Shown here one piece after another: positions 1 to 64,000 of a stretch of DNA of 64,000 nt. The notes beneath the pieces were generated by a model, which saw only the letters and a list, made by a program, of their open reading frames with translations, did no database searches and was not told the origin of the DNA. Position 1 is the first letter of the stretch, and each line of letters opens with the position of its first letter. This DNA comes from a bacterium (lineage in GTDB: Bacteria > Patescibacteriota > Minisyncoccia > Phycocordibacterales > UBA5272), in contig JAYVHM010000001.1 in NCBI GenBank assembly GCA_043771335.1, positions 28,773 through 92,772 on the forward strand. Reading direction: 5' to 3'. The position numbers and the translations under genes were made by a program.

Positions 1-928
1 AAAACTATTTAAAAGAGAAACAAATACCATGCCACAATGGGCAGGGAGTAGCTGGTATTATTTGAGATTTTTAGATCCGCATAATGATAACTTTTTAATA
101 GACCCTAAAGTAGAATCAGAATGGCAGACAAAAGATAATAAGACAGTAGATGTATATGTTGGTGGCGATCACGCTACAAGACACCTCATATATGCACGTT
201 TTTGGCATAAGTTTTTATATGATATCGGAGTGGTCACAACCCTTGAGCCGTTTAATAGATTAGAATTCTTGGGATTTATACTAGCAGAAGACGGTACAAA
301 AATGAGCAAGAGTAAAGGTAATACCATTAACCCAGATACTATCGTAGATGAGTATGGGTCAGATGCATTTAGAATATATGAAATGTTTATGGCGCCATTT
401 GAGGCAACAGCAGTATGGAGTACTAGTAGCATAAAAGGAGTAAAAAGATTTGTAGAGCGTGTAGAGAAATTGAAAAATAACACAGGAATACCTTGTGCTG
501 ATGAAAACATCATACATCAGACTGTTAAGAAGGTGGGAGAAGATATAGAGAGCTTTAAATTCAACACTTGTGTTAGTCAGCTAATGATATGTCTTAATAC
601 TTTTGAAGAGAAAGGGTGTAGTAAGGAAGAGCTTGAAAACTTTCTAAAAATACTCGCACCATTTGCGCCTACACTGTGCAAAGATTATCTAAAATCAGAC
701 TGGCCCACTTATGATGAAAACAAATTAGTCGCAAATACAGTAAACATAGCCTTACAAATCAACGGTAAGTTAAGAGCAACTTTCCAAGCAGAACTAAATA
801 CTGATGATGAAGCAGTAAAAGAATTAGCAAAAAATACAGATGCTTATAAAAAATATATTTTAGAAGAAAAAGTAGAAATTAAAAAAATAATAGTAGTCAA
901 GAATAAAATAGTAAATATAGTAATATAA
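1..928 (+). CDS. leuS: Leucyl-tRNA synthetase, C-terminal part (gene starts upstream of the window)
   Basis: The translation carries class I aaRS features, including the KMSKS-type 'KMSKSKGN' motif and a LeuRS-like anticodon-binding C-terminus. The ORF is open from the window edge. Confidence 0.85.
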   Translation, partial: KLFKRETNTMPQWAGSSWYYLRFLDPHNDNFLIDPKVESEWQTKDNKTVDVYVGGDHATRHLIYARFWHKFLYDIGVVTTLEPFNRLEFLGFILAEDGTKMSKSKGNTINPDTIVDEYGSDAFRIYEMFMAPFEATAVWSTSSIKGVKRFVERVEKLKNNTGIPCADENIIHQTVKKVGEDIESFKFNTCVSQLMICLNTFEEKGCSKEELENFLKILAPFAPTLCKDYLKSDWPTYDENKLVANTVNIALQINGKLRATFQAELNTDDEAVKELAKNTDAYKKYILEEKVEIKKIIVVKNKIVNIVI

Positions 929-1132
929 ATATTATTTTTATTTCTTTTTGGTTTTACTTTAGATTACTTTACCTTACCAAATGTAACTAGTATATATTCT
1001 ATTTATATTGGTGGTATTTTTATATTACTAATTGGAACACTTATTTATACAAGAGAGATTTTAGGAAAGGGTAGAATAAATATTAAGGGTGGAGATATTG
1101 TTGCTAAGATACCCATATTAATCTTTACACTT

Positions 1133-1822
1133 TTGCTGATGCTGTCTAATGAATTTATTAAAAACAAATGGAGACTATACGTTGACCTAATAAGCTACTC
1201 CCTTGCTAGTATTTTTTATTTTATCTTTGCTGTGCCATATATATTAAAAAATATAAATCTTTTTTCTTTTTTAATATCACTTTTGATTTCTAACTTGTTC
1301 TTATATTTTTATTTAAGAGCAGTGTTCAAATTTAATAAAGATACATTAAAACATAAATTACATAACTACCTTCTAATACCCAGCCTATTTTTATCTTTAA
1401 TATATGTTAGCAATATGTTTCCAGCCGTGCCACTTAATTTAAAATATACTGGATTATACAAAGAGATATTAGTTACGCTAGAAAATAATATCACATCTTA
1501 CAAATTAGATGGATTTATAGGTAGAAATTTATTTTTGCAGAATGTAATAAAAAAAGAGGATACAGGGCATATTAATTTTTATACAGAATTACAAGCTCCA
1601 AATAATCTATCAGGTCAAGTCAGTCATATTTGGGAATTTTATAATAAAAATAAAAAAGAATGGGTAAAAATAAATGAAATCAAATATAATATTTATGGAG
1701 GTAGAGAAGGTGGGTACAGAGGGTATAGCAAAATAACAAATCTACAAGTTGGTGAGTACAGGATAAAAGTATTATTAAATAGTAGTAGGTTAGCTGGTGA
1801 AAAACATTTTGTGGTAGAGTAG
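1133..1822 (+). CDS. Hypothetical integral membrane protein with a soluble C-terminal domain
   Basis: The N-terminus has several hydrophobic helices. The ORF uses a TTG start, and no catalytic motif was recognised. Confidence 0.4.
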   Translation: MLMLSNEFIKNKWRLYVDLISYSLASIFYFIFAVPYILKNINLFSFLISLLISNLFLYFYLRAVFKFNKDTLKHKLHNYLLIPSLFLSLIYVSNMFPAVPLNLKYTGLYKEILVTLENNITSYKLDGFIGRNLFLQNVIKKEDTGHINFYTELQAPNNLSGQVSHIWEFYNKNKKEWVKINEIKYNIYGGREGGYRGYSKITNLQVGEYRIKVLLNSSRLAGEKHFVVE

Positions 1823-1891
1823 TTTTTTTATAAGTTTTGAAATATTCATGCCTATTTACTAATTGCAGTATATATGGTATAAATAATAATT

Positions 1892-2083
1892 ATGAGAATC
1901 ATAAAAATATTTTTGTATTATTTGTTATATGTTTTAACTGCGGCATTTCTCTTCGTCTTAGTGGATATTATTGATTTTATTATTCAAGAAGACTTTCTTA
2001 GTAATCTTGCTAAGGTTTTATTTTTTGTTTTTTTTATAAACATACAGTTCTGTATCTTAAAAAATGCTTATACTTTAAAATAA
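1892..2083 (+). CDS. Small membrane protein, translationally coupled to the downstream glycosyltransferase
   Basis: This 63-aa hydrophobic ORF ends 1 nt before the 2085 start. Confidence 0.3.
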   Translation: MRIIKIFLYYLLYVLTAAFLFVLVDIIDFIIQEDFLSNLAKVLFFVFFINIQFCILKNAYTLK

Positions 2084-2084
2084 T

Positions 2085-3449
2085 ATGAAAAAAATACTTA
2101 ATATTTTTTGGAAAAATAGAAATAAAATTTTTGTATATTTTATATTGTATTTAATTTCTACATGTATTATATACTTTAGCTTTTTTAAAAATACAAGTTT
2201 TAATGAAGAATATGTTTATTTTAGAGGTGTAATAATTTTTTTCGCCACAGTGCTTTTAGCAAAATATATTTTATACATAACCGTTAGCCCTTTTTATAAT
2301 ATAAGTAAAATAATTTCTAAAAGAAAGAAAAAATATAACCCTACAGTTTCTGTAATCGTGCCTGCCTGGAATGAAGAAATGGGCATATTAACTACAATTA
2401 ATTCTTTATTAAAGAGTAGCTATAAAAACTTAGAAATAATTGTTATTAATGATGGTTCTACTGATGGATCCGACAAAATACTGACTAATTTTAAGCTAAA
2501 CTATGATTTAAATAAAGAGAGAAATTGTCCTAATTTTATATATCATTACAAAAAAAATGGAGGGAAAGGAGATGCCCTTAATGCTGGGATTGCGATGTCG
2601 AAAGGTAGTATCATAATATCTATTGATGCTGATTGTTACGTTGAGGAAGAGACTATTGAGAATTTTGTAAAAGCATTTCAAGATAGAAAGGTTATGGCAG
2701 CTGTCGGTAAAGTTTACATAGGCAATACACAGACAATCATAGGCGTTGTACAATACTTAGAATTTTTATTTTCGTTCTATTTTAAAAAAGCAGACTCAAT
2801 AATGAATGCTATATATATAATTGGTGGCGCGGCAGGGGCTTTTCGTAGAGAAATATTTACGAAGCTTGGAATGTATAATACGACTAATATAACAGAAGAT
2901 ATAGAGTTGTCCATGCGTATACAAAATGCAGGCTATAAAATAGTATATGCAGATGATGCAATCGTATATACAGAAGGTGCCACATCCTTAGCTGGACTAA
3001 TGAAGCAGAGACTAAGATGGAAAAGGGGAAGACTTGAAACTTTTGGTCAGTTTAAAAATATGTTTTTTAGCTTTAATCACAAACATAAATTTATATTATG
3101 TTGGATAATACTGCCAATTTCTATTTTTGGAGAATTACAAATGTTTATGGAGCCAATTTTTATTATTGCGCTCTATACTTATTGTTTTTTAACAAATGAT
3201 TTTATCTCATTTGTGTCGGGTATGTTGATTGTTTCTACCATGTTTTATATTATATTCTTATTTGATAATTTTAGTATAAAAAATATGAAGAAGTCAGAAT
3301 TTTTAATACTTGCACCGATAAGCTGGTTGCTATTTTATATAGCTACATTTGTTGAATTTGTCGCGCTAATTCAATCTGTGTGGGGTATACTTAAGAAAAA
3401 AGAGATTAAGTGGCAAAAATGGGATAGAGTTGGGGTAGATGGAAAATAA
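2085..3449 (+). CDS. Membrane-embedded processive family-2 glycosyltransferase (CesA/NodC/IcaA/HAS-like polysaccharide synthase)
   Basis: The protein carries GT2 motifs: 'NDGSTDGS', 'ISIDADCY' (DxD), 'ITEDIELS' (TED) and 'KQRLRWKRG' (QxxRW). Transmembrane segments are present at the N- and C-termini. Confidence 0.75.
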   Translation: MKKILNIFWKNRNKIFVYFILYLISTCIIYFSFFKNTSFNEEYVYFRGVIIFFATVLLAKYILYITVSPFYNISKIISKRKKKYNPTVSVIVPAWNEEMGILTTINSLLKSSYKNLEIIVINDGSTDGSDKILTNFKLNYDLNKERNCPNFIYHYKKNGGKGDALNAGIAMSKGSIIISIDADCYVEEETIENFVKAFQDRKVMAAVGKVYIGNTQTIIGVVQYLEFLFSFYFKKADSIMNAIYIIGGAAGAFRREIFTKLGMYNTTNITEDIELSMRIQNAGYKIVYADDAIVYTEGATSLAGLMKQRLRWKRGRLETFGQFKNMFFSFNHKHKFILCWIILPISIFGELQMFMEPIFIIALYTYCFLTNDFISFVSGMLIVSTMFYIIFLFDNFSIKNMKKSEFLILAPISWLLFYIATFVEFVALIQSVWGILKKKEIKWQKWDRVGVDGK

Positions 3450-3648
3450 ATATTAGTTTATCTTTATTAAAATTGTCTTATTTATAATAATTAATAATAT
3501 TAGAAAGTTAACTTTTTTAATTTTGTCTAGAATAAGTTACATCCTAACTACAGTGTATTTTAAAATGTGCAGTAAATAATTTGATAAATTTCTGATTTTA
3601 TGTTATTGTCAAAACGTAAGTTCATTTTAATTCAAAAAGGGTAACAAA

Positions 3649-4002
3649 ATGTCTAAACATACGAGGATACAAGTTGTTGGGGCTAGTCTTACAGACTGCT
3701 TACGTAAATTAGAAAAAGAAGCTGGTCTCCCTAATGGTGACCTGTCTATATCGGACACTAAAGGAGTGGAGGTTGCTGGTTGGCCAACTGGACATGAAGC
3801 AACAAAACATAATTTTATATCAGAGACGTCAGAAAATATCAAGCTGAGCCCAGGTATGGAAGGTTGTATAGTTGGCAGTGTCTTAAAGTCACATGACTCC
3901 ATTGCAGGCATACAGTATGGAGCCACAATGCATATAAGCAAAAACTGCCCAGGGATTTATAGTGATGGAGGGTGTACTAGTTGTGGTGATAGGAGTTTTT
4001 AA
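3649..4002 (+). CDS. Hypothetical 117-aa protein in a locally GC-rich segment
   Basis: The ORF is preceded by 'aaaggg' 8 nt upstream and followed by a perfect terminator hairpin. Its GC content is far above the flanks. The antisense frame (3627..3941) is also open, so the coding call is uncertain. Confidence 0.35.
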   Translation: MSKHTRIQVVGASLTDCLRKLEKEAGLPNGDLSISDTKGVEVAGWPTGHEATKHNFISETSENIKLSPGMEGCIVGSVLKSHDSIAGIQYGATMHISKNCPGIYSDGGCTSCGDRSF

Positions 4003-4014
4003 TTTCAATTTTGT

Positions 4015-4046
4015 AAAACCGCAAAGCTTTGCTTTGCGGTTTTTTA
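4015..4046 (+). terminator. Rho-independent terminator
   Basis: This is a perfect inverted repeat, AAAACCGCAAAGC-TTT-GCTTTGCGGTTTT, followed by a T-tract. Confidence 0.65.
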
Positions 4047-4110
4047 TTTGATATTTTTTACATTTTATGTTATAATTCTAGTCTAAAATAAGTACAAAAA
4101 TTACAAATAT

Positions 4111-5904
4111 ATGCAACAAGAAATTAGAAATATCGCGATTATCGCCCATGTGGACCATGGAAAAACAACTCTTACTGACTCACTAATGCAGCAATGCGGT
4201 ACAGGAGAAAAAGGAGCAACGATGGACAGTAATGCACTAGAACAAGAGCGTGGTATTACCATTTATGCTAAAAATACTTCTGTAGATTACAAAGGTGTAA
4301 AGATAAATATTTTAGATACACCAGGTCATGCTGACTTTGGATCTGAGGTGGAGCGTGTATTACGTTCTATTGACTCGGTGTTGCTTGTTGTTGATGCTCA
4401 GGAAGGCCCTATGCCTCAGACACGTTTTGTACTTAAAAAATCTCTCGAGCTTGGATTAAAACCAATAGTAGTTATAAATAAAATTGATAAACCGGCAGCT
4501 GATGCATCTCGCGTGCATGATGAAGTGTTTGAATTATTTATGGAGCTAGGTGCTAATGATGAGCAGTTACAATTTTCAACAGTGTATGCTATAGGCCGTG
4601 ATGGTGTTGCTATGAAAAATGAATTAGACGAGCGTGTTAACCTTGACCCACTTTTAGATATGATTTTAGAAAAAGTTCCAAAAGCAACAGGTGATGTAAA
4701 TAATAAATTCAAAGCACAAGTATTTAATCTTGCATATGATAACTTCCTAGGTCGTATGGCGACGGCTCGTATTTATGATGGTAAAGTTAAAATGGGACAA
4801 ACTATTACAGTTATAAAGCCAACAGGTGAGACTAGAACTGGTAAGATTTCAAAAATGTTTGCCTTTCGTGGCATTTCAAGAGTAGAGGTACAAGAGGGTG
4901 TAGCTGGTGACATTGTGATGATCGCTGGATTCCCAGATATTTTTATTGGAGAGACTTTTGCAGAAGATGCTACACTGGAGCCAGTAAAAGCTATCAATGT
5001 AGATGAGCCAACTATCGCACTTTACTTCCTTGTTAATGATTCACCATTTGCAGGAAAAGAAGGTAAATTTGTAACTACAAGACAAATCAGAGATAGACTA
5101 GAAAAAGAATTAGAGGTTAACGTGGGTATGCGTGTTAATTTTGATGGAGATAGATATGAAGTGTTCGGACGTGGTGAGATGCATGTGTCAGTATTACTCG
5201 AGACTATGCGCCGTGAAGGATTTGAACTTCAGGTGTCACAACCGAAAGTTATCATACACACTCTTGCTGATGGAAGTAAAGAAGAGCCATATGAGGAGGT
5301 GGTAATAGACGTACCGACAGAACACAGCGGTATCGTTATGGAGAAAATGGGTAAACGTAAAGGTATGATCACAGACATGAATGAAAAAGACGGCACTACT
5401 CGTATCAAGGCCGAGATACCAACTCGTGGATTACTTGGTTACCGTGGAGAATTTATCGTAGATACTAAAGGTCTCGGTATCTTATCAGCAAGATTTACAA
5501 AATTTGGACCGTATGCTGGAACTATTGACCGTCGTGACGTAGGATCTATGACATCTATGGAAACAGGTAAGGCACTTGGATTCTCTCTTTGGAACTTGCA
5601 AGATCGTGGTGTTATGTATATACATCCAGCTACTGAGGTATATGAGGGTATGATCGTAGGTAATACAAGCAAGGGAGAGGAGATGATGGTGAATCCAACA
5701 AAAGGTAAACAATTATCAAATATGCGTTCATCAGGAGCTGATGAAGCCATAACTCTTGTTCCTCCATTTGAGATTAGTATCGAGCGTGGACTTGAAATCA
5801 TGAATGCTGATGAATACTTAGAGATAACTCCAAAATCAGTAAGACTTCGTAAACAGCTTTTAACTGATACAGAGAGATCAAAGAATAAAAGAAAAGATAA
5901 TTAA
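4111..5904 (+). CDS. typA: Translational GTPase TypA/BipA
   Basis: The G1 motif 'AIIAHVDHGKTTL' and G3 'DTPGHADF' are present. The protein is 597 aa with an EF-G-like domain order. Confidence 0.9.
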   Translation: MQQEIRNIAIIAHVDHGKTTLTDSLMQQCGTGEKGATMDSNALEQERGITIYAKNTSVDYKGVKINILDTPGHADFGSEVERVLRSIDSVLLVVDAQEGPMPQTRFVLKKSLELGLKPIVVINKIDKPAADASRVHDEVFELFMELGANDEQLQFSTVYAIGRDGVAMKNELDERVNLDPLLDMILEKVPKATGDVNNKFKAQVFNLAYDNFLGRMATARIYDGKVKMGQTITVIKPTGETRTGKISKMFAFRGISRVEVQEGVAGDIVMIAGFPDIFIGETFAEDATLEPVKAINVDEPTIALYFLVNDSPFAGKEGKFVTTRQIRDRLEKELEVNVGMRVNFDGDRYEVFGRGEMHVSVLLETMRREGFELQVSQPKVIIHTLADGSKEEPYEEVVIDVPTEHSGIVMEKMGKRKGMITDMNEKDGTTRIKAEIPTRGLLGYRGEFIVDTKGLGILSARFTKFGPYAGTIDRRDVGSMTSMETGKALGFSLWNLQDRGVMYIHPATEVYEGMIVGNTSKGEEMMVNPTKGKQLSNMRSSGADEAITLVPPFEISIERGLEIMNADEYLEITPKSVRLRKQLLTDTERSKNKRKDN

Positions 5905-5947
5905 TTTGCCTAAACTCTAAAATTTGTTTTTATTCTAAATATAACAC

Positions 5948-5978
5948 AAAAATACTCTTATATATTAAGAGTATTTTT
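5948..5978. terminator. Bidirectional intrinsic terminator between convergent typA and dnaB
   Basis: The palindrome AAAAATACTCTTA-TATAT-TAAGAGTATTTTT has A/T runs on both sides. Confidence 0.55.
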
Positions 5979-6006
5979 ATGTTAAAAAGTATATATTCGT
6001 TTTCAT

Positions 6007-7458
6007 CTAAAAACCGCTCACGCTCATTGCTGGCATTTGAAAATCTCCAAATGCGTCCTCGGCGACTTCTGAGAAGCTGGTAGTCTTTGCATCGAACATT
6101 AACTTGACCATTCCTGTAGCACCATTACGATGTTTTTCTATCAGTAACTCTACCACATTATTATTCTGAGCCTGCTCACCATACTTCTCTTCACGATGTA
6201 TGAACATAACCACGTCAGCATCCTGCTCGATTGATCCTGAGTCACGAAGGTCGGACAGGCGAGGTTTACCTCCACGCTGTTCTACATTACGACTTAGCTG
6301 TGATAGAGCGATTACGGGGCAGTTGAACTCTTTTGCTAACACTTTTAATGATTTAGATATATCACTCACCTGATGCACCATGCTATCAAAATTTTTAGTA
6401 GTGCTCATAAGTTGTAAGTAGTCCACTATGATTAACCCTACAGGCTTCTCAGCGCGTAACCTACGTAACACTGAGCGCATGTTCACAATGTTATTAGCTG
6501 GCGTATCGTCTATGAATATCGGAGCTTTTGACAATTCATTTAGTCCTTGTTGCAGTCTCTCTATGTCATGTTCCATAGATAATTTCCCAGTACGCAGTTT
6601 CCAGCCATCCACATGTGACTGAGCAGCTAGCATACGGTCAAAAAGCTGCTCTTTACTCATTTCCAATGAGAATATTGCAGTGTGCACATTATGCTTCACG
6701 GCTGCTGAACGGGCAAAGTCTAACATGAGTGATGACTTACCAACAGACGGACGGGCAGCTAAAATAATTAAGTCAGATTTTTGAAATCCAGATAGTTTGT
6801 GATCAACAGAAGAGAAGCCAGTCGGCACGCCACGCAGACTACCATCGTCACCCTGCATCATTTCTATTCTTTCCCAGGCACCGTCTATTAGCTCAGCTAA
6901 TTTTACTAATTTCCCGGCACCAGTTCCAAAACTAGTTATCTCAAATATATCTTTTTCTGCTGTCTCTAATATATGTTCTACTTCGTGTTTTTCTTCGTAA
7001 CTTACATCGGCTATTTTTGTACTAACTTCTATGAGCCTTCTTAAGAGTTCTTTCTTTTTTAAAATAGTCGCATAGTATTTTATATTTGCAGCAGATGCTA
7101 CGAAATTAGAAAGCTCAGCCAAATAAGCTGGTCCACCTATTTGATCTAAAATATTTTTTTGTTTTAATTTATTATTGAGCGAGATTAGGTCTACCGGTTC
7201 CTTTGCAGCAGTTAACTCTTGCATTGTATTCCATATGCTTCTGTGTTTTTCTGCATAGAAACTTTTCTCTCGTATCAAATCTTCTATATCATAGTAACTT
7301 TCAGGTGAGATGATGATAGCGCCGAGCAGAGCACGCTCACTATCTATATCTTGAGGAGGCACACGCATACCATCAAATGGATTCTTGCTATCATATCTTC
7401 TATTCTTGTCTCCAAAATTATCATATTTCTTTTTATATTCTTTTTGTGAGTCTGACAT
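6007..7458 (-). CDS. dnaB: Replicative DNA helicase DnaB
   Basis: The protein is 483 aa with a RecA-like C-domain and a Walker A 'ARPSVGKSS'. The motifs 'GLIIVDYLQLM' and 'ALSQLSR' are typical of DnaB. Confidence 0.9.
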   Translation of the reverse strand: MSDSQKEYKKKYDNFGDKNRRYDSKNPFDGMRVPPQDIDSERALLGAIIISPESYYDIEDLIREKSFYAEKHRSIWNTMQELTAAKEPVDLISLNNKLKQKNILDQIGGPAYLAELSNFVASAANIKYYATILKKKELLRRLIEVSTKIADVSYEEKHEVEHILETAEKDIFEITSFGTGAGKLVKLAELIDGAWERIEMMQGDDGSLRGVPTGFSSVDHKLSGFQKSDLIILAARPSVGKSSLMLDFARSAAVKHNVHTAIFSLEMSKEQLFDRMLAAQSHVDGWKLRTGKLSMEHDIERLQQGLNELSKAPIFIDDTPANNIVNMRSVLRRLRAEKPVGLIIVDYLQLMSTTKNFDSMVHQVSDISKSLKVLAKEFNCPVIALSQLSRNVEQRGGKPRLSDLRDSGSIEQDADVVMFIHREEKYGEQAQNNNVVELLIEKHRNGATGMVKLMFDAKTTSFSEVAEDAFGDFQMPAMSVSGF

Positions 7459-7692
7459 GATATTTTTTAATTTATTATTTTTGTAAAAAGATATTAAGTT
7501 ATTTCTTATTTATAATTATAATATTTTAACAGTTATATATCTAGACTATGCAAGTCAAATATCTGTGTATTATGTGTAGAAGTCAAAATAATCATAAAAA
7601 TATAACTCTTGCATTTCAAAGACTTTTGTTGTAGTATGTAAAAGTAAGCCTATTTTAGGTTCTAAATCAACTTTTAAAGAAAGAGGTACAAA

Positions 7693-7998
7693 ATGGCAAC
7701 TTCCAGATTCATACAGGCCGCAGTAAGAGCCTTAGATCACACTGTCCAGAATAATCCTAACTGCGTCTGCAGTATTGATTTTAAGAATTCGCAAATTCTC
7801 CCATTCTTTCGAATTAATAATGTGCCAGAGTTTTTAAAAAATACAGAAGTAAAGCATTATAAAGTTACTATAAAAATAGTTGATTCTACTAAAAAAATCT
7901 CAAAAGTTATTTATAAAATACATAGGTCTCATCAACGTTGGTGGTTCAGGATCATTGAAGAAACTGAACTGGATGAATTCATAGAAATAGATGGTTAA
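7693..7998 (+). CDS. Hypothetical protein (101 aa)
   Basis: An ORF with a downstream hairpin terminator. No motif was recognised. Confidence 0.35.
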   Translation: MATSRFIQAAVRALDHTVQNNPNCVCSIDFKNSQILPFFRINNVPEFLKNTEVKHYKVTIKIVDSTKKISKVIYKIHRSHQRWWFRIIEETELDEFIEIDG

Positions 7999-8007
7999 AT
8001 TAAGATA

Positions 8008-8036
8008 AATGCGCAAAATATTGCGCATTTTTATTT
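8008..8036. terminator. Bidirectional intrinsic terminator
   Basis: The hairpin AATGCGCAA-AATA-TTGCGCATT is followed by TTTTATTTT, between convergent genes. Confidence 0.55.
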
Positions 8037-8046
8037 TATTTATTTA

Positions 8047-8715
8047 TTATTTCCTAAAACTAAAAGCAGATTTAAAAGTATCATGATCTATATACTCCAT
8101 CTCAAGACCAGTAGACACACCACGAGCTAACATTGAGATTTTTACTTTATCCATACCAACTACTTGGGTTATGGTTTTTTTAATATATTCCACCTGATTA
8201 TCACCTTCGTCATTCGCTGGTAATGCAAATATTATCTCAGATAAATTAGCAGTTTTCTCTTCTGAGTTTTCTTGATTTTCTACTCTAGAATCTAATTTCT
8301 TTCTAAGTATTTCCACCAGCTCACGTATTCTTATATGCTCTCGAGGGTCATCGACAAGGAAAGGTAACTTACCTCCGGTTACAAAGTATACACCACTATA
8401 CTCAGAAGTTTTTTCTATGGCATTTACGTCTAATTCTTTTTCTACGATTAATACTACTTTTCTGTCTCTGCTTTCGTCACTACAAATATTACATAATTTA
8501 TTTTTCTCAACATTTACATTTGTATTAGAAAAAAAAGAATAACACTCAGCACATTGTGAGCTATTTAATTTTATATTCAAAATATTTTTGGATAAGCTAT
8601 CTATAAAGTTTTTATTCTGTTTCATCAAGTAATAAGCAAAACGCTCAGCCTGCTTTGGGCCGATACCAGGTAATCTCTGTAAATCTGCTATGAGGCTATC
8701 TTTTACGTTATTCAT
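8047..8715 (-). CDS. recR: Recombination protein RecR
   Basis: The N-terminal HhH motif 'LPGIGPKQAERFAYYL' is present, followed by a C4 zinc finger 'CAECYSF...CNICS' and a Toprim domain. The protein is 222 aa. Confidence 0.85.
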   Translation of the reverse strand: MNNVKDSLIADLQRLPGIGPKQAERFAYYLMKQNKNFIDSLSKNILNIKLNSSQCAECYSFFSNTNVNVEKNKLCNICSDESRDRKVVLIVEKELDVNAIEKTSEYSGVYFVTGGKLPFLVDDPREHIRIRELVEILRKKLDSRVENQENSEEKTANLSEIIFALPANDEGDNQVEYIKKTITQVVGMDKVKISMLARGVSTGLEMEYIDHDTFKSAFSFRK

Positions 8716-8763
8716 AGGTTTTGAGTTATTTTCTTTGTTAATTATAGCATATTTACAGCTTCA

Positions 8764-8772
8764 TGCTATAAT
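8764..8772 (+). promoter_or_regulatory. Extended -10 promoter element TGCTATAAT
   Basis: Exact TGnTATAAT match 24 nt upstream of the 8796 ATG. Confidence 0.45.
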
Positions 8773-8795
8773 TATAATTCGAACAATATAAATAT

Positions 8796-9962
8796 ATGCA
8801 AAAAAAAGTAAATATAAAAAAGTTTTTATCAAAATTCACACAAAATACACTTTTAAAACAACTTTTTGAAATGCATCATAATGAGATAGATAAAAAGGGA
8901 AAGAAAAAATTCACTGTGCCAAATATAATGGATGGAAAAAATGATGAGAAGGTCACTGATGACTGGTATGAATTTTACAAAAGTCTTGAATTAGAAGATA
9001 GAGAAAATATAAATGAAAGCATAGAAAAAATAAATCTACTTTGTAATAAAGATTCTAATGACATATATAAAAATTACACCAGCAAGACTGACCCCACAGC
9101 AAATGAGGTAATAGCATTTTCATTCCACGATAAGGGGCTCGCATTTTTTATTGACCATTTTGAAAAGTTTGAAGATATTATATTTATAATTTCTTTTTAT
9201 AAAAAAAATAGCTGGAAAAGATTTGAAGCAAAAGGTGCCGTAGAAAAAGATATAGAAGTTATAGATGAGGAGTTAAAAGAAAAATATTCTGAGTATCTAG
9301 AAGCGGTTATTGGGAGTAGTGTGGGAGCGAGTCTCGAAGTTAAAACTTTAAAACATGACAATATGTTCATGACTAATATTTCTTATCGTGATGGTGGCAT
9401 TAAAAATATTTCGCTAGTTTACCTCTTTGAGCATCAAGAAGTTATGGTAAAAGCATCAGGTAACAAAGAAGTACAGTTCGCCTACGCAGAAATGTATATG
9501 AAGAAGGTCAATGGCTTTGCTATGGATTATAAAGAGATGAGTTATGACCTGGATACTTTTGTTAACTTGGAAGATTTTAAAGCACCACTTCAAGACAATA
9601 CAAATGTGAATGCTTGGGCAGTTAAAAGTGTAAAGTTAATTAGTGGCAGAAGTCAGATTAATATTACTTTTAAATTAAGCGATGAAGAGAAGTATATGCA
9701 AGGCATGCATAATACTTTTGAGAATCTAAACATGTTAGAAGGTCTAAAATCTGGAATACACAAGATAAATAACGTTAGCTTTAACATGCAAGTAACCGGT
9801 GAAGATTATAACAAGGGCAAGAAAAATGTTGGGGTTATAATAAAAGAAAACGCCACCAACCTGAATATATTAAAAAAGGAACACAGGCTAATAGATAAAA
9901 TCTTAAAAGATAGGGCAGTAGCGACAGGGTATAAAGACATAGAAATCAGCAAGCAAAAATAG
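8796..9962 (+). CDS. Hypothetical protein (388 aa), immediately upstream of tRNA-Glu
   Basis: A long, Lys/Glu-rich ORF. No motif was recognised. Confidence 0.45.
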   Translation: MQKKVNIKKFLSKFTQNTLLKQLFEMHHNEIDKKGKKKFTVPNIMDGKNDEKVTDDWYEFYKSLELEDRENINESIEKINLLCNKDSNDIYKNYTSKTDPTANEVIAFSFHDKGLAFFIDHFEKFEDIIFIISFYKKNSWKRFEAKGAVEKDIEVIDEELKEKYSEYLEAVIGSSVGASLEVKTLKHDNMFMTNISYRDGGIKNISLVYLFEHQEVMVKASGNKEVQFAYAEMYMKKVNGFAMDYKEMSYDLDTFVNLEDFKAPLQDNTNVNAWAVKSVKLISGRSQINITFKLSDEEKYMQGMHNTFENLNMLEGLKSGIHKINNVSFNMQVTGEDYNKGKKNVGVIIKENATNLNILKKEHRLIDKILKDRAVATGYKDIEISKQK

Positions 9963-9990
9963 GTTTTTATTTTGCATAATTTCAAATATA

Positions 9991-9999
9991 TGTTATAAT
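9991..9999 (+). promoter_or_regulatory. Extended -10 promoter TGTTATAAT, probably driving tRNA-Glu
   Basis: Exact TGnTATAAT match about 35 nt upstream of the tRNA 5' end. Confidence 0.5.
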
Positions 10000-10034
10000 A
10001 TAAAAGTTAAATACTTTCCAAGGTATTTAACGCT

Positions 10035-10106
10035 GGTCCCATCGTCTAATGGTTAGGACAACAGGTTTTCAATCTGTTAACGGGAGTTCGACTCTCCCTG
10101 GGATCA
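10035..10106 (+). tRNA. tRNA-Glu (anticodon UUC)
   Basis: A manual cloverleaf was drawn. It has a 7-bp acceptor stem GGTCCCA/TGGGATC, a D arm GTCT..GGAC, an anticodon stem ACAGG/TCTGT with loop TTTTCAA giving anticodon TTC, and a T arm GGGAG-TTCGACT-CTCCC. No CCA is encoded. Confidence 0.8.
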
Positions 10107-10147
10107 CAAAAATGAAAAAAATGTTAACAAGATAAGAGATAAAAAAA

Positions 10148-10429
10148 ATGTCAGAGATAATTGGTGATGATTTTGAACAGATAAAGTTTTTATACCAAGA
10201 AGCTTTGGATTTATACAAGAATAAAAAAATAACTCACGAGCATAATGGAAAATTAGTGGATCAGTATATACTAATGTTCAGATACAGGGACAAGACACAA
10301 AATGAATCCAAGGGTAATAAATTACAGCATTTACATATACACGTCTCTCCGGATGTTGAGGGGGCTTTTAACTTGATACTGGACAAGGACGCGAGTAAAA
10401 TAGACGTGGATGATTTTTTGAGGGGTTAA
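10148..10429 (+). CDS. Small HIT-like (histidine-triad) protein, tentative
   Basis: The 93-aa protein contains 'HLHIHV', which fits the H-phi-H-phi-H-phi HIT signature. It is shorter than canonical HIT proteins. Confidence 0.35.
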   Translation: MSEIIGDDFEQIKFLYQEALDLYKNKKITHEHNGKLVDQYILMFRYRDKTQNESKGNKLQHLHIHVSPDVEGAFNLILDKDASKIDVDDFLRG

Positions 10430-10511
10430 TTTTTAACATTTACTTAACTAATAAAATATGTTACTATGCATTTGTAAATAGTTCTTTTTAATTTTTTGAA
10501 AGGTAATCAAA

Positions 10512-10970
10512 ATGGGTAATGGAAGAAAAATCGGAATGTTTTCCTATAACAGCTTTCTTTCTGATGAGGTACCTGGCTGGAAAAAAGGTAATAATCATGA
10601 AATCTTTCTAGTGCAAAATCCAGATGGGAAAGCTTTTGCTACCACGCAAATTGGCATATCAACTTCTGAAATGAAAGAGGAGACCGCGGGAGTTGTCTTA
10701 ACTGGCTGGCAAATATTAAGTACTGAGTTAGAAAAGCTCGACAAGTTAATCATATATGTCGGTAGTTACGGTGCTGGAAAAGCCATACAAATGGCGAGGA
10801 AAAATAAAATCCCAGATACAAAATTAACTTTTGTAATGTGTGATTGCGACATCAGAGGCAAGAATCAAAAACTTTCTGATTGTAATTATGAAAACGCAGA
10901 AGTTATTATGTGTGAGTGTGGAGGTAATGTTACCATGAAAAAATTATTCACTCAATACATGAAAGCTTAA
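10512..10970 (+). CDS. Hypothetical Cys-rich protein (152 aa)
   Basis: The ORF has a glycine-rich 'YVGSYGAGKA' segment and a C-terminal cysteine cluster 'CDCD...CNYEN...CECGG'. Confidence 0.4.
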   Translation: MGNGRKIGMFSYNSFLSDEVPGWKKGNNHEIFLVQNPDGKAFATTQIGISTSEMKEETAGVVLTGWQILSTELEKLDKLIIYVGSYGAGKAIQMARKNKIPDTKLTFVMCDCDIRGKNQKLSDCNYENAEVIMCECGGNVTMKKLFTQYMKA

Positions 10971-11044
10971 ATAAATAAGCAACAACACTAAGATTGATCT
11001 TGGTGTTTTTTATTACAAAAAAATAATCACTTTATGTTATAATA

Positions 11045-11053
11045 TAAAATAAG
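11045..11053 (+). promoter_or_regulatory. Extended -10 promoter TGTTATAAT upstream of pth
   Basis: Exact motif match. Confidence 0.45.
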
Positions 11054-11079
11054 AAATAATTTTTATTAAAAATCTTTAC

Positions 11080-11643
11080 ATGAAAAAGCTTTACATATTC
11101 TCATTAGGTAATCCATCTGACATAGAAAAAAATAAATACAAATACACTCGCCATAATGCTGCGCGCTTGCTGTGTAATGCTTTTGATTTTGAAAAATATA
11201 ATGAAGAGAATCAGAACAAGAAAGATGAAGCTGCGAGCGCAGCGAGCAGTGATGAGAAAATAATACTTGAATATGTGACACCTGACTGCTATATGAATCT
11301 TAGCGGAAAGTTTATTTTAAACTTTATAAATTATAAAAACATAAATCTAAATCAAGTGGTAATAGCATATGACGACATAGACATAAACTTTGGAGATATA
11401 AAGTTATCCTTTGGCCGTAACAGTGGTGGCCATAACGGAGTAGAGAGCGTAATACAAAATCTAAAAACAAAAGATTTTTACAGGATAAGAGTAGGAATAG
11501 GCGAGAAACCAATAAGAGAAATGTTACTTCAAGATTATGTATTATCAAAATTATCAGAAGAAGAGGTGAAGGATTTGGAAGGTGAAGCAATGAAAAATAA
11601 ATTAGAAGTTAAGTTAAAAGAATTGTTAGATTTGGTAAAGTAA
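11080..11643 (+). CDS. pth: Peptidyl-tRNA hydrolase
   Basis: The protein is 187 aa and carries 'YDDIDINFGDIKLSFGRNSGGHNGVESV', which is the Pth signature. Confidence 0.85.
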   Translation: MKKLYIFSLGNPSDIEKNKYKYTRHNAARLLCNAFDFEKYNEENQNKKDEAASAASSDEKIILEYVTPDCYMNLSGKFILNFINYKNINLNQVVIAYDDIDINFGDIKLSFGRNSGGHNGVESVIQNLKTKDFYRIRVGIGEKPIREMLLQDYVLSKLSEEEVKDLEGEAMKNKLEVKLKELLDLVK

Positions 11644-11658
11644 TAAATATTAAGACGA

Positions 11659-11699
11659 AAACTAAATGGCGACACCGAAGGTGTCGCCATTTAGTTTTC
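11659..11699. terminator. Bidirectional intrinsic terminator (pth / rpsA convergent)
   Basis: An 18-bp stem AAACTAAATGGCGACACC-GAAG-GGTGTCGCCATTTAGTTTT. Confidence 0.65.
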
Positions 11700-11714
11700 A
11701 TTTTCTTTTAAAGA

Positions 11715-12776
11715 TTACGCTTTAAAAGTTAAAGTCATCTTTTGATCATTTGGTTCAAATAAACTTATTTCAAATTTATACATTTTACCAAGTGACATTT
11801 TCTCACGCATCTTAGCCTCATCTCCAAAGTCTGACATATGCATTAAGCCTGCCACACCTTCTTCGATAGAAACTAATGCTCCGTGCTTGTTGAACTTGAT
11901 AACAAGTCCAGAAACTACATCACCTTTATTGTATTTGGTTGCAGCTTCTTTCCAAGGGTTCTCACGAGTGGCTTTTACAGATAGGGAGATTTTACCTGCT
12001 TTGATTTCTATAATCTTAGCACGTAATTTATCTCCTACTTTTGCATGGTTTTTAGTATCTTCTACTAAGCCCCAATCTATTTCTGATTTGTGTATTAATC
12101 CCTCTGTCTCATCTTCTAATTTTACAAAGATACCAAAGTCTACAACACCAGTAACAGTACAAGCAACTTCATCACCAAGCTTGTATTTATTTTCAATCTC
12201 AGCTTTTAACTCTTTTGCATCTACTTTGTCACCACCTAATCCTTTTTGACTAAAGATTAATTTACCTTCCTTTGGTTCAATAGAGATTATATTCATAGGA
12301 ATACGCTTACCGATAAGTTTTTTAAGCTCAACAGTAATCTTCTCTTTGTCTCCGTCTTCAACTCTTGGATAATTTTCTTCGTTCAGTTGTGAAGAAGGTA
12401 AGAATCCTAAGATACCATTCCAATCAATAATAAGACCACCTTTGTTAGCTTCTTTTACAATCAATTCAAGAGTTCTTCTTTCTTTTATTGCAGCTTCTGC
12501 TTCAGCCCAGATAATTGCTTGTCTAGCTTCCTTTAGAGATAGCTCGATATAGCCCTCGTCATTACCAGTGTGTATTACCTTCGCACTAATAGTGTCACCG
12601 ATATTTACACGCTTGATTATCTCACGGGCATTAATGTATTCTGATCCGAATATGATACCAGTACCATAGTTAGGGATTTCAACATACACAGCAGAGCGTT
12701 CTATAGCTACTACTACACCTTCGACAGTGTCATCATTTTTTATAACATTTAAATTTTCTAATTCTGTATTTTCCAT
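11715..12776 (-). CDS. rpsA: 30S ribosomal protein S1 (four-repeat short form)
   Basis: The 353-aa protein is built from repeated S1 OB-fold units with recurring 'G.V..I...GaFV' patterns. Confidence 0.85.
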   Translation of the reverse strand: MENTELENLNVIKNDDTVEGVVVAIERSAVYVEIPNYGTGIIFGSEYINAREIIKRVNIGDTISAKVIHTGNDEGYIELSLKEARQAIIWAEAEAAIKERRTLELIVKEANKGGLIIDWNGILGFLPSSQLNEENYPRVEDGDKEKITVELKKLIGKRIPMNIISIEPKEGKLIFSQKGLGGDKVDAKELKAEIENKYKLGDEVACTVTGVVDFGIFVKLEDETEGLIHKSEIDWGLVEDTKNHAKVGDKLRAKIIEIKAGKISLSVKATRENPWKEAATKYNKGDVVSGLVIKFNKHGALVSIEEGVAGLMHMSDFGDEAKMREKMSLGKMYKFEISLFEPNDQKMTLTFKA

Positions 12777-13064
12777 ACTTTTTATATTTACTCTTCTTTA
12801 CAGAGTCTCGCCCAAATAAAAATCTCACACGCAGTGAGAATATAAATCTGCGCTACTTATGTATCTTTTTTTAAAACTGGAGAAGTGTAATCTAAAAGTT
12901 TTTGCTAATAGATTTTGTTCTGGCCTTAAAAAGGTTATGACACAAAGCTTATTTTTAATTATTGACTATCCGAAACCATGTCTATATATTAACATAAAAT
13001 ACTTATTTTTGCAAATAAAAAAACCAGACAAAATGTCTGGGATTTGGGGTTCTGTTATTTTCTA

Positions 13065-13307
13065 CTAAGTATTCACTAGTTTTTTTGTAACGCTTTCATG
13101 AGCACCTAACCATATTACCTTTCTAAATATGGTTGAACTACGTCCTACCTCTTTTTCTACACGAGCCGCTTCTTTACACATATCAATTGCTGGTTGTTGT
13201 GCTTCTGGTGGTAAGTCAGAAACTATTTTAGCTTGACCTGGAGTTACCCCCATGATTGCACCCAAAAGGATAGAAGAGTTTTCATTTGGATTAAGTTGAT
13301 TTTTCAC
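13065..13307 (-). CDS. Small protein resembling alpha/beta-type small acid-soluble spore proteins (SASP-like DNA-binding protein)
   Basis: The 80-aa ORF uses a GTG start with an AGGAG 8 nt upstream. 'PAIDMCKEAARVEKEVG' aligns with SASP 'QAIDQMKYEIASEFGV', and 'HESVTKKLV' aligns with 'GGEITKRLV'. A hairpin terminator follows at 13024..13040. Confidence 0.4.
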   Translation of the reverse strand: MKNQLNPNENSSILLGAIMGVTPGQAKIVSDLPPEAQQPAIDMCKEAARVEKEVGRSSTIFRKVIWLGAHESVTKKLVNT

Positions 13308-13442
13308 TTTTAAGACTCCTAAAAGTTAATGATATATTACACCCGTAATATATTCAAATACAATACTACAACATATACTTAATTTTTGCAAGTTAAAAAT
13401 ATTCTCTAAATATATGAAAATATACAAAATAAAAATAATATA

Positions 13443-13451
13443 TGTTATAAT
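13443..13451 (+). promoter_or_regulatory. Extended -10 promoter TGTTATAAT
   Basis: Exact motif upstream of the 13506 gene. Confidence 0.45.
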
Positions 13452-13505
13452 ATATACAGATAAAACTAAGTCTTAAAAAACTAGAAAAATAATCAAAAGA
13501 ACATT

Positions 13506-14129
13506 ATGATAATAACTTACCATGGAAAAGGGCATATAAAATTAGTAACAGGTGATGTGACCTTGTCGCTCGGTCCAGTGTCAAAACAATCAAAAAGACG
13601 TCAGACAAAATACGGGTCAGACGTTGCTATGTTACCGCTAATACATCCAGATTATGACGGAGTTGAGAATGCTACGATCGGATCAAAAGTACCATTTGTG
13701 ATTAAGGGCGCAGGCGAGTATGAAGTATCTAATATTTTTATTAACTCTTTTTCTTCAAAGGTAACTCGTGAAAAAGCTGATTACATGGCTAATAGTTTTG
13801 TATTTAATTTTGACGGTATGCGTATCGCTTATATAGGACAAATAAAAGAATTGCTTCCGAGTGAACACAAAGAAATAATAGACGAAGTAGATGTCCTTTT
13901 TGTCCCACTTTCTGGTGATGAGCTTAATCTCAATCCATACGATGCTTATAAATTATCTGTAGGATTAGAACCAAAAATAATCATACCAATAGACCACGAT
14001 GAAAAAACATTACCAATATTCCTAAAGGAGGCGAGTAGTGAAGGTGTAAAATCAGTAGAAAAATTAACCATAAAGAAAAAAGACATACTAGATAAAAAAA
14101 GTGAAGTGATTATCTTAGAAGAGATTTAA
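13506..14129 (+). CDS. Hypothetical protein with weak resemblance to the UPF0173/MBL-fold hydrolase family but lacking the HxHxDH motif
   Basis: The N-terminus 'MIITYHGKGH' resembles the UPF0173 start 'MKVTYHGHS'. No metal-binding His cluster was seen. Confidence 0.35.
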   Translation: MIITYHGKGHIKLVTGDVTLSLGPVSKQSKRRQTKYGSDVAMLPLIHPDYDGVENATIGSKVPFVIKGAGEYEVSNIFINSFSSKVTREKADYMANSFVFNFDGMRIAYIGQIKELLPSEHKEIIDEVDVLFVPLSGDELNLNPYDAYKLSVGLEPKIIIPIDHDEKTLPIFLKEASSEGVKSVEKLTIKKKDILDKKSEVIILEEI

Positions 14130-14154
14130 AATAACTTATAAATATTATAAATAT

Positions 14155-14349
14155 ATGCGCTCTGTAAAAAACTATTTAAAACACGTTAGATCTCAAAGCG
14201 AGAATGTAAAGTTAATGCATGCGGTCATAGTCTCTAGTATACTTACTGGTATATTCGCGGGAGTGTACTTATACCTAGTTCGTGACATGAGACCTCCTAC
14301 TCCAGATATATTAATAAGTGAGCCGGTAATTTATCAAGCAGAAAATTAA
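14155..14349 (+). CDS. Small membrane protein (64 aa)
   Basis: It has a single hydrophobic helix and sits 5 nt upstream of trpS. Confidence 0.3.
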   Translation: MRSVKNYLKHVRSQSENVKLMHAVIVSSILTGIFAGVYLYLVRDMRPPTPDILISEPVIYQAEN

Positions 14350-14354
14350 AAAAT

Positions 14355-15377
14355 ATGGAAAATAATAATTTAAATACAAATAAAAAAGTTTTAGTTAGTG
14401 GAGTACAGAGTAGTGGCAAGTTACATATTGGTAATTACTTTGGAGCATTAAAACAAAACATAGACTTGGCCAACAGTGGAGAATACGAGAGTAATATATT
14501 TATAGCTGATTATCACAGCATGACAACTCAGACCAATGCAAAACAGAGAAGGGAGGATATTTTAGATATAGCCTGCGTGTACTTAGCTTGCGGATTAGAT
14601 GTTACAAAAACCAATCTATTCAAACAGTCAGATGTGCCAAGTCACACAGAATTATCTTGGATATTATCTACTGTAACACCCATGCCCATGCTTGAGCTCG
14701 CCCATGCTTACAAAGACAAACAAGGAAAGGAGGAAGATCGTCACCTCGTTAATGCAGGGCTTTTTACTTATCCAGTTCTGATGGCTGCGGATATATTAAT
14801 GTATAATGCAGAAGTTGTTCCAGTTGGAAAAGATCAAGAACAACACGTAGAGATAGCAAGAGAGATCGCTGGAAAATACAACAGGACTTATGGACAGACT
14901 TTTAAAATGCCACAAGCTTTTATAAAAAAAGAAGTAGCTATAGTACCAGGTGTTGATGGTAAAAAAATGAGTAAAAGTAAAAATAATTATATACCGATAT
15001 TTGCAACAGAAAATGAAATCACAAAAGCAGTTATGAGTATAGTCACAGATAGTGCGAGACCAGAAGAGAGAAAGGATTCTCAAAATAATAACATTTATAA
15101 CATACATAAATTATTTTTAAATAACGAAGAAGCAGAGAGTCTAAAAAAAAGATATGAAGAGTCTAGCGTAGAAAAACCATTTGGTTATGCTGAAGCAAAA
15201 AAAGAGTGTGCAAAAGCAGTTATAAATTATTTTTCTAATATGTCAGAAAAATATAATTATTATAAAAATAATAGAGCAGAAGTAGAGCAAATATTAGTCG
15301 CAGGTGCATCAAAAGCGAATCAAAAAGCAAAAGAAATGATGACAAAAATAAGACAAGATACAGGTTTAGATTTTTAA
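14355..15377 (+). CDS. trpS: Tryptophanyl-tRNA synthetase
   Basis: The HIGH-type motif 'KLHIGNYFG' and the KMSKS motif 'KKMSKSK' are present. The protein is 340 aa. Confidence 0.9.
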   Translation: MENNNLNTNKKVLVSGVQSSGKLHIGNYFGALKQNIDLANSGEYESNIFIADYHSMTTQTNAKQRREDILDIACVYLACGLDVTKTNLFKQSDVPSHTELSWILSTVTPMPMLELAHAYKDKQGKEEDRHLVNAGLFTYPVLMAADILMYNAEVVPVGKDQEQHVEIAREIAGKYNRTYGQTFKMPQAFIKKEVAIVPGVDGKKMSKSKNNYIPIFATENEITKAVMSIVTDSARPEERKDSQNNNIYNIHKLFLNNEEAESLKKRYEESSVEKPFGYAEAKKECAKAVINYFSNMSEKYNYYKNNRAEVEQILVAGASKANQKAKEMMTKIRQDTGLDF

Positions 15378-15388
15378 TAAATATCCGT

Positions 15389-15417
15389 TTGACTTTATTT
15401 GTGGTGTATAGTATAAT
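15389..15417 (+). promoter_or_regulatory. Sigma70-type promoter TTGACT-17 nt-TATAAT
   Basis: TTGACT at 15389..15394, a 17-nt spacer, and TATAAT at 15412..15417, lying upstream of the 15473 gene. Confidence 0.5.
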
Positions 15418-15472
15418 GATATTAATTTAAGTATCTAACTCTAAATTAATAATAATATAAAAAATAAAGATT

Positions 15473-16516
15473 ATGCAAAAAGTTCAATTAACGTTCAAAC
15501 CGAAAGCAGTTTCTAAGAAATTACTAAATGCTCTTAATCCTAGGACAAAAGAAGTTATAACCAAACGTTATGGCTTACTTGATAATGAGAGAAAAACTTT
15601 AGAGTCTATAGGAAAGGAATATGGTATCACAAGAGAGAGAGTTAGACAAATAGAAAACTTCGCATTGGGCACAATACGCAAGTCACAAGATTACAAAGAT
15701 CATCAAAACGTTTTTGAAGAATTAGCCGAAGTAGTAAAAAACATGGGCTCAGTAGTTCCAGAGGACATATTAATGGAAGTATTTTCTAATGATAAAGTAG
15801 TACATAATCACATGAACTTTTTTATGACTGTTTCGGATAAATTCAATAGGCACAAGGAAGATGATAACTTTAATCACAGATGGAGCATAGATGACAAGAT
15901 AGCAACACATGTGCATGACGCACTTACTAACTTACACACTACAGTAAGTAAGGACGAACTCTTAAAAGAAGAAGATATAATAGCTAGATTCTTAGCTAAC
16001 CTTATAGATCTTGGAGATGATTACAAAAATAATCGTGAAGTTATAGATAGATATCTAAAAATCTCAAAGATAATCTCTAAAAATCCACTCAATGAATGGG
16101 GTCATGTCTCTAGCCCATCTGTAAAAGCAAGAGGAATAAAAGACTTTGCATATTTGATATTACGCAAAAATGGAACCCCTATGCATTTTCGTGAAGTAGC
16201 TAATACTATAAACAAAACTTTTAATAAAAATGCTCATGTCGCTACTTGCCATAATGAATTAATAAAAGACAAGAGATTCGTATTAGTAGGGCGTGGTATG
16301 TACGGATTGCGTGAGTGGGGTCAAGTAGGGGGAACAGTTAAGGACCTTATCAACATCGTCATTAATGAAGCAGGTGAGAAAATGAAAAAAGATGACATTG
16401 TAAGAAAAGTATTAGAACTTCGTGACGTAAAAGAGAATACTGTTTTAGTTAATCTTAACAATCCAAAATTATTTAAGAAATTAGCAGATAATCACTACAA
16501 TGTGCTTTCAAAATAA
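15473..16516 (+). CDS. Putative transcription factor: N-terminal sigma-70 region-4-like HTH plus C-terminal HARE-HTH (RNAP delta N-domain-like) winged helix
   Basis: The N-terminal 'LESIGKEYGITRERVRQIENFAL' matches the sigma70 region 4 consensus. The C-terminal 'MHFREVANTINKTF...FVLVGRGMYGLREWG' matches the HARE-HTH 'G.Y/WGLR.W' signature. Confidence 0.5.
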   Translation: MQKVQLTFKPKAVSKKLLNALNPRTKEVITKRYGLLDNERKTLESIGKEYGITRERVRQIENFALGTIRKSQDYKDHQNVFEELAEVVKNMGSVVPEDILMEVFSNDKVVHNHMNFFMTVSDKFNRHKEDDNFNHRWSIDDKIATHVHDALTNLHTTVSKDELLKEEDIIARFLANLIDLGDDYKNNREVIDRYLKISKIISKNPLNEWGHVSSPSVKARGIKDFAYLILRKNGTPMHFREVANTINKTFNKNAHVATCHNELIKDKRFVLVGRGMYGLREWGQVGGTVKDLINIVINEAGEKMKKDDIVRKVLELRDVKENTVLVNLNNPKLFKKLADNHYNVLSK

Positions 16517-16544
16517 TCTAATAAATATTTTACATATACACAAT

Positions 16545-16577
16545 AAAAATACTCACATCGAAAATGTGAGTATTTTT
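16545..16577 (+). terminator. Intrinsic terminator
   Basis: AAAAATACTCACAT-CGAAA-ATGTGAGTATTTTT. Confidence 0.6.
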
Positions 16578-16578
16578 C

Positions 16579-16587
16579 TGCTATAAT
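16579..16587 (+). promoter_or_regulatory. Extended -10 TGCTATAAT only 6 nt before the ATG, indicating a leaderless mRNA
   Basis: An exact TGnTATAAT ends 6 nt upstream of the 16594 ATG, and no Shine-Dalgarno sequence is possible. Confidence 0.45.
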
Positions 16588-16593
16588 GTATGT

Positions 16594-18165
16594 ATGCAAA
16601 TCGCTTTAGATATTCTCTTATTAATAATTTATATATCTATACTTTTACTTTTGTGCACCTATGTCTGGAGATTCTGGCTAATGTATGTGCAACAAAGATT
16701 CTTATCTAAAATGGATTGGGTACTATTAGAAATAAAGCTACCAAGAGAAATAAACAAATCCCCAGAAGCTATGGAAATAGTAGCCAACGCCTTTTTACAA
16801 AGTGGTGGTGTCGCTCAGTGGTATAAAAGGAACTGGCTTGGTAACTTAGTTACTTATTTTTCCTTAGAGATAGCCTCTCTTGAGGGTGATGTTAGATTTT
16901 TTGTCCGCACAGAGAGAAAGTTCAAGGAGCTTGTCACCAATAATTTCTATTCTCAATATCCAGGCATAGAGATAACAGAGGCAGATGACTATGTTAAAAA
17001 AATATATTATGATCACAGACAGACAGATGTTTCTATATGGGGACTCTCTAATACTTTTGGGGATAGATTTAATTTACCTAAAATAAATAAAGAGAGAGTA
17101 GTATTAGAAGATAAAGATTTAGAACTACCTGCTGATTATAAAATGCTTAAAACTTATGTTGATTATGGTCTAGACAGAGACCCAAAAGAAGAGTTTAAGC
17201 ATGACGCATTAACTCCTATTTTAGAATGGTTAGGCTCGATGAGAAAAGGTGAACATGCTTGGTATCAAGTAATAGTTCAGGATGCTAGTAAATTCGACGG
17301 TAAGACTTTTCCAAAAACTTATGAAAATGTAAAAACCCATGAATCTTTTACATTAAAAGAATTAGCTGAGGAAAGAAAAAAACAAATCAGAACAAAAATA
17401 ATAGGTCCAACATACAAAAAAGGAGACAAGATTTTTGATGATTTTGGATATCCAAAAATGACAAAGCAGAAAATAGGTGTGGATTCGGAGGGAAAAGCTA
17501 TTTTTGAAGATGTGCAAATGGAGTGGCAAAAAGATCAAGAAATGTCAACAGAAAGTGTAAAAGAAAATGAAATCTTTGAGGAATACAAAGACGAGATAAA
17601 AATGATTAATAGGAAATTACAAAAACCACTACTGCGTGCGCTTATAAGGGTTGTATACATTGCAGATTCTAACTATCATAAGACCGGGGCTAATGTCCAA
17701 TCATTACTTAGTGTATTCAAACAATATACCGGCCCTGGCTTTAATTCTTTTAGGCCATCACCGACTGACCCTTATGATTACAGCTGGGAAAACAGTTACA
17801 AAAAGAGAGTGCCGTGGCGCAGTGAAGAGTGTTTTGAATCTTATGTAGAACGCGAAGCCTTTTATCCACATTTACCAAATAGAGGTAGTGCAAAATCTAC
17901 TTTAGGTAAAATGTTTTTAAATGGTGGCATAGACTGGTATTCTGATGTTCATCTTTTTAAAAAATCTATGGGCTTTAGAAAGATTTTTAGATTAATTTAT
18001 GAAGGTATATTCCATCCATTTTATCACATGACACCGAGCCTCATGACTATTAACCTTGAAGAATTAGCTTCTCTGTGGCACTTGCCTGGCACAGTAGCTA
18101 CAACCCCTGGAATTAAGAGAGTAGACAGTTTAAAAAGCGATGCTCCTAGCGACTTACCTAGGTAG
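16594..18165 (+). CDS. Hypothetical membrane-anchored protein (523 aa)
   Basis: An N-terminal TM helix is followed by a large soluble domain. No Walker motif or other motif was recognised. Confidence 0.5.
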   Translation: MQIALDILLLIIYISILLLLCTYVWRFWLMYVQQRFLSKMDWVLLEIKLPREINKSPEAMEIVANAFLQSGGVAQWYKRNWLGNLVTYFSLEIASLEGDVRFFVRTERKFKELVTNNFYSQYPGIEITEADDYVKKIYYDHRQTDVSIWGLSNTFGDRFNLPKINKERVVLEDKDLELPADYKMLKTYVDYGLDRDPKEEFKHDALTPILEWLGSMRKGEHAWYQVIVQDASKFDGKTFPKTYENVKTHESFTLKELAEERKKQIRTKIIGPTYKKGDKIFDDFGYPKMTKQKIGVDSEGKAIFEDVQMEWQKDQEMSTESVKENEIFEEYKDEIKMINRKLQKPLLRALIRVVYIADSNYHKTGANVQSLLSVFKQYTGPGFNSFRPSPTDPYDYSWENSYKKRVPWRSEECFESYVEREAFYPHLPNRGSAKSTLGKMFLNGGIDWYSDVHLFKKSMGFRKIFRLIYEGIFHPFYHMTPSLMTINLEELASLWHLPGTVATTPGIKRVDSLKSDAPSDLPR

Positions 18166-18188
18166 TAATATTTATTCCCAATGAATCA

Positions 18189-18197
18189 TGCTATAAT
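18189..18197 (+). promoter_or_regulatory. Extended -10 TGCTATAAT
   Basis: The motif ends 3 nt before the first ATG at 18200. The true start may therefore be the in-frame ATG at 18224. Confidence 0.4.
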
Positions 18198-18199
18198 AT

Positions 18200-19084
18200 A
18201 TGAAATTACACAAAAGAAGTCCTATGTATAAATATAAAAAAACATTATTAGTTTTATTCATAACTGCAATTACTTATTTCTTTTACCTTATATTAGTTCC
18301 AGTTAACATAAACGATAACTACTATTTTGAAATAGAAAATGGAGACAATGTGAACACTGTTGCCAGTAAGCTAGAAAAAGAGAATATGATTAGGTCTACT
18401 ATTTTATTTAAAATTCTAATCACACAAAGTCTTGGTGATAAAAAATTAGCCTATGGAAAATATAATATAAAAAAATACAGACTAGGCAGTGAAAACATAA
18501 ATATGTTAGGAGTAATAGACATACTAGTTAACAAAAAAAATTACACTCCTGGCTACGCACTAGTAATTCCAGAAGGGTTTACATTAGAAGAGATAAGCAG
18601 TAGAGTGGCAAAAGTTTTCAATATATCTTATGATGAGTTCTATAAATATGCAAAAAATAAAAATGGCTACCTATATCCTGAGACATATTATTTCCCTCAA
18701 AACGTAACAAAGGAGGAAATAGTTACAAAGATGCTTGCTGAATTTGAAAAAGGTGTAGGTATAATATCGAAAGAAGACCTAATATTAGCTAGCTTAGTAG
18801 AAGGGGAAGGTAAAGATGCAGAAGACATGAAGATGATTGCTGGAATACTAATGAATAGGATAAAAATAGGAATGGCCCTGCAGGTAGACGTAGCGCCTAT
18901 CACTTACAAAAGCAGAGACCTTCCAAAAGAGCCAATAAATAATCCAGGACTGACAGCAATAGAAGCTGTTAGAAACCCTACAAAGTCAAAATATCTTTAT
19001 TACATAACTGGAAATGACGGTAATTTTTACTACACTGAAACATACCCAGAACATGTAAAGAATATTAAAAAATATTTAAAGTAA
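18200..19084 (+). CDS. mltG: Endolytic murein transglycosylase MltG (YceG-like)
   Basis: An N-terminal TM helix is present. The C-terminal 'LPKEPINNPGLTAIEAVRNPTKSKYLYYITGNDGNFYYTETYPEHVKNIKKY' matches the YceG/MltG signature. The real start is probably M9 at 18224. Confidence 0.7.
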   Translation: MKLHKRSPMYKYKKTLLVLFITAITYFFYLILVPVNINDNYYFEIENGDNVNTVASKLEKENMIRSTILFKILITQSLGDKKLAYGKYNIKKYRLGSENINMLGVIDILVNKKNYTPGYALVIPEGFTLEEISSRVAKVFNISYDEFYKYAKNKNGYLYPETYYFPQNVTKEEIVTKMLAEFEKGVGIISKEDLILASLVEGEGKDAEDMKMIAGILMNRIKIGMALQVDVAPITYKSRDLPKEPINNPGLTAIEAVRNPTKSKYLYYITGNDGNFYYTETYPEHVKNIKKYLK

Positions 19085-19103
19085 AAATTAAATAGACAAA
19101 ATA

Positions 19104-19131
19104 AAAACGCGTTAAAACATTAACGCGTTTT
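19104..19131. terminator. Bidirectional intrinsic terminator
   Basis: AAAACGCGTTAA-AACA-TTAACGCGTTTT. Confidence 0.6.
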
Positions 19132-19166
19132 ACTGTGGTTATTTTTATGGTTATTTTATTCTTGTA

Positions 19167-19946
19167 TTATGTTACCAAAGCAAATAATACAGGACAATCA
19201 AAACCGCTATCACGATCATCTTTGAAACTTATTCTTGGTTTGATGTAACCCAAAAGATTATCTATTTGAATTCTACTGGCATCATCCACATCAAAGAGAA
19301 TAAAATTATTAGCAACAGTCCTATTACTTATTTCTTTTTTATAAAATAAATAAGCTAAAGCATTTGGACTATTCACAAAATCTTCTGTAATATCTTTGAG
19401 GTTTTTCATACCAATACCATGACCTGGGGAGAATAATGTCTTAACGATGATTACACTGGCATCTCTTTTTTGTTTTAGCATGCGTAACTCTAGAAGTATT
19501 AGTTCGTAAATCTTGCTAGTTTTTTCTTTAGCTACATCAAGGTAATTTGGAGCAATACTATCTGTTCCACCTGGATACAGTATATGAAAAATATCTTGCC
19601 ATAAATCATCGTCAGATGCCGGAGCAAAAGCAAGGAAGGTGGTAAGTGGGTAAGCTGCTGTAATTTCTAGTCCTTCAGAATAATTAGAACATTTGACTAC
19701 AGTCTGTCCTTCTTTTAGATTTGGACTTTTCAGTTTTATAAATTTCTCTAATTTTCTAATTTTTACTGTTGCTTCTGCTTGAGTATTCTTATAGATATCA
19801 TTAATTGATTTCTGAAGTCGTACAACTTCAAAGAGTTTCTTGTCTGTAATATTATGCTTATAGGCTAGAAAGATTCGATTATTTTTAATAAGTCCGATCA
19901 TAAACTTACGCAGATCTAAGGCTTCTAGTTTTGTAAATTCTACCAT
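19167..19946 (-). CDS. Hypothetical protein (259 aa)
   Basis: A long ORF with no motif recognised. Confidence 0.45.
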   Translation of the reverse strand: MVEFTKLEALDLRKFMIGLIKNNRIFLAYKHNITDKKLFEVVRLQKSINDIYKNTQAEATVKIRKLEKFIKLKSPNLKEGQTVVKCSNYSEGLEITAAYPLTTFLAFAPASDDDLWQDIFHILYPGGTDSIAPNYLDVAKEKTSKIYELILLELRMLKQKRDASVIIVKTLFSPGHGIGMKNLKDITEDFVNSPNALAYLFYKKEISNRTVANNFILFDVDDASRIQIDNLLGYIKPRISFKDDRDSGFDCPVLFALVT

Positions 19947-20106
19947 TTGATTTTCTCCAATAAGATTATCAGTTTAAAAAGGGCAATGACTTTGCAATTA
20001 ATGCATTCGTCAAAAAAAACTATAACACTTTTTTATGATAAAAGCAAATTAAAGGTTTGGCTAATTTTAAAATTATGGAAAAATGATAATATCTATAATG
20101 TTTCTA

Positions 20107-20115
20107 TGTTATAAT
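20107..20115 (+). promoter_or_regulatory. Extended -10 TGTTATAAT
   Basis: Exact motif upstream of the 20161 gene. Confidence 0.45.
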
Positions 20116-20160
20116 ATATAATCAAATAAAATAATTTAAAAACTAAAATATAAATAAAAT

Positions 20161-20712
20161 ATGAAAACTCAAAACTTAGCTTTTATAGACACAGAGACAA
20201 CAGGTTTAGATGCAGATACACATGAGATAATAGAGCTGGCTGTGGTATTAGTAAGGCAAACAGAAAGACCAGGAAAAGGTCCAAGTATAGAAATAATAGC
20301 TGAAAAAGATTGGAAAATTAAAATGGAAAATCCAGAAGTGGCAGAAGAGCAAGCCTTACGCGTGAATGGTTATAATGAAGTTGATTGGATGTTCGCAGTT
20401 TCACTCGAATCAGCAATGAAAGAGTTTTCAAAGATGACAGAAGGAGCGAGCTTTGTATCTCATAATGTGACTTTTGACTATGCATTTATGCAAAATGCTT
20501 TTAAGAAAACAGGAGTAGATAATAAAATGCACTTTGCAAAATTAGATACCATATCTATCGCCTTTGCGAGACTGTATGATGTTCCTCAGGCCACTTCTTT
20601 TTCATTAAAATCATTAGCTGCTTTATTTAAAATAGAAAATAAAAAAGCACACACTGCACTTGCAGACACAGTTACACTTGTTGAAATATATAAAAAATTA
20701 ATGGCAATATAG
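20161..20712 (+). CDS. DEDDh 3'-5' exonuclease (DNA polymerase III epsilon-like)
   Basis: The three exonuclease motifs are present: Exo I 'FIDTETTGL', Exo II 'HNVTFDYAFM' and Exo III 'HTALADT'. Confidence 0.8.
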   Translation: MKTQNLAFIDTETTGLDADTHEIIELAVVLVRQTERPGKGPSIEIIAEKDWKIKMENPEVAEEQALRVNGYNEVDWMFAVSLESAMKEFSKMTEGASFVSHNVTFDYAFMQNAFKKTGVDNKMHFAKLDTISIAFARLYDVPQATSFSLKSLAALFKIENKKAHTALADTVTLVEIYKKLMAI

Positions 20713-20729
20713 TATATAATATACATAAG

Positions 20730-22346
20730 ATGAATGACATATTTACAAGTCAAAAAAGACAAGATACTTTACTGATAGAAAAATACAGTACTGACGCTAG
20801 CATTTTTAAAGTGACACCAAGAGAAGCTATAGAGTCTGTGGATTTTAAAAATGTAATCGAATCCATAAAAAACAAGGAAAAGTTTTCAGTTAGAGCCGCT
20901 GGAACATGCATGAGTGGTGGGTCGCTAACTAATGAAAAAGTAATACGTATAAAACCTATAAAAAACTTTAAACTTAAATCGGGAGACATAAATACAGAAA
21001 ATCCTTCTGACGACACTCAGAACATATCAGAATACATATGGGTTGATTCTAATATATATATAAAAGACTTATTAGAAGAATTAAAAAAAAGAAATAAGTT
21101 TTTTGCACCTTATACTAGCTCAAAAGACGTTTGCATGTTATCTGGAATGATAGGTAATAACAGTAGTGGAGAAAAGTCACTAACTTACGGACCAACTAGT
21201 AGAAATATTTCAGAATTAAAAGTTATATTAAATACAAAAGAACTTTATGGTGAAGTGTATCACGCCAAAGAAAAGAAAATAATGGAGAGTGATGGCTTAG
21301 AAAGATATGACTACAAATTTGAAGAAGAGATAGTAAATATAATAAAAAACAATCTAGAAATAATAAATAAAAATAAACCAACTACCAATAAAAATGCTGC
21401 TGGATATAACATGTGGGATGTGTACGATTCAGAAAAGAATACTTTTAATCTAACTCCACTTTTTATAGGAGCGCAGGGGACACTAGGTATAGTTACAGAA
21501 GCAAAAATAAAAATAAAAAATATTTTAAAATTTGAGTGTATGCTTATTATACCGCTTAGTAACATACATGAATTACCAAGTGTAGTTAAGGAAGCAGTGA
21601 GTGGTGGCGCCACTAGTGTTGAATGTTTTGATCATGAGACTTATGAATTAGCTAAAATACACATGGCTCAAGATTCAAAACTAGCAAATTACGCTAATAA
21701 TAAAAAAATAGTTATATTTGCAGAATTCTGCAATGATAAAATATCTGTAAATAAAAATAAAATAAATCTATTAAAAAATAATTTACATAAATTAGGAATA
21801 AATAGTTACTTGACAGAAAATATAGAAGAGAGCCAGGCTTATTGGAACATAAGGAGAGCAAGCTTTAAATTACTAAGAGACTTTGCTCCAAAGGGATACA
21901 AAGCGATACCAATCATAGAGGATACTATTATTTCACTCGAACATTATGACAACTACTTAAAAGAGTTGCTTGAAATACTTTACAAATATGACATGCGTTA
22001 TACTTATGCTGGACATATCGGAGATGGATCCATAAGACTAATACCACTTATAAGAAAAGACCAAACAGGAGCAAAAGAGGATATTTTAAATATGGCCGAC
22101 GAAGTATACACACTAGTCAAAAAATACAATGGTAGTATTAGCTGTGATCACAATGATGGACTCGCTCGCACTTATGCACTAAGCATGCAGTATGACGAGG
22201 AAATACTACATATATTCAAAGATATAAAATCTATTTTAGATTATAATAACATACTTAACCCGGGCAAGAAAATCACTCATTGTAAAAATTACAATAATAA
22301 TAGAGAAGCAAGGGAGTATGTATTAAAAAATATTTATCTAGCTTAG
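20730..22346 (+). CDS. FAD-linked oxidoreductase (PCMH-type FAD-binding, GlcD/D-lactate dehydrogenase-like)
   Basis: The N-terminal part has an FAD-binding-domain pattern 'VRAAGTCMSGGSL'. The 538-aa length is consistent with the family. Confidence 0.55.
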   Translation: MNDIFTSQKRQDTLLIEKYSTDASIFKVTPREAIESVDFKNVIESIKNKEKFSVRAAGTCMSGGSLTNEKVIRIKPIKNFKLKSGDINTENPSDDTQNISEYIWVDSNIYIKDLLEELKKRNKFFAPYTSSKDVCMLSGMIGNNSSGEKSLTYGPTSRNISELKVILNTKELYGEVYHAKEKKIMESDGLERYDYKFEEEIVNIIKNNLEIINKNKPTTNKNAAGYNMWDVYDSEKNTFNLTPLFIGAQGTLGIVTEAKIKIKNILKFECMLIIPLSNIHELPSVVKEAVSGGATSVECFDHETYELAKIHMAQDSKLANYANNKKIVIFAEFCNDKISVNKNKINLLKNNLHKLGINSYLTENIEESQAYWNIRRASFKLLRDFAPKGYKAIPIIEDTIISLEHYDNYLKELLEILYKYDMRYTYAGHIGDGSIRLIPLIRKDQTGAKEDILNMADEVYTLVKKYNGSISCDHNDGLARTYALSMQYDEEILHIFKDIKSILDYNNILNPGKKITHCKNYNNNREAREYVLKNIYLA

Positions 22347-23377
22347 TGAGGATGCGTGTGAATATTTTTTTCATTACTAGAAACCAAATATACAGCAATT
22401 ACTGTTGTCAGTGGTATAGCCAATAATAACCCTACAGAGCCGATAAGTGATCTAAATATTTCTGTAGCTATTATTTCTTTATTTAATAAAAATACTGGGT
22501 CTAATTTACTAGTATACATGAGTAAGAGTAACGGTAAGGCAGAACCAACATAAGCAAGGACAAGGGTATTAATCATAGCCCCAGCATGATCTGACCCTAC
22601 ACGCATAGCTCTTTTATAATATTCTGCGTTACTTAAATTTTTATTTGCATGTTTTAACTCAGCCACTATTCCTGCTTGAGTTATAGCACCATCATCCACC
22701 ACACCTATTACTCCTATTATTATGCTAGCTATTACCAGAAGTGGGAAATTAATAATTCCTTCTGTATTAAAATATAAATAAGAGCTTGTCTCATCTACAA
22801 ATCCAGTTATATTTGCATTAATAATAGTTAGATAAGAAATAATTATAGTTATAAAAATAGAAATAGAGCAACCAAGCAATGCAGAATGTGTTACTCTATT
22901 ATTACCATGAGTTAAAAACATAACGGAAAACAATAAACAAATAGAAATAAAACTTGCAACCAGTACTGGATTGTATCCTTTTAAAGTTAATGGGAGTAGT
23001 ATAAAAAATATAATACCAAGTGAGACCAGAAGTGAAGATAGAGCTCTAAGACCTTTTTTTCCAAATACAACAACTATGACAGATATAAATAAAAATAAAG
23101 TTATTAAAATAGAATTATATTTTACAGATTCTCCAAGATTATAATAAATAGAACCATCTATTTCTTTTATTTCCTCTAAAAAAACTCTATCTCCTATCTC
23201 AAAAGCATATCCATTTGAGTATGTGTTTATTATTTTACCGATATTTTCACCTTCTAATATTTCAACTTCATAATTTGGGAAAAGTACTTCAGTATTAGTG
23301 CTATTAATTATTTTTACTACTTCTGATTTATAATTATTAACTTCTGGTAAAATTATTTTAACTTCATTTTTATTCAT
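22343..23377 (-). CDS. YibE/F-family integral membrane protein
   Basis: An N-terminal extracytoplasmic domain is followed by multiple TM helices, and the C-terminal region 'GSDHAGAMINTLVLAYVGSALPLLLL' is typical of YibE/F. Confidence 0.55.
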   Translation of the reverse strand: MNKNEVKIILPEVNNYKSEVVKIINSTNTEVLFPNYEVEILEGENIGKIINTYSNGYAFEIGDRVFLEEIKEIDGSIYYNLGESVKYNSILITLFLFISVIVVVFGKKGLRALSSLLVSLGIIFFILLPLTLKGYNPVLVASFISICLLFSVMFLTHGNNRVTHSALLGCSISIFITIIISYLTIINANITGFVDETSSYLYFNTEGIINFPLLVIASIIIGVIGVVDDGAITQAGIVAELKHANKNLSNAEYYKRAMRVGSDHAGAMINTLVLAYVGSALPLLLLMYTSKLDPVFLLNKEIIATEIFRSLIGSVGLLLAIPLTTVIAVYLVSSNEKNIHTHPH

Positions 23378-23382
23378 ATATT

Positions 23383-23811
23383 TTAAGCACAGGACTTACA
23401 AAGTCCGTAAATATCTACAGAAGGGCTTGTGTTGACAGTAGAAAATTTTTTACTTTTCTTTACTAATTTTTTCAAAGACTCTTCAAAATAGCTGGCATTT
23501 ATTTTCTCCATAATCTCACAGTTATTACAAATAATTTTATGTACTACTTCATCGCTAGTCATCTCATAATGAGCATGACCGTGGTTATAGTCAAAACGAG
23601 ATATAATTCCTGATTCTTCTAATGATGTCAGGTTACGATAGACAGTGGCCTGATCTATATCATATCTTTTCTTTAAATCCTCTATTAATTTATGTACAGC
23701 TACTGGTGACTTGGATTTTGAGACTCGAGTTAACACAGCTAATCTGTGTTCAGTTAATTTTAAATCAGATTCTTTTATTAGACTTACCAATTCTGTTTCT
23801 GTGTATTTCAT
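23383..23811 (-). CDS. Fur-family metalloregulator (Fur/Zur/PerR-like)
   Basis: The protein is 142 aa with a winged-helix 'ATVYRNLTSLEESGII' and the metal-site residues 'HGHAHYEM' and 'CNNCEIM...CKSC'. Confidence 0.8.
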   Translation of the reverse strand: MKYTETELVSLIKESDLKLTEHRLAVLTRVSKSKSPVAVHKLIEDLKKRYDIDQATVYRNLTSLEESGIISRFDYNHGHAHYEMTSDEVVHKIICNNCEIMEKINASYFEESLKKLVKKSKKFSTVNTSPSVDIYGLCKSCA

Positions 23812-23824
23812 ATATTTTATAATT

Positions 23825-24403
23825 TTAATTATGTTTTCTATGAATATTAAAGGTTTTTAAAAGTAATCTTATGACAATTGCAAATAAAGAAGCTAAGGCC
23901 ACAGCTTCTAAAACTTCATGGTATTTTTCATTTATTTCTGTGCCTATATAATAAAAAATAAATGCAGAAATAGGCAAGCCCACTTGTGTATAAACTAAAT
24001 ATTTTATACTCTTTAAGAAAGTTTTTACTTCAGATATTATAATTAAATATGTTCCAAATATCTTAGGCAGTTCATGACCAAAAACAGATAAAAGTGTTCC
24101 CACTCCCAAGCTAGGATTAACATAAAAGGCAAAACCTATGATCGCTCCGTCTAAAAGAGAATGAATAAACTCTGTAAATATTAAAGCTTTTAACTCTTTC
24201 TTATGAGTGTGATTATGCGTAAAGTAAGTAATAAACAAGTAGACAAATATAAAGGAGAAGAAAACAATAATAAAACTTATTTTATTAAAATCATTTGAAT
24301 GCTCAAGTAATGAATCATAAAGTCCAAAACCAATAAACATAGACCCCAGTATTAGTGTAAAAGTTTGTATTTCTTTTTGATAATTTATAAAAAAGTTTTT
24401 CAT
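23825..24403 (-). CDS. Short ZIP-family (ZupT-like) divalent metal transporter
   Basis: Two ZIP signatures are present: the TM4 motif 'HSLLDGAIIG' and the TM5 motif 'GHELPKIFG'. The 192-aa length is short for the family. Confidence 0.55.
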   Translation of the reverse strand: MKNFFINYQKEIQTFTLILGSMFIGFGLYDSLLEHSNDFNKISFIIVFFSFIFVYLFITYFTHNHTHKKELKALIFTEFIHSLLDGAIIGFAFYVNPSLGVGTLLSVFGHELPKIFGTYLIIISEVKTFLKSIKYLVYTQVGLPISAFIFYYIGTEINEKYHEVLEAVALASLFAIVIRLLLKTFNIHRKHN

Positions 24404-24410
24404 GAATTTA

Positions 24411-24426
24411 TTGTATATTTATACAA
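24411..24426. promoter_or_regulatory. Candidate Zur/Fur-type operator palindrome in the divergent promoter
   Basis: TTGTATA-TT-TATACAA is a perfect 7-bp inverted repeat lying 8 nt from the ZIP-gene start codon, between the ZIP-Fur operon and the NAS gene. Confidence 0.4.
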
Positions 24427-24485
24427 AATATATCACAAATGCAAATAACTTGCAACTAGACAATAATTATGTTACTCTATGAAAA

Positions 24486-25247
24486 ATGAAAGATTTAAAG
24501 ATATTCCACAAAATATTAAACTTAAAATCCTTAAAACCTTCAAAAGAAACGAATGAGGCTTTTTCAGAATTAGTAAGATATTCTGAAAATAGCTTTAATA
24601 AAGTTAATCTAAATGAGTTAGAAATATTTAAACTTAGAAAACTTTCTTCTGAAGCAGAGTATGAGATGGAAGTACACTGGGCAGATAAAATAATAAAATC
24701 TAAAAACCCAAATGATGAACTTAAAAAGTTTTGGTATTATAAAAATTATGAAGATCTTGTAACTTTAGAACATATAAATATAATAAGTATAAATAAAAAA
24801 GTAAAGAAAGTTTTATTTGTAGGTGGTGGTCCATTACCACTAACAGCAATAGTATTAGCTACAAAATATAATAAAGATTGTATTGTACTAGAAAAAGATG
24901 AATTAAGTTTTTTAAAATCTTCTGAACTAATATCAAAATTAAAATTGGATAAACAGATAAAAATTATAAATATAAAAGCAGAAAATTATAACGCTTACAA
25001 TGAGTATGATTTAATTTACTTAGCAGCTCTGGTTGGGGAAAATGAAAAATCAAAGACTAAGACAGTCAATTATATCTACAAACGACTATGTAACAAAAGT
25101 TTATTTTTATGTAGATCGTCTCACGGAAGTAGAAAGATAATCTATAACCCTATTAATAAAAATATATTCAAAAAACTAAAACCCTTATTAGAAGTCAGGC
25201 CATATAGCTCCATAATTAATTCTTTTTTTATCTTGCAAAAAAATTAA
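24486..25247 (+). CDS. Nicotianamine synthase-like enzyme (NAS/CntL family, SAM-dependent aminobutyryl transferase)
   Basis: Three blocks align with plant and archaeal NAS. 'LKSLKPSKETNEAFSELV' aligns with 'LESLKPSKDVNILFKQLV'. 'KKVLFVGGGPLPLTAIVLA' aligns with 'VAFIGSGPLPLTSIVLA'. 'LIYLAALVGENEKSKTK...LFLCRSSHGSRKIIYNPI' aligns with 'VVFLAALVGMNKEEKVK...LMLRSAHGPRAFLYPIV'. Confidence 0.8.
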   Translation: MKDLKIFHKILNLKSLKPSKETNEAFSELVRYSENSFNKVNLNELEIFKLRKLSSEAEYEMEVHWADKIIKSKNPNDELKKFWYYKNYEDLVTLEHINIISINKKVKKVLFVGGGPLPLTAIVLATKYNKDCIVLEKDELSFLKSSELISKLKLDKQIKIINIKAENYNAYNEYDLIYLAALVGENEKSKTKTVNYIYKRLCNKSLFLCRSSHGSRKIIYNPINKNIFKKLKPLLEVRPYSSIINSFFILQKN

Positions 25248-25305
25248 AAAAGTTGTAAGATAAAAAATATGCTCCTTCGATAAATTAAAAATTAGAAAGT
25301 AAAAT

Positions 25306-25872
25306 ATGAAAAATGTAGAATTAGAAAGATTATTAAGTTACACAGAAACAGAAGTTAATTCTTTGCTTTTATCTTATGCCGAATATAAAGAACTTTCTAA
25401 ACAAATAGATTTAGGTCAAGTTGAAAATAAATCTAAACCTAGTTTTTCTTTTTTTAAAAATATAGGAAAAATGCAAAACTTGGACCCATTGACTGATGCT
25501 AAAAAAGAATTAAATAAAATCGGTGAGGATATGAAGTTTCAAAATCCCTTGATTTGGCTAACATACAAAGATGTTGCTTATAAAAATGAACCAGGCAAGG
25601 CCTTAAATACATTAAGAGACCTAAGAGAGCATTGTAAAGTAGACGGCATTTGTTTTAGAAGATTTGATGCTATTAATTCTTATTTAAGATCTAAACATAA
25701 CGGACTAGACTTGAACTCTGATTATTTTCTTGCGGCCGAGACTAGACTTGAAATTCTAGAAAAAGATTCTAGATTCATACAGATGTGCCTAGATAAAGAA
25801 TTCATTAGCTGTTGGCATTCTAATGAAAATGACAGATCAGGGAAATGGAAGAATTACAAGATATCTGCTTAG
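25306..25872 (+). CDS. Hypothetical protein (188 aa) downstream of the NAS-like gene
   Basis: An ORF with no motif recognised. Its 3' end overlaps mnmA by 4 nt. Confidence 0.4.
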   Translation: MKNVELERLLSYTETEVNSLLLSYAEYKELSKQIDLGQVENKSKPSFSFFKNIGKMQNLDPLTDAKKELNKIGEDMKFQNPLIWLTYKDVAYKNEPGKALNTLRDLREHCKVDGICFRRFDAINSYLRSKHNGLDLNSDYFLAAETRLEILEKDSRFIQMCLDKEFISCWHSNENDRSGKWKNYKISA

Positions 25873-27029
25873 AGAATACCACCAAGAATCACAGCGCTCT
25901 TATCGTAGACAACAATACTTTGCCCAGATACGGCAAAAAAGTTTTCTGCAATAGGGGTGATTTTTATTTGCACACTATTATCTTTATCATTTATAGACTT
26001 TGTTATATTTAATTTTATCTCATATTTTTCACCCCTATATTTTGTCATGCAAGTATATATTTTGTTTTCATATATTTTATTTAAATCCACAAAACAATTT
26101 ACATCTTTTATAGTAACAATTTTTTCAGGGTTATTTTTATTAGATTCAAAGATTTTGTTTTCGTTTTGAGTTACATATAATATATTTTGCTCAAAATCTT
26201 TTTTATATACAAAATATGGTAGAAAACTATTGTTTATCTCTTTTTTACTTTCTAGAAAATTATTAAAATTAGCATCTACGTTATTTTTCTTTATCACGTT
26301 AAATCCATGTCTTTCACCAATTGTATATAATATAACTCCGTCATGAGTCCCTATTATTTCTCCTGTTTCATTACACACATCACCATTTTTTGGATTCAAT
26401 TCCTTTATTAAAAAGTCCTTCATGCTAATATCACCCAACATGCATATACCCATGCTTTCTTTTTTATCTGCAACATACAGATTATTATCTGTAGCTATTT
26501 TTCTAACTTCAGATTTTTCTAGGTCAGCAAGTGGGAATAATATATCTTTTAAATTTTCTTTTTTAATTTGATATAAAAAATATGTCTGATCTTTATTTAT
26601 ATCCTTAGGAATACATAAAAAATTATTTTTAATATTTGCATAGTGACCAGTAGCAATAATTGCTCCATTCTCTTTTGCATAATTTAAAAATCCATCGAAT
26701 TTTATATATTTATTACACATAATATCGGGGTTAGGGGTGTTATTTTTTGCGTATTCACTAAGCATATAATCTATAACATTATCTTTATACTCTTTCTCAA
26801 GATCAAGTGTTCTAAATGGAATATCAAGCTGCGCACATATACGCATAGCATCTAATCTGTCATTTTTCCAGGTGCATTCTATATAATCTGGTTGCCAAGT
26901 CTTTATAAATACGCCAGTCACATCATATCCGTCCTTTTTGAGTAAGTATGCAGATACAGCACTATCAACACCACCAGAGAGTCCAACATAGACTTTTTTA
27001 TTTCTTTTTTTATTAAAGAAGTTTAACAT
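25869..27029 (-). CDS. mnmA: tRNA-specific 2-thiouridylase MnmA
   Basis: The PP-loop 'VGLSGGVDSAVSAYLL' is present in a 386-aa protein with MnmA domain order. Confidence 0.85.
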   Translation of the reverse strand: MLNFFNKKRNKKVYVGLSGGVDSAVSAYLLKKDGYDVTGVFIKTWQPDYIECTWKNDRLDAMRICAQLDIPFRTLDLEKEYKDNVIDYMLSEYAKNNTPNPDIMCNKYIKFDGFLNYAKENGAIIATGHYANIKNNFLCIPKDINKDQTYFLYQIKKENLKDILFPLADLEKSEVRKIATDNNLYVADKKESMGICMLGDISMKDFLIKELNPKNGDVCNETGEIIGTHDGVILYTIGERHGFNVIKKNNVDANFNNFLESKKEINNSFLPYFVYKKDFEQNILYVTQNENKIFESNKNNPEKIVTIKDVNCFVDLNKIYENKIYTCMTKYRGEKYEIKLNITKSINDKDNSVQIKITPIAENFFAVSGQSIVVYDKSAVILGGIL

Positions 27030-27084
27030 TTATTTATAATAACACATATTTTCAAATACATAAAGGTATAATTTAAAACTTTTA

Positions 27085-27093
27085 TGTTATAAT
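27085..27093 (+). promoter_or_regulatory. Extended -10 TGTTATAAT
   Basis: Exact motif upstream of dnaX. Confidence 0.45.
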
Positions 27094-27109
27094 TTAAATA
27101 AGAAAAAAT

Positions 27110-28075
27110 ATGAGCTTATATCAAAAATACAGACCACAAACTTTTAGTGATGTGTCAGGGCACAGTGACAATATTACTATGCTAGAGAATATTATAAAAA
27201 GTAGTGCTGCAGGGGAAAAAATACCTCATGCATACATATTCTCAGGTAGTCATGGTATAGGGAAAACTACGCTCGCTAGAATATTTGCTCGTGACCTAAA
27301 AACAGATGAGGCAGATATCTATGAATTAGACGCGGCTAGTACAAGTAAGAAAATAGATGACATGCGTAAGATGATAGAGAGTGTGCATACATTACCGATA
27401 ATTTCAAAATACAAAGTATATATTTTAGATGAGGCGCACATGCTAACACCAGAGAGTAGTAATGCATTCTTAAAAACATTAGAAGAGCCACCAACTCATG
27501 TCATATTCATACTTTGTACCACTAACCCAGAAAAAATATTAAGTACAGTCAGGTCCAGATGTAATATAATAAAGTTAGTCTCTCCAACTAATGAAGAGAT
27601 AGTTAATAGATTATCAGAAATATCTAAGAAAGAAAAAATAATTCTGAGTGAAAACAAAGAAGAGGCAAAAAAGATATTAGAATTAATAGCAAAAAATAGT
27701 AACTCATCGTATAGAGATAGTATTACCAATCTTGAAAAGGTGATACATACTTTTGGTGATGATATTAATTTGCAAAATGTAGAGAAGCTGTTTGGTAAAA
27801 CTGACCATGAGAATTATATGGAAATCATAGACCTGCTTTCTAATAATATTGAGAACAAGAAAATAGCTGAAATAATAAAATTCGTTAGTAAAAATTATAA
27901 AGATTTTTCATATAATACTTTTTTAGAGATAATCAGAAATAAGATAATAGAGGAGGGTGGCGAATCTGGATTCTATACTTTTAAAAATTTATTATACTTT
28001 TTAGAAAAAGAAAACACTTACAAAAATTCTCAAGACAAGTTTTCGGCCTTACTTGCTATATTTGGGAATATGTAG
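27110..28075 (+). CDS. dnaX: DNA polymerase III clamp-loader subunit (gamma/tau-like, short form)
   Basis: The N-terminus 'YRPQTFSDVSGH', the Walker A 'GSHGIGKTTLARIF', the DEAH-like 'ILDEAHML' and the SRC motif 'VRSRC' are all present. Confidence 0.75.
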   Translation: MSLYQKYRPQTFSDVSGHSDNITMLENIIKSSAAGEKIPHAYIFSGSHGIGKTTLARIFARDLKTDEADIYELDAASTSKKIDDMRKMIESVHTLPIISKYKVYILDEAHMLTPESSNAFLKTLEEPPTHVIFILCTTNPEKILSTVRSRCNIIKLVSPTNEEIVNRLSEISKKEKIILSENKEEAKKILELIAKNSNSSYRDSITNLEKVIHTFGDDINLQNVEKLFGKTDHENYMEIIDLLSNNIENKKIAEIIKFVSKNYKDFSYNTFLEIIRNKIIEEGGESGFYTFKNLLYFLEKENTYKNSQDKFSALLAIFGNM

Positions 28076-28112
28076 TAGTATTTATTTTGACATAATAGAT
28101 CGTTCTATTGTG

Positions 28113-28142
28113 TCCTGCTGAGCGATCGGCGGGCTAGCAGGC
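28113..28142 (+). other. GC-rich hairpin element in an otherwise AT-rich spacer
   Basis: CCTGCT(G)...(C)AGCAGG forms a stem around the palindromic core 'AGCGATCGGCGGGC'. It is not directly followed by a T-tract. Confidence 0.3.
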
Positions 28143-28180
28143 AACTGCTTTCACCTTGTACTTTTTATTGGAGAATCATT

Positions 28181-29131
28181 ATGAATCAGAAAGTTTTAGT
28201 TTTAGATCATGTAGCGTATGACGTAGATGTGTATGGTAGTCCTAAGGTTATATTTAAAAGAGATATGCCCGGCAACTTCATCTCTAACTTTTCATATAGC
28301 CAAAATTCTTTAGATGTTAAAAATAATCTAGACAAATTTATTGAGAGAATCTCAAAACTACTATTAAAAGCATGCTTGGAGAATCCAGAATTAACAAAAC
28401 GTTATCTGGGTAGGGGTAAGATAGGTATAAATGAAAAGGGTGGTTCTGCCATAGAATTATTTACCTGTCTGCAAAAAGATGATACATATGTTTTCACTTC
28501 AGAGATATTTGGAGTTGAGGTGAATATGACAGACACGGGTAAAAATTTTATATTTTCCGCACTCAGCTATAACTCTAATGATAAGCACGAGATACTACAA
28601 GGCCTACTAGAAGAGGTAAACCCACTATGGAAATCATTCACAAAAGAAATCACTATCGGAGTAAAGCATATAGATTTTACTAATGAAAAAAATGATTTAT
28701 ATGGTTATTCTCCTCATAAGATAGCTACTAGTATTCTAAAATACCTACCAATCACAGATAACTACGTAGGTTTTGGATTATCTGCAGAAGGTGTTATGAA
28801 TTCATTCCACTCAATGGACAACGATGGTTTGCTCATATTTAACGTGTATGGAATTGATGTGTTTTTTCGTCTTAACATACAAGGTAGTCTAGAGATCAGT
28901 AGACAGGCTACAGCAGTTAAGGTTTTAGATGATAAGATCTTAATGCGGCAAGCAACTCCTATGGCTGAGCTAATTATACGATCATCTTTTACACCTTTTC
29001 ACCTATCGAATCAAAGTTTTGATTATGCAGATGAGCAAAATAATATGAATCGAGTAGCCAGGATAATTCACTTAGGATTATCCCAGTGGGCAGAGGGTGA
29101 TTTTGAAAGGTTAGGAAAAGATATAGAATAA
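28181..29131 (+). CDS. Hypothetical soluble protein (316 aa) upstream of the atp genes
   Basis: An ORF with no motif recognised. It is not hydrophobic, so it is not ATP synthase subunit a. Confidence 0.45.
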   Translation: MNQKVLVLDHVAYDVDVYGSPKVIFKRDMPGNFISNFSYSQNSLDVKNNLDKFIERISKLLLKACLENPELTKRYLGRGKIGINEKGGSAIELFTCLQKDDTYVFTSEIFGVEVNMTDTGKNFIFSALSYNSNDKHEILQGLLEEVNPLWKSFTKEITIGVKHIDFTNEKNDLYGYSPHKIATSILKYLPITDNYVGFGLSAEGVMNSFHSMDNDGLLIFNVYGIDVFFRLNIQGSLEISRQATAVKVLDDKILMRQATPMAELIIRSSFTPFHLSNQSFDYADEQNNMNRVARIIHLGLSQWAEGDFERLGKDIE

Positions 29132-29148
29132 CCAAAGTAATGCTCTCA

Positions 29149-29178
29149 AGGGCGATTCCTAAGAATCGCCTTTTTATT
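29149..29178 (+). terminator. Intrinsic terminator
   Basis: AGGGCGATTC-CTAA-GAATCGCCTTTTTATTTT. Confidence 0.65.
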
Positions 29179-29219
29179 TTACCAAAATACACATCAAGCT
29201 TTGAAAAAAGTCGCTTTTG

Positions 29220-29228
29220 TGCTATAAT
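29220..29228 (+). promoter_or_regulatory. Extended -10 TGCTATAAT upstream of atpE
   Basis: Exact motif match. Confidence 0.45.
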
Positions 29229-29273
29229 ATTCGTATTAAATTATCTTTTAATTAAACAATAAACAACAAATAT

Positions 29274-29492
29274 ATGACAACAGAAGGAGCATTATACATA
29301 GCAAAATCAATTACAATATTAGGAATGTTAGCGACAGCATTAGGTCAAGGATACCTTATAGGTAAAGCTTTTGAGGCTATTGGCCGTAATCCAGAGATAG
29401 AAGCATCAATCTTCTCTAAAATGATTGTGGGTGTAGCGATGACTGAGACGACTGCTATTTTTGCATTCGTAGCATTCTTCTTACTTGGTTAA
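29274..29492 (+). CDS. atpE: F0F1 ATP synthase subunit c
   Basis: The 72-aa hairpin proteolipid has the conserved loop 'AIGRNPE' and a carboxylate in helix 2 ('MTETTAIF'). Confidence 0.9.
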   Translation: MTTEGALYIAKSITILGMLATALGQGYLIGKAFEAIGRNPEIEASIFSKMIVGVAMTETTAIFAFVAFFLLG

Positions 29493-29511
29493 TCTGTAAA
29501 AATATAATTTT

Positions 29512-30009
29512 ATGGATTTCATTTTATCAGTATTACACTCTATAGGTTTCAATTGGCATGTTGCACTTGCTAATTTTGTTAATTTCTTAATTATACTTTT
29601 TATTTTAAACAAATTTGTATTTAAAAAAATAATAAAAACCATAGACAATAGAGATAGTATTATCAAAAGAGGCTTAGAAGATGCGAGTCAAGCTGAAACC
29701 AATTTAAAAAAGGCTAATGAGCTAGGTGAAAATATTATTGTCGAAGCAAAAGCAAAAGCAGAAGCAGATATAAGAAATAAAATAGACCATGCAAATGCTG
29801 AGGCACTGAGTATTGTTAATCATTCTAAGGATCACATAGAGAATCTTAAAAACACTTTGACTAATAAAATACAAAATGCTGAAAATGATGTGAATGAGAA
29901 CTTTGCAAAGATAGCACCAACTCTATTAGTTAAGATGTTTAAAGAAACTTTATCTAAAAACTTGGATGAAAAAACTAATGACCAGCTAGTTTCGGCCTTG
30001 ATAAAATAA
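29512..30009 (+). CDS. atpF: F0F1 ATP synthase subunit b
   Basis: An N-terminal TM helix is followed by a long charged helix, and the position within the operon fits. The protein is 165 aa. Confidence 0.7.
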   Translation: MDFILSVLHSIGFNWHVALANFVNFLIILFILNKFVFKKIIKTIDNRDSIIKRGLEDASQAETNLKKANELGENIIVEAKAKAEADIRNKIDHANAEALSIVNHSKDHIENLKNTLTNKIQNAENDVNENFAKIAPTLLVKMFKETLSKNLDEKTNDQLVSALIK

Positions 30010-30018
30010 TTACAAATT

Positions 30019-30366
30019 ATGAATAGTTTAAAATTAGCAAGATTATTAATAGAAAAAAATGAAAGCAAAGATGGTCTTGTTAATTTTTTAAAGGTTTTAG
30101 ATAAGAACAAATTAAATTATATATTACCAAATATATTAGAAAGCTTGAAAAAGATAGATAGTAAAGAAAAGGCAGAAAATCAAGAAATAATAATCAGCTC
30201 ATATGCGTTAGAAAAAAAGACAAAAGACAACTTAAAAGAAAAATATAAGTTAAACAATCCAGAAAACAGAGAAGATAAGAGTATAATAACTGGATTCAAA
30301 ATATATACCAAAGATAAAATAGTCGACGCAAGCCTAAGCACAATATTAAAAAAGTTTACAAAATAA
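30019..30366 (+). CDS. atpH: F0F1 ATP synthase subunit delta (short, OSCP C-terminal-like)
   Basis: It lies between atpF and atpA. The C-terminus '[25 protein letters not shown]' matches the delta C-terminal pattern. At 115 aa it is shorter than the roughly 180 aa typical of delta. Confidence 0.55.
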
Positions 30367-30377
30367 AAAATAAAATC

Positions 30378-31874
30378 ATGTCAATACAAAAAATACAAAA
30401 TGAAATAGAGAAGATGATAGGTGCTATGGACCTAAATATAGAAACAAAATCAGCAGGGCATGTTGGTAAAGTTTCTGATGGTATAGCTACTGTTTATGGT
30501 CTGACCGATGTAGAGTCTATGGAAATGCTTGATTTTGAATCTGGCGCGCGCGGTATAGCTTTTAATCTTGAGATTGATAGTGTTGGTGTGGTTATTATTG
30601 ATGGTTTTGATAAAGTAAAAGAAGGTGAGAGAGTAATGAGAACAAATCAAATACTCTCTATTCCAGTTAGTGACGAAGTCATAGGGCGTGTAGTAGACCC
30701 ATTAATGAAAGTGTTAGATGGTAAATCAGAAATAAAAGCAAAAACATTTCAAAATATAGAACGTGTTGCCCCTGGTGTTATGACTCGCGAGCCAGTAACG
30801 GTCCCTATGCAGACAGGAATAAAAGCAATAGATGCGATGATACCAGTAGGGCGTGGCCAACGTGAACTTATAATCGGCGACAGACAGACAGGTAAGACTA
30901 CTATTGCTATCGATACTATTGTTAATCAAAAAGGTAACGGAGTGATTTGTGTCTATGTTGCCATAGGTCAAAAAGAAAGTAAAATAGCTCAAATAGTAGA
31001 AACACTAAAAGCAAATGGTGCCATGGATTACACGTGTGTAGTACTAGCTGGTGTCTCGCAAGGTGCCACAAAATCATACTTAGCACCATACACAGGAGCA
31101 GCAATAGCAGAATATTTTATGGGTCAAGGAAAAGACGTATTAGTTATTTACGACGACCTATCAAAACACGCTGTAGCTTATCGTGAGATGTCATTACTGT
31201 TAAAGCGTGCACCAGGACGTGAAGCTTATCCGGGAGACGTGTTTTATTTACATTCAAGATTACTGGAAAGAGCTTGTAGGCTAAATGCCGAGAATGGTGG
31301 TGGATCAATCACTGCATTACCTATTATAGAGACTCAGGCAGGTGACATATCAGCATACATACCGACAAATGTGATATCAATCACTGACGGACAAATCTTT
31401 ACGGACTCTGGACTATTCTACAAAGGTGTACGTCCAGCTGTTGATGTAGGATTGTCAGTGTCACGTGTTGGTGGTGCAGCACAATCAAAACCAATGAAGA
31501 AAAATGCAGGTATGATGAAGTTATCCCTTGCTCAATATCGTGAACTTGAGAGCTTCTCTCAATTCGACTCAGATCTAGACCCAAAAACAAAAGAAACTAT
31601 AGAGCGTGGAAAAAGGACTGTAGAAATATTAAAACAGGTTAATGGAAATCCAATGAGTGTAGGGCAGCAAGTAGCTTCTATCTATGCAGTTAATAATGGT
31701 TTTGTGGATAAGGTTGAAGTTAAAAATGTGGTAGACTTTGAGAATAAAATGCAAACAAAATTAACTAAATACCATCATGACCTAGAAGCTAACCTTTCTA
31801 AAAACTGGTCACCAGAAATAGAATCAGAGCTAAAAGATTTTCTAAGCACTTTTGTAAATGAATACAAAGCATAA
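30378..31874 (+). CDS. atpA: F0F1 ATP synthase subunit alpha
   Basis: The Walker A 'GDRQTGKTT' is present, and the 498-aa protein has extensive alpha-subunit conservation. Confidence 0.95.
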
Positions 31875-31911
31875 AATTTTGAGTGATTAGTTTTTAAAAT
31901 AAAAAATATTT

Positions 31912-32826
31912 ATGAACACAAAAGTTATTAAAGGTAAGATAAAATCAACAGGCAGTATAAAAAAAATCACCAGAACAATGGAGATGGTTTCTGTTGCTAA
32001 AATGAAAAAAGCTGTATCAATGGCTGATGGTTATAAATCTTTTGGCATTGAAGCCAAAAAAATAATAAATATTTTAGGTGATCAGCGAGAAAAACATATA
32101 TTATCTTCAGAAAAGAATAACCTTAAGATAAAAAATACATTAATCATATTAATAGCTGGACAAAAAGGTCTTTGCGGTGGGTATAATTCTAATCTTTACA
32201 GATATATATATAAGAATTATGCTCTAGAAAAAAGTAATTTAAGATTTATAACCATAGGCAAATACGGAGAGAAAATAGCAAAAAAGTTCGACACTAATAG
32301 TGGAACTGAAAGAGAGGGCAATAATATAGTCGCTGCTTTTTCTGGTAAAGATTTTCTGTCTGCTGACTCCCGAGTGATAATAAAAAAGATAATCTCAGAA
32401 TTCAAAGAAGATAAATATAAACAAGTTAAATTAATTTATACTGATTTTACAAATGTGAATACGCAAAATGTTGCCGAGAATGTAATGTTGCCTTTTTCTA
32501 AAAAAACTATTATCGACCCAGAAAACAAAGAAAGTATATTCAAGGAAAATAAAATTGCTGATGATTTAGAATATACTTTTGAGCCAAATATCTCTGAGGT
32601 GTTTGAGTATGCAGTAAAAGTTTTACTAGAAAATATTATATTAGGAAGTGTGATGAGGGCGAGAGCAGCTGAGCACGCAGCGCGCATGATGGCTATGAAA
32701 ACCGCAACAGACAATGCTGGTGAGATGTTAAAAGAACTTAAAACCTATTTTAATAAAGCTCGCCAAGCAGCAATCACTCAAGAAATAGCTGAAATATCCT
32801 CAGGAGCTATGGCAAGTGCCAAATAA
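31912..32826 (+). CDS. atpG: F0F1 ATP synthase subunit gamma
   Basis: The N-terminus 'IKSTGSIKKITRTMEMVSVAKM' and the C-terminus 'ARQAAITQEIAEI' are gamma-subunit signatures. Confidence 0.85.
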   Translation: MNTKVIKGKIKSTGSIKKITRTMEMVSVAKMKKAVSMADGYKSFGIEAKKIINILGDQREKHILSSEKNNLKIKNTLIILIAGQKGLCGGYNSNLYRYIYKNYALEKSNLRFITIGKYGEKIAKKFDTNSGTEREGNNIVAAFSGKDFLSADSRVIIKKIISEFKEDKYKQVKLIYTDFTNVNTQNVAENVMLPFSKKTIIDPENKESIFKENKIADDLEYTFEPNISEVFEYAVKVLLENIILGSVMRARAAEHAARMMAMKTATDNAGEMLKELKTYFNKARQAAITQEIAEISSGAMASAK

Positions 32827-32832
32827 ATCTGT

Positions 32833-32841
32833 GTTATAATA
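32833..32841 (+). promoter_or_regulatory. Extended -10 TGTTATAAT between atpG and prfB
   Basis: Exact motif 14 nt upstream of the prfB ATG. Confidence 0.4.
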
Positions 32842-32854
32842 TAGACAAGAATAC

Positions 32855-33742
32855 ATGCAAGAAGATTTTGATAAAAAAAATTTTGAATCTAGGATTTTAG
32901 ATATAGAAAATGAAATGCAAAATGCAGAGTTTTGGATAGATAAATTATCAGCCCAAGAAAAGATAAAAGAATTAAAAACTTTAAAATTAAAAGTTGGTGG
33001 TGAAAAAATCTTAGAAGAGGGTGGGGCAATACTCAATATAATTTCTGGAGCTGGCGGTGACGATAGTGAAGACTGGGCATTTTTACTTTTTGAAATGTAT
33101 AGAAAATACTCTGAAAAAAATAATTGGACATTAACTATATTACACGCGCATAATAATGAGCACGGTGGTGTTAAAAATATAACAGCAGAGATTAATGGTA
33201 AAAATGTATATAGCTCACTTAAAAATGAATCTGGAGTTCATAGACTAGTCAGAATATCACCTTTCAACTCAAATGCAAAAAGACATACTAGTTTCGCCAT
33301 GGCAGAAGTTTTACCGATAGTTGGTGACGACATAGAGATAAATCTTAAACCAGAAGAGATAGAAATCACTACCCAAAAAGCCAGTGGCCCAGGAGGGCAG
33401 AATGTAAACAAGCGAGAGACTGCAGTGCGTATAGTTCATATTGAGACCGGTATAAGCGTGCATGTCGCAGAAGAAAGGTCTCAAGAAGCTAATCGTGAAA
33501 AAGCATTAAAACTCATCAAAGCAAAGCTTTACAAATTAGAACAAGAGAAAGTAAAAGCAGAAAAAGAGGGTAGAATGATTAGTAAAACTACCGAAATAGA
33601 GTGGGGGAACCAGATACGTAACTATGTTATGCACCCATATAAATTAGTTAAGGATTTGCGAACAGGAGTAGAAACTAGTGATATATCCAGTGTTCTCTCT
33701 GGGGACATAGAAGCTTTCATTGTAGCAGAAAGTGCGTTATAA
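32855..33742 (+). CDS. prfB: Peptide chain release factor 2 (short form, no programmed frameshift)
   Basis: The GGQ motif 'GPGGQNVNK' and the SPF tripeptide 'RISPFNSNAKRHTSFA' are present. The protein is 295 aa, and only 28 nt separate it from atpG, so there is no room for an upstream frameshift ORF. Confidence 0.85.
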   Translation: MQEDFDKKNFESRILDIENEMQNAEFWIDKLSAQEKIKELKTLKLKVGGEKILEEGGAILNIISGAGGDDSEDWAFLLFEMYRKYSEKNNWTLTILHAHNNEHGGVKNITAEINGKNVYSSLKNESGVHRLVRISPFNSNAKRHTSFAMAEVLPIVGDDIEINLKPEEIEITTQKASGPGGQNVNKRETAVRIVHIETGISVHVAEERSQEANREKALKLIKAKLYKLEQEKVKAEKEGRMISKTTEIEWGNQIRNYVMHPYKLVKDLRTGVETSDISSVLSGDIEAFIVAESAL

Positions 33743-33755
33743 TTAGAATATAAAT

Positions 33756-34433
33756 ATGCTTTACTTCGAAAATGTAACAAAGGAATACTTAGGGAAAAAG
33801 ATACTAGATGGAATCAATATAAATATAGAAAAAGGCGAACTTGTTAGTATAGTAGGACATTCTGGTGCAGGTAAAACTTCTCTTATAAAATTATTATTAG
33901 CTGAAGAAAAGCCGACACATGGTAAAGTCTCTTTTCATTCTACATCTATACACACTTTAAAAGGCAGACTACTGAATGACTACAGAAGAAAAATAGGTGT
34001 AGTCTTTCAAGATTTTAGATTATTACCTAATAGAACAGCATATGAAAATATAGCCTTCGCAATGGAAGCAGCAGGGAAGAGCGACGCAGAGATAAAATCT
34101 GATGTTCCTCATGTTTTAGATCTTGTGGACCTTAAGGACAAGCTGCATCATTTTCCACATCAAATGTCAGGAGGAGAAAAACAACGTGTAGCTATAGCAC
34201 GCGCAATAGTTAACAGGCCTGATATAATAATCGCTGATGAGCCGACAGGTAATCTAGACCCTGTTAATACTTATGATATAGTTCAAATATTTAAAAAAAT
34301 AAATGACTTGGGAACCACTGTCATACTAACTACTCACAACAAGGGTGTGATAGATAATTTAGGTAAGAGAGTAATTACTATGGATGGTGGTAAAGTCTCT
34401 CGTGATGATAAAAATGGCAAATATGTCATTTAG
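33756..34433 (+). CDS. ftsE: Cell-division ABC transporter ATP-binding protein FtsE
   Basis: The Walker A 'GHSGAGKTS', the ABC signature '[14 protein letters not shown]' and the Walker B '[11 protein letters not shown]' are present. Confidence 0.9.
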
Positions 34434-34454
34434 AAAAAAATAATTAAAAAATAT

Positions 34455-35372
34455 ATGCAACTTTTCAAAAGAATAATCACAGCAGGTTTCAATGGTTTTT
34501 ACAGAAATAGAACCATATCTATTTCTTCTATTTTTATATTAGTAGTTACTCTTTCTATAATAGCTAGTATACTTATGTTCAGGGATGTTTTCAATAACTC
34601 TATAACACAAATAAAAACTAAGGTCGACATTAGTATATATCTTAAAAATGACACTACTGATGCATCTATAATTTCTATAAAGCAAAAGTTACAGGGCATA
34701 TCAACAGTAAAAGATGTTAACTTTGTCTCAAAAGATGAGACTTTAGAAAAATTTAAAGAGCAATATAAAAATGATACCGCAACTATAAAAGCTTTAGATG
34801 AAGTTGGAGTTAATCCATTTGGGGCCAGCTTCCAAGTTATAGCAAAAGACACAACTGATTACAATAACATAATGAAGAAAATAGAGACAGAGAATTACTT
34901 GGGAGATGACACAAAAGACATAGACAAGATAAACTACGTAGACATAAAAGATAGTATAGAAAAATTAAATAGCTTAATAACTTGGTTCAATACTTTTGGT
35001 ATAACGATGATTACAATCTTCATAATAATGTCTCTTATGATTGTATATAATACAATAAGGTTGGCCATATTTACTTTCAAAGATGAGATCTCAGTCATGA
35101 AGCTTGTTGGTGCCAGTGACATGTATATACGTGGTCCATTTATAGTTGAATCAATTCTTTACGGTGCAATAGCTTCACTCATAACTACGATTATTTTTTA
35201 TCCCATAACAAAGTATGTTACAAATAAAACTTTGGACTTTTTTGGAGGATATAGTATACACGCATATTACCTGGATAACATAGCATTGATATTTGTAACT
35301 CTATTTATATCTGGAACTTTAGTGGCTATTATATCTTCTGTGCTTGCAGTTAGAAAATATTTGAGTGTTTAA
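34455..35372 (+). CDS. ftsX: Cell-division permease-like protein FtsX
   Basis: The protein has a TM helix, a large extracytoplasmic domain and three C-terminal TM helices, and it is immediately downstream of ftsE. Confidence 0.8.
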   Translation: MQLFKRIITAGFNGFYRNRTISISSIFILVVTLSIIASILMFRDVFNNSITQIKTKVDISIYLKNDTTDASIISIKQKLQGISTVKDVNFVSKDETLEKFKEQYKNDTATIKALDEVGVNPFGASFQVIAKDTTDYNNIMKKIETENYLGDDTKDIDKINYVDIKDSIEKLNSLITWFNTFGITMITIFIIMSLMIVYNTIRLAIFTFKDEISVMKLVGASDMYIRGPFIVESILYGAIASLITTIIFYPITKYVTNKTLDFFGGYSIHAYYLDNIALIFVTLFISGTLVAIISSVLAVRKYLSV

Positions 35373-35402
35373 AAAATAAAAAGGTAAAATATTAGACAAA
35401 TA

Positions 35403-35430
35403 AAAAAGCGACATAAATATGTCGCTTTTT
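35403..35430. terminator. Bidirectional intrinsic terminator
   Basis: AAAAAGCGACATA-AAT-ATGTCGCTTTTT. Confidence 0.6.
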
Positions 35431-35450
35431 AATAACTCTTTTAAGAGTTA

Positions 35451-35969
35451 TTACTTTACAAGTGAGATTACGGTGCAGTGTGTACCTATTTCATACATAG
35501 ATACTGGACACTGAGTTTTTCCTAGAAAGTCTATTTTATTACTAAAATAAATGTTCCAGCTCAAAACAGTGTTGTAGAAAAAGACATGTGCATTTTTTGT
35601 GTACAGCACATAACATATAGATGGCATACCTTCTTTCTTTTTTTCAACTAGTCCTTGGCGGATCAGTGAAGCTATGATTTCTAGTATCTCAGCCGGCCTA
35701 AGAAAAGCATGTTTTTGGAACTCAGCTTCATCAGATATGTAACCATCTCTAGTAAGCGGATGTAAATTTAATTTTACTTCACCAGATAAAAATTTGCTAT
35801 TAACAGCAATATTTTTTGTTACCGGAGCATCTGTCCAAATCAACTCTTTGTTGCCGCAACTTTTTTGAACTTCAACATATTTGTCGCTAATAAAAAAATG
35901 CGAGGTTGGATATTTGTTATTGTCTATGTTAACGGTGACAGACATAGGATCTTTGAAAAGACTACTCAT
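35451..35969 (-). CDS. Hypothetical protein (172 aa)
   Basis: An ORF with no motif recognised. Confidence 0.4.
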   Translation of the reverse strand: MSSLFKDPMSVTVNIDNNKYPTSHFFISDKYVEVQKSCGNKELIWTDAPVTKNIAVNSKFLSGEVKLNLHPLTRDGYISDEAEFQKHAFLRPAEILEIIASLIRQGLVEKKKEGMPSICYVLYTKNAHVFFYNTVLSWNIYFSNKIDFLGKTQCPVSMYEIGTHCTVISLVK

Positions 35970-36627
35970 TTTTGTAACTCCTATTATTAAATGTACAGAA
36001 GACTAAAAACAGAATTGTAATTAATCTATATTAAATATAATATACTATTTATATACTTTTGTCAAGTATTTTACTTGTATGCTAAAAATAAGAAATAAAA
36101 ATAGGGTGGAGTAAAGCTTTGGGGGAAAATAATCAAATATACAATCTTAACGTCTTGTATATTATAAAATAAATATAAACAAAAGAGTAGAGGGATGAGT
36201 CTCTAAGTTGTAGATAGAGTGTATCATATTTAAGTATCTCCTGATCTTTGTTTTAAAAGCTTTAATCTATACCTGTTGTCGCACAATATATCTTTTGCGA
36301 CTATCTATACTATAAATATAAAGCAACTTAAGGAGGCTTTAGCTCGTATTAGTTTACCTAGACACTTTAGATTCTTCCATCTTTAGTGTACAGCTTTGTG
36401 TAACTTATAAGCTCCGTAGATTACGCTTAATATGAATATTAATATCAATCCTAGAGCAAAAGTTTTTAATTCAATTCTTATCATTTTATTTTTTATTTTA
36501 AATCTCCATAAAGGAATTTTTCCCATAATTTCCCCCCCATAGACTTACCTAAAATAAATGCTACTAGTATGGCGATTATTAATTGTATGTAGCTAATTGT
36601 TATCATGATAATATTATACTATATTTT

Positions 36628-37965
36628 TTAAAAATAACTAAGTGGGTTAAGATAAGCGTTACGAGGTGCTATCGGTATACGCATATATGTGCCACATGAT
36701 TTTGATTTGTATTCTGTTGGACCAGCTACATGCACACCTTGAGTAGCATAAACGGTAAAGTGTAAATGTGGACCTGTGCTATATCCAGTATTGCCACTAA
36801 GACCTATTTTTTGTCCTGAGGAGACAGTCTGACCTTCTGACACTGCAAAACTTGACATATGAGCATAAAGTGTTGCCAGACCATTAGTGTGCTTTATAAG
36901 TATCCATTTACCGTAAGAAGCCCCTCGGCAACTAGCGTCACTATCGTCTACACCCACAACAACACCATCTGCAGCCGCATAGAGCGGTGTTCCTAATGGT
37001 ATAGCAAAATCTATACCATTATGTCCTGCCCCATTATATACTTGTGGATTTTTTGTTGAAAAGGATGTGTTTCCAAAATACTGAGTTATATTAACTTTTT
37101 TAACAGGGTAACTAAGTATACCATTACCTGTTTTTGGTAAAAGATTAACATCTACTATGGCTTTTAATTTTGACTCAAAATCTAAAGTTTCTTTTTCTAA
37201 AGCATCTTTTATTTTTTTTCTTTCTGCTAATTTCTTTTTATATACCTCTTCTTTTGATTTTGTTTCTTTCAAAAGTCTATCATTCTCTACCCTGGTCTGT
37301 TCTACTAACTTTTTTTTATCACTCAATTCTTCTTTTTGCTCTTTCAAGGTAGTATATTTATCTTCATACACTACTTTATTTTTCTCTAAAAACCCTTTTA
37401 TTTCTTTTATATCTGTTGTTGATTTTTGTAGGGTATTTTTAAGACTTTCAATATTATTTATTTGAGTTGATATATCACTCAAGCTTTTCTTGCTAAAAAA
37501 AGTCAAAATATAATTATCTTGATTTTTAAAATATCTAATTTCTTTTAATGATGTTATGACCCCTTCTTTTAAATTCTCAAGCTTCTGATTCGAAACTTTT
37601 ATCTTGTCAGTGACTTCATATATATCATACTCTGTATTCTTTATTTTTAAATTCGCTGAATCTATTTCTAAATTAAGATTCTTTTTCCTTCCCTCAAGTA
37701 TACTCAAAGCTTGTTTTAGTGTTCCTGCTTCCCCTTTTGTATTTGCTATTTTTGTATTATATTCATTAATTTCTTTTTCCAAAGAATCTAATTTTGTTTT
37801 ATTTTCTTGTATTTGTTTTGCTAGATCTTCTTTTGTATCCGCATTAGAAATAAAAATAGGAGTTGACAATATAGCTACGGACAAAAAAACTACTGCCGGT
37901 AATTTTAAGAAAAAAGAGCTATATTTTTTATGAATCTTATTTTTAATTATCTGTGAGAGTAACAT
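36628..37965 (-). CDS. Coiled-coil M23 (LytM) metallopeptidase, EnvC/PcsB-like FtsEX-associated murein hydrolase
   Basis: An N-terminal TM or signal sequence is followed by a roughly 280-aa heptad-rich coiled coil. The C-terminal M23 domain keeps its catalytic residues: 'HNGIDFA', 'ADG' and 'GNTGYSTGPHLHFTVY'. Confidence 0.8.
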   Translation of the reverse strand: MLLSQIIKNKIHKKYSSFFLKLPAVVFLSVAILSTPIFISNADTKEDLAKQIQENKTKLDSLEKEINEYNTKIANTKGEAGTLKQALSILEGRKKNLNLEIDSANLKIKNTEYDIYEVTDKIKVSNQKLENLKEGVITSLKEIRYFKNQDNYILTFFSKKSLSDISTQINNIESLKNTLQKSTTDIKEIKGFLEKNKVVYEDKYTTLKEQKEELSDKKKLVEQTRVENDRLLKETKSKEEVYKKKLAERKKIKDALEKETLDFESKLKAIVDVNLLPKTGNGILSYPVKKVNITQYFGNTSFSTKNPQVYNGAGHNGIDFAIPLGTPLYAAADGVVVGVDDSDASCRGASYGKWILIKHTNGLATLYAHMSSFAVSEGQTVSSGQKIGLSGNTGYSTGPHLHFTVYATQGVHVAGPTEYKSKSCGTYMRIPIAPRNAYLNPLSYF

Positions 37966-39053
37966 ATTTCGATTATCTCATTTGCTATTATTTCTCCTGC
38001 ATTTTTATTAGATATATTCTTACAAGCATTTACCATTTTTTTATATTCTTCTTTGTTATCTACAATATCAGAAATCAAGCTAAGTAAAAGATTTGGAGAT
38101 AAGTTATTTTCATTTATGGTGTGAGACATTCCTTTTCTATAGAAAACATTAGCGTTACTCGTCTGATCCCTGCTAACCTGTTCTGAGATTGGTATAACAA
38201 TAGAAGGTAACTGCCAAGAAGCTATCTCAAACAAGCTACTCCCTGCCCTAGTTACAACAATATCAACCGAAGGGTATATTTTTGAAAAGTCTAGACTACC
38301 ATAAGCAGCATAAGCTTCGGCATTATAGTCTTTTAAAATAACACTTGTTCTAGATTTTATATCTTCCAAATTATCGTCACCTACTTGATGAATGAGATTA
38401 TATCTGCCAAGTATCTGTGGTAAAATAGCTAAAATAGCATCATTGATCTTAGAACTACCACTAGATCCTCCCATGACTAAAATATTTTTTCTAGGATTCT
38501 CATTATATGCTCTTTCAAAATCTGTCGGTGGTGTATACTTTTCTAATATTGGCTGACCGGTGTAAGCTATCTTATCTATATATTTAAAATATTTTATAGA
38601 CTCTTCATAAGAAACAGCAATACGATAAGCAAATCTAGAAACAAGTAAAGATGCGCGACCAGGCACACTGTCACTATCATGCATGATGATTGGTATTCTT
38701 AAAATAAAAGCAGCAAAACAAGTAGGTAAGCTATCGTAGCCACCTTTTGAAAAAATAACATCTGGATAAATAAAAAGTAATTTGAAAAATGCTACAATAA
38801 CACCAAAAGCCAGCTTAAATACATCTGTAAAATTAAGTAGAGAAAAATATAATCTGTTCTTACCACTAGGAATCCAAGAATATTTTATATTTTTAGAAGA
38901 TAACATTTCCGAATAAGTATTTTTGGAAGAAAAATAATATTCTATAGGAAAAACTAATTTATTTTTATAAACTAATTTCCTAACCTGCTCTGATACTGCC
39001 ATAAGCGGATAAAAATGTCCTCCTGTTCCACCGCCTGTATAGATTATTTTCAT
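37947..39053 (-). CDS. murG: UDP-GlcNAc:lipid I N-acetylglucosaminyltransferase MurG
   Basis: The N-terminal G-loop 'YTGGGTGGHFYPL' is present and the 368-aa length fits. Confidence 0.85.
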   Translation of the reverse strand: MKIIYTGGGTGGHFYPLMAVSEQVRKLVYKNKLVFPIEYYFSSKNTYSEMLSSKNIKYSWIPSGKNRLYFSLLNFTDVFKLAFGVIVAFFKLLFIYPDVIFSKGGYDSLPTCFAAFILRIPIIMHDSDSVPGRASLLVSRFAYRIAVSYEESIKYFKYIDKIAYTGQPILEKYTPPTDFERAYNENPRKNILVMGGSSGSSKINDAILAILPQILGRYNLIHQVGDDNLEDIKSRTSVILKDYNAEAYAAYGSLDFSKIYPSVDIVVTRAGSSLFEIASWQLPSIVIPISEQVSRDQTSNANVFYRKGMSHTINENNLSPNLLLSLISDIVDNKEEYKKMVNACKNISNKNAGEIIANEIIEICYSHR

Positions 39054-40165
39054 ATATATTTTTTAGTTAATTGTAATAATAATCCCATTATAATAAAATT
39101 AGCGATAAGTGACGTTCCTCCTTGTGAGAAAAAAGGTAAAGTATCTCCTGACAATGGTATTATTTTCAACATAGAGCCGATATTAAGTAGGCTCTGAAAG
39201 AATAGTAATACAGCTGAACCTATTATAACATTTTTTATAAAAATGTCCTTAATGTAAATTGACTTCAACATAAGATTTACACATAAAAAACCAAATAACA
39301 AGACAACAATGACTGAACCAAAAAAACCAAACTCTTCTGAAAACACAGCGAAAACAGAGTCCCCTGCTGGTTCAGGTAGGTAGTGGAATTTTTGTATACT
39401 CTTTCCTAGACCTCTGCCAAAAATACCACCATTGCCAATAGCTATTAAGGCTTGATCTGCCTGATAAGATATACCCTTACTATTTCCTCCAATACCTGCG
39501 TAGTCATATATTCTATTTCTAACATAACTATTCATAGAAACATATAGCAATGCGACCAAAACACCTATACCCATAAAACTTAAAATATGAGTAATTTTAC
39601 TTTTAGAAGTAAAGAAAATCACTGTAACTATGGAACCAATAACTATCAAAGTTCCGAGGTCTTTTTGTAAAAACATTGCTATGGCAACAGGACCCATTAT
39701 AATAAAATATCCTATTAGAGCGTATTTTATTTCTCTAATTTTCCCATCATATTTTTTAAGATACCAAGCAGTTATAAGTACTGTAGAAATCTTTATTAGC
39801 TCAGCTGGCTGCAAAGAGAAGCCAAAAACATTTATCCATCTTGTAGAACCTCCATGAGCAATACCTACGCCAGGTAAAAAAACTAAAAAAGAAGATACTA
39901 TGGTCAGTATATATATATAAGGTGATAGCCTGTATATATACACATAAGAAAAAATAAAAGAAATACACATCAAAATTATCCCTATAAGATAAGCATACAT
40001 CTGGCTTTCAATCATTCCATAGAACTTAACTTCATTTCTATTTAAAATGCCGAGAGAAGCTGAAAAAAAGGCTATAGCTCCCAAAGAGATAATAGCTAAA
40101 AAAGGTAGTAAAATGCTTTTACTGATATAATCTATTTCTAATTTATCGTATATTTTTTCTAGCAT
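39050..40165 (-). CDS. ftsW: SEDS-family peptidoglycan polymerase (FtsW/RodA)
   Basis: The protein has about 10 TM segments and lies between mraY and murG. Confidence 0.8.
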   Translation of the reverse strand: MLEKIYDKLEIDYISKSILLPFLAIISLGAIAFFSASLGILNRNEVKFYGMIESQMYAYLIGIILMCISFIFSYVYIYRLSPYIYILTIVSSFLVFLPGVGIAHGGSTRWINVFGFSLQPAELIKISTVLITAWYLKKYDGKIREIKYALIGYFIIMGPVAIAMFLQKDLGTLIVIGSIVTVIFFTSKSKITHILSFMGIGVLVALLYVSMNSYVRNRIYDYAGIGGNSKGISYQADQALIAIGNGGIFGRGLGKSIQKFHYLPEPAGDSVFAVFSEEFGFFGSVIVVLLFGFLCVNLMLKSIYIKDIFIKNVIIGSAVLLFFQSLLNIGSMLKIIPLSGDTLPFFSQGGTSLIANFIIMGLLLQLTKKYI

Positions 40166-40169
40166 AATT

Positions 40170-41234
40170 CTATAAAAAAGATAGCAACACTCCAGCTATG
40201 GCACAAAAATAAGCGACTATCCAGTATCTCATGGCTACTTTATAATTTGGCATTCCTTTTGCTTCAAAATGATGATGTATTGGAGCAACTAAAAATATTT
40301 TCTTACCTCTAAACTTTTTAGAAAGTAACTGTAATATTGTAGAAGCTACTGTTGCATATAATAAAAATCCTATTACTGGTAAATAAGCAATACCATCAGT
40401 TAAATAAGCAATTATAACTATAGTCAAAAGTAATGGAGTCATACCAGTCTCCATGTTGTAAAATTTGGCTGGTGGTATGTTGAACCATAGAAAAGCAAGT
40501 ATACCAGACACGATAACAAAGCAAAGTGTAGCCATATCATACTGATCATGAGTTAAGGCTATTACTCCATAAGCACTGTATATCATCATCATAACCCCTC
40601 CAGAGAGTCCATCTACACCATCTATGATTCCTCCAGCATAAGTAGCTAACATAAATAAAACTAAAATAATGGCAAATACAGCTGGCGATAGAAACATTAC
40701 ACCAAAAAATGGCAAGTTAATGCTATTCATGTCTAACTTGCAAATAAACCAATACGCTACAAAAATAGAAACCAGAAAAACAAAAAATAATCTTACTTTT
40801 AAAGATAGTCCTCCACCTATATAGCTGCCAGCTTTTTTGAAATATTCCACAACAGATAAATCATCTATGGCCCCTAATACTCCACCAAATAATAAAGAAA
40901 ATAATGGCAACCAAGTCTGAGACCTAGAAGTAAAGTCTAATTTATTAAATATTTCTATATTTGTAAACTTATCAAATGCGTAAAAAATAGATGCTGTGCT
41001 TAAAACACTTATCCAAATAATAAGACCACCCATGCGAGGGACTTTTACTTTTTCATCATTATGTAACATTGCTGTTATGGGAGCGTCTTTACCGTCAATA
41101 GACTTTGCAACATTTTTCTTTTTCCAAATCTGATTTTTAACCAACCATTTATGTATTGGAAAACTTATAAATATTCCTATTGCAAAAGTTATTGTGGATG
41201 GTAAAAGTATACTTAATAGATTTATTGGGTTCAT
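40170..41234 (-). CDS. mraY: Phospho-N-acetylmuramoyl-pentapeptide transferase MraY
   Basis: The motifs 'GAIDD', 'DGVDGL' and 'HHHFE' are present in a polytopic membrane protein. Confidence 0.9.
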   Translation of the reverse strand: MNPINLLSILLPSTITFAIGIFISFPIHKWLVKNQIWKKKNVAKSIDGKDAPITAMLHNDEKVKVPRMGGLIIWISVLSTASIFYAFDKFTNIEIFNKLDFTSRSQTWLPLFSLLFGGVLGAIDDLSVVEYFKKAGSYIGGGLSLKVRLFFVFLVSIFVAYWFICKLDMNSINLPFFGVMFLSPAVFAIILVLFMLATYAGGIIDGVDGLSGGVMMMIYSAYGVIALTHDQYDMATLCFVIVSGILAFLWFNIPPAKFYNMETGMTPLLLTIVIIAYLTDGIAYLPVIGFLLYATVASTILQLLSKKFRGKKIFLVAPIHHHFEAKGMPNYKVAMRYWIVAYFCAIAGVLLSFL

Positions 41235-41265
41235 ATTTTTATTTTCTTTACTTATAATTATATCA

Positions 41266-42132
41266 CTATTTTAGATAATAATTAAGAAGTAATTCAGTGT
41301 CTTTATATCTCCCTTCTTTTGTGGATCCCATCACTACGATAGCGAATCTAGACTCTTTTGTGATTTCATATATTGTAGCCAAGTTACCACCAGCTACGTC
41401 TGTAAATCCAGTTTTTGAACCCACAAGAAAAGGTATTTCACTCACAGCCTCATTAGTATTTTTAACTCCAGAGAATATTGCTCTTGTGGTATGACTTAAT
41501 ATTTCAGGATTCTTGCTATATAGAAGATCTATAAGCTTCACAACTGAAATAGCACTACCATAATTACTTGCTGTTATCTCTGCGCCACTCTCAAGATCTT
41601 CATCTGTGTCTAAGCCTGATGGATTAGTGTAAGTCATATTCAAAAGATTTTTGTTCGCCACTTCATTCATTTTTTTTATAAACTCTACACTATTTGGACA
41701 ATTATCTGCTATGTTATTTGCACTTTCATTGTCTGATGCTATTAATAACTTGTCTAATTCCAACTTAAGCACGTCATTACAATTATCAAGAGCAATATAT
41801 GCAGTCATTAATTTTGTAAGGCTAGCCAGTGGAAACTTTTCATTTTCTTTTTCTCCTAAAATTAATTTCTTATTAGTTAAGTCATAAATAATATAACTTT
41901 TAGCTAAGATATTTTTTCTTTCTAGTATTTTATTAGTCTCTGTATTTTTAATATTCTCTCCAAGAAATAACAAAGAGTTCTTTTTATAATCTTCTTCAAA
42001 AATATTTTCTCTAAAATTAAATCTGAACCTGTCTTTAAAATAAAAGAAAACAAAAGAAAAAAGCAAAGTAATAAGCAAGGTGCAAATTATAAGTTTTCTT
42101 TTCTCTATATTGTCTTTTTTTATCTTACGCAT
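41266..42132 (-). CDS. Serine-type D-Ala-D-Ala carboxypeptidase (PBP5/S11-like low-molecular-weight PBP)
   Basis: The SxxK motif 'ASLTK', the SxN motif 'ASDNE' and the KTG motif 'GSKTGFT' are present, with an N-terminal TM anchor. Confidence 0.65.
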   Translation of the reverse strand: MRKIKKDNIEKRKLIICTLLITLLFSFVFFYFKDRFRFNFRENIFEEDYKKNSLLFLGENIKNTETNKILERKNILAKSYIIYDLTNKKLILGEKENEKFPLASLTKLMTAYIALDNCNDVLKLELDKLLIASDNESANNIADNCPNSVEFIKKMNEVANKNLLNMTYTNPSGLDTDEDLESGAEITASNYGSAISVVKLIDLLYSKNPEILSHTTRAIFSGVKNTNEAVSEIPFLVGSKTGFTDVAGGNLATIYEITKESRFAIVVMGSTKEGRYKDTELLLNYYLK

Positions 42133-42151
42133 AATTTAAAATCTTTTTAGA

Positions 42152-42706
42152 TTAACCATTCAGAGCTTCAGTTAATTTTGATTTCAGATTAGTGCTTATC
42201 TTTTCATAATCTTTCAAATCTTCATTGTTTGTAATCCCTAATATTTTAAAAGCTTCTAAAGTTAGAAAATACTTTTCTAAGATTTTTTTAACTAATCCTC
42301 TGGTCGACAAAGCTCTGAGTGTCTGTACAGACTGCACTCCGCGTATAAATGAAACTTCTTGAACTGTTGTCTCTTTCAAATAAGCGACGATAGTCAGAGT
42401 CTGTAATTGAGCAGGAGTGAGATCTTCCTCAATATGAACCTTAAAATAGGATTCTAATATATTTGCATAGTCTGACTTTGTTGTTAAGCTTAGAAACTTA
42501 GAACCAGTATTTTCACTCACAACTAATTCTAGACCTATACTCTCTAAGTTTTTTTTGATACTTGACAGTGTGCCTTCTATTATTTCTAATGTTACTTTGT
42601 TATCATTTATTTCAGATAATATCTTAGCAATAGTTGATGTCTCTAACCCTTCTCCGCTAGCAAATATTATATTTATTATCTTTTTTTCCATGTCCTCTGT
42701 TTTCAT
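42152..42706 (-). CDS. scpB: Segregation and condensation protein B
   Basis: Tandem winged-helix domains are present and the gene is immediately downstream of scpA. The protein is 184 aa. Confidence 0.7.
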   Translation of the reverse strand: MKTEDMEKKIINIIFASGEGLETSTIAKILSEINDNKVTLEIIEGTLSSIKKNLESIGLELVVSENTGSKFLSLTTKSDYANILESYFKVHIEEDLTPAQLQTLTIVAYLKETTVQEVSFIRGVQSVQTLRALSTRGLVKKILEKYFLTLEAFKILGITNNEDLKDYEKISTNLKSKLTEALNG

Positions 42707-42746
42707 ATGCTCTTATTTATTCTGATTTAATATTATTCTTATTACA

Positions 42747-43538
42747 TTATACTATACTTTTTAATTTTATGTCTCCGTCATGCTCTTCTGCTCTTATTTT
42801 ACCATGTCTGAGTAGTTCTAGGAGAGCTAAAAAACTAACTATAATATTCTTTTTTACCTCTTTTTCAGTGCCACCCATGCTTTTCGCAAAATCCTTCAAA
42901 GAAGTCACATTTTCTGATATTCTACTTATCATTTTCTCTATTACGTCTTCTAACTTTACAGCTTGACGCACTGCTACATTCTTCAGTCTCTCAAAATTAG
43001 GCATTTTAGCAAGAGTAAGTATTGCCACAGAAAAAATATTTTCAAAAGTCACTGAAATAGGTGTAAATATTTTTTCTGTTTTATATTTTACTTCCTCTCT
43101 GGTCAATAGAACATTTTTGCTCCATATTTCTTTTATATTCTCTTCTGCAATTTTTAATTCTTTGTGTAGTTCTAATTTTTTTTCAAGTGTATTTACTTCT
43201 TCTTTTTCATCACTAGTATATTCCATTTGAGGCAGTAGTGACTTTGCTTTTATAAGCATAAGAGTCGAAGCAACTTGAATGAATTGAGATATATCGAGTG
43301 GGTTTATAGTTTCTAAAGTTTTAACATAATTAATATATTCATCGGCTATCTGAGAAAGGGAGATTTCTGATATGGTTAATTTTCTGGATTCTATTAATTC
43401 CAATATCTTCGTATAAGGTCCTTCGAATCTACCTTGCTTTACCGCAAAAGTATTTTTATTAATATCTAAACTATTTGCACTTAAATGCATCTTGCTTAGA
43501 TTTTGAAACTCTTCTAATGTCAGCTCTTGGTCTTGCAT
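42747..43538 (-). CDS. scpA: Segregation and condensation protein A (kleisin)
   Basis: The N-terminus 'FEGPYTKILELIESRKLTISEISLSQIADEY' matches the ScpA consensus. Confidence 0.7.
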   Translation of the reverse strand: MQDQELTLEEFQNLSKMHLSANSLDINKNTFAVKQGRFEGPYTKILELIESRKLTISEISLSQIADEYINYVKTLETINPLDISQFIQVASTLMLIKAKSLLPQMEYTSDEKEEVNTLEKKLELHKELKIAEENIKEIWSKNVLLTREEVKYKTEKIFTPISVTFENIFSVAILTLAKMPNFERLKNVAVRQAVKLEDVIEKMISRISENVTSLKDFAKSMGGTEKEVKKNIIVSFLALLELLRHGKIRAEEHDGDIKLKSIV

Positions 43539-43590
43539 GATGTTATTTTGAGATATTTATATTTATAATAATTATAGCATAAAAAATAAA

Positions 43591-43620
43591 ATGCGAATAA
43601 GAAATATTTCTTATTCGCAT
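43591..43620 (-). terminator. Intrinsic terminator of the 2H-phosphoesterase gene (minus orientation)
   Basis: The palindrome ATGCGAATAAGAAATA|TTTCTTATTCGCAT is preceded on the plus strand by an A-run, which is a U-tract on the minus strand. Confidence 0.6.
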
Positions 43621-43655
43621 CTGAAGCCATTCTGGCGATAAATAGCATCAAACAC

Positions 43656-44366
43656 TCAGAACGTATCGAAAACTGCTGGCTGTAACTGACTGCTGGCAAA
43701 ACGTTCGAATTTGGCACCTTCACTCATATTTTTAACAAAATGAGCTGTATGAAAACGAAAACTTTTACTAAATACATGCGCATAATCTTGCATATTTCTA
43801 AGCCTAGAAAGCAATTTTAGATTACTTTTAATTTTAGATTTATCACAAGTTCCAAGAGTCATATGAAGGTCTATACTTGGACTATTTTGAGACTTCATGT
43901 GCTTATAATAATTACCTCGCTCTCTGATTATAGCCCCTTTCTGGTAACGATTAATAGTATTCATTCTAAGACATAAAGTATTTTTATGAAAATAAAAATC
44001 TTCAACCTTAAGAGGTACACCACCAGTAAAATTAAAAAATTCACTTATATTCGCATGCCACTTACCCCTATGTGCCCTAGTCATGACTTTTTCTTTTGTC
44101 ATAATTACTGGAGCAAGTAATGTTACATGATCACGCAAGGAACTATCATTTACGCTAAAGCCTTCTAAGGTTTTACTTAGGGCTATTTTTAATATGTCTA
44201 ATCTGGTCTGCTCTGTATTAAAAGGTATTAATACCAATACAGACTTAACCATTTCTATTTCTGGGAAAAGACAGGTTTGCTTTTGAACACATTCCATTTT
44301 TGACTCCTCATTAAAAGTTAAAAACAAATACTTTTTAATACTAGCATTTATATACACCTTTTGCAA
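43656..44366 (-). CDS. 2H phosphoesterase superfamily protein (LigT/2'-5' RNA ligase or cyclic phosphodiesterase-like)
   Basis: Two H-x-T-x motifs are present, 'DHVTLL' and 'LHMTLG', about 90 aa apart. The gene is locally GC-rich. Confidence 0.5.
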   Translation of the reverse strand: MQKVYINASIKKYLFLTFNEESKMECVQKQTCLFPEIEMVKSVLVLIPFNTEQTRLDILKIALSKTLEGFSVNDSSLRDHVTLLAPVIMTKEKVMTRAHRGKWHANISEFFNFTGGVPLKVEDFYFHKNTLCLRMNTINRYQKGAIIRERGNYYKHMKSQNSPSIDLHMTLGTCDKSKIKSNLKLLSRLRNMQDYAHVFSKSFRFHTAHFVKNMSEGAKFERFASSQLQPAVFDTF

Positions 44367-44493
44367 AATATTAAGTGTTAAAATTTGATTTTTACTTGAC
44401 TTTATATTTTAATTATGATATTGTGTAAGTTCGTGCATTTGTCTTAATTTTTAATTAAAATAAGTGTATTTTTAACCCCTAAAAAGGAAAAAC

Positions 44494-45444
44494 ATGTTCG
44501 TTTCTAAAAAAATCTTACTGGCTGTAGTTTCTGGTGCTTTGTTGCTGACTGCCTGCGGTGAGGAAGTTGCTGTAAAAAGTAAAAATCCTACTGCTTCTGG
44601 GCCAATAACAACAAACCTAACAGATAACAGCTCAGCTCAAGTAAAACAAACAATGATTACACAAGTATCAAAAAAACATACCGTCAAGAAAGGTGAGTTT
44701 TTAAATGCTATCGCAGGCCGTTATGGTGTCGAGCGCGAAGCGCTCATCTTAGAAAATGCTAAGATGTTGATCGATGAATACGAAGATGCTTGCGAGCGTG
44801 CTCATAAAAAAGCACATAAAAGCAAAAGTCTCTTTTGTAATGAAAATTACAAACGCTCATGGTCCAACACTTTGCTACCTGGCTGGAAAATAACAATTCC
44901 AGCAGCAGCGAGTACATCAACAGAAATGACCACTACGTTCGGCGCTGAAAAAGTTGCAGCGATTACAACTGCTGTATCTAGCCTGAGTGGTGACGACTCG
45001 CTTTCGGTCTTACTGGATGTCTCTGGGTCCATGGGATCAAAACGACAAATGGTCGCCCAATATGTCATGGATACACTAAAAGTAAGTGGTAAAAAATTTG
45101 CTGGACTGTATGTCTATTCAGCTGAAGTTCGTAGCATTAATAATGCCATCGATGCGCCTAGCTTACGCGAGGCATTAACAGCCTCCTACAGTTCATCTGT
45201 AGTTGGTGACACTTCAATTGAAAATACTCACAAAGCACTCAAATATGTTTTTGCTAATAAAAAAGCAACACATGTGCTAGTGATTAGCGATGAAGTTGGT
45301 AATGACTGGAACTGGTCTACGGTGAAAGACATGAAGAATATCATTGCTGTCTGTGTGTCAAATACTCAAGGCCAAGAACCTTGTAATGATAGCTTCAAAA
45401 AACTGTCAAAAGAAGCTACAAATTCTAAGTATATACAGTTGTAA
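44494..45444 (+). CDS. Secreted lipoprotein with LysM and von Willebrand factor A (vWA) domains
   Basis: A signal peptide and lipobox 'LLLTAC' are present. The LysM motif reads 'HTVKKGEFLNAIAGRYGV...LLPGWKITIP'. The vWA MIDAS motifs are 'DVSGSMGS', 'GDTSIENTHKAL' and 'VISDEVGND'. Confidence 0.6.
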   Translation: MFVSKKILLAVVSGALLLTACGEEVAVKSKNPTASGPITTNLTDNSSAQVKQTMITQVSKKHTVKKGEFLNAIAGRYGVEREALILENAKMLIDEYEDACERAHKKAHKSKSLFCNENYKRSWSNTLLPGWKITIPAAASTSTEMTTTFGAEKVAAITTAVSSLSGDDSLSVLLDVSGSMGSKRQMVAQYVMDTLKVSGKKFAGLYVYSAEVRSINNAIDAPSLREALTASYSSSVVGDTSIENTHKALKYVFANKKATHVLVISDEVGNDWNWSTVKDMKNIIAVCVSNTQGQEPCNDSFKKLSKEATNSKYIQL

Positions 45445-45471
45445 GACTTAGTTAGAAAGATTCCCAGCTTT

Positions 45472-45502
45472 AAAGCCGAACTAATTAGTTCGGCTTTTTT
45501 TT
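45472..45502 (+). terminator. Intrinsic terminator
   Basis: AAAGCCGAACTAATTAGTTCGGCTTTTTTTT. Confidence 0.65.
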
Positions 45503-45522
45503 ATTACAAAAATTATAAAATA

Positions 45523-45531
45523 TGCTATAAT
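45523..45531 (+). promoter_or_regulatory. Extended -10 TGCTATAAT upstream of gatB
   Basis: Exact motif match. Confidence 0.45.
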
Positions 45532-45558
45532 ATACATAAGAAAATAAATTATAAATAT

Positions 45559-47034
45559 ATGGAAAAAGAAGGAAACAAAACAGCAAAAGATTTAGATAGT
45601 AAGTATTATGTAACAGTTGGAATGGAAGTGCATGCTGAACTGAAAACTAAAAGTAAAATGTGGTGTGCTTGTAAAAATGACCCATTTTTAAGTGAAGCAA
45701 ATACTAATGTCTGCCCTGTATGTCTAGCTGAGCCTGGGGCATTACCTGTTGCTAATATTGAAGCTTTAAGATCTATAATAAAAGTTGGCCTCGCTGTTGA
45801 TAGTGAGATAGCGAACTTTACTGAGTTTGACCGTAAGAATTATTTTTATCCTGACATGCCAAAAGCGTATCAGATAACACAATTTAAATACCCTGTTGTA
45901 TCTGGTGGTAAGCTTGCCGGTATTGATTTGACTCGTATACACATGGAAGAAGACACAGCAAAGAGCGATCATGAAAAAGGATTATATACGCTAATTGATT
46001 TTAATCGTGCTGGTGTACCATTAATGGAGTTAGTAACAGAAGCTATTACTTATAATTCAAAAGAGGAGGCAGCAAAAGCCAGCGCTAACTTTGGAAAAGA
46101 ATATCAGAGACTACTACGCACTCTAGGGGTCAGTGATGCCGATATGGAAAAAGGACAGTTGAGATTAGAGGCTAATATTTCTATAACAAAAGATCCAAAA
46201 GTTTTTGGCACAAAATGTGAAGTTAAGAATCTTAATTCATTTAACAGTGTAGAAAAGGCAATCATGTACGAAGTAGACAGGCACACTGATATGTTGGCGA
46301 AGGGTGAGACTATATTACAAGAGACACGCGGATGGAATGAAGTAAAGTTAGAGACTTTCTCTCAACGTAAAAAAGAAAATGCAAATGATTACAGATATTT
46401 CCCTGATCCAGACTTACCAAAAATGTATTTACATGAGATTTTTGATATAGAAAAAATGCGATTAGAATTACCAACTTTACCTAATGTAAAAAAAGAAAAA
46501 TATTTAGAGATTGGACTAAGTGAAAAACAAATAGATCAACTGCTGGATGATAATGTGTTTGGTAAATATTATGAATCTGGAATAGCACTTTTAAATAACA
46601 ATGAAAACAAAAAAATATTTGCTAATTATTTATTAACTGACACAATAGGTTTTATATCAAAAGATAACAACTTAAAATTACCAAAAGTTGAGATTTTTGT
46701 AAGTATTATAAATATGCTCTCTTCTGACAAATTATCAAGTCGTGGAGCAAAAGACCTACTTTTAAATATAATAGAAAATCAGAATAAATATGAAGCAGAA
46801 GCAAAAGAATTAAATGCAGAATCCCTAGCGAAAGAATTAAATCTAATACAAACAGTAGATCCAGAAGCTGTAAAAAAGGTAGTAGAAAAAGTCATAGCCG
46901 ATAATCAAAAAGAGTGGCTAGAATACAAGGGAGGGGCTGTAAAACTAGAAATGTTCTTCGTTGGTAAATGCATGAAGGAAAGTGCTGGTAGCGGTAATCC
47001 AAAAGCTTTTATCGACATTATAAAAACTTTATAG
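45559..47034 (+). CDS. gatB: Asp/Glu-tRNA amidotransferase subunit B
   Basis: The N-terminus 'YVTVGMEVHAELKTKSKMWC' is present, and the 491-aa protein ends in a GatB/YqeY-type C-terminal domain. Confidence 0.9.
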   Translation: MEKEGNKTAKDLDSKYYVTVGMEVHAELKTKSKMWCACKNDPFLSEANTNVCPVCLAEPGALPVANIEALRSIIKVGLAVDSEIANFTEFDRKNYFYPDMPKAYQITQFKYPVVSGGKLAGIDLTRIHMEEDTAKSDHEKGLYTLIDFNRAGVPLMELVTEAITYNSKEEAAKASANFGKEYQRLLRTLGVSDADMEKGQLRLEANISITKDPKVFGTKCEVKNLNSFNSVEKAIMYEVDRHTDMLAKGETILQETRGWNEVKLETFSQRKKENANDYRYFPDPDLPKMYLHEIFDIEKMRLELPTLPNVKKEKYLEIGLSEKQIDQLLDDNVFGKYYESGIALLNNNENKKIFANYLLTDTIGFISKDNNLKLPKVEIFVSIINMLSSDKLSSRGAKDLLLNIIENQNKYEAEAKELNAESLAKELNLIQTVDPEAVKKVVEKVIADNQKEWLEYKGGAVKLEMFFVGKCMKESAGSGNPKAFIDIIKTL

Positions 47035-47051
47035 TTTTATATAAAATAATT

Positions 47052-47636
47052 ATGCACAAATTAAAAATTATAATTATAGATTTATTAAAAATTACTTTTG
47101 CTTTATCTTTTATATTTTTAATACTGAATAATAACTATGTTAGACCTAAAATTAAAAAAGGATCTGGATACTTTAAAATTGAAAAGAGAGAACACAAATT
47201 ATTAGCTGGCATAACTGGTCACACTTTTCTAGAGATGCGAGACGATGAGGATAATGTATTACATCAAATACATGGCTTAGCAACTGACTCTGAAGGTAAT
47301 GCAAAAATGATAGGCAACAAAAAAACAGATAAATTAAAAGTCTGGATTTTTGATTATGATCTATACAAAGAAACTAGAAAATTAGATATAGGTGATACAG
47401 GAGTGGAAATAGCTTCGGGTACAAAAGATTATATAAATGTAATATGGGATCAAGCAGCAGCTTGCAAAGAGGACATAAATAATAAAGATATATCTTATCC
47501 GAGATATGGTTTCAGTTTATTTTCAGAAACAGAAAATAGTAACAGCGTAACAGATACACTTATATCTTGTATGCAATTAGAGAACAGAGACTTGGGAATA
47601 TTTACTCCTGGGAAACACAATCAACTTTTAAAGTAA
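47052..47636 (+). CDS. Hypothetical membrane-anchored protein (194 aa)
   Basis: An N-terminal TM helix is present. No motif was recognised. Confidence 0.4.
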   Translation: MHKLKIIIIDLLKITFALSFIFLILNNNYVRPKIKKGSGYFKIEKREHKLLAGITGHTFLEMRDDEDNVLHQIHGLATDSEGNAKMIGNKKTDKLKVWIFDYDLYKETRKLDIGDTGVEIASGTKDYINVIWDQAAACKEDINNKDISYPRYGFSLFSETENSNSVTDTLISCMQLENRDLGIFTPGKHNQLLK

Positions 47637-47647
47637 TAGCAAAAAGA

Positions 47648-48622
47648 TTAATCTACTTTTGATAACTCTAATATTAGATTATCTCCAAATGATTTTACAG
47701 AACTGTCATCAAAAAGAGTAAGTGTTAGTGGCTTTATTTTTGTGTCTTTTTCAAAAGCTTTTACTTTTTCTTTTAATTCTGATTCACTAATAAGGTCTGT
47801 TTTTGATATAACTACTAGCTCTCTTTTTTTACTCATTTCAGAGTCGAACTTTTCTAATTCATTTCTGATTATTTTATATTCTTTTGCAGGATCTTCTTCG
47901 TTAGCAGATATCAGATGTACGAGTGTATTAGTGCGTCTTATATGTTTTAAGAATTTGATTCCTAGACCCTTGCCATCACTCGCACCCTCAATAAGTCCTG
48001 GTATGTCTGCTAAGATGTAATCATGGTAAACTCCAAGATTAGGCTCGAGTGTTGTGAATGGATAATCTCCAACCTTTGCTCCAGCACGAGTCACGGCATT
48101 CAATAGTGATGACTTTCCAGCATTTGGCTTACCTATTAATCCTACATCAGCTATTAGTCGTAACTCTATATCAAAAGTCGCTGACTCACCTATTTGCCCC
48201 CTTGTAAATTCTTCTGGTGTTCTGTTTGTACTAGTCTTAAAGTTCTCATTACCGAGACCTCCGCGTCCACCTTTTAATATTTTGATTAGTTCCCCATCAT
48301 TGCTGAGGTCGTAAGTAATGTCATAGTCGCGATTATATACGATAGACCCTATCGGCACATTCATTATCAGGTCACCAGCATTAGCACCATGCATGCTTCT
48401 CTTCTCTCCTCTGTCACCTTCTTTGGCTGACCATTCTGGTTTTTGTCTGTATTCACCTAGAGCATACACGTCACGTATCACACGCAAGTATACGTCTCCA
48501 CCTTTTCCACCATCACCACCAGCAGGTCCACCATAAGGTATACCTTTTTCACGTCTCCAACGTACCACTCCATCTCCACCCTTACCGGCGCTTAATTTTA
48601 AAGTTACTTTATCTGTTAACAT
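47648..48622 (-). CDS. obg: GTPase Obg (short form without the C-terminal TGS extension)
   Basis: The Gly-rich Obg fold 'KGGDGVVRWRREKGIPYGGPAGGDGGKGGDVYL' is present, with the G motifs 'GKPNAGKSS' and 'DIPG'. Confidence 0.9.
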   Translation of the reverse strand: MLTDKVTLKLSAGKGGDGVVRWRREKGIPYGGPAGGDGGKGGDVYLRVIRDVYALGEYRQKPEWSAKEGDRGEKRSMHGANAGDLIMNVPIGSIVYNRDYDITYDLSNDGELIKILKGGRGGLGNENFKTSTNRTPEEFTRGQIGESATFDIELRLIADVGLIGKPNAGKSSLLNAVTRAGAKVGDYPFTTLEPNLGVYHDYILADIPGLIEGASDGKGLGIKFLKHIRRTNTLVHLISANEEDPAKEYKIIRNELEKFDSEMSKKRELVVISKTDLISESELKEKVKAFEKDTKIKPLTLTLFDDSSVKSFGDNLILELSKVD

Positions 48623-48765
48623 ATGTGTTTTTGTTTATATTCTAATTTTAATTTTAGAACTTTTATTAACCTTATATTAACATATTTTTTACAAAAAGTC
48701 TAGATAAAATAAAAAAGCAAGATTTCTCTTGCTTTTGTTTTTTGCATTCTTTTAAATTAAAGTTT

Positions 48766-49206
48766 TTATTGCTCTAATTTTATCTGAGGTAAATAACAAA
48801 TGTAATGATGCCAAAAAGGTAAATTACTTTGAAGTATGGGATTATCGCTTTTCATAACTTTTGTCAAGATGTCTAATGGATTAAGTGCAACAAGTGCAGT
48901 GATGTCATCGTTGTAACAAAAATACAAGCCTTCATCATTTATAATAAACACAAACTCTGCCGGTAAATCAGGTATTAGTTCACACAGCTCTACACACTCC
49001 ATTTCTGTTAATGAACGAAAACCTGGTTGTAAGCCTGGTCCATAATTATGCCCAAAAGTGAATAGCAGTACTTCTTTACCTGATTTCAAAGTAACTTTTG
49101 GTGTATTTTTTATCTGCTCTACCGTGCAGAGAGGTGACCCATTTTCATGAGCCGCAAGTTGTGAAAAATACTTTCCAACAACTAAAGGGAGTGAAGTATT
49201 AGACAT
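48766..49206 (-). CDS. Hypothetical protein (146 aa)
   Basis: An ORF with a downstream hairpin and T-run at about 48711..48742. Confidence 0.4.
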   Translation of the reverse strand: MSNTSLPLVVGKYFSQLAAHENGSPLCTVEQIKNTPKVTLKSGKEVLLFTFGHNYGPGLQPGFRSLTEMECVELCELIPDLPAEFVFIINDEGLYFCYNDDITALVALNPLDILTKVMKSDNPILQSNLPFWHHYICYLPQIKLEQ

Positions 49207-49361
49207 TAAAGTTTCTCCTTAAAATTAATAAAATGAACAATTGAAAACTTAATATAACACATAATTTTCTAATTTGCAAAAGAAAGAAAAATATTGTATT
49301 ATTACAAAGCTTTGAAATAAACACTCAAACTAAAATCTTTAATTCAACTAAGGAGTTCAAA

Positions 49362-49820
49362 ATGGTTCAGATAAATGAAGATGTCTCTCAAGAAAAAAAT
49401 AATGTAAAAAAAGTTTTAACAAAAAGATTTAAAATCTTAAACGCTTACGAACAATATTGTGTAGCTCATACAGGCATAGGGTCTGGCGAGAGCGAAATAG
49501 TTTATCTCTATGCTACTAGTCTCAGAAAAATAACTGAACATGTATTACCTACTGTAAAAGACGATTTAGGCGAAATTGCTATATTCAAAAAAGATATTAC
49601 TCAAAAAGTAAGACTGATTGATGTCGCTGATTGTGATTATCGTAAGATATTACACGTAGAAGATTTCCCAAAATCTAATTACGTAGAAGCTGACCTCTCT
49701 TTTCTAAAAGAAAAGTTTTTTCACAAATCATTTCAAATCACAATAATATTACACAAAAGAAAACTTTATTTTCTTGGTCCAAAAATTGACATCAAAAACA
49801 TAAAAACAAGCTGGTTCTAA
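49362..49820 (+). CDS. Hypothetical protein (152 aa)
   Basis: An ORF preceded by 'taaggag' Shine-Dalgarno sequence. Confidence 0.4.
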   Translation: MVQINEDVSQEKNNVKKVLTKRFKILNAYEQYCVAHTGIGSGESEIVYLYATSLRKITEHVLPTVKDDLGEIAIFKKDITQKVRLIDVADCDYRKILHVEDFPKSNYVEADLSFLKEKFFHKSFQITIILHKRKLYFLGPKIDIKNIKTSWF

Positions 49821-49894
49821 AAAATAATAAAAACTAAAATATAAAAAAAGTAGTAATCATTTACTGCTTTTTATTTTTATAATCTTATTCATTA

Positions 49895-51565
49895 TTACTT
49901 CACTCTTTCTAGCACCTTGTCTTTTCCTAATGCTTTAAAAATAAAATACAGATTCGGAGTCTTCTCTCTCTTTGTTACCAGCTTTCTCATTATCATCATA
50001 ATCTCACCGAATTTTATATTCTCAAAACTCACATCCTCTGCTTTTAATTTTGCATACTCTTCTTTCATAAAAACCATCCAGTCTTCAAGTTTTGTATCTT
50101 CTTTGTAATTAATATCATCACTTAGTATTGCTTTTATTTTCTCTAAAATATTTTCATCGCACCCTACTATTGTCTCATCACTTTCAAATAGATGATCAAA
50201 CATATAAAAAATATTATACTTTACACTTGATAAGTTATATATATCTTTTCTAGGATTTTCAGTGTTACGCTCTATGTTCAAAACTTTTTCTAAAAATGGA
50301 ATATCTTTTGATATGATATTATAAAAATCTACATCATTTATCTTAGACCAAGCTAGAACTTTTTCTGAAATCTCCTTAGAAGACATGTTAGATACTATAT
50401 CACTTGAAATATTATTTAATTTTACAAAATCAAGTAATGGCCCACGACTACTTCTCTTCATCTCATCCATATTCAAAACATAATCGTCTATTTTGTGTGC
50501 CTTATCTTTTTTATCTGAAACATTCTCTGTGAACCAGTCATCAAAATTAGGATTAGCTAATCTGTACAAATATGCAGTCACAGCCTCTGACGAGTATCCC
50601 TCGTCATCGTAATAGCTCATACTTGCTTCTGGATCTTTTCTTTTAGATAATTTTCTAACTGTATTTTTTATACTTCCATCTTCTAAAACTTTTTGTTCTG
50701 TTTTATTTATTGGCATTATGTGTCCATATTTTGGACAAGGTAGATTTAAAGCCTTCCAAAGAGAGACATGTTTTGGTAATGATGACCACCACTCTTCTGC
50801 CCTAGTAACAAAAGTTGTCCCAAGAAGATAATCGTCTACCACGTGCGCAAAGTGATAAGTTGGTATACCGTCACTTTTGATCAAAATAAAATCTTCGTCA
50901 TTTTCTGGTATCATATGCTCACCGAGGAACTCATCTACGAATTTATTTTTATTTTCTACATTTCCACTTGCTCTCATACGCAGGGCGAATTTTCCCCCTG
51001 TATCTAATTTGTTTTTTATTTCATCAAAAGATAAGTTTCTACTGGTTGCATATTTACCGTATATGCCAGGACGAACTTTACTCGCTGTTTGCACCTCGCG
51101 CAATGCATCTAATTCTTCTTTTGTTATAAAGCATGGATAAGCATGCCCCATCTTCACCATCTCAAAAGCAAAGGCCTTATACTGCTCTACTCTCTCTGAC
51201 TGAACATAATACTCATTGTATTTTATATTATAATCAGCGAGTGTATCTATTATTATCTGTCTCGCACCCTCCATCTCACGCAGAGAATCTGTATCTTCTA
51301 TACGCAGACAAAAAGTTCCATTAGTCTGCCTTGCAATTTTAGAAGATATGAGAGCCATATAAACCAGGCCAATATGTGGAAATCCTGTTGGCGAAGGGGC
51401 AACACGCAATGTCTCAGATCCAGCACTGAGGCGGCCAGATGCTTTGCGAGTTTCTAGTAGCTTTATACGATCATCTTCAAAATGCTCTCTATTTTTCTCT
51501 ATACCACTTGCAATATTTGGAAATAATAAATCAGCTATTTTTTTGTTTTCATTATTATCTTGCAT
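49895..51565 (-). CDS. gltX: Glutamyl-tRNA synthetase (presumably non-discriminating, given gatB)
   Basis: The HIGH motif 'APSPTGFPHIG' and the KMSKS motif 'RKLSKRK' are present. The protein is 556 aa. Confidence 0.85.
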   Translation of the reverse strand: MQDNNENKKIADLLFPNIASGIEKNREHFEDDRIKLLETRKASGRLSAGSETLRVAPSPTGFPHIGLVYMALISSKIARQTNGTFCLRIEDTDSLREMEGARQIIIDTLADYNIKYNEYYVQSERVEQYKAFAFEMVKMGHAYPCFITKEELDALREVQTASKVRPGIYGKYATSRNLSFDEIKNKLDTGGKFALRMRASGNVENKNKFVDEFLGEHMIPENDEDFILIKSDGIPTYHFAHVVDDYLLGTTFVTRAEEWWSSLPKHVSLWKALNLPCPKYGHIMPINKTEQKVLEDGSIKNTVRKLSKRKDPEASMSYYDDEGYSSEAVTAYLYRLANPNFDDWFTENVSDKKDKAHKIDDYVLNMDEMKRSSRGPLLDFVKLNNISSDIVSNMSSKEISEKVLAWSKINDVDFYNIISKDIPFLEKVLNIERNTENPRKDIYNLSSVKYNIFYMFDHLFESDETIVGCDENILEKIKAILSDDINYKEDTKLEDWMVFMKEEYAKLKAEDVSFENIKFGEIMMIMRKLVTKREKTPNLYFIFKALGKDKVLERVK

Positions 51566-51707
51566 ATTTTTTTATATAAATTAATCTTGCTTTTATTATA
51601 ACAAAAGAAAGACTTATTTAACACTTGCTAAAAGTTATAATATAGTGTATTATGTAATTTCCCATGAAGGTGTGAATGTCTCACACTAATATTAAAGGAG
51701 AAAACTC

Positions 51708-52016
51708 ATGGCCATCTTGAACAAAAAAACAAATAAAGCTTACCGGCCAGCAGAAGGCTATCAGTCTTGGAAAAATGTTCTCCAACTTCTAGGTCTGGAA
51801 GCTGAATCTCTTAAATTCACGAAAGATGGAAAGTTGAAAGAACTTTGTTTGAATACTATTTGGTATGCTATTGAGCAACACCAAAGATTTACTTCATTTT
51901 TACGCAAATTAATGCACAACATGAAAACAAAATCGAAGTACAAACCTCGTCTACCAAAATGGTTTACTATGGAGCCATCTATTATTCATCCGAAAATTCA
52001 TTACATTAAACATTAA
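51708..52016 (+). CDS. Hypothetical basic protein (102 aa)
   Basis: The ORF is preceded by an 'aaaggag' Shine-Dalgarno sequence and a palindrome GTGTGA-ATGTC-TCACAC at 51670..51686. A terminator follows at 52035..52075. Confidence 0.35.
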   Translation: MAILNKKTNKAYRPAEGYQSWKNVLQLLGLEAESLKFTKDGKLKELCLNTIWYAIEQHQRFTSFLRKLMHNMKTKSKYKPRLPKWFTMEPSIIHPKIHYIKH

Positions 52017-52034
52017 GTAATTAGGTAAATCCCA

Positions 52035-52075
52035 ATAGCTTCACAATTTTATTTTGTGAAGCTATTTTTATTTTT
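52035..52075. terminator. Bidirectional intrinsic terminator
   Basis: ATAGCTTCACAA-TTTTATTTT-GTGAAGCTAT followed by TTTTATTTTT. Confidence 0.55.
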
Positions 52076-52085
52076 AATCTTATAT

Positions 52086-53342
52086 TTAAATCTTAAACTT
52101 ATTTATAACTTTTTCTAAAGCAATAAAAAATAAATCAATATCTTCTTCTGTATTATAAAAATAAAATGAAACGCGTGTAAGAGCTGAGACTTCTAAGTTT
52201 TTTATAAGTAGCGCCGCACAGTGATGTCCGCTCCTAACACAAACATTATTATCTGCGAGTATCTGAGCTACGTCATGAGCATGCACATCATCTACAGCAA
52301 AACTTATAATACAAATATTATTCTCGAGATTTTCTTCTGAATAGATTTTTATTTTATCTTTTATATATGTACCGTCTGCAAGCTTATAAGTTTCTTGCTT
52401 TTTATAAAAATATTTTAATAATTCCTGATTATGATTATATATATTATCTAATCCAATCTTTTCTAAATAATCTACAGCAGCAGCAAAACCTATTACAGCA
52501 GGGATATTTTGCGTTCCTGCTTCAAAAGCTTTTATATCACTCCTATAATTACTTTCTAATTCATTAACTTCACCGACCATACCACCACCAACATAAACAG
52601 GTAACATATCGCGACTGTATAATCTCTTTAAAAATAAAATCCCAACTCCTGACGGTCCACACATTTTGTGTGAAGAAAAGTAAGCCGCATCACAATCCAA
52701 ATCTTTCAAGTTTACATTCATGTGCCCCACAGCCACGCTAATATCTAATACAGAAAATGCGTGAACCGCTTTACATTTTGCTATAATATTTTTCACAGAT
52801 TCTTCTTTTAAGACGAGTCCAGTAACATTACTAACTAATTGCATAGAGACTAACAAAGTTTTTTCCGTTATCTCTTTTTCAAAATATTCTAAATTGTTTT
52901 CTGTATTTAAAATCTTAATTGTAAGATTGTTTCTTTTTGCATATTCTTGTAGTGGCAGCAACTCACTATGATGAGTGCTGACACTCACCAATATCTCATT
53001 TTTTGTTTTGTATAAATCTTCGTATTTTGCTAAATGTTTTTCTATTAAGAGTACAAGCTTATTAGAACTGTCAGTTGCCCCTGCAGTGAATATGACTTCG
53101 TCATTTTCTACATTCAAAAATCTTGCAACTTTTTTTCTAGCTCCTTCGTATTTTTGCGTAGATATCTCTTCTATTTTGTACAACCCTCTATCTATATTAC
53201 TTTTATGATTAGTGTAATAATCATTCATAGACTCTATAACTTGATTTGGTATTTGCGAAGTTGAGGCATTATCAAAATAGACAAGCTTTGCGCTATTATT
53301 CTTTTCATAATTTTCAAATATTTTAAAATCTTCTCTATTCAT
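52086..53342 (-). CDS. sufS: Cysteine desulfurase (SufS/NifS-like class V aminotransferase)
   Basis: The PLP-lysine region 'FSSHKMCGPSGVGILF' and the active-site 'GHHCA' cysteine motif are present. The protein is 418 aa. Confidence 0.85.
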   Translation of the reverse strand: MNREDFKIFENYEKNNSAKLVYFDNASTSQIPNQVIESMNDYYTNHKSNIDRGLYKIEEISTQKYEGARKKVARFLNVENDEVIFTAGATDSSNKLVLLIEKHLAKYEDLYKTKNEILVSVSTHHSELLPLQEYAKRNNLTIKILNTENNLEYFEKEITEKTLLVSMQLVSNVTGLVLKEESVKNIIAKCKAVHAFSVLDISVAVGHMNVNLKDLDCDAAYFSSHKMCGPSGVGILFLKRLYSRDMLPVYVGGGMVGEVNELESNYRSDIKAFEAGTQNIPAVIGFAAAVDYLEKIGLDNIYNHNQELLKYFYKKQETYKLADGTYIKDKIKIYSEENLENNICIISFAVDDVHAHDVAQILADNNVCVRSGHHCAALLIKNLEVSALTRVSFYFYNTEEDIDLFFIALEKVINKFKI

Positions 53343-53400
53343 AATTAATCTTACTTGACATTATAACATAAATATTATTTTTAAAAAAGTAACTTTATTA

Positions 53401-53997
53401 TTAACTATTTAAAAAACTTTCTACTATCTCTTTTTCTATATCTTCTTTTTCAAAACCATGTAAAGCGAGATAATTAGCCTTCTCTTCACTAATCTTTGTT
53501 ACAGAGAATGAATGCGAACATTTAAAATCGTCTCCCAGTATGCTAAGTGCCGGCTCAGCATCGACTTCACTATCTTCGCTTAATTTTAAAAACTCTGCTT
53601 TTTGTTTTCCTGTACCACTACCACCTTCACTTTTTATATTAGATCTGTATATGATTTTTGCATTACCCTCCACCACACCTTTTGCTTTTATATTTACTTC
53701 TATATTTTTATTTTTTACTAATACCTCATGATAAATATCGCACACTTCACCCTCATTAGCCTCGTTACCAATTTTCCCTACACATTCTATATTTATTTTT
53801 ATATCCTCACGCACACTAATGCATTTTATGTGCATTAAATCACTTGTTAGGTTATGCTTTATAAAAATATCCCCATCACAATATATTTTATATATTCCAG
53901 ATTCAAATAAAACCACATCCCCCGCAGTAGTCATCACTTTCTCTTCATAATCTTTTAAATTATATTTTGTATTTACTTTTAATCCGTAATTAGTCAT
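53401..53997 (-). CDS. Short SufB/SufD-family protein (SufD-like)
   Basis: The C-terminus 'ANYLALHGFEKEDIEKEIVESFL' parallels the sufB C-terminus 'LFYLTGHGFSREDAYRLVVGGF', which itself matches the SufB C-terminal consensus. The central part is beta-helix-like and the protein is only 198 aa. Confidence 0.5.
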   Translation of the reverse strand: MTNYGLKVNTKYNLKDYEEKVMTTAGDVVLFESGIYKIYCDGDIFIKHNLTSDLMHIKCISVREDIKINIECVGKIGNEANEGEVCDIYHEVLVKNKNIEVNIKAKGVVEGNAKIIYRSNIKSEGGSGTGKQKAEFLKLSEDSEVDAEPALSILGDDFKCSHSFSVTKISEEKANYLALHGFEKEDIEKEIVESFLNS

Positions 53998-54070
53998 ATA
54001 TTAAAAATATTTTTTATATTGTAATTATTATAACACAAATATATACAGACTTGCAAAGATATCCATTTTG

Positions 54071-54109
54071 TTGTATTATGTTTTGGTAAATTGTTCTTTT
54101 AACCAAAAC
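54071..54109 (+). repeat. Conserved upstream element, copy 1 (about 38 bp, shared with 56420..56456)
   Basis: TTGTATTATGTTTTGGTAAATTGTTCTTTTAACCAAAAC. It contains the inverted arms TTTTGGT/ACCAAAA and ends 15 nt before the vWA gene ATG. Confidence 0.5.
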
Positions 54110-54124
54110 AGAAAGTGAGAAAAT

Positions 54125-54949
54125 ATGTCTGACAATGACAAAAAATCAAGTAACCTGCCTGCAATTTTTACTGCTCGTGACGCAAAAGCGAAAACAAGTG
54201 ATGAGCTAGCAATCGTAGCAAAGACTCATGCCCTGGACCCAGTCCTAAAAAAGCATGGTATCACCAGCACTGTAATCGACAAGTTCCGGTCAGTAGCTGA
54301 TGTTAGCGGATCTATGAATGTTTATTTTGATAACGGATTCGTACAAATCGCTACTGAGCTTGTCATTACTCTGTCACATCGCTTATTAAAAAATGAAAAT
54401 GCTGAAGTTGACTGTATTGGCCTTGGTAATGTCGCAAAAAATATTGGTAAGATTACTAAGAATCGGTACGGTTCTGCAGCGGCGCTAATACGCTCTCAAT
54501 TTGAAAATGATGAGCGAGGCACACTATACCTGCCAGCGATCAAAATGGCAGTAGGTAGTGGTGACATATCTGATGTTATTTACATTAGCTTTATTACTGA
54601 TGGCGAGGATGAGGGCAATCGTAATGATTTTATAAATTATGTTAAAAGCATAAAAAATAAAAAAGTTTTTGTGCAGTTCATCGGCCTAGGCAGCGAATAT
54701 GATCCACGCACCGGTGGTACTACAGGAGAGTTTTCCACTTTGATACAGCTGGAAAAAGATTGTGATTATGTAGGATTTTTCTCAATGAAAAATCCGAAAA
54801 CTACAAGCGAAGATGATGTGTATGACAAGATGCTTTACAAATTTGCCACATGGGCAAAGATTAATGGCATCATTGATATTTTCTCGGGAGCACAATCTAG
54901 TACTCCAAAAGTATCAGACCTTCGTCAAAAATATTTAGAATTAGGATAA
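54125..54949 (+). CDS. Cytoplasmic vWA-domain protein (TerF/TerY-like vWA, tentative subfamily)
   Basis: The MIDAS motifs are 'DVSGSMN', 'RGTLYLPAI' and 'FITDGEDEG'. There is no signal peptide. Confidence 0.6.
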   Translation: MSDNDKKSSNLPAIFTARDAKAKTSDELAIVAKTHALDPVLKKHGITSTVIDKFRSVADVSGSMNVYFDNGFVQIATELVITLSHRLLKNENAEVDCIGLGNVAKNIGKITKNRYGSAAALIRSQFENDERGTLYLPAIKMAVGSGDISDVIYISFITDGEDEGNRNDFINYVKSIKNKKVFVQFIGLGSEYDPRTGGTTGEFSTLIQLEKDCDYVGFFSMKNPKTTSEDDVYDKMLYKFATWAKINGIIDIFSGAQSSTPKVSDLRQKYLELG

Positions 54950-54964
54950 ATATTAAATAAATAA

Positions 54965-54990
54965 AACCCCACAAATTAATTTGTGGGGTT
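54965..54990. terminator. Bidirectional intrinsic terminator between convergent genes
   Basis: AACCCCACAAATTAATTTGTGGGGTT with flanking A- and T-runs. Confidence 0.6.
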
Positions 54991-54994
54991 GTTT

Positions 54995-56086
54995 TTATAT
55001 ATTTTGTATCTTTTTTTTGAAAGATTTTACACTACTTAACAGATCATCTGTTCCTGCATAATATGTTGAACTTCCATCGTAAGTTGTAGAAGATCCTAAA
55101 GTAACAAACATCATTTCAATCAGAAGCTCAAGCTTTTCATCTACCTTTGTACCGCTATCATTATTGACTTTTCCAGTCTCTCTTACATTTTCAAGAAGTT
55201 TTTCCAATGCATCAGCATTCAAAGACATCCTGTCATATGGAGATATTTTATCCTCAACTGATTTTAACTTTAAATTCACTTTATTGATTCGGCTTCTAAT
55301 TTCCTCTAATTTCTTAGACTCTTTATCGGCTTCAGCTTTTATGGCTTCCACTTCAGCTTTTTTGTTTGCAACTATTTTTTCAAACATATCCAGCTCAGAA
55401 GCAACATCAGCTTTGAAAGCATCTTCTTTCTTTGTTAATTTAGAAAGGAGTTCAGCTTCTTTTACTTTAACAGATTTTGGCTCGATGGTTTGGACTAAAA
55501 TAGTTTGAAGATAAGCCAAATCTTCTAATGTGCTTTTCTTGTCTAAAAGACTAACTAATTCCTCACTAGTAGATTTTGTTTCTTTCTCTAATTGTTCCGA
55601 GAGTTTTAATTGATCTGCAAAATATGCAGGTAATGTCTCTGGGTTTTTATTAAAAATAATAATCATTAATCTTTCGAACCAATTATGTTTTACATCAATT
55701 ACAATTTTTGTTACATTTGGTTTTTCTAGAAATTCTGAAAAGTTTACTGATGAATATTTCGAAAAAGATTTTTTTAATTTTGACAAATACTTACTATCAA
55801 AGTCAGCAAGTAAATTAGATAAGTCTAAAAATAAATCAGAAGCTTTTTCAGATTCTGTAAAAAACTTTTGCTTTTCACTTTCTACTTCGGTTATTTTATT
55901 TTTAAGATTTTCAACTAACTCAGAAGACTCTCTCTCTGGATTCACCTGACCAGAACAAAGCTCGTGCGCTAGGTCTGTATCTTTTTTAACTAAGGCTCTT
56001 GCAAATCTTAAAGATGTATCACTCACAACATCGTCCAATAACATTCTTAGAACTAATTTTCTCAACTTTTCAATACTTGTGCTCAT
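54995..56086 (-). CDS. All-alpha coiled-coil protein, possibly TelA/KlaA-like (toxic-anion-resistance family), tentative
   Basis: The 363-aa protein is predicted almost entirely helical with heptad-rich stretches. Both its length and its vWA neighbour fit Ter/TelA-type gene neighbourhoods. The family assignment is made from memory of that architecture only. Confidence 0.3.
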   Translation of the reverse strand: MSTSIEKLRKLVLRMLLDDVVSDTSLRFARALVKKDTDLAHELCSGQVNPERESSELVENLKNKITEVESEKQKFFTESEKASDLFLDLSNLLADFDSKYLSKLKKSFSKYSSVNFSEFLEKPNVTKIVIDVKHNWFERLMIIIFNKNPETLPAYFADQLKLSEQLEKETKSTSEELVSLLDKKSTLEDLAYLQTILVQTIEPKSVKVKEAELLSKLTKKEDAFKADVASELDMFEKIVANKKAEVEAIKAEADKESKKLEEIRSRINKVNLKLKSVEDKISPYDRMSLNADALEKLLENVRETGKVNNDSGTKVDEKLELLIEMMFVTLGSSTTYDGSSTYYAGTDDLLSSVKSFKKKIQNI

Positions 56087-56419
56087 TTTTCCGCTCCTTA
56101 ATAGTTTAAAAAGTACAGTGTCATACTACACTATTTATTACTTTTAGTCAAATATTTATTTCAAAAGTTTTTATTTTTCCTGTGTGACCTTTTAACAACT
56201 TAACACTGCTTTTAGTGGTCTCAAAATAATCAGCTAACATTTTTATTATCTATTTACTTGCTTCTCCATCTTTTGGTCTTACGCTCGTATAGACATGTAT
56301 CTCATCGAACATGTCCTTCTCTACTGTATTTCTCTTATTATTGGCATGTGCGGTTATTTTGATAATCATTTTAATATTATAACATGATTTTAGAGCCACT
56401 TGTAATTATCGTGTATTTA

Positions 56420-56456
56420 TTGTATTATTATTTTGTAATTGTTCTTTTAACTAAAT
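56420..56456 (+). repeat. Conserved upstream element, copy 2
   Basis: TTGTATTATTATTTTGTAATTGTTCTTTTAACTAAATA. It matches copy 1 at about 33 of 39 positions and ends 18 nt before the 56475 ATG. Confidence 0.5.
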
Positions 56457-56474
56457 AAAATAGGAGCTAATAGC

Positions 56475-56786
56475 ATGCGCGATAAAAATAGGCATTACCC
56501 AGATCATAAATATCGTCCGCCTGAAAAATATATCTTTCCTGGACCGAAAATAACCATGACTCGCTCTGTAATTGTCTCTCTTGTACTTATTGTTTCTATG
56601 TATTTTGGATTTATTCCAAGAGATATAGCTGTCAATGATCTGGGAGTTCAATTCATTGTAGACACGGCAAAAATATTTTTTTACTTGTCTCTCATATATT
56701 CTTTATATTTATGTTTTTGGATTTTACTTAGCATACTGATAATGCACAAAAACTTGAAACACTTAATGAAATTAGAGGAGAATTAA
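56475..56786 (+). CDS. Small membrane protein (103 aa, two predicted TM helices)
   Basis: The ORF has an 'aggag' Shine-Dalgarno sequence, and hydrophobic segments at residues 30-50 and 70-95. Confidence 0.35.
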   Translation: MRDKNRHYPDHKYRPPEKYIFPGPKITMTRSVIVSLVLIVSMYFGFIPRDIAVNDLGVQFIVDTAKIFFYLSLIYSLYLCFWILLSILIMHKNLKHLMKLEEN

Positions 56787-56787
56787 A

Positions 56788-57147
56788 ATGGGTATTTACC
56801 GACAAAAAGAAGATCTTGAAAATAAAGTTAGCAGAGTTTATGCTCATGTTCTAGAGCAGCTCCGAGCACATTTCCCAACACAGCAAATATTAATCTGCAA
56901 AGTAAATAATCTTGAATTAAAAGAGAGGGTAAAACAAGCTTGTGAACACAGAGAACCTGGAGGATTTTTAACTTTAACAATGGAAGAGCCTTTGAGTTGG
57001 TATATTATTATTAACGATGTCATGTACATAATTAAAATGACAACAGCTGCAGCGCTAAAAAGTTATACAATTAAAATCTTATCTGTTGAGCAATCAACTT
57101 TGAAAGCTGGTACACCTACTCCATTTCCAATTCTACAAGGCGGTTGA
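56788..57147 (+). CDS. Hypothetical protein (119 aa), translationally coupled to the 56475 gene
   Basis: The ORF starts 2 nt after the previous stop. Its 3' end overlaps the sufB 3' end by 32 nt on the opposite strand. Confidence 0.3.
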   Translation: MGIYRQKEDLENKVSRVYAHVLEQLRAHFPTQQILICKVNNLELKERVKQACEHREPGGFLTLTMEEPLSWYIIINDVMYIIKMTTAAALKSYTIKILSVEQSTLKAGTPTPFPILQGG

Positions 57148-58456
57148 ACTCAATGGCATACTCAAGGGGAAGCGAGCGGATTATCGGTGACACAAAACCA
57201 CCAACTACTAATCTATAAGCATCTTCTCTTGAAAATCCATGACCCGTGAGGTAAAATAACTCCTTATCACCAATCTTGCCGACTGTCGCTTCATGCGTCA
57301 CGTCGGCATTTTTATTTTCTATTTTATTCATAGGTAAGGTGATGCTAGAACTTTTCTCATCTAATATTAATGCATCACAAGAAACATAACTTTTTGCATT
57401 CTCTGCGCTCTTAGTGACATGAACTAATCCTCTATAATTAGAGACTCCTCCATCCATACTGACACTCTTGCTCTTTATCACTGAGCTAGTATTCTTACCT
57501 ATGTGTATTACTTTACTTCCAGTATCTTGATCCTGATTCTCTCCAGCGAATACTATACCTAGACTTTCTGATTTACTATTATCGCCAAGCAATACAGAAG
57601 TAGGATACAGCATAGTAACTTTTGAACCCATGTTGCCATTGATCCAGTTCATCTCTCCATTTTCATACACTAGGGATTTTTTTGTATTTAAGTTATAAGT
57701 ATTTTTAGACCAATTCTCCACACTTATGTATTTTGCTTTAGCATTTTTATGTACAAATATTTCTACGCAGCCAGCGTGCAAGCTGCTAGCATTATATTTT
57801 GGAGCACTACAACCTTCTATATATTCTACGCTCGCCCCCTCATCTACAATGATTAGTGTATGCTCGAACTGTCCAGCCGATGGCTCATTCATACGAAAAT
57901 ATGCTTGCAGTGGCATACTAACATTTACACCTTTTGGAATATAAATAAAAGTTCCTCCACTCCACACCGCCCCGTGCATGGCAGTAAACATGTGATCATC
58001 AGCTGGTACACAGTCAGTCATAAAATATTTCTGCACTAATTCTGGATACATATGCACGGCCGTGTCCATATTTTCAAATACTACTCCCTGCTTTTTTAAT
58101 ATATCTTTTACTTTGTGATAAACTATACCACTGTCATACTGAGCACCAACGCCACCAAGGTATTCATGCTCTGCTGCTGGTATGCCCAGCTTTACAAAAG
58201 TCTCCTTTATTTCACTTGGAACATCGGCCCACGAGCTCTTCTCGTCAGTTTGTGGTGATTTATAATAAGAGATATTTTCAAAATCAAGACCAGATAAATC
58301 AGGACCCCAAGATGGTAACCCCTTTACTTCTAAAATATTATTAAAAGTTTTGAGTGCCAATAATCTCTTCTCCAACATCCAACTGGGTTCATTCTTCTCA
58401 GAACTTATTTGCTTGACTAACTCTTCTGTAATTATGTTTTTTAGTACTTTTGGCAT
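57116..58456 (-). CDS. sufB: Fe-S cluster assembly protein SufB
   Basis: The 446-aa protein has the SufB signature C-terminus 'DKELFYLTGHGFSREDAYRLVVGGF' and a conserved core. Confidence 0.9.
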   Translation of the reverse strand: MPKVLKNIITEELVKQISSEKNEPSWMLEKRLLALKTFNNILEVKGLPSWGPDLSGLDFENISYYKSPQTDEKSSWADVPSEIKETFVKLGIPAAEHEYLGGVGAQYDSGIVYHKVKDILKKQGVVFENMDTAVHMYPELVQKYFMTDCVPADDHMFTAMHGAVWSGGTFIYIPKGVNVSMPLQAYFRMNEPSAGQFEHTLIIVDEGASVEYIEGCSAPKYNASSLHAGCVEIFVHKNAKAKYISVENWSKNTYNLNTKKSLVYENGEMNWINGNMGSKVTMLYPTSVLLGDNSKSESLGIVFAGENQDQDTGSKVIHIGKNTSSVIKSKSVSMDGGVSNYRGLVHVTKSAENAKSYVSCDALILDEKSSSITLPMNKIENKNADVTHEATVGKIGDKELFYLTGHGFSREDAYRLVVGGFVSPIIRSLPLEYAIEFNRLVELEME

Positions 58457-58524
58457 TATTATTAAATATCTAATTAGTAGTATAACATATTTGCATTATT
58501 CTGTAGATATGCTATTATGTATAT

Positions 58525-58740
58525 ATGCAATCACTCGTTTTAGCTACAAATGTGATATTATCTGTAACATTAATAGTGTTAATCCTTATACAAAGGTCTA
58601 ATACTGACGCTGGTGGAGCCTTTTCACAAGACTCGGCGACCAGCTTCAAACGTCGCGGACTAGAATCAACAATATACAAATCAACAATAATTGTTGCTGT
58701 GCTTTTTGTTTTATCATTAGCATATCATGCTTTTATTTAG
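58525..58740 (+). CDS. secG: Preprotein translocase subunit SecG
   Basis: The 71-aa protein has two TM helices and the characteristic 'LILIQRSNTDAGGAFS' glycine-rich loop. Confidence 0.7.
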   Translation: MQSLVLATNVILSVTLIVLILIQRSNTDAGGAFSQDSATSFKRRGLESTIYKSTIIVAVLFVLSLAYHAFI

Positions 58741-58853
58741 ATATACTCATAAATCAAGTTAGATTTAGAGAATATAAGATTTTAAAAATACAGAAAAATA
58801 TCACAAAAGTCTGTTAGCTTTACAAATGAGTCACTTTGCAATCATAAAAATAT

Positions 58854-60518
58854 ATGATTGACATAAAACTATTCAAAGAAAAAAAGATATTAGAGAAATT
58901 AAAAATCTCTCTTTTTAACCTTCCTCCTGAAAAAAGTTTCTACTCTGGATCTGCTTTTTTTCTGTGTGGTATATTAATTTTGATTTCTACTTTATATTTT
59001 TTAAGCAAGCTTACAGTATTAATACCATCCAGGAACCAAAATATTTCTATTGCCAATGTTGGTAACTTTAAATACTTTTTACCTTTTTATGCTCATTCTG
59101 ATATTGATAACTTTGTTAGTAGTCTACTCTATTCTGGCTTGCTAAAAAAAGACATAAACAATAACTACATAAATGATTTGGCAAATACCGTAACAAAAGA
59201 TGAATCAGGATCAAAAATAACTATACAATTAAAAGATAATTTAAAATTTTCAAATGGAAAACAAATAACTGCAGATGATGTCATATTCACTTACGAATTA
59301 GCTGCTAACATTCTAGTCGATGGTATAAACCGTGTAAAATACGAAGGTTTAACTTTTGAAAAGATAGATGACATAACCTTCACACTTAATCTCTCTAAAA
59401 ACTTTTCAAATGTAAATGAAATATTAACTCTTGGTATAATTTCTAAGGAAGACTATGTAAGTGATAACTTTGAGACGCTTAACACTTCTTCAAAATCTCT
59501 CTACAGCATTACTAGCGGTATATACAAAGTAAACTCTGTAGAAAAAGACGAAACTAATATTAAAAGTGTAAAATTATCTATTAACAATAACAAATACTCT
59601 GCCCCTTATTTAAAATACATTAACATAACAACATACAAAGCCGTAGAAGAGATAAATACTGAAATAGAAGACGGTGTTAATGTTGATGTGGTATTTAATT
59701 CAAACAAAGACACAAAAGATTTTACAAAAATAAATCACATTACTCCAAAAATTACCGCCCTGTTCCTAAATGGTAATAAAAAAGATATATTAGCTAAGAA
59801 AAAAAATAGAGAGTCTATATACTACGCGATAAACAGAAATGAATTAGTTGCTTCAACTGCTTCTGAGAATATACCGACTTTTGATTTGTTTCCTGCATCT
59901 GCATTAAGAACAGACCTCGACAATAATCAAGAAGTAGGACCTGTCTCTTCTTTGCCAGTAAATATAAATCTAACAATAGTCGATAATGAAAAACAAAATA
60001 AATTAGCTGAGTCAATAAAAGAATCTCTCTCTAAAATAAATATCAATATCAATATCGTCAAAGAAAATCAGAGCGACATATTAAATAATATAATTAAAAA
60101 TAGAGATTTTGAAATACTTTTATATTCTATAGAGATAAATAACCCAGAAGATCTGTACGCATTCTGGCACTCTAGCCAACGTAATGCTCCAGGATTAAAT
60201 ATTACAGGATACACCAGCACGGCTTTTGACAAAAATCTCTCCTCAATAAAAACCTCAGCCTCAGAAGAAGAAATTAAAAACTCTCTGGAGAATATGAAGG
60301 TAGAATTCTACACGGAGTATCCATATATACCTCTTTACACAACTACAGAATATCTAGAAATAAGAAATAACTTAACCCTAGAAACACCAAAACAAATATC
60401 AAATAAAAAAGAATTAAGCGCAGATATAATAAACTGGCACAAAGAAAAAGAAAAGATATGGCCAATCATAAACAAATACCAAGACAAGATTGCACTAATT
60501 TATAAATTAATACATTAA
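58854..60518 (+). CDS. Extracellular solute-binding protein, family 5 (OppA/DppA/NikA-like), membrane anchored
   Basis: An N-terminal TM or signal anchor is present. The segment 'YSGLLKKD...KFSNGKQITADDVIFTYEL' is typical of SBP_bac_5. The protein is 554 aa, and no permease or ATPase genes are adjacent. Confidence 0.55.
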   Translation: MIDIKLFKEKKILEKLKISLFNLPPEKSFYSGSAFFLCGILILISTLYFLSKLTVLIPSRNQNISIANVGNFKYFLPFYAHSDIDNFVSSLLYSGLLKKDINNNYINDLANTVTKDESGSKITIQLKDNLKFSNGKQITADDVIFTYELAANILVDGINRVKYEGLTFEKIDDITFTLNLSKNFSNVNEILTLGIISKEDYVSDNFETLNTSSKSLYSITSGIYKVNSVEKDETNIKSVKLSINNNKYSAPYLKYINITTYKAVEEINTEIEDGVNVDVVFNSNKDTKDFTKINHITPKITALFLNGNKKDILAKKKNRESIYYAINRNELVASTASENIPTFDLFPASALRTDLDNNQEVGPVSSLPVNINLTIVDNEKQNKLAESIKESLSKINININIVKENQSDILNNIIKNRDFEILLYSIEINNPEDLYAFWHSSQRNAPGLNITGYTSTAFDKNLSSIKTSASEEEIKNSLENMKVEFYTEYPYIPLYTTTEYLEIRNNLTLETPKQISNKKELSADIINWHKEKEKIWPIINKYQDKIALIYKLIH

Positions 60519-60526
60519 ACAAAAAT

Positions 60527-62245
60527 ATGCAAAATAGAAAACCATTTAAAAAATTTACACAAAATAGCGACCTTCTAGAAAGAAAAGGTGGGTATGTAGC
60601 GCCTCTAAAAGAAGGAAATATTAGAATCATAAATCTTGGGGGAACAGAAGAGTGTGGTAAAAACATGACAGCCCTAGAATACAAAGACAGCATAGTAATA
60701 ATAAATGCCGGAGTTCAGTTCTCAGCATCAAAAATGCCTGGAGTAGACTACATAATTCCAAATACAAAATACTTAGAAGAAAATATAGATAAAATAAAAG
60801 GTGTAATAATAACTAATAGCAGCCTAGAAAACTCTGGAGCTCTACCCTTTCTTATAGAAAAACTAGCGATTAAAAGAGTTTACGGTAGGCTATTTACTAA
60901 TACTTTGATACAAAAGAGAATGGAAGCAAAAGGGATAAATCACAACACCGAATTCGTTCCCGTAGAAGAAGAGATGGTAATGACTGTTGGAGATCTAGAG
61001 ATCAACTTTATAGCAATCAATCACACTACACCAGATTATTTTTCAATAGCAGTAAAAACTGAAGGTGGCGACATAGTATACACTAATGATACAAAAAATA
61101 TAAAAGATGCATTTGATTCTTCTTCTAAGAACATGCTCTTAATAGCTGAATCAATGAACACAGAAACTGGTGGTAAGCCAGTGACTTATCTTGATGTTAA
61201 GAATGATATAGAAGAGACTTTTAAAAGAGCTAGTAAAAAAATCATCGTCTCTACTTTTGCAAATAATATTTTTCATATTAAAACTATTTTAGAAGTAGCA
61301 GAAAAGTTAAATAAAAAAATCGTCTTAGATAGTAATACAATAAGTGAGAATATTTTATCAGCACAGGAGACTGGATTACTTGGTGACTTAAAAGACCTAA
61401 TCGTAAGTGTAGAGGATATAAGCAAATACAAAGCAAATGAAATAGTAATCTTAAACTCTGGAGAAGAAGGCCGTGAAGATGTTAACCTTACCAAAATAGC
61501 TGATGGGAATAATAGTAATATAAAAATAGAAGAAGGTGACGTGATAATAATAGCCACACATCCAATCATACACAATCAACGTTCTGCACAAAATCTAAAA
61601 GACAGTATCTCTAGATTAGGTGGTGTTATAAAACATTACAAATATGGTGACATCTTGATGAGTAACAGTGCTAATTTTGATGAGCTTACTGATTTACACA
61701 GAGGAATGAACCCAAAATTCTTTATTCCTGTTTCTGGTTGCCATTACATGTTACGTGTGCATGCTGACATAGAAAGAAAAATAGGAACTCCAGAAAATCA
61801 TATTATTATTCCAGATAATGGCATGGTAATAGAGGTCAAAACTGACGGATTAAGAATATCAAATACTCGTGAAAAAGTAGAGAGTGAGATAGTGGTAGTA
61901 GATGGAAATAAAATAGGCAAATTACACAATGTAGTAATAAAAGACAGAGAGACTTTGGGTGCTCAGGGTGTATTCTTTGCCATTATATTACTTGATATGC
62001 GTGGTCACAAATTGAAAAAGACTCCAGATATAGCAACACGCGGATTTGTATTTCTAAAAGAATCTCAAGACCTTCTAAATGGTGCCAGAGTTATAATCAA
62101 TGACATAATGACAGATTATCTGAGTAAAAATAGACACATAGAAATAGATGATTTAAAGGGAGAATTGCAAATGCTATTACAAAAATACTTAATGACGAAA
62201 ACTGCAAAAGAGCCGGTAGTTATACCACTAATAATAAAAGTATAA
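60527..62245 (+). CDS. RNase J paralogue with degenerate active site (predicted catalytically inactive)
   Basis: The protein is collinear with the downstream rnj ('IRIINLGGTEECGKNM' against 'IRIIHLGGLEEIGRNM'). The metallo-beta-lactamase motif 2 reads 'ITNSSLENSG' where 'ITHGHLDHIG' is expected. The beta-CASP His pair is also lost: 'SNSANFDE' replaces 'HSSGHANAGE', and 'SGCHY' replaces 'HGYHY'. Confidence 0.8.
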   Translation: MQNRKPFKKFTQNSDLLERKGGYVAPLKEGNIRIINLGGTEECGKNMTALEYKDSIVIINAGVQFSASKMPGVDYIIPNTKYLEENIDKIKGVIITNSSLENSGALPFLIEKLAIKRVYGRLFTNTLIQKRMEAKGINHNTEFVPVEEEMVMTVGDLEINFIAINHTTPDYFSIAVKTEGGDIVYTNDTKNIKDAFDSSSKNMLLIAESMNTETGGKPVTYLDVKNDIEETFKRASKKIIVSTFANNIFHIKTILEVAEKLNKKIVLDSNTISENILSAQETGLLGDLKDLIVSVEDISKYKANEIVILNSGEEGREDVNLTKIADGNNSNIKIEEGDVIIIATHPIIHNQRSAQNLKDSISRLGGVIKHYKYGDILMSNSANFDELTDLHRGMNPKFFIPVSGCHYMLRVHADIERKIGTPENHIIIPDNGMVIEVKTDGLRISNTREKVESEIVVVDGNKIGKLHNVVIKDRETLGAQGVFFAIILLDMRGHKLKKTPDIATRGFVFLKESQDLLNGARVIINDIMTDYLSKNRHIEIDDLKGELQMLLQKYLMTKTAKEPVVIPLIIKV

Positions 62246-62293
62246 AAATAAAAATTAGCACAAGAATAAAAATAAATAATTAATAAAAAATAT

Positions 62294-64000
62294 ATGCAAA
62301 AAAGAATAGTAGACTTTAATAAAAAAGCAGTACCTGCTCCAAAAAAAGAAAATAATTTTTCAAAACCAAATAGTTTTGACAGGAAACCTCCTGTAAAAAA
62401 AGATAAAAAATTAGTACAGCCAGTATTTGAATCACGCATGGGTGAACCAGATGAGACTGCACACATACCACCACTAGCTGATGGAGATATACGTATCATA
62501 CATCTCGGAGGTCTGGAAGAGATCGGCAGAAACATGTCTATGGTAGAATACAAAGACACAATAGTTGTAGTTGATTGTGGTATACAATTCTCAGAACAAT
62601 CAACACCAGGAATAGATTTTATCTTACCTAATACAAAATACTTAGAAGAGCGTGCTAATAAAATAAAAGGAGTATTCATAACTCATGGTCACTTAGACCA
62701 TATAGGAGCTATACCATATATCATGCCACGCATCGGTAATCCTACTATTTACGCTAGAAACTTTACGAACTTAATGATTAGAAAACGTCATGAAGAGTTC
62801 CCTTACCTTGAGCCATTAAAAATAAACGTAATAGAAAAAGGTGGCAGTGTTACTGTTGGTGATTTAAAAGTTAACTTCTTTGGAGTATCGCACGCTATTC
62901 CAGACAGTATGGGTATTATAATAGAAACACCTTATGGTGACATAGTGCACACTGGAGACCTTCGCCTGGATCATATAGATGGTATACCGAGTGAGCGTGA
63001 AGAAAAACAATATGAAGTATTTAAAGATAGAAAGACATTACTCTTAATGACAGACTCTACTAACTGTGAGAATCCTGGCTTCTCTATTTCTGACTCTATA
63101 GTATATGCAAATGTAGAAGCAGCTATTCGTGATACTCCTGGTAGGCTGATTATTTCTACTTTCTCTTCGCAAGTAGAGCGCATGATATTTATGCTAAAGA
63201 TGGCAGAAAAATATGGTAAAAAAGCCATAGTAGAAGGTAGAAGTATGAAAACAAATGTTGAAGTTACTCGCCTCGCAGAACTACTTGATGTTAAGCCAGA
63301 AACTATGATAAGCATAGATCAGATAGATAATTATCCACCTAATAAATTAATAGTTCTGGTGACTGGCGCACAAGGTGAGGACTTTGCGGCCCTCGGCCGT
63401 ATAGGGTTAAAGAATCATAAATATATAAAATTAAATAGATATGACACCATACTAATGAGCTCTTCAATAGTGCCTGGTAATGAGCGTCCAGTGCAAAAAT
63501 TAAAAGACAATCTCTCAAGACAAGGAGCACACTTGATACATTATAGAACTAGTGATGTGCACTCTTCTGGACATGCTAACGCTGGTGAATTAGAGTGGAT
63601 ACACAAAAAAATAAATCCAAAGTTCTTTATCCCTGTTCATGGTTACCATTATCTTCTAACTATGCATGCTGAGATAGCTATGAAGTGCCTAGGTCTACCA
63701 AAAGAAAATGTAGTTATCCCTGACAATGGCTCAGTTGTAGAGATAAGAAAAAATGGAACCGAAATAGTAATACTAAAAGAATCGGCGCCTAGGGATCTAC
63801 TAGTTGTAGATGGGACAAGTGTAGGAAAAGTCTCTGATGTTATATTAAAAGATAGATTAAATCTAGGAGAAGAAGGAGTGTTTTCTATTATTGTGATAAT
63901 AGATGGCGCCACACACAGAATAAAAAAATCTCCAGACATATCTTCACGTGGATTTATATATTTGAAAGAATCTCAGGAGCTACTAATGGATGTTCGTGAG
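62294..64000 (+). CDS. rnj: Ribonuclease J (intact catalytic motifs), which runs off the window end
   Basis: The HxHxDH motif 'ITHGHLDHIGAIPYI' is present, along with 'VSHAIPDS', 'TGDLRLD', the beta-CASP motifs 'HSSGHANAGE' and 'VHGYHY'. The ORF is open to position 64000. Confidence 0.85.
   Translation, partial: MQKRIVDFNKKAVPAPKKENNFSKPNSFDRKPPVKKDKKLVQPVFESRMGEPDETAHIPPLADGDIRIIHLGGLEEIGRNMSMVEYKDTIVVVDCGIQFSEQSTPGIDFILPNTKYLEERANKIKGVFITHGHLDHIGAIPYIMPRIGNPTIYARNFTNLMIRKRHEEFPYLEPLKINVIEKGGSVTVGDLKVNFFGVSHAIPDSMGIIIETPYGDIVHTGDLRLDHIDGIPSEREEKQYEVFKDRKTLLLMTDSTNCENPGFSISDSIVYANVEAAIRDTPGRLIISTFSSQVERMIFMLKMAEKYGKKAIVEGRSMKTNVEVTRLAELLDVKPETMISIDQIDNYPPNKLIVLVTGAQGEDFAALGRIGLKNHKYIKLNRYDTILMSSSIVPGNERPVQKLKDNLSRQGAHLIHYRTSDVHSSGHANAGELEWIHKKINPKFFIPVHGYHYLLTMHAEIAMKCLGLPKENVVIPDNGSVVEIRKNGTEIVILKESAPRDLLVVDGTSVGKVSDVILKDRLNLGEEGVFSIIVIIDGATHRIKKSPDISSRGFIYLKESQELLMDVRE

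Follow-up and report, generated by a model that had tools for sequence, protein, structure and literature searches.

Genes and Features of the Locus

The analyzed stretch of DNA (64 kb, referred to as the window) was found to contain a 347-aa ORF encoding a protein with a sigma70 region-4 and a HARE-HTH domain (the sigma-4/HARE protein), followed by genes for a 523-aa membrane-anchored protein and a transglycosylase. The following features were assigned:

15389..15417, + strand: sigma-A-type promoter (-35 TTGACT at 15389-15394, 17-nt spacer, -10 TATAAT at 15412-15417)
15473..16516, + strand: CDS, sigma-4/HARE protein (347 aa, pI 9.4, net charge +11)
15521..15682, + strand: sigma70 region-4 HTH (aa 17-70)
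15698..15892, + strand: domain 2, acidic and winged-helix-like (aa 76-140, net charge -7; order H-E-H-H-E-E in the model)
15893..16120, + strand: domain 3, helical in the model and ending in an L-x-E-W-G wing motif (aa 141-216)
16136..16318, + strand: HARE-HTH, delta-type but basic (aa 222-282, net charge about +8)
16337..16504, + strand: domain 5, basic C-terminal winged helix (aa 289-344; order H-E-H-H-E-E in the model)
16545..16577, no strand assigned: palindromic hairpin resembling an intrinsic terminator, between the sigma-4/HARE and DUF8128 genes, with equivalents in loci L001 and L003
16579..16587, + strand: extended -10 box TGCTATAAT without a -35 element, placing the predicted +1 at the first base of the ATG (16594)
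16594..18165, + strand: CDS, membrane-anchored DUF8128-family protein (523 aa)
16603..16665, + strand: N-terminal transmembrane segment (aa 4-24, hydrophobic; helix of aa 2-38 in the model)
18200..19084, + strand: YceG/MltG-type endolytic transglycosylase (Pfam YceG, E 6e-52)

The upstream gene, encoding TrpRS, ends at 15377, and the 95-nt gap between it and the 347-aa ORF contains the promoter. A truncated or frameshifted rpoD was ruled out by the TrpRS gene upstream, by the different upstream genes of relatives and by the absence of region 2 from the window, in agreement with the sequence-only reading, which had seen no sign of an RpoD N-terminus lost upstream by frameshift. Neither rpoD nor rpoA was found in the 64-kb window or in loci L001-L084. 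An Rfam scan of the 64 kb gave one tRNA-Glu only and no RNA element in the sigma-4/HARE region.

Domain Architecture of the Sigma-4/HARE Protein

Both strings on which the sequence-only reading had based its domain calls, GITRERVRQIENFAL and GRGMYGLREWG, lie within the 347-aa ORF. Profile searches placed both domain types above the curated cut-offs: Pfam Sigma70_r4 matched aa 17-70 (E 2.3e-15, 56.3 bits; cut-off 24.1) and Pfam HARE-HTH (PF05066) matched aa 222-282 (E 1e-10, 42.3 bits; gathering threshold 25.9), and the claims of a sigma70 region 4 at the N-terminus and of a HARE-HTH in the C-terminal half thus held. The NCBIfam delta model RNAP_delt_lowGC (TIGR04567) matched aa 224-289 (44.3 bits vs. 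a cut-off of 42), a position that is internal and not N-terminal. The claimed absence of sigma regions 2 and 3 and of the acidic delta tail was confirmed, as the profile search gave no Sigma70_r2 or Sigma70_r3 match in the 347-aa protein, and the last 59 aa were modeled as a basic winged helix (net charge +3, family median +5) and not as a polyanionic tail. Residues 76-216 were modeled by AlphaFold2 as winged-helix-like domains. The model of the whole protein (pLDDT 89.5, pTM 0.74) showed sigma-4 followed by four winged-helix-type domains, and with five folded domains the earlier description of a "minimal" factor was incorrect.

Domain 2 (aa 76-140) gave no family match. Domain 3 may, with low confidence, be a degenerate second HARE-like domain: hhalign aligned the two with a probability of 46% over only 8 columns, and the divergent relative in locus L085 has GLWGLEKW at the position of the domain-3 wing motif. 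No significant hhalign match pointing to internal duplication was found among the five domains. Weak matches to the winged-helix Pfam families WH_Rok and TBPIP occurred in some family members, where the matching domain was not localized. Comparison of the 347-aa model with solved structures gave matches at domain level only, namely the sigma-4 of SigA, delta and many DNA-binding winged helices. PHROGs and PADLOC matches (sigma factor, MzaA) ran solely through the sigma-4 part, and these two collections gave no sign of a defence system.

Within sigma-4, residues R24, R32, L43, E44, R54, E55, R56, R58, and Q59 correspond to R554, R562, L573, E574, R584, E585, R586, R588, and Q589 of Escherichia coli sigma70. 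Comparison of 54 sequences from both clades (32-72% identity) showed R32, L43, G47, R54, E55, R56, R58, and Q59 to be invariant (R562, L573, G577, R584-R586, R588, and Q589 in sigma70 numbering), and R24 and T42 (R554 and T572) to be conserved in at least 90%. Family-wide, the conserved positions of this module were DNA contacts and core residues only, and the surface positions 61-67 varied. In sigma70, R584, E585 and R588 set the recognition of -35 positions -31 and -33, and sigma peptides with region 4 alone bind promoter DNA (PMC2613000). The three modules of DNA-binding type carry net charges of +9 (sigma-4), +8 (HARE) and +5 (domain 5). Over the same aligned span the HARE domain has a charge of +6 compared to -12 for the N-domain of Staphylococcus aureus delta; because it is so strongly basic, docking on the beta' jaw in the manner of delta is doubtful. 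The HARE-HTH of ASXL1 has been shown experimentally to be a DNA-binding domain (PMC6591016). The conserved contacts and the basic HARE domain point to DNA binding as the probable property of the protein, and not to delta-like docking on RNA polymerase.

The 523-aa DUF8128 Protein

The single N-terminal transmembrane helix proposed earlier was supported by the hydrophobic N-terminus and by the modeled helix. Since R26, R35, and K39 follow the segment, the large domain is predicted to be cytoplasmic according to the positive-inside rule. The statement that the protein has no recognizable domain stood for the Pfam and NCBIfam copies used, which gave no match; the Pfam copy gave no PF26449 match even for PF26449-annotated proteins. 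It did not stand against profile-profile comparison: hhalign of the family profile with the PF26449-annotated protein of locus L086 gave a probability of 100% (E 2.4e-43, columns 30-514), by which homology the 523-aa protein is assigned to the DUF8128 (PF26449) family as a full-length homologue of annotated members. The modeled fold appears to resemble the N-terminal part of VirB4, at 9% identity and with insignificant Foldseek values (E above 0.01). The 523-aa sequence contains no Walker A motif (GxxxxGK[ST]) and gave no match to a P-loop family. Searching PDB sequences with the DUF8128 profile gave nothing, as did a Foldseek search of the model against the PDB at the level of significance, and PHROGs gave one weak match (phrog_5156). 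Our literature search found no paper mentioning DUF8128.

Promoters and Intergenic Signals

The promoter of the sigma-4/HARE gene, earlier described as a textbook TTGACT-17-TATAAT promoter, was shown to be both present and conserved. It scored 11 out of 12 and was the top site of an 8-kb scan, and it leaves a 5'UTR of about 49 nt. Of 81 distinct relatives, 71 keep a TTGACn box separated by 16-18 nt from a TAnnnn box, 57 of them with a TG extension; equally high scores were reached by only 6% of random 153-nt windows. An extra TTGAC/GTCAA half-site near the gene's own -35 element was present in 26 of 134 upstream regions, compared to 7.1 ± 2.6 in shuffles. These half-sites might form an auto-operator, or could simply be tandem promoters.

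The ATG of the DUF8128 gene lies exactly 6 nt past the box TGCTATAAT, from which a leaderless mRNA had been proposed. Comparison of 73 loci supported this proposal: a TAnnnT box ending 6-8 nt before the ATG was found in 53 of them, at 6 nt in 31 (the peak), 7 nt in 12 and 8 nt in 10, the background being about 3 per position. No such peak was present in control genes. The DUF8128 mRNA is therefore predicted, with support from this comparison, to be leaderless and to start on the A of the ATG. No conserved operator was noticed before the DUF8128 gene in the clade of the window. The conserved leaderless promoter is in itself a separate statement on how Parcubacteria start translation.

Distribution, Conservation, and Gene Neighborhood

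The sigma-4/HARE family is uniform in length (~345 aa) and comprises at least 533 clusters at 50% identity from at least 573 species genomes. All named sources are Parcubacteria/Paceibacteria-type members of the candidate phyla radiation, so that the suggested restriction to bacteria with reduced genomes holds as far as named sources show. The gene is genuine and highly conserved among Parcubacteria, and it is cellular and not viral, since viral contigs gave one relative only. Within the same loci, median identity to relatives was 50% for the sigma-4/HARE protein compared to 29% for DUF8128 and 31% for YceG. The HARE-HTH domain was matched above the Pfam threshold in all 69 aligned members and contains the wing motif G-x-W/Y-G-L-x-x-W, with R274, G275, Y277, L279, W282, and G283 invariant; about 30 residues of the five-domain protein are invariant family-wide. 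The HARE-HTH paper of Aravind and Iyer (2012) is said to catalogue bacterial HARE-HTH fusions. Our literature search found no paper naming PF05066 or describing the sigma-4/HARE and DUF8128 pair.

Within the clade of the window, the DUF8128 gene was found directly downstream of the sigma-4/HARE gene in 64 of 71 loci, and a YceG/MltG gene followed it as conserved third gene in 62 of these 64. Within a sister clade the pair instead continues into a gene for a VirD4/FtsK-type ATPase; this trio was present in all five sampled loci. Starting from the ATPase, the full order was found in 51 of 56 metagenome loci, despite different flanking genes on either side. Gaps between the genes in the sister clade are 0-11 nt. 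The DUF8128 protein is a conserved partner of sigma-4/HARE and more than a neighbor. The ATPase matched TrwB_AAD_bind and TraG-D_C and, below threshold, the TraD, VirD4-like and CedD DNA-translocating ATPases, and showed a median identity of 69% compared to 41% for PGK. No such ATPase was found in the 64-kb window or in L001-L085.

Among divergent relatives, P0386 was shown to be a complete RpoD fused in frame to a sigma-4/HARE protein, on two contigs, and P0335 is encoded directly downstream of a 455-aa RpoD-like sigma factor and has an additional DnaA domain IV, another sequence-specific DNA-binding HTH. The fusion and the adjacent gene support a link of sigma-4/HARE to sigma-dependent transcription. 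They were found in 2 of 172 loci only (L171 and L172, where a complete RpoD co-occurs), both from divergent lineages without a DUF8128 neighbor; a sigma region-2 gene was near sigma-4/HARE in none of the other loci.

Proposed Function and Alternatives

The 347-aa protein is neither a sigma factor nor an RNA polymerase delta subunit. We tentatively propose, as a plausible reading held at somewhat below even confidence, that it reads TTGACA-type promoter DNA as a free-standing factor, acts on initiation that depends on sigma-A and is coupled to the membrane protein DUF8128. Because the sigma-4 module, a copy of primary-sigma region 4, keeps every sigma70 residue that reads the -35 hexamer, it is predicted by homology to bind TTGACA-type sites on double-stranded DNA. 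Two more basic modules, HARE-HTH and the winged helix at the C-terminus, would hold neighboring DNA, with the two acidic winged-helix-like domains lying between sigma-4 and these basic modules. By occupying or bridging -35-type sites the protein could act genome-wide on sigma-A-dependent initiation, and its own near-consensus -35 element may be among the sites bound. In Parcubacteria it would work with, or be controlled by, the DUF8128 protein encoded directly downstream. Domain architecture, patterns of conservation and charge, gene neighborhoods, promoter layout and one RpoD fusion were observed directly; the DNA specificity (by homology), any influence on transcription and a physical connection with DUF8128 are inferences. 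Several observations weigh against this proposal. Free sigma-4 binds DNA weakly in known cases, and the module may have a role in docking on the beta-flap; the link to rpoD is rare and restricted to divergent lineages without a DUF8128 neighbor; and only about one locus in five has an extra TTGAC half-site. In the clade of the window, co-expression with DUF8128 is not enforced, since the two genes are separated by a terminator and by a second promoter. The VirD4-type ATPase of the sister clade fits DNA transport better than transcription.

In a possible, though rather unlikely, alternative, sigma-4/HARE belongs to a membrane-anchored machine for DNA handling, as the subunit that recognizes DNA or as an adaptor, with DUF8128 as anchor and the VirD4/FtsK-HerA-type P-loop ATPase as motor. 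It would select or load DNA, a task that falls to the winged-helix gamma domain in FtsK and to relaxosome accessory proteins in the case of coupling proteins. The operon-like trio of the sister clade, the resemblance of its ATPase to DNA-translocating families and the conservation of that ATPase above PGK all argue for such a machine, as does the occurrence of orphan VirD4-type homologues in Patescibacteria, where 5,713 were counted in 2,918 genomes, only 148 of them near virB4, and where the authors did not rule out a different function (PMC12102498). Against it stand the absence of the ATPase from the window and L001-L085, the place of MltG as third gene in the window's clade, the rpoD-linked divergent relatives without DUF8128 and the insignificant Foldseek support for a likeness to VirB4; furthermore, nothing suggests what use a translocase would have for a -35 reader. 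A further reading, in which a detachable second -35 reader couples chromosomal TTGACA sites to a membrane machine of VirB4-N-like DUF8128 anchor and VirD4/FtsK-type ATPase for promoter-targeted DNA tethering, translocation or uptake, is considered unlikely. If true, such a system would have no described counterpart and would have arisen through recruitment of the C-terminal domain from the housekeeping sigma factor.

Also unlikely in our view is the model of the sequence-only reading, a subunit-like factor bound to RNA polymerase, with sigma-4 on the beta-flap tip and/or reading the -35 element and HARE on the beta' shelf and jaw like delta. Both domain types originate from RNA-polymerase-bound proteins, the HARE domain exceeds the cut-off of the NCBI delta model, a member is fused in frame to full RpoD, and conservation and promoter are of housekeeping grade. 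The RNA polymerase of Parcubacteria has been stated to lack the alpha C-terminal domain (PMC8321222; the statement is missing from the text of the paper cited there), which would leave room for another contact with upstream DNA. Such a subunit is difficult to reconcile with a HARE charge opposite to that of delta, with the absence of the acidic tail that carries the activity of delta, with a sigma-4 surface (61-67) that varies while DNA contacts and core are conserved, and with the lack of a nearby sigma region-2 gene outside L171 and L172. In RNA polymerase structures the flap tip and the beta' jaw lie on opposite faces of the enzyme, a distance that the compact 347-aa protein would probably not span. 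Region 4 without region 2 also recalls the two-subunit sigma factor SigO-RsoA of Bacillus subtilis, but that sigma-4/HARE gives region 4 to a region-2-only partner is extremely unlikely, as none of the 172 loci has an adjoining region-2-only gene, and the adjacent or fused sigma factors are always complete, with a region 4 of their own. Finally, as first gene of the operon-like trio in the sister clade, and with extra half-sites near its own -35 element in 19% of loci, sigma-4/HARE might be an ordinary autoregulator that represses its own promoter, and perhaps downstream genes, in a small envelope/transport cluster. We consider this very unlikely: five domains, about 30 invariant residues and slower evolution than the supposed targets would be unusual for a local repressor, and in the clade of the window the DUF8128 gene lies downstream of a terminator and of a separate extended -10 promoter lacking a -35 element, at which no conserved operator was noticed.

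Comparison with Known Systems

We know of no well-studied parallel to the occurrence of an intact domain for -35 recognition in a protein other than a sigma factor, and, to our knowledge, experimental data on transcription in the candidate phyla radiation are apparently few. The sigma-4/HARE family evolves more slowly than its neighbor genes and occurs in hundreds of Parcubacterial species. If the protein binds -35 hexamers alone, it would be a global regulator of promoters, or a competitor for them, of a new kind, in bacteria where transcription factors appear few; if it serves the DUF8128/ATPase module, it would help to explain the many orphan VirD4-type ATPases of Patescibacteria (PMC12102498). 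Under either reading the DUF8128 family gains a testable partner.

Compared to its counterpart in primary (group 1) sigma70 factors (RpoD/SigA), the region 4 of the sigma-4/HARE protein has a truncated first helix of region 4.1 and is followed by four unrelated winged-helix-type domains; because the protein does not contain regions 1.1, 2, and 3, it should be unable to open DNA or to bind the beta' coiled-coil. Firmicutes delta (RpoE) is a protein of about 175 aa with an acidic N-domain and a polyanionic tail by which nucleic acids are displaced (PMC7749165), whereas the HARE domain described here is basic and internal and the acidic tail is absent. The domain belongs to the same Pfam family as the HARE-HTH of ASXL/HB1 and restriction enzymes, which binds DNA, including N6-methyladenine DNA (PMC6591016; PMC10853773). 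In those proteins it is fused to nucleases, helicases or chromatin enzymes, whereas sigma-4/HARE has no fused or adjacent modification enzyme.

With regard to VirB4 (TrwK) and the coupling proteins VirD4/TrwB/TraD, the corresponding domains are here split over two genes, and the likeness is limited to 9% identity and an insignificant Foldseek match. The DUF8128/ATPase loci differ from type IV secretion loci in that neither a relaxase nor further genes of type IV secretion were seen nearby and the surroundings are of housekeeping type. By analogy, a sigma-derived DNA reader whose gene immediately precedes that of a single-pass membrane protein may be likened to pairs of sigma and membrane anti-sigma factors, but DUF8128 has no anti-sigma domain and its predicted topology is opposite. 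We know of no KOPS-like logic for the sigma-4/HARE system; as an analogy in layout, it may nevertheless resemble the FtsK gamma domain, a winged-helix DNA reader that serves a membrane-anchored motor of the FtsK-HerA type.

Domain Architecture of the Sigma-4/HARE Protein

The sigma-4/HARE gene of the window (G+C content approximately 31%) was found among ordinary chromosomal genes encoding RecR, Pth, an S1-domain protein, an MBL-fold protein, TrpRS, YceG/MltG and RNase T, as well as an FAD oxidase, Fur and a Zip-like protein. The features of the locus are:

15389-15417: sigma-4/HARE promoter TTGACT-17-TATAAT, the best sigma-70-type site in an 8-kb scan
15473-16516, + strand: sigma-4/HARE coding sequence, 347 aa
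16545-16577: palindromic hairpin between the sigma-4/HARE and DUF8128 genes
16579-16587: box TGCTATAAT, following the hairpin
16594: ATG of the 523-aa (DUF8128) coding sequence, exactly 6 nt on from the box

Both strings quoted by the sequence-only reading were present in the 347-aa product. Its assignment of the N-terminus to sigma70 region 4 and of a HARE-HTH to the C-terminal part was borne out by Pfam matches far over the curated cut-offs (Sigma70_r4 on aa 17-70, E 2.3e-15; HARE-HTH on aa 222-282, E 1e-10), and TIGR04567, the NCBI delta-subunit model, matched aa 224-289 with 44.3 bits (cut-off 42). Sigma regions 2 and 3, described as missing, were detected neither in the protein nor upstream, where an RpoD N-terminus was to be looked for, nor elsewhere in the window; since TrpRS ends 95 nt upstream of the ORF, a broken rpoD was rejected. 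AlphaFold2 modeling with 69 homologues gave a confident structure (pLDDT 89.5, pTM 0.74) with five domains:

aa 10-70: domain 1, sigma-4
aa 78-138: domain 2, winged-helix-like
aa 141-216: domain 3, helical, with an L-x-E-W-G wing at its end
aa 222-279: domain 4, HARE-HTH
aa 289-344: domain 5, C-terminal winged helix

No repeat was detectable among the five domains. Matches to solved structures included many DNA-binding winged helices, and the whole architecture was found in no solved structure.

The sigma-4 module aligned without gaps to residues 541-600 of E. coli sigma70 (sigma70 numbering = window residue number + 530). Among 54 aligned sequences from both major clades (32-72% identity), R32, L43, G47, R54, E55, R56, R58, and Q59 were invariant (sigma70 R562, L573, G577, R584, E585, R586, R588, and Q589), and R24 and T42 (R554 and T572) and several core hydrophobic residues were at least 90% conserved. 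The conserved positions include -35 element contact residues, genetic and crystallographic evidence having been summarized for sigma70 R584, E585, and R588 (PMC2613000), and surface positions outside the DNA-contact face, e.g., 61-67, vary between clades. The simplest reading of this pattern would be selection for recognizing a TTGACA-type sequence. Sequences of sigma70 and RpoA from E. coli and of delta from B. subtilis were used for reference; residue numbering and the charge contrast described below were cross-checked against PDB sequences.

Elsewhere in the window, a 259-aa ORF (19167-19946, - strand) is located between YceG and RNase T on the opposite strand. It showed no Pfam, NCBIfam or PHROGs match, its site contained only a 64-aa ORF or nothing in two related loci (L001 and L003), and it looks like a lineage-specific insertion. 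A metal-homeostasis cluster (22343-25247) contains a YibE/F-like membrane protein, Fur, a Zip-like transporter fragment and a nicotianamine-synthase-family gene (Pfam NAS, E 6e-45), which is uncommon among bacteria.

Distribution of the Family

The sigma-4/HARE family was found to be very large and very uniform. At least 7,990 of 8,000 scored candidates passed in a word-indexed search, and the best 120 matches all contained both Pfam domains (325-355 aa, 56-98% identity). Exhaustive search of 1.84 billion representatives gave 533 clusters (50% identity) at E < 1e-30, the best 150 of which were full-length matches, mostly of 320-390 aa, and a scan of one genome per species detected relatives in at least 573 genomes. 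Among the matches listed, all informative source names were of Parcubacteria/Paceibacteria type (Nomurabacteria, Kaiserbacteria, Taylorbacteria, Vogelbacteria, Nealsonbacteria, Minisyncoccia, and Paceibacterota). IMG/VR contained one relative only, and the gene is therefore regarded as cellular. Four loci (L012, L057, L069, and L075) were on 3-11 kb contigs in MAGs named Chitinophagales, Azotimanducaceae, Thermodesulfobacteriota, and Spirochaetaceae, and presence of the gene in these non-CPR-named bins is probably due to mis-binning. In one locus (L014, 5018-8987), ORFs of 100 aa or more were lacking for approximately 4 kb downstream of the gene, which could reflect masked sequence or a different genetic code.

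Promoters and Predicted Leaderless Start

The TTGACT-17-TATAAT promoter was present as first read, and its type is conserved: TTGACn, a 16-18 nt spacer and a TAnnnn box preceded the gene in 71 of 81 distinct relatives, with a TG extension in 57 of these 71, and only 6% of random windows scored as high. A second TTGAC/GTCAA half-site was located 12-20 nt from another TTGAC in 26 of 134 upstream regions, compared to a shuffle expectation of 7.1 ± 2.6 (maximum 14 in 200 shuffles). Within 160 nt upstream, the motif was either palindromic (TTGACA-N4-9-TGTCAA) or tandem TTGAC, e.g., GCTTGACACTATGTCAAGG in L019, and some copies overlap the -35 element. The extra half-sites could be a candidate auto-operator or tandem promoters.

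The 523-aa ORF does start 6 nt after its box, and this spacing recurs. Among 73 loci, a TAnnnT box most often ended 6 nt upstream of the DUF8128 ATG (31 loci), followed by spacings of 7 nt (12) and 8 nt (10), against a background of approximately 3 per position; the upstream regions of sigma-4/HARE, YceG and RNase T showed no comparable peak. The arrangement of extended -10 box, 6-8 nt and ATG (16579-16596 in the window; L001-L084) often directly follows a terminator. As the peak occurs at DUF8128 but not at these three genes, a leaderless, -35-independent design is predicted to be conserved for this gene, in agreement with the leaderless mRNA proposed before, and suggests that leaderless translation may be a regular feature in Paceibacteria. 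Parcubacteria RNA polymerase has been described as being without the alpha C-terminal domain (PMC8321222); the source cited there is PMC4508563, the text of which does not mention the alpha subunit. If true, this loss would bear on upstream promoter DNA contact in Parcubacteria.

The DUF8128 Partner and Gene Neighborhoods

At least 1,360 homologues of the 523-aa protein were found, with no Pfam annotation among the best 120. The claim that it has no recognizable domain did not hold: its family profile matched a sister-clade protein annotated as PF26449 (DUF8128) end to end (probability 100%, E 2.4e-43), and the Pfam library search gave no PF26449 match even for PF26449-annotated proteins. The model was confident (pLDDT 85.9, pTM 0.83) and placed alpha/beta domains after a long N-terminal helix, with weak Foldseek support for likeness to the N-terminal part of VirB4; no Walker A motif was found in the protein.

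In the window clade, a DUF8128 homologue directly followed the sigma-4/HARE gene in 64 of the 71 loci with enough downstream sequence, and YceG/MltG came next in 62 of these. Median identities to the window proteins were 50% (sigma-4/HARE), 47% (RNase T), 31% (YceG), and 29% (DUF8128), making sigma-4/HARE the slowest-evolving gene of the block. In the sister clade (approximately 34-39% identity, names such as Nealsonbacteria), the order SecDF, sigma-4/HARE, DUF8128, P-loop ATPase, PGK was found in all five loci examined, with gaps of 0-27 nt within the trio and 0-11 nt between sigma-4/HARE and DUF8128. The flanking genes on either side of the pair differ between clades; the pairing has therefore outlived rearrangement, which argues for a functional link between the two genes.

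The sister-clade ATPase matched TrwB_AAD_bind, TraG-D_C and a treble-clef zinc finger and, below threshold, NCBIfam models of the DNA-translocating ATPases TraD, VirD4-like and CedD. A search of metagenome contigs with the ATPase as query placed DUF8128 immediately before it in 61 of 65 loci, and all three genes occurred together in 51 of 56. The ATPase is the most conserved gene of its block (median identity 69% vs. 41% for PGK, and also above SecF). The protein (L086 12333-13949; L087-L090; L091-L170) is soluble and VirD4/TraD-like, with the Walker A motif GKTGMGKT near the N-terminus, a C-terminal treble-clef zinc finger and no transmembrane segment. Neither the window nor any of L001-L085 contains the ATPase.

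Links to RpoD and DnaA

Three cluster representatives were unusually long. P0386 (766 aa, two contigs; L171 6001-8301) is a complete RpoD-like sigma with regions 2, 3, and 4, whose reading frame continues into a full sigma-4/HARE protein; its region 2 showed 50% identity to that of E. coli. P0335 (552 aa; L172 2540-4198) is encoded directly downstream of a 455-aa RpoD-like sigma, adjoining parB, and carries an appended C-terminal DnaA domain IV (E 1e-22), another sequence-specific reader of double-stranded DNA. Two sigma-factor genes with similar N-terminal segments flank the sigma-4/HARE gene in L172. The third, P0281, is a SecF read-through of neighboring genes. The first two cases show that the protein has been fused to RpoD at least once in evolution and that it can acquire additional DNA-reading modules. 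These sigma-linked cases make up two of 172 loci, and DUF8128 is the neighbor in neither.

Discussion

As region 2 is absent, the sigma-4/HARE protein is not a sigma factor, and as the acidic tail is absent and the charge opposite, it is not delta. We tentatively favor, as the most likely reading, a putative free-standing reader of -35-type DNA that would act on sigma-A-dependent initiation and would be coupled to the DUF8128 membrane protein. The main rival, to which the VirD4/TraD-like ATPase of the sister-clade trio is relevant, makes the protein the subunit that would select DNA for a membrane machine of DUF8128/VirD4 type, and we consider this possible, if rather unlikely. A study of 2,918 Patescibacteria genomes reports 5,713 VirD4-type homologues, of which only 148 are near virB4; it leaves their function open and mentions no HTH partner (PMC12102498).

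The sequence-only reading had proposed a subunit-like factor bound to RNA polymerase, which we find doubtful. The joining of RpoD to the family in P0386 speaks for an association with the polymerase, but the delta-like dock is without support: over the HMMER-aligned span, the window HARE domain has a net charge of +6 vs. -12 for the S. aureus delta N-domain, which argues against a delta-like role. Family median net charges are +9 (sigma-4), -6 (domain 2), -2 (domain 3), +8 (HARE), and +5 (domain 5), and the winged helix of domain 5 stands at the C-terminus, where the acidic tail of delta is missing, as had been noted. A purely local autoregulator, for which the paired TTGAC half-sites would be the operator, appears improbable. 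A split sigma is hardly credible, because at the P0386 and P0335 loci sigma-4/HARE occurs together with a complete sigma that has a region 4 of its own.

Databases already list the architecture, and its domains are known; source annotations read 'sigma factor-like helix-turn-helix DNA-binding protein', 'HARE-type protein' or 'DNA-directed RNA polymerase delta subunit'. The literature searched contained no description of the family, whether of its function, of its conserved partners or of the predicted leaderless expression of the partner gene. Among known systems, sigma peptides with region 4 alone bind promoter DNA (PMC2613000), the HARE-HTH of ASXL1 binds DNA (PMC6591016), and Aravind's group views HARE-HTH as a reader of modified DNA (PMC10853773). 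Compared to delta, the sigma-4/HARE protein differs in both tail and charge.

Follow-up and report, generated by a model that had tools for sequence, protein, structure and literature searches.

A 64-kb stretch of bacterial DNA (here called the window, meaning the whole of the stretch analyzed) carries a compact gene module that we read as a Zur-like, zinc-responsive regulon of the Fur family in Parcubacteria-like CPR bacteria. In this reading, to which we assign a probability of about 0.6, two divergent operons would be governed by one operator, and a nicotianamine (NA)-type chelator would be tied to metal trafficking via a new adaptor domain. The host is probably a small-genome, Parcubacteria-like CPR bacterium, and the module recurs in this CPR-like lineage; it is not a one-off oddity. 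Metal nutrition in plants centers on NA-type chelators, and opine metallophores of the CntL type are important to pathogens in acquiring zinc. The present module amounts to a compact, repeatedly conserved regulon, with a predicted operator, around a plant-like nicotianamine synthase (NAS); its hosts are ultra-small CPR bacteria, a group that retains hardly any biosynthetic genes. It also supplies hypotheses for two orphan families, namely, YibE/F (PF07907) and an undescribed helical domain that is fused to NAS or COG0523 proteins.

A first-pass annotation had recognized four open reading frames of the module, all of which are present at the coordinates listed below. The module is larger: it includes the YibE/F gene at 22343-23377, which was passed over in that annotation and lies in the same operon as the ZIP and Fur genes. 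The features are as follows.

22343-23377, minus strand: YibE/F-family membrane protein, 344 aa (PF07907, 224.9 bits); last gene of the ZIP-fur-yibEF operon
23383-23811, minus strand: Fur-family metalloregulator, 142 aa (PF01475, 63.6 bits)
23825-24403, minus strand: shortened ZIP-family putative transporter, 192 aa, ~6 transmembrane (TM) helices (sub-threshold Pfam Zip score, motifs, AF2 fold)
24411-24426, no strand: AT-rich palindrome TTGTATA-TT-TATACAA (chance-level frequency, not conserved)
24440-24454, no strand: inverted repeat TGCAA-ATAAC-TTGCA, candidate operator (sole exact copy in 64 kb; recurs in related promoters)
24486-25247, plus strand: NAS-family enzyme, 253 aa, core NAS only (PF03059, 154 bits)
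25306-25872, plus strand: 188-aa all-helical protein of an undescribed domain family (AF2 pLDDT of 90.4; NAS adjacency; fusions)
25919-25937, plus strand: terminator-like hairpin (consensus scan only)

Gene content of the two operons

The protein encoded at 24486-25247 matches the NAS profile PF03059 (IPR004298) with an E value of 6.3e-45 and a score of 154.1 bits (cutoff, 27.1), with residues 4 to 252 aligning to positions 13 to 271 of the 276-position profile. This nearly full-length match bears out the earlier NAS assignment, and the three motif blocks quoted in its support (LKPSKETNEAFSELV, FVGGGPLPLTAIVLA, and LAALVG...SSHGSRKIIYNP) are indeed found in the sequence. A sequence search of the PDB retrieved structures of MtNAS, the thermonicotianamine synthase of Methanothermobacter thermautotrophicus (PDB entries 3FPE and 3O31), at an E value of 4e-12. 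Plant NAS proteins align at 30 to 34% identity over 98% of the length, with the 34% match scoring 107 bits, versus only 49 bits for MtNAS. No CntL structure was among the PDB matches at an E value of ≤1, and the CntL equivalog model NF033601 scored 26.1 bits against a cutoff of 350. By sequence comparison, archaeal MtNAS and CntL are both more distant from the enzyme than plant NAS is.

The roles of the catalytic residues have been described for AtNAS1 E77 and Y106, which correspond to E81 and Y107 in MtNAS (PMC10248798). In an alignment of 21 sequences that includes plant NAS and MtNAS, the equivalent residues, E62 and Y88, are invariant, as are G113, L117, P118, and T120 of the GGGPLPLT SAM-binding loop. 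From its family and these catalytic residues, the enzyme is predicted to be a SAM-dependent aminocarboxypropyl transferase. An NA-forming NAS uses three SAM molecules per nicotianamine. In AtNAS1, E73 and the segment 206-VGMD-209 lie near the reaction chamber and are needed for NA formation (PMC10248798). E58 of the window enzyme is the conserved equivalent of E73, and an insertion where AtNAS1 has VGMD is likewise found, with the sequence VGEN. Since both features are common to other uncharacterized bacterial NAS-like proteins, they do not prove NA as the product. They are absent in MtNAS, which has Gly at the E58 position and a four-residue deletion at the VGxx loop, so starter substrate and chain length may differ from those of MtNAS. 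The product is probably not an opine but nicotianamine itself or a close analogue. As had been noted earlier, no opine dehydrogenase gene is adjacent: precomputed Pfam tables list no CntM-like gene within ±10 kb.

The regulator at 23383-23811 exceeds the PF01475 cutoff of 23.1 bits by a wide margin, confirming its earlier placement in the Fur family. It contains two CxxC pairs (C95/C98 and C137/C140), both of which are kept in all nine full-length module orthologs in an alignment of 10 module regulators, as well as an NHGHAHYE motif. Similarity was uninformative for assigning the protein to Zur, Fur, PerR, or Nur. Its PDB relatives include Fur, PerR, and Zur alike, all at E values of 1e-10 to 1e-4 and with no discrimination among them, and the equivalog models all score far under their cutoffs (Zur, 40 versus 167; PerR, 57 versus 180; Fur, 49 versus 146). 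COG0523 proteins and ZIP transporters are hallmark members of Zur regulons. By analogy with such regulon content, the protein is most likely a Zur-like, zinc-responsive regulator, and it is presumed to repress both divergent operons.

The protein encoded at 23825-24403 had been described as a minimal 192-aa ZIP, a description that holds in part. Both of its signatures, HSLLDGAIIG (residues 81 to 90) and HELP (residues 110 to 113), are present and invariant among orthologs. The TM4 motif H81-S82-x-x-D85-G86 and the TM5 motif H110-E111-x-P113-K114, in which Lys replaces the second Glu, are invariant in seven orthologs, and the protein also has a His-rich loop, THNHTHKKE. Its AF2 model (pLDDT of 75) has a BbZIP-like fold, with BbZIP giving the sole meaningful PDB matches (probability of 0.91 to 0.99 and TM score of 0.50 to 0.59, at weak E values of 0.2 to 1.1). 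However, the model has seven helices, approximately six of them TM, versus eight TM helices in the ZIP family. The Pfam Zip profile (PF02535) likewise scores the protein at 25.8 bits, below its gathering threshold of 35.1, with the match confined to positions 181 to 260 of 323, or TM4 to TM6. Orthologs are 175 to 192 aa long, and longer forms of 224 to 250 aa have an extra N-terminal TM helix. The orthologs from related loci L005 and L012 are also sub-threshold, and the 241-aa ortholog from L010 has a Pfam Zip match at an E value of ≤1e-5 in a precomputed table. Sequence and model together point to a ZIP-derived protein that has been shortened to ~6 TM helices and has putative transport activity.

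The ZIP, fur, and yibEF genes form one operon with gaps of 13 and 5 nt, yibEF starting 5 nt past the fur stop codon. The YibE/F protein aligns through residues 90 to 329 with positions 1 to 240 of the 241-position PF07907 profile, and it has an N-terminal non-membrane domain and a His-rich C-terminal tail, NEKNIHTHPH. Its gene adjoins the Fur gene in the window and in seven related loci (L005, L006, L010, L012, L014, L017, and L022). Under TC 9.B.141, the family has no assigned function (PMC3924187). A literature search on YibE/F function yielded the TCDB listing and a TraDIS match, and a search on YibE/F together with zinc found nothing. We regard YibE/F as a candidate transporter of metal or chelator. 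On the opposite strand, the terminator-like hairpin at 25919-25937 lies 47 nt past the stop codon of the 188-aa gene, within the 3′ end of the convergent mnmA gene, and is a possible end of the NAS operon.

The shared promoter and its conserved inverted repeat

The divergent operons share an 82-bp promoter region that contains the inverted repeat TGCAA-N5-TTGCA at 24440-24454. No other exact copy is present in the 64-kb window, where 0.09 would be expected, and the corresponding promoters of 11 related loci also have the box. In promoters of NAS or Fur genes, either as TGCAA-N5-TTGCA or as the variant GCAA-N5-TTGC, it occurs in L004, L005 (four copies), L006, L008, L010, L012 (two copies), L013, L014 (two copies), L017 (two copies), L018, and L022 (two copies). 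In L005, the box precedes the ZIP, ArsP-like permease, CobW, and NAS genes. The extended consensus, ATGCAAnTnAnTTGCAT, has a 7-1-7 architecture like those of Fur-family boxes, including the B. subtilis Fur, Zur, and PerR boxes, whereas its sequence (TGCAAnT-n-AnTTGCA) is unlike the Fur, Zur, and PerR boxes that have been described. In a consensus scan, for which the consensus may not be that of the host, the box overlaps a self-complementary −35-like hexamer, TTGCAA, that would be usable by both divergent promoters. This repeat is likely the operator. Another site, at 19982-19996, matches with a single mismatch, no more than chance would predict.

The first-pass annotation had instead pointed to a perfect AT-rich palindrome, TTGTATA-TT-TATACAA, and had passed over the conserved repeat 14 bp away. 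The palindrome does exist, at 24411-24426, but its proposed meaning as a Fur or Zur box fares poorly. Perfect 7-2-7 inverted repeats number 12 in the window against 10.2 ± 3.2 expected, copies with two mismatches are not enriched, and the palindrome is not conserved in the orthologous promoters of L004, L005, L006, L010, L012, and L013, being degraded already in L004, an 88%-identical relative. It sits just downstream of a −10-like hexamer of the minus-strand operon, as placed by a scan whose consensus may not be that of the host. We conclude that the palindrome is probably not an operator.

Recurrence of the module and the NAS partner domain

There is scant knowledge of the distribution of stand-alone NAS genes in bacteria (PMC12454661). 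Published work on AZE synthase that mentions CPR is unrelated to the NAS context. A metagenome scan with alignment A1 yielded six loci, and NAS sequences form ~57 clusters at 90% identity. The same gene set, in varied orders and orientations, surrounds NAS homologs of just 39 to 58% identity. What stands is the core of the original proposal, a metal-regulated unit in which a Fur-family regulator and a ZIP-type transporter accompany a genuine NAS enzyme, without CntM, with the gene set conserved in different orders and the operator shared.

Modules of relatives add COG0523/CobW and CbiA-like NTPases. The COG0523/CobW genes lie under or beside the box in L005, L008, and L014 and adjoin NAS in L015, and CbiA/CooC-like P-loop NTPases are present in L005, L006, L008, and L022. 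Because a tblastn search found no CobW in the 64-kb window, the COG0523 link for the module in the window comes solely from homology of context. In some relatives, a GNAT gene adjoins NAS or is fused to it.

The 188-aa protein encoded at 25306-25872 has no match in Pfam or NCBIfam, no relative in the PDB by fold or by sequence, and no recognized cofactor-binding motif. Its AF2 model is all-helical. The domain family comprises 173 representatives. In all 14 cases compared, the domain adjoins NAS or forms a fusion with it; where it is a separate gene, it lies directly downstream. Among 35 extended members, there are 20 fusions to CobW/COG0523 GTPases and 4 to NAS, with further fusions to a class I/II aminotransferase (one) and to class I SAM-enzyme (methyltransferase) folds (two). 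Near-invariant positions include K88, H109, C116, R119, E174, and K180, along with several Trp and Tyr residues. By these sequence relationships, the protein belongs to a previously undescribed domain family that is an obligate partner of NAS. The suggestion that the gene may be part of the module is thus strongly supported by its adjacency to NAS and by the gene fusions. A Cys-rich C-terminal tail is present in 29 of 35 close members, but the window copy and most of the wider family (36/187) lack it, and the idea that such tails are RiPP precursors was set aside on this ground.

Working model, alternative readings, and known systems

In the mechanism that we propose, the metallated regulator would occupy TGCAA-N5-TTGCA (24440-24454) when metal is sufficient; since this site overlaps the TTGCAA hexamer that would serve either promoter as a −35-like element, both operons would be repressed. 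When metal is scarce, the ZIP-fur-yibEF operon and the operon of NAS and the 188-aa protein would be switched on. The shortened ZIP would import the free cation, and YibE/F, with its His-rich tails, would move metal or chelator. NAS would take aminocarboxypropyl units from SAM and join them into a polyamino-carboxylate chelator of the nicotianamine type. The 188-aa protein would work directly with NAS as a ligand-binding adaptor, in which H109, C116, and E174, together with K88, R119, and K180, may hold the metal-chelator complex, and it would tie the chelator pool to COG0523-type metallochaperones.

A more specific version of the last step is put forward only tentatively. Here, the domain would couple the NA-type chelator physically to COG0523 GTPases: NA would be a cytosolic zinc buffer in CPR bacteria, and in other bacteria with such fusions; the domain would mediate the exchange of metal by NA with the chaperone or with clients of the chaperone; and YibE/F would be the membrane transporter. 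If this coupling were true, it would give a first function to two orphan families and would add a small-molecule step to bacterial zinc allocation. An adaptor that links a small-molecule ligand to COG0523 would also make zinc supply and delivery by COG0523 proteins experimentally approachable.

The first-pass label of a metal-acquisition unit, and the secreted metallophore that it implied, were assumptions. Under such a scheme, the NA-like product would be exported, capture metal outside the cell, and be reimported as the complex; YibE/F would serve for export, import, or both, and free ions would enter through ZIP. The loci compared share neither an exporter of a known type (MFS/CntE-like) nor a binding-protein-dependent ABC importer, none of them being conserved in any locus, and the partner domain is cytosolic, with fusions to cytosolic COG0523 chaperones that fit an intracellular role at least equally well. 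In plants and fungi, moreover, NA is an intracellular ligand. We nevertheless regard secretion as possible, if doubtful: YibE/F is the one conserved membrane protein of the module without an assigned function and has a non-membrane domain at its N terminus, S. aureus requires a YibE/F-like pair when in blood, where metals are scarce (PMC13227979), and the bacterial NAS-like enzymes characterized so far (CntL) serve secreted metallophores (PMC7438024).

A second possibility is an enzymatic role for the 188-aa protein, in which it would tailor what NAS makes into a new NA derivative, functionally replacing CntM or steps of the NAAT/DMAS type. Strict coupling and occasional fusion to NAS would suit such an enzyme, as would the single aminotransferase fusion and the two class I SAM-enzyme fusions, and the near-invariant residues resemble an active site; GNAT genes beside or fused to NAS indicate that tailoring does occur in some relatives. 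We consider this role unlikely all the same, as the commonest partner by far, the COG0523 GTPase (20/35), is nonbiosynthetic, and the all-helical fold offers neither a cofactor-binding motif nor a structural relative.

Also unlikely, in our estimation, is a regulon that senses iron (through a true Fur) or nickel or cobalt in place of zinc, with the chelator serving to handle Fe(II) or Ni. The combination of COG0523 and ZIP under a single Fur-family operator is a classic Zur signature, and the neighborhoods compared lack siderophore, heme, and Feo-type iron genes as well as genes for Ni enzymes. Iron or nickel responsiveness retains some probability because the metals handled by ZIP proteins and by NA-type ligands extend to Fe, Mn, Ni, and Co; NA is a good ligand for Fe(II) and Ni, and the cargo of ZupT-type ZIPs includes Fe and Co. 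In the PDB and NCBIfam comparisons, the best matches of the regulator are marginally to Fur and PerR over Zur, and the CbiA/CooC-like NTPases of four related loci would also be in keeping with these metals. Finally, a role of the 188-aa domain as a metal-sensing, posttranslational switch of NAS, COG0523, and other enzymes is improbable. Like many sensor domains, the 188-aa domain occurs in fusions with several catalytic domains that are unrelated to one another; its conserved residues include His, Cys, and Glu, most close members have the Cys-rich tail, and such a switch would parallel the autoinhibitory C-terminal extension of plant NAS (PMC10248798), yet that tail is missing where noted above and just three potential metal ligands are conserved.

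The preferred reading, a zinc-responsive regulon with an NA-type chelator, can be set beside four kinds of known systems. Plant and fungal NAS (AtNAS1 and NcNAS) share with the window enzyme the full-length PF03059 match, the catalytic Glu and Tyr, the extra Glu, and the insertion at the VGMD position, and the fungal and moss enzymes also share its short, core-only architecture. They differ from the present case in host (here a CPR-like bacterium), in having VGMD in place of VGEN, and in the Fur-family operator, transporter genes, and 188-aa partner that accompany NAS here. MtNAS is of the same family and fold class, has the equivalent catalytic residues, and is likewise a stand-alone prokaryotic enzyme without CntM.

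Cnt systems (staphylopine, pseudopaline, yersinopine, and bacillopaline) combine CntL and CntM (with or without CntK) with an ABC importer and an exporter and are Zur regulated. The module resembles them in having a NAS-family enzyme in a probable metal starvation regulon, a presumed Fur-family repressor, and transport genes (PMC7438024). In contrast, no CntM, CntK, CntA-F, or CntE gene was found at the locus, the transporters are ZIP and YibE/F, and the accessory protein is the new COG0523-linked helical domain. Zur regulons with COG0523 proteins (ZigA, YeiR, ZagA/YciC, and Zng1) are alike in placing a metal importer and, in relatives of the window module, a COG0523 GTPase under a Fur-family operator; here, the COG0523 proteins often bear the new domain at their C termini, and NAS belongs to the regulon.

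Gene content of the module

All four ORFs named in the first-pass annotation were found at their reported positions, and the module is larger than first described, as it also includes a YibE/F gene. Gaps of only 13 and 5 nt separate the ZIP, fur, and YibE/F genes, which therefore form one operon, divergent from the nicotianamine synthase (NAS) gene and the gene for a 188-aa protein:

22343-23377, minus strand, YibE/F membrane protein (PF07907, 225 bits)
23383-23811, minus strand, Fur-family regulator (63.6 bits)
23825-24403, minus strand, 192-aa ZIP-like protein
24440-24454, candidate operator TGCAA-N5-TTGCA
24486-25247, plus strand, NAS
25306-25872, plus strand, 188-aa partner protein

A PF03059 profile search confirmed the NAS assignment (154 bits, E 6e-45, nearly the whole profile aligned); the sole real PDB relatives are archaeal thermonicotianamine synthase structures (E 4e-12). 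In the alignment, E62 and Y88 are invariant and are the counterparts of the catalytic Glu and Tyr (E81/Y107 in archaeal MtNAS and E77/Y106 in plant AtNAS1; PMC10248798). E73 and the VGMD insertion, essential in nicotianamine (NA)-forming AtNAS1 and different in microbial NAS-like enzymes (PMC10248798), correspond to E58 and VGEN in the window enzyme, whereas MtNAS has Gly at the E58 position and a 4-residue deletion at the insertion. The window enzyme scores 107 bits against plant NAS (34% identity) versus 49 bits against MtNAS. It fails the equivalog model for CntL, the staphylopine-type NAS-like enzyme (26 bits versus a cutoff of 350), and, as previously noted, no CntM opine dehydrogenase was found nearby. 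Given these plant-like features, the failed CntL model, and the lack of a neighboring CntM, the predicted product is more likely to be NA, or a compound closely related to it, than an opine.

Some NAS homologs elsewhere are fused to a GNAT acetyltransferase (P0046, 418 aa) or overlapped by its gene (comparison locus L008, 8765-9268), suggesting that NA-type products are N-acetylated in those lineages. At comparison locus L005 (MAG GFS_14393), codon 150 of the NAS ortholog is an in-frame TGA (8448-8450; TCA, Ser, in the window), and no surrounding gene is disrupted under the standard code. Either a nonsense mutation or an error in the assembly accounts for the TGA in this MAG.

For the 192-aa ORF, the earlier ZIP assignment holds at the level of motifs and fold and fails at the level of the Pfam profile, where it scores 25.8 bits (gathering score, 35.1) and aligns with the TM4-TM6 portion alone. 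The metal-site motifs H81-S-x-x-D85-G and H110-E-x-P-K114 are invariant among orthologs, and BbZIP provides the only meaningful structure matches to the AF2 model (pLDDT 75; probability 0.91 to 0.99, TM 0.50 to 0.59). The protein is conserved in relatives at 60 to 65% identity, with longer orthologs (224 to 250 aa) carrying one additional N-terminal helix. Judged from motifs and model, it is a shortened ZIP derivative with about six predicted helices and a putative transporter. His-rich segments occur in ZIP (loop THNHTHKKE and C terminus NIHRKHN) and at the C terminus of YibE/F (NEKNIHTHPH), which would fit metal handling by both proteins.

Candidate operator in the shared promoter

An AT-rich palindrome, TTGTATA-TT-TATACAA (24411-24426), had been proposed as the Fur/Zur box. 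Perfect 7-2-7 inverted repeats number 12 in the window, versus 10.2 +/- 3.2 expected from first-order Markov simulations of it, and allowing up to two mismatches in the palindrome reveals no excess of copies. The palindrome is broken in an 88%-identical relative and missing from the remaining orthologous promoters, and it was rejected as a regulatory site. Alignment of those promoters revealed TGCAA-N5-TTGCA, of which the 64 kb hold one exact copy (0.09 expected). This box or its GCAA-N5-TTGC variant lies in NAS- or Fur-adjoining promoters of L004, L006, L008, L010, L013, and L018, with multiple copies at L005 (four) and at L012, L014, L017, and L022 (two each). The conserved box thus replaces the palindrome, which was wrongly identified, as the candidate operator.

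The extended consensus, ATGCAAnTnAnTTGCAT, has a 7-1-7 layout. Fur, Zur, and PerR boxes of B. subtilis share this layout, but their core differs. The window box overlaps the self-complementary TTGCAA, by consensus match a possible -35 hexamer in both directions. A one-mismatch copy (GGCAATGACTTTGCA, 19982-19996) lies 36 nt upstream of the gene at 19167-19946 (minus strand), whose 259-aa orphan product matches nothing in Pfam or NCBIfam. This copy could mark a further regulon member or be due to chance, as ∼3.7 one-mismatch matches are expected per window.

Two subtypes can be told apart among the Fur genes of the modules, NHGHAHYE…H(K/Q)IxC and classic HHHHHxxC (window, L005, L012, L013, and L017 compared with L006, L008, L010, L014, and L022). 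These subtypes track slight box variants, TGCAA-N5-TTGCA versus GCAAC-N3-5-GTTGC (the latter in L006, L008, and L022).

The partner domain and its recurrence with NAS

The most interesting element of the module is the 188-aa protein, which has no match in Pfam or NCBIfam and whose AF2 model is all-helical (pLDDT 90.4). Its suggested membership in the module is strongly supported, as it is encoded directly 3′ of NAS or fused to it in 14/14 cases (the window plus 13 loci). An exhaustive profile search retrieved 173 representatives. Thirty-five members have extensions, which in 20 consist of an N-terminal CobW/COG0523 GTPase and in 4 of NAS; other partners are a class I/II aminotransferase (one) and class-I SAM enzymes (two or three). 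Across 187 family sequences, K88, H109, C116, R119, E174, K180, and five aromatic residues are near-invariant. Cys-rich C-terminal tails are common in the close family (29/35) and are absent from the window copy. On these comparisons, the protein belongs to a new domain family, for which there are strong Rosetta-stone links both to NAS and to COG0523. Two fusion contexts complete the circle: L014, where YibE/F-Fur is divergent from CobW plus a NAS-domain fusion (two boxes), and L015, where NAS precedes a CobW-domain fusion. Upstream of NAS at L008 (7693-8000) is a relic or mini 188-aa domain (…NMKFPDA*TWMLYKLHAYGDG…WRFHEYDPRGKWMNYEPDD) with an in-frame TAA and without the central H-C…C-R segment.

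Around NAS homologs at 39 to 72% identity, the same parts recur in varying order and orientation: YibE/F adjoining Fur in eight lineages, ZIP in seven, and a CbiA-like P-loop NTPase and CobW/COG0523 in four each. Because these parts are rearranged yet retained, their association probably reflects function, not inherited synteny. At L005, the four boxes stand in front of ZIP, an ArsP-like permease, CobW with a flavoprotein, and NAS. Within this box-controlled cluster, a Pyr_redox_3 flavoprotein (6421-7596) ends in ...SCGVNCTC, a Cys-rich tail of the same kind as that of the 188-aa homolog (...DHDCEINCSC), and there is a 91-aa membrane protein (7638-7913; N terminus CKSCAVSCKEHCSH).

A proposed Zur-like regulon and its alternatives

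The metal-regulon idea and NAS assignment of the first-pass annotation stand, with the same gene set and box recurring in relatives; the original finding holds up and has more to it than first reported. The model with the best support is that of a Zur-like regulon for low-metal conditions. Its derepression would provide the short ZIP as cation importer, YibE/F with its His-rich tails as another membrane component, and a chelator of the NA type synthesized from SAM; the 188-aa domain would connect this chelator to the metal trafficking carried out by COG0523 proteins. Zinc is favored, since the pairing of ZIP with COG0523 behind one Fur-family operator is the classic Zur signature. Iron or nickel is possible, since sequence comparison (NCBIfam models, PDB relatives) does not assign a metal type to the window regulator. 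The NAS loci compared have no exporter or metallophore importer of a known type in common, and the link to cytosolic COG0523 proteins favors an intracellular chelator; the chelator could otherwise be secreted, with YibE/F as a novel transporter for it. For the 188-aa protein, a tailoring enzyme and a metal-sensing regulatory domain are alternatives to the proposed trafficking link.

NAS, Fur, and ZIP are each familiar types, and the novelty lies in how they are combined: in CPR-like bacteria, a core NAS resembling the plant enzymes is placed under a Fur-family operator, in the company of YibE/F and of a partner domain, not described before, that is shared with COG0523 chaperones. Cnt systems, in contrast, include CntM and Cnt transporters, and the window module has neither. 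In the searchable literature, with many subscription papers beyond reach, no description of such a NAS/Fur/YibE/F/partner-domain combination was found; a 2025 paper on NAS evolution calls knowledge of bacterial NAS distribution scant (PMC12454661).

The window uses the standard code (∼30% GC, 87% coding), and one family member is labeled Candidatus Parcubacteria. Together with the recoded UGA at L015, this makes it likely that the window comes from a CPR/Patescibacteria genome. At L015 (7204-9572), in-frame UGA codons interrupt the NAS and CobW-domain fusion genes (7 in the latter). The Walker A motif GTLGAGKT reappears once UGA is translated as Gly, pointing to a code-25 (Gracilibacteria/Absconditabacteria-type) organism with the same NAS-domain-COG0523 triad.

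Follow-up and report, generated by a model that had tools for sequence, protein, structure and literature searches.

vWA proteins of the TerF/TerY type occur widely among bacteria and large phages, and to our knowledge their ligands are not known. MoxR-vWA chaperone pairs include BatA/BatB and the vWA-MoxR-VMAP systems. In 2012, Anantharaman, Iyer and Aravind reportedly found TerF/TerY-type vWA proteins together with TelA in Ter stress-response clusters, and the TerY-P anti-phage system of Millman et al. (2022) is said to consist of a TerY vWA protein, a PP2C phosphatase and a Ser/Thr kinase. A proposal described in PMC7824862 has TelA and the TerF-type vWA protein forming sub-membrane structures. 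Coiled-coil motifs are ligands of copine vWA domains, according to the account of Tomsig, Snyder and Creutz (2003) given in PMC10968396.

In the window (the whole 64,000-nucleotide stretch analysed), a 3.1-kb accessory block (53998-57115) at the junction of sufB and sufD holds a TerF-like vWA gene facing a gene for an all-helical protein. The features of this region are:

52086-53342, minus strand: sufS (ORF list with Pfam and NCBIfam, 373 bits)
53401-53997, minus strand: short SufD-like gene matching the SUFBD_core domain; L010 and L011 have this short form too
54125-54949, plus strand: vWA/MIDAS protein of 274 aa, cytoplasmic, vWA-TerF-like (PF10138)
54965-54990, both strands: bidirectional intrinsic terminator in the vWA/coiled-coil gap, with an 11-bp stem and T-runs on both strands
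54995-56086, minus strand: acidic all-helical protein of 363 aa (predicted coiled coil), convergent to the vWA gene
56148-56399, minus strand: DUF167/YggU-like gene (PF02594, 53 bits on read-through) with an in-frame TAG at 56250-56252
56475-56786, plus strand: tm103, basic protein of 103 aa with two TM-like segments (ORF list, TM prediction)
56788-57147, plus strand: p119, soluble protein of 119 aa (ORF list; no family in Pfam or NCBIfam)
57116-58456, minus strand: sufB (641 bits to TIGR01980)

Comparison of loci revealed an uninterrupted sufB-sufD-sufS order in the relatives L010 and L013, which makes the block an insertion into an ancestrally contiguous locus, in agreement with an earlier note on this DNA that had described the suf locus as interrupted. 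The same slot is filled by other small genes in L008 (a YafQ toxin gene and further small ORFs) and L011 (different ORFs), and L009 has lost sufD/S there. Judged by this synteny, the block is a lineage-specific accessory insertion in a reduced CPR genome. All seven ORFs that the note had placed (sufS, the SufD-like gene, the vWA, 363-aa, 103-aa and 119-aa genes and sufB) lie exactly at those positions, and Pfam and NCBIfam agree on SufB, SufD and SufS. Neither SufC nor SufU was found within the 64-kb window, as the note had stated for sufC, the sole similar ATPase (33756-34433) being FtsE beside FtsX; sufC and sufU stand after sufS in L011-L013. The four genes previously listed for the block are all present, and a fifth, the minus-strand DUF167/YggU gene, had been overlooked. 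Its in-frame TAG, which reads GAG in L006, marks it as a recent pseudogene; the gene is mostly deleted from L002 and L017, and it lies outside the module.

The vWA protein scores 66.4 bits in PF10138, where the cutoff is 29.4 (residues 56-245, profile positions 6-192 of 200; Pfam), in line with the TerF-type vWA that the note had had in mind, and its MIDAS is intact. The MIDAS residues (D59-x-S61-x-S63, T133 and D159) are invariant in four sequences from two lineages, and the N-terminal motifs NLPA and KHGI do not vary either. TM segments were predicted in neither the vWA protein nor the 363-aa protein, in keeping with the cytoplasmic vWA protein and the two-TM protein of 103 aa that the note had described. 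After the second-lineage orthologue described below, the next-best vWA relatives are ~25% identical, and a word-index homologue search with the vWA protein returned the immediate clade only. The best profile match in PHROGs is the phage family phrog_5359 (1.7e-21); distant homologues are present in large phages, at loci with no coiled-coil or TelA neighbour. Alignments of the vWA and coiled-coil proteins gave no matches in JGI metagenomes or IMG/VR.

Each described vWA system differs from the block in some respect. TerY-P likewise places a TerY/TerF-like vWA in a small accessory cassette, but the block has no kinase, phosphatase or PADLOC match, and what surrounds the vWA gene is suf genes, DUF167 and small ORFs. 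As in the MoxR-vWA systems, a MIDAS vWA would stand with a dedicated partner, there sometimes membrane-associated; the partner in the block, however, is a non-ATPase helical protein, and no AAA+ MoxR gene lies within 10 kb of the block or on L018, L023 or L024. Copines also combine a cytoplasmic vWA domain with coiled-coil ligands, and the nearest non-orthologous vWA, P0007, which adjoins a Ter-type PRTase_3, co-matches PF07002 (Copine). The likeness is an analogy only: copines are eukaryotic, carry C2 domains and are Ca2+/membrane-regulated, whereas the window vWA has no Copine match at E<=1 (Pfam). With the TerF-vWA/TelA pair of Ter clusters, the block shares a cytoplasmic PF10138 vWA with an intact MIDAS and an all-helical cytoplasmic partner of ~365 aa. 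Unlike that pair, the vWA has no TerD domain, the partner shows no PF05816 similarity, no TerB, TerC, TerD or PRTase is nearby, the two genes converge instead of forming one operon, and the host is a reduced CPR bacterium.

The length and helical architecture of the 363-aa protein had led the earlier note to compare it with TelA/KlaA. The assignment is not supported: PF05816 gave no match at E<=1 for four family members (the window protein, P0002, P0003 and P0009), and NCBIfam TelA gave none for the 363-aa protein. Pfam, NCBIfam, PHROGs and PADLOC scans of this protein and its relatives yielded no family, with sub-threshold coiled-coil noise only. A word-index search recovered three close clusters, all in the immediate clade, and an exhaustive profile search of 1.84 billion protein representatives (E<=0.001) added a single relative outside that clade, P0009. 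A PDB profile search returned only the designed coiled coils Ika8 and Ika4 and no relative. AF2 models are all helix, with a mean pLDDT of 47 (three sequences) or 50 (four) and a pTM of 0.20-0.24, too poor to be read beyond "helical". By these searches, the 363-aa protein belongs to a previously undescribed coiled-coil family of ~365 aa. TelA thus has no support at the sequence level in Pfam, NCBIfam or the 1.84-billion profile search, and as a practical correction the protein should not be annotated TelA.

P0009 (366 aa) matches the profile of the 363-aa family with an E-value of 7.5e-4, and hhalign aligned the two with 95.6% probability and 35% identity over 105 N-terminal columns. On all its contigs its gene is convergent to a PF10138 vWA gene (78.6 bits), the product of which is 41% identical to the window vWA over 261 aa. 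This second-lineage pair lies between rpoB and a 3-TM protein gene, not beside suf, and its vWA/P0009 gap holds an equivalent hairpin (L018, ~1186-1212). From this recurrence, the conserved core is two convergent genes around one bidirectional terminator. The strongest evidence that the vWA and coiled-coil proteins form one unit is that the same convergent pair recurs in a different context, and the two proteins probably work together. The pair is found in two lineages only, so that co-occurrence counts n = 2 independent contexts. A convergent, non-operonic layout is unusual for partner proteins.

The small genes are less constant. p119 starts 1 nt after the tm103 stop, the two being translationally coupled, and its 3′ end overlaps that of sufB by 32 nt. 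tm103 is lineage-variable, absent from L002 and L017 and represented in L008 by a 38%-identical homologue; a membrane anchor is therefore no constant component. The earlier proposal of a functional unit is supported for the vWA and helical proteins by the second-lineage pair, but not for the dispensable 103-aa gene. L002 carries a p119 orthologue (52% identical); the word-index search found no further p119 homologues, and L008_104 has no detectable homology to p119. Between the lineages, the small neighbour proteins show no detectable homology (tm174 against tm103 and p119).

A consensus scan predicted promoters for each transcription unit, and the two plus-strand units share a promoter-proximal sequence:

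54027-54079, both strands: back-to-back promoter pair with a common palindromic -35 TTGCAA (54051-54056)
54074-54079, plus strand: -10 TATTAT of the predicted vWA promoter (TTGCAA-17-TATTAT, TG before the -10)
54035-54027, minus strand: TGTTATAAT of the predicted sufD-sufS promoter (TTGCAA-18-TATAAT with TG)
54080-54109, plus strand: copy 1 of the leader (putative operator) element, GTTTTGGTAAATTGTTCTTTTAACCAAAAC, directly 3′ of the vWA -10 and ending ~15 nt before the ATG
56123-56151, minus strand: predicted coiled-coil gene promoter (TTGACT-17-TAGTAT), kept in L002 and L006
56400-56428, plus strand: predicted tm103-p119 promoter (TTGTAA-17-TATTAT, TG-extended)
56429-56457, plus strand: copy 2 of the element, TATTTTGTAATTGTTCTTTTAACTAAATA, upstream of tm103

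The predicted vWA and sufD-sufS promoters are kept in L002 and L006, and the coiled-coil gene promoter is without the shared element. Both copies of the duplicated 38-bp upstream sequence that the note had described were found, matching at ~32/39 aligned columns (the shared sequence is also given as GTAATTGTTCTTTTAAC). The element is made up of two parts. The 5′ one, TGTATTAT, is the usual extended -10 of the host genome, and a window scan found its 5′ third, TTGTATTAT, also at 7566, 49295 and 51646. The 3′ part, GTAA(A)TTGTTCTTTTAAC (~25 nt), occurs only at the two sites, and the core AATTGTTCTTTTAACYAAA only at 54089 and 56437 in the 64-kb window and nowhere else in ~60 kb of relatives. Of the note's two views, a common genome-wide promoter motif therefore applies to the 5′ part and a locus-specific sequence to the remainder.

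At both sites the repeat lies ~10 nt after the predicted -10 and 21-23 nt before the start codon, and L002 keeps copy 2 directly upstream of its p119 orthologue. Comparison with L002 gave 31/33 matches from TTGTATTAT to TTTTAAC (54071-54103, generic -10 included) against 33/72 and 6/14 (~45%) in the flanks; between paralogous copies the count is 28-30/33. As 13 pairs of 19-mer near-repeats (<=1 mismatch) occur in this AT-rich window, the repeat alone is not beyond chance; the element is taken as real because of its identical placement and conservation at both sites in relatives and because of a parallel in the second lineage. There, the upstream regions of the vWA gene and a divergent membrane-protein gene hold two collinear common blocks, AATTGTTGTCAAATA and AGCTCTTTAACT, which include CTCTTTAAC at the same start-codon distance. 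Thus the two plus-strand units do carry a common, specific and conserved promoter-proximal sequence, as the note had argued. The inverted repeat TTTTGGT/ACCAAAA, which it had singled out, is not conserved as a functional core: only the vWA copy has it, in the window and in L006, whereas the tm103 copy lacks it and L002 has a degraded form. The spacers of the two L002 promoters are alike at 10-11/14 positions. In 7/7 leaders of both lineages, the distance from the end of CTYTTTAAC to the start codon is 16-23 nt; this 9-nt motif with one degenerate position was noticed post hoc, and its chance probability is estimated from the background rate at ~1e-3 to 1e-2.

RNA fold z-scores of the seven leaders range from -1.8 to +1.3, with no stable or common fold, which favours recognition of the primary sequence; anti-SD pairing is weak. 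A conserved RNA structure in the leader was rejected as a candidate, a hairpin being present in one copy only, with no significant fold and no Rfam family. Rfam 15 matched nothing at 54080-54109 or 56429-56457, and gave sub-threshold terminator-like matches at 54867-55039 only. Two matches to the element in JGI metagenomes both fall within a 586-aa ORF of an unrelated organism and are taken as chance. No regulator gene lies within the block.

We consider the chances about even that the whole explanation is an insertion carrying a vWA/new-helical module with a commonly regulated leader, a TelA-independent, Ter-like assembly. Under this explanation, an acidic residue in the helical protein would be the docking point for the MIDAS site of the vWA. 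The assembly of the two would be cytoplasmic or sub-membrane, possibly anchored by the small membrane protein, and would function under envelope, xenobiotic or phage stress; it would be like the proposed TerF-vWA plus TelA structure, outside the TelA family. An ordinary TTGYAA/TGTATTAT promoter would drive the vWA gene and another the small-gene unit, each directly followed by GTAA(A)TTGTTCTTTTAAC, a putative binding site of a sequence-specific regulator. This putative operator would overlap the predicted transcription start, an RNA-level site being less likely, and may co-regulate the two plus-strand units, with the coiled-coil gene on its own promoter.

Other explanations share part of this evidence. 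A reduced Ter system (tellurite, toxic-anion or phage resistance) with the helical protein as a TelA/KlaA that has diverged strongly could draw on the PF10138 vWA, on a partner of ~365 aa that is all-helical and cytoplasmic like TelA, on the recorded TelA/TerF-vWA association (PMC7824862) and on the PRTase_3 neighbour of P0007. We regard it as unlikely, as TelA proteins are common and HMM-level relatives would have surfaced in the 1.84-billion profile search, which gave the family and P0009 only, and neither PF05816 nor NCBIfam TelA matched. Precomputed Pfam matches of the called genes include no TerD, TerB, TerC, TelA or PRTase/ATP-grasp in ~56 kb of the window (all but its first 8 kb), and the second-lineage contigs carry no Ter genes. 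A defence module, either anti-phage or derived from a mobile element, in which the vWA acts as sensor or effector partner in the manner of the TerY-P or vWA-MoxR systems, would fit the phrog_5359 match, the homologues in large phages, the toxin-antitoxin genes beside the variable region in one relative and a patchy occurrence in two distant lineages. It too is improbable: PADLOC matched no block protein at E<=1, no kinase, phosphatase, MoxR ATPase, nuclease, integrase or other effector is nearby in either lineage, IMG/VR gave nothing, and the phage vWA genes have no coiled-coil neighbour.

The location of the block suggests two further readings. That the module serves Fe-S cluster assembly, perhaps by assisting SufBD as a metal-binding accessory or a chaperone, is very hard to credit; its position between sufB and sufD, the -35 TTGCAA common to the vWA and sufDS promoters, the metal-binding MIDAS and the local lack of sufU and sufC would suit it, but the second-lineage pair adjoins rpoB, not suf, and the closest genomes have a contiguous or differently interrupted suf locus without the pair there. 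There may instead be no system at all, the sufB 3′ flank being a dumping ground where genes merely co-travel and the upstream sequence a duplicated strong promoter and leader without a dedicated regulator. The slot is indeed hypervariable (L008, L009, L011, the DUF167 pseudogene and the tm103 indel), the 5′ part of the element is a generic -10, 19-mer repeats are common, and the likeness of the L002 spacers suggests promoter duplication or conversion. Three observations nevertheless make this rather unlikely: the only distant helical homologue is again convergent to an orthologous vWA in another context, conservation is much higher in the 3′ part of the element than in the sequence around it, and the second lineage has an equivalent pair of common blocks.

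We therefore return to the vWA/helical module as the preferred explanation, with the block as a variation on the theme of a TerF-vWA plus helical partner, the mechanism of which would be as set out above. A fuller version can be put forward only tentatively: a self-contained module, found in CPR and an unrelated lineage, of a MIDAS vWA, a ~365-aa coiled-coil family and a small membrane protein, with a fixed convergent, terminator-sharing geometry, a CTYTTTAAC leader motif ~20 nt before starts and a dedicated regulator, may be the equivalent, independent of TelA, of the Ter sub-membrane stress/defence apparatus. We know of almost no studies of transcriptional regulation in the host phylum, and the shared leader element offers a handle for a regulator search. 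The conserved vWA/coiled-coil partnership provides a concrete candidate binding partner for TerF/TerY-type vWA proteins, and the presence of the pair in a minimal CPR genome with few accessory genes suggests that it is of use to an epibiont, perhaps under envelope or phage stress.

The six-frame ORF list of the window recovered all of the ORFs named in the earlier note, together with a DUF167/YggU-like gene that had not been noticed there. With predicted promoters and a terminator, the sufB/sufD junction and its 3.1-kb accessory block are arranged as follows:

52086-53342, minus strand: sufS, confirmed by Pfam/NCBIfam
53401-53997, minus strand: short SufD-like gene, 198 aa, SufBD core by Pfam/NCBIfam
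54035-54027, minus strand: predicted −10 of the sufD-sufS promoter, TGTTATAAT, with its −35 TTGCAA at 54051-54056
54051-54079, plus strand: predicted vWA promoter, TTGCAA-17-TATTAT
54125-54949, plus strand: vWA ORF, 274 aa
54965-54990, both strands: bidirectional terminator, a G+C-rich hairpin with T-runs on both strands
54995-56086, minus strand: 363-aa ORF (helical, coiled-coil protein)
56123-56151: predicted promoter of the 363-aa helical gene's own
56148-56399, minus strand: DUF167/YggU-like gene with an in-frame TAG (56250-56252)
56400-56428, plus strand: predicted tm103-p119 promoter, TTGTAA-17-TATTAT
56475-56786, plus strand: tm103, 103-aa ORF
56788-57147, plus strand: p119, 119-aa ORF, starting 1 nt past the tm103 stop
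57116-58456, minus strand: sufB (TIGR01980, 641 bits)

The terminator separates the vWA gene from the 363-aa gene, which converge on it. Two TM-like segments were found in the 103-aa protein, and none in the vWA or 363-aa proteins. When read through its TAG, the DUF167/YggU gene scores 53 bits to PF02594; the codon at this position is GAG in the relative L006, and the gene is largely deleted in the relatives L002 and L017, indicating a recent pseudogene seen at three stages of decay. The 3′ ends of p119 and sufB overlap convergently by 32 nt (57116-57147) with no terminator between them, as they do in L002, and read-through here would produce RNA antisense to both sufB and the cassette.

The window comes from a metagenomic scaffold of 211 kb (ENA ERZ28573538). 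We retrieved relatives from GTDB genomes with SufB (identity 85-89% in glacier-stream MAGs, 67-77% in Candidatus Saccharibacteria MAGs) and compared their loci by tblastn and ORF maps. In L010 and L013 sufB is followed directly by sufD and sufS, in agreement with the proposal that the block interrupts the suf locus. Elsewhere the contents vary: two unrelated small reverse-strand ORFs separate sufB from sufD in L011 (9320-10075), sufD and sufS are absent 3′ of sufB in L009 (9331-11352), and L008 (SufB 89%) carries in this position a small TM protein, a YafQ-family toxin, a 104-aa ORF and a tm103 homologue 38% identical to the 103-aa protein (9298-10883). The vWA/363-aa block is found only in the window, L006, L002/L007 and L017, at an identical position in each. 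Because the suf genes are contiguous in L010 and L013 and the contents differ among the other relatives, the block is an insertion, and the 3′ flank of sufB is a hypervariable slot in this clade. The short SufD, which has 197-207 aa in L010 and L011, is a clade feature and not a truncation.

As had been stated, sufC is absent from the window, where the only similar ATPase (33756-34433) is FtsE beside FtsX; neither SufC nor SufU is encoded within the 64 kb. In the remoter Saccharibacteria L011-L013, sufU and sufC come next after sufS (L011 11954-12914; L012 4408-5574; L013 11434-12598), and in the window (51566-52085) and L002 neither gene follows sufS, the next gene being gltX. Either sufU and sufC have been relocated, or SufB/SufD/SufS operate in this clade with no ATPase gene linked to them. 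A 102-aa ORF (51708-52016, plus strand) with its own TGTATTAT promoter (51646) lies between sufS and gltX in the window; it has no family match and no tblastn match in L002, whose sufS-gltX interval contains no called gene. The window also holds a metal-homeostasis cluster (22343-25247) of a YibE/F-like membrane protein, a Fur-family regulator (23383-23811), a ZIP transporter and a nicotianamine-synthase-like gene (24486-25247), the last unusual in bacteria, as well as two tandem RNase J paralogues (60527-62245, and a next gene from ~62294), the former with beta-CASP and C-terminal domains and no Lactamase_B Pfam match on record.

The vWA protein belongs to the vWA-TerF-like family PF10138, scoring 66 bits against a cutoff of 29.4, and matches the uncharacterised phage family phrog_5359 in PHROGs (1.7e-21). 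Its MIDAS residues (D59, S61, S63, T133, D159) are invariant in all four vWA sequences compared. The next-best, non-orthologous relatives, P0007 of contig L016 and large-phage proteins, are ~25% identical. The P0007 gene overlaps a PRTase_3 (PF15610) gene (L016 505-2026), a context of the classical Ter type from which that of the window vWA differs. No Ter companion genes occur among precomputed Pfam matches covering ~56 kb of the window, no TerY-P companions at the block (PADLOC, neighbouring genes), and no MoxR companion near the block in the window.

A resemblance of the coiled-coil protein to TelA/KlaA, suggested in the earlier note, found no support at the sequence level: searches of Pfam, NCBIfam, PHROGs and PADLOC at E ≤ 1 with the 363-aa protein and three relatives gave no match to TelA (PF05816) or to another family. 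The protein is acidic (pI 5.5, 65 Asp+Glu), and its profile matches only designed coiled coils among PDB sequences. AF2 predicts helix throughout with a pLDDT of 47-50, too low for a fold comparison. A word-index homologue search returned two close clusters (76% and 68% identity).

When the 363-aa family profile was run, with no word index, against 1.84 billion representative proteins, the one hit from beyond the clade was P0009 (366 aa, E 7.5e-4). hhalign aligns it to the family with 95.6% probability, at 35% identity across 105 N-terminal columns. Members of its 90% cluster, P0009 included, lie on five short contigs of a second lineage (L018, L019, L020, L023 and L024; G+C content 0.42 in L018). 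On all five, the P0009-type gene is followed by a convergent vWA gene, again with a terminator hairpin between them. This second vWA protein reaches 78.6 bits against PF10138, shows 41% identity to the window vWA over 261 residues and has the N-terminal motifs NLPA and KHGI in common with it. Divergent from the vWA gene is rpoB, and divergent from the coiled-coil gene is a gene for a 3-TM protein of 167-174 aa; the small proteins adjoining the pair have no detectable homology between the two lineages. As the sole detectable distant homologue is found in the same geometry, beside a specific vWA orthologue and at a different genomic address, there is good evidence that the vWA and 363-aa genes form one unit. 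The block genes had been proposed to be a functional unit, and for this pair the second lineage supports the proposal, on grounds other than those originally offered. A tie of the pair to Fe-S assembly, next to whose genes it lies in the window, is unlikely since the second-lineage pair adjoins rpoB.

The vWA and sufD-sufS promoters lie back to back (54027-54079) and are predicted to use the same −35, the palindromic TTGCAA at 54051-54056, an arrangement conserved in L002 and L006. RNA polymerase bound at the vWA promoter should shut out binding at the sufD-sufS promoter, and vice versa. A TTGCAA-like −35 with TGTATTAT occurs in the window at 7566, 49295, 51646, 54072 and 56421, the first three upstream of unrelated genes, and the TGTTATAAT form at 53360-53368 and 54027-54035 (both minus strand). 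It appears that sufS, sufD and many other genes each have an extended −10 promoter of their own.

These promoters bear on the duplicated ~38-bp element described upstream of the vWA gene and of tm103-p119. Both copies exist; their first nine bases are an ordinary extended −10, as the TGTATTAT form recurs at unrelated genes, and only one copy contains the internal inverted repeat (TTTTGGT/ACCAAAA). The specific part is the ~25 nt directly 3′ of the promoters, GTAA(A)TTGTTCTTTTAAC(Y)AAA, which the window carries nowhere else and which ~60 kb of relatives show only at the homologous sites. The element has the core CTTTTAAC. JGI metagenomes gave nothing beyond a match taken as chance, which lay within an unrelated ORF. 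As the AT-rich window contains 13 pairs of 19-mers repeated with at most one mismatch, the repeat alone proves little, and the evidence for the element is its identical placement and conservation. Between the window and L002 it is identical at 31/33 positions (upstream flank, 33/72; promoter spacer, 6/14), and paralogous copies match at 28-30/33. In L002 and L017, which lack tm103, the element directly precedes the p119 orthologue. None of the leaders folds better than shuffled sequence, they have no fold in common, and Rfam has no match at the element. The simplest reading is that a protein recognises its primary sequence, either at an operator that covers the transcription start or on the RNA.

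Two exact, collinear blocks, AATTGTTGTCAAATA of 15 nt and AGCTCTTTAACT of 12 nt, recur in L023 upstream of both the vWA gene and the divergent membrane-protein gene, and they contain both halves of the first-lineage core, AATTGTT and CTYTTTAAC. The end of CTYTTTAAC lies 16-23 nt before the start codon in all seven leaders of both lineages. Across the window, 128 kb with both strands counted, there are only six occurrences of the short motif, and from this rate the chance of a cross-lineage coincidence is estimated at ~1e-3 to 1e-2. Having been found post hoc, the parallel is suggestive, not proven.

We propose that the MIDAS of the vWA protein binds an acidic side chain of its acidic helical partner, and that the two would build an assembly in the cytoplasm or beneath the membrane, to which the small membrane protein may anchor it. 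A regulator recognising the shared leader may switch the vWA gene and the small-gene unit together, and the helical protein would be expressed from its own promoter (56123-56151). Such an assembly resembles that proposed for TelA and TerF-vWA in PMC7824862, and copine vWA domains, which bind coiled-coil motifs according to a reference quoted in PMC10968396, offer a precedent. The vWA-partner pair is real, conserved and previously undescribed, with a narrow known distribution, and we class it as a new form of the TerF-vWA-plus-helical-partner theme.
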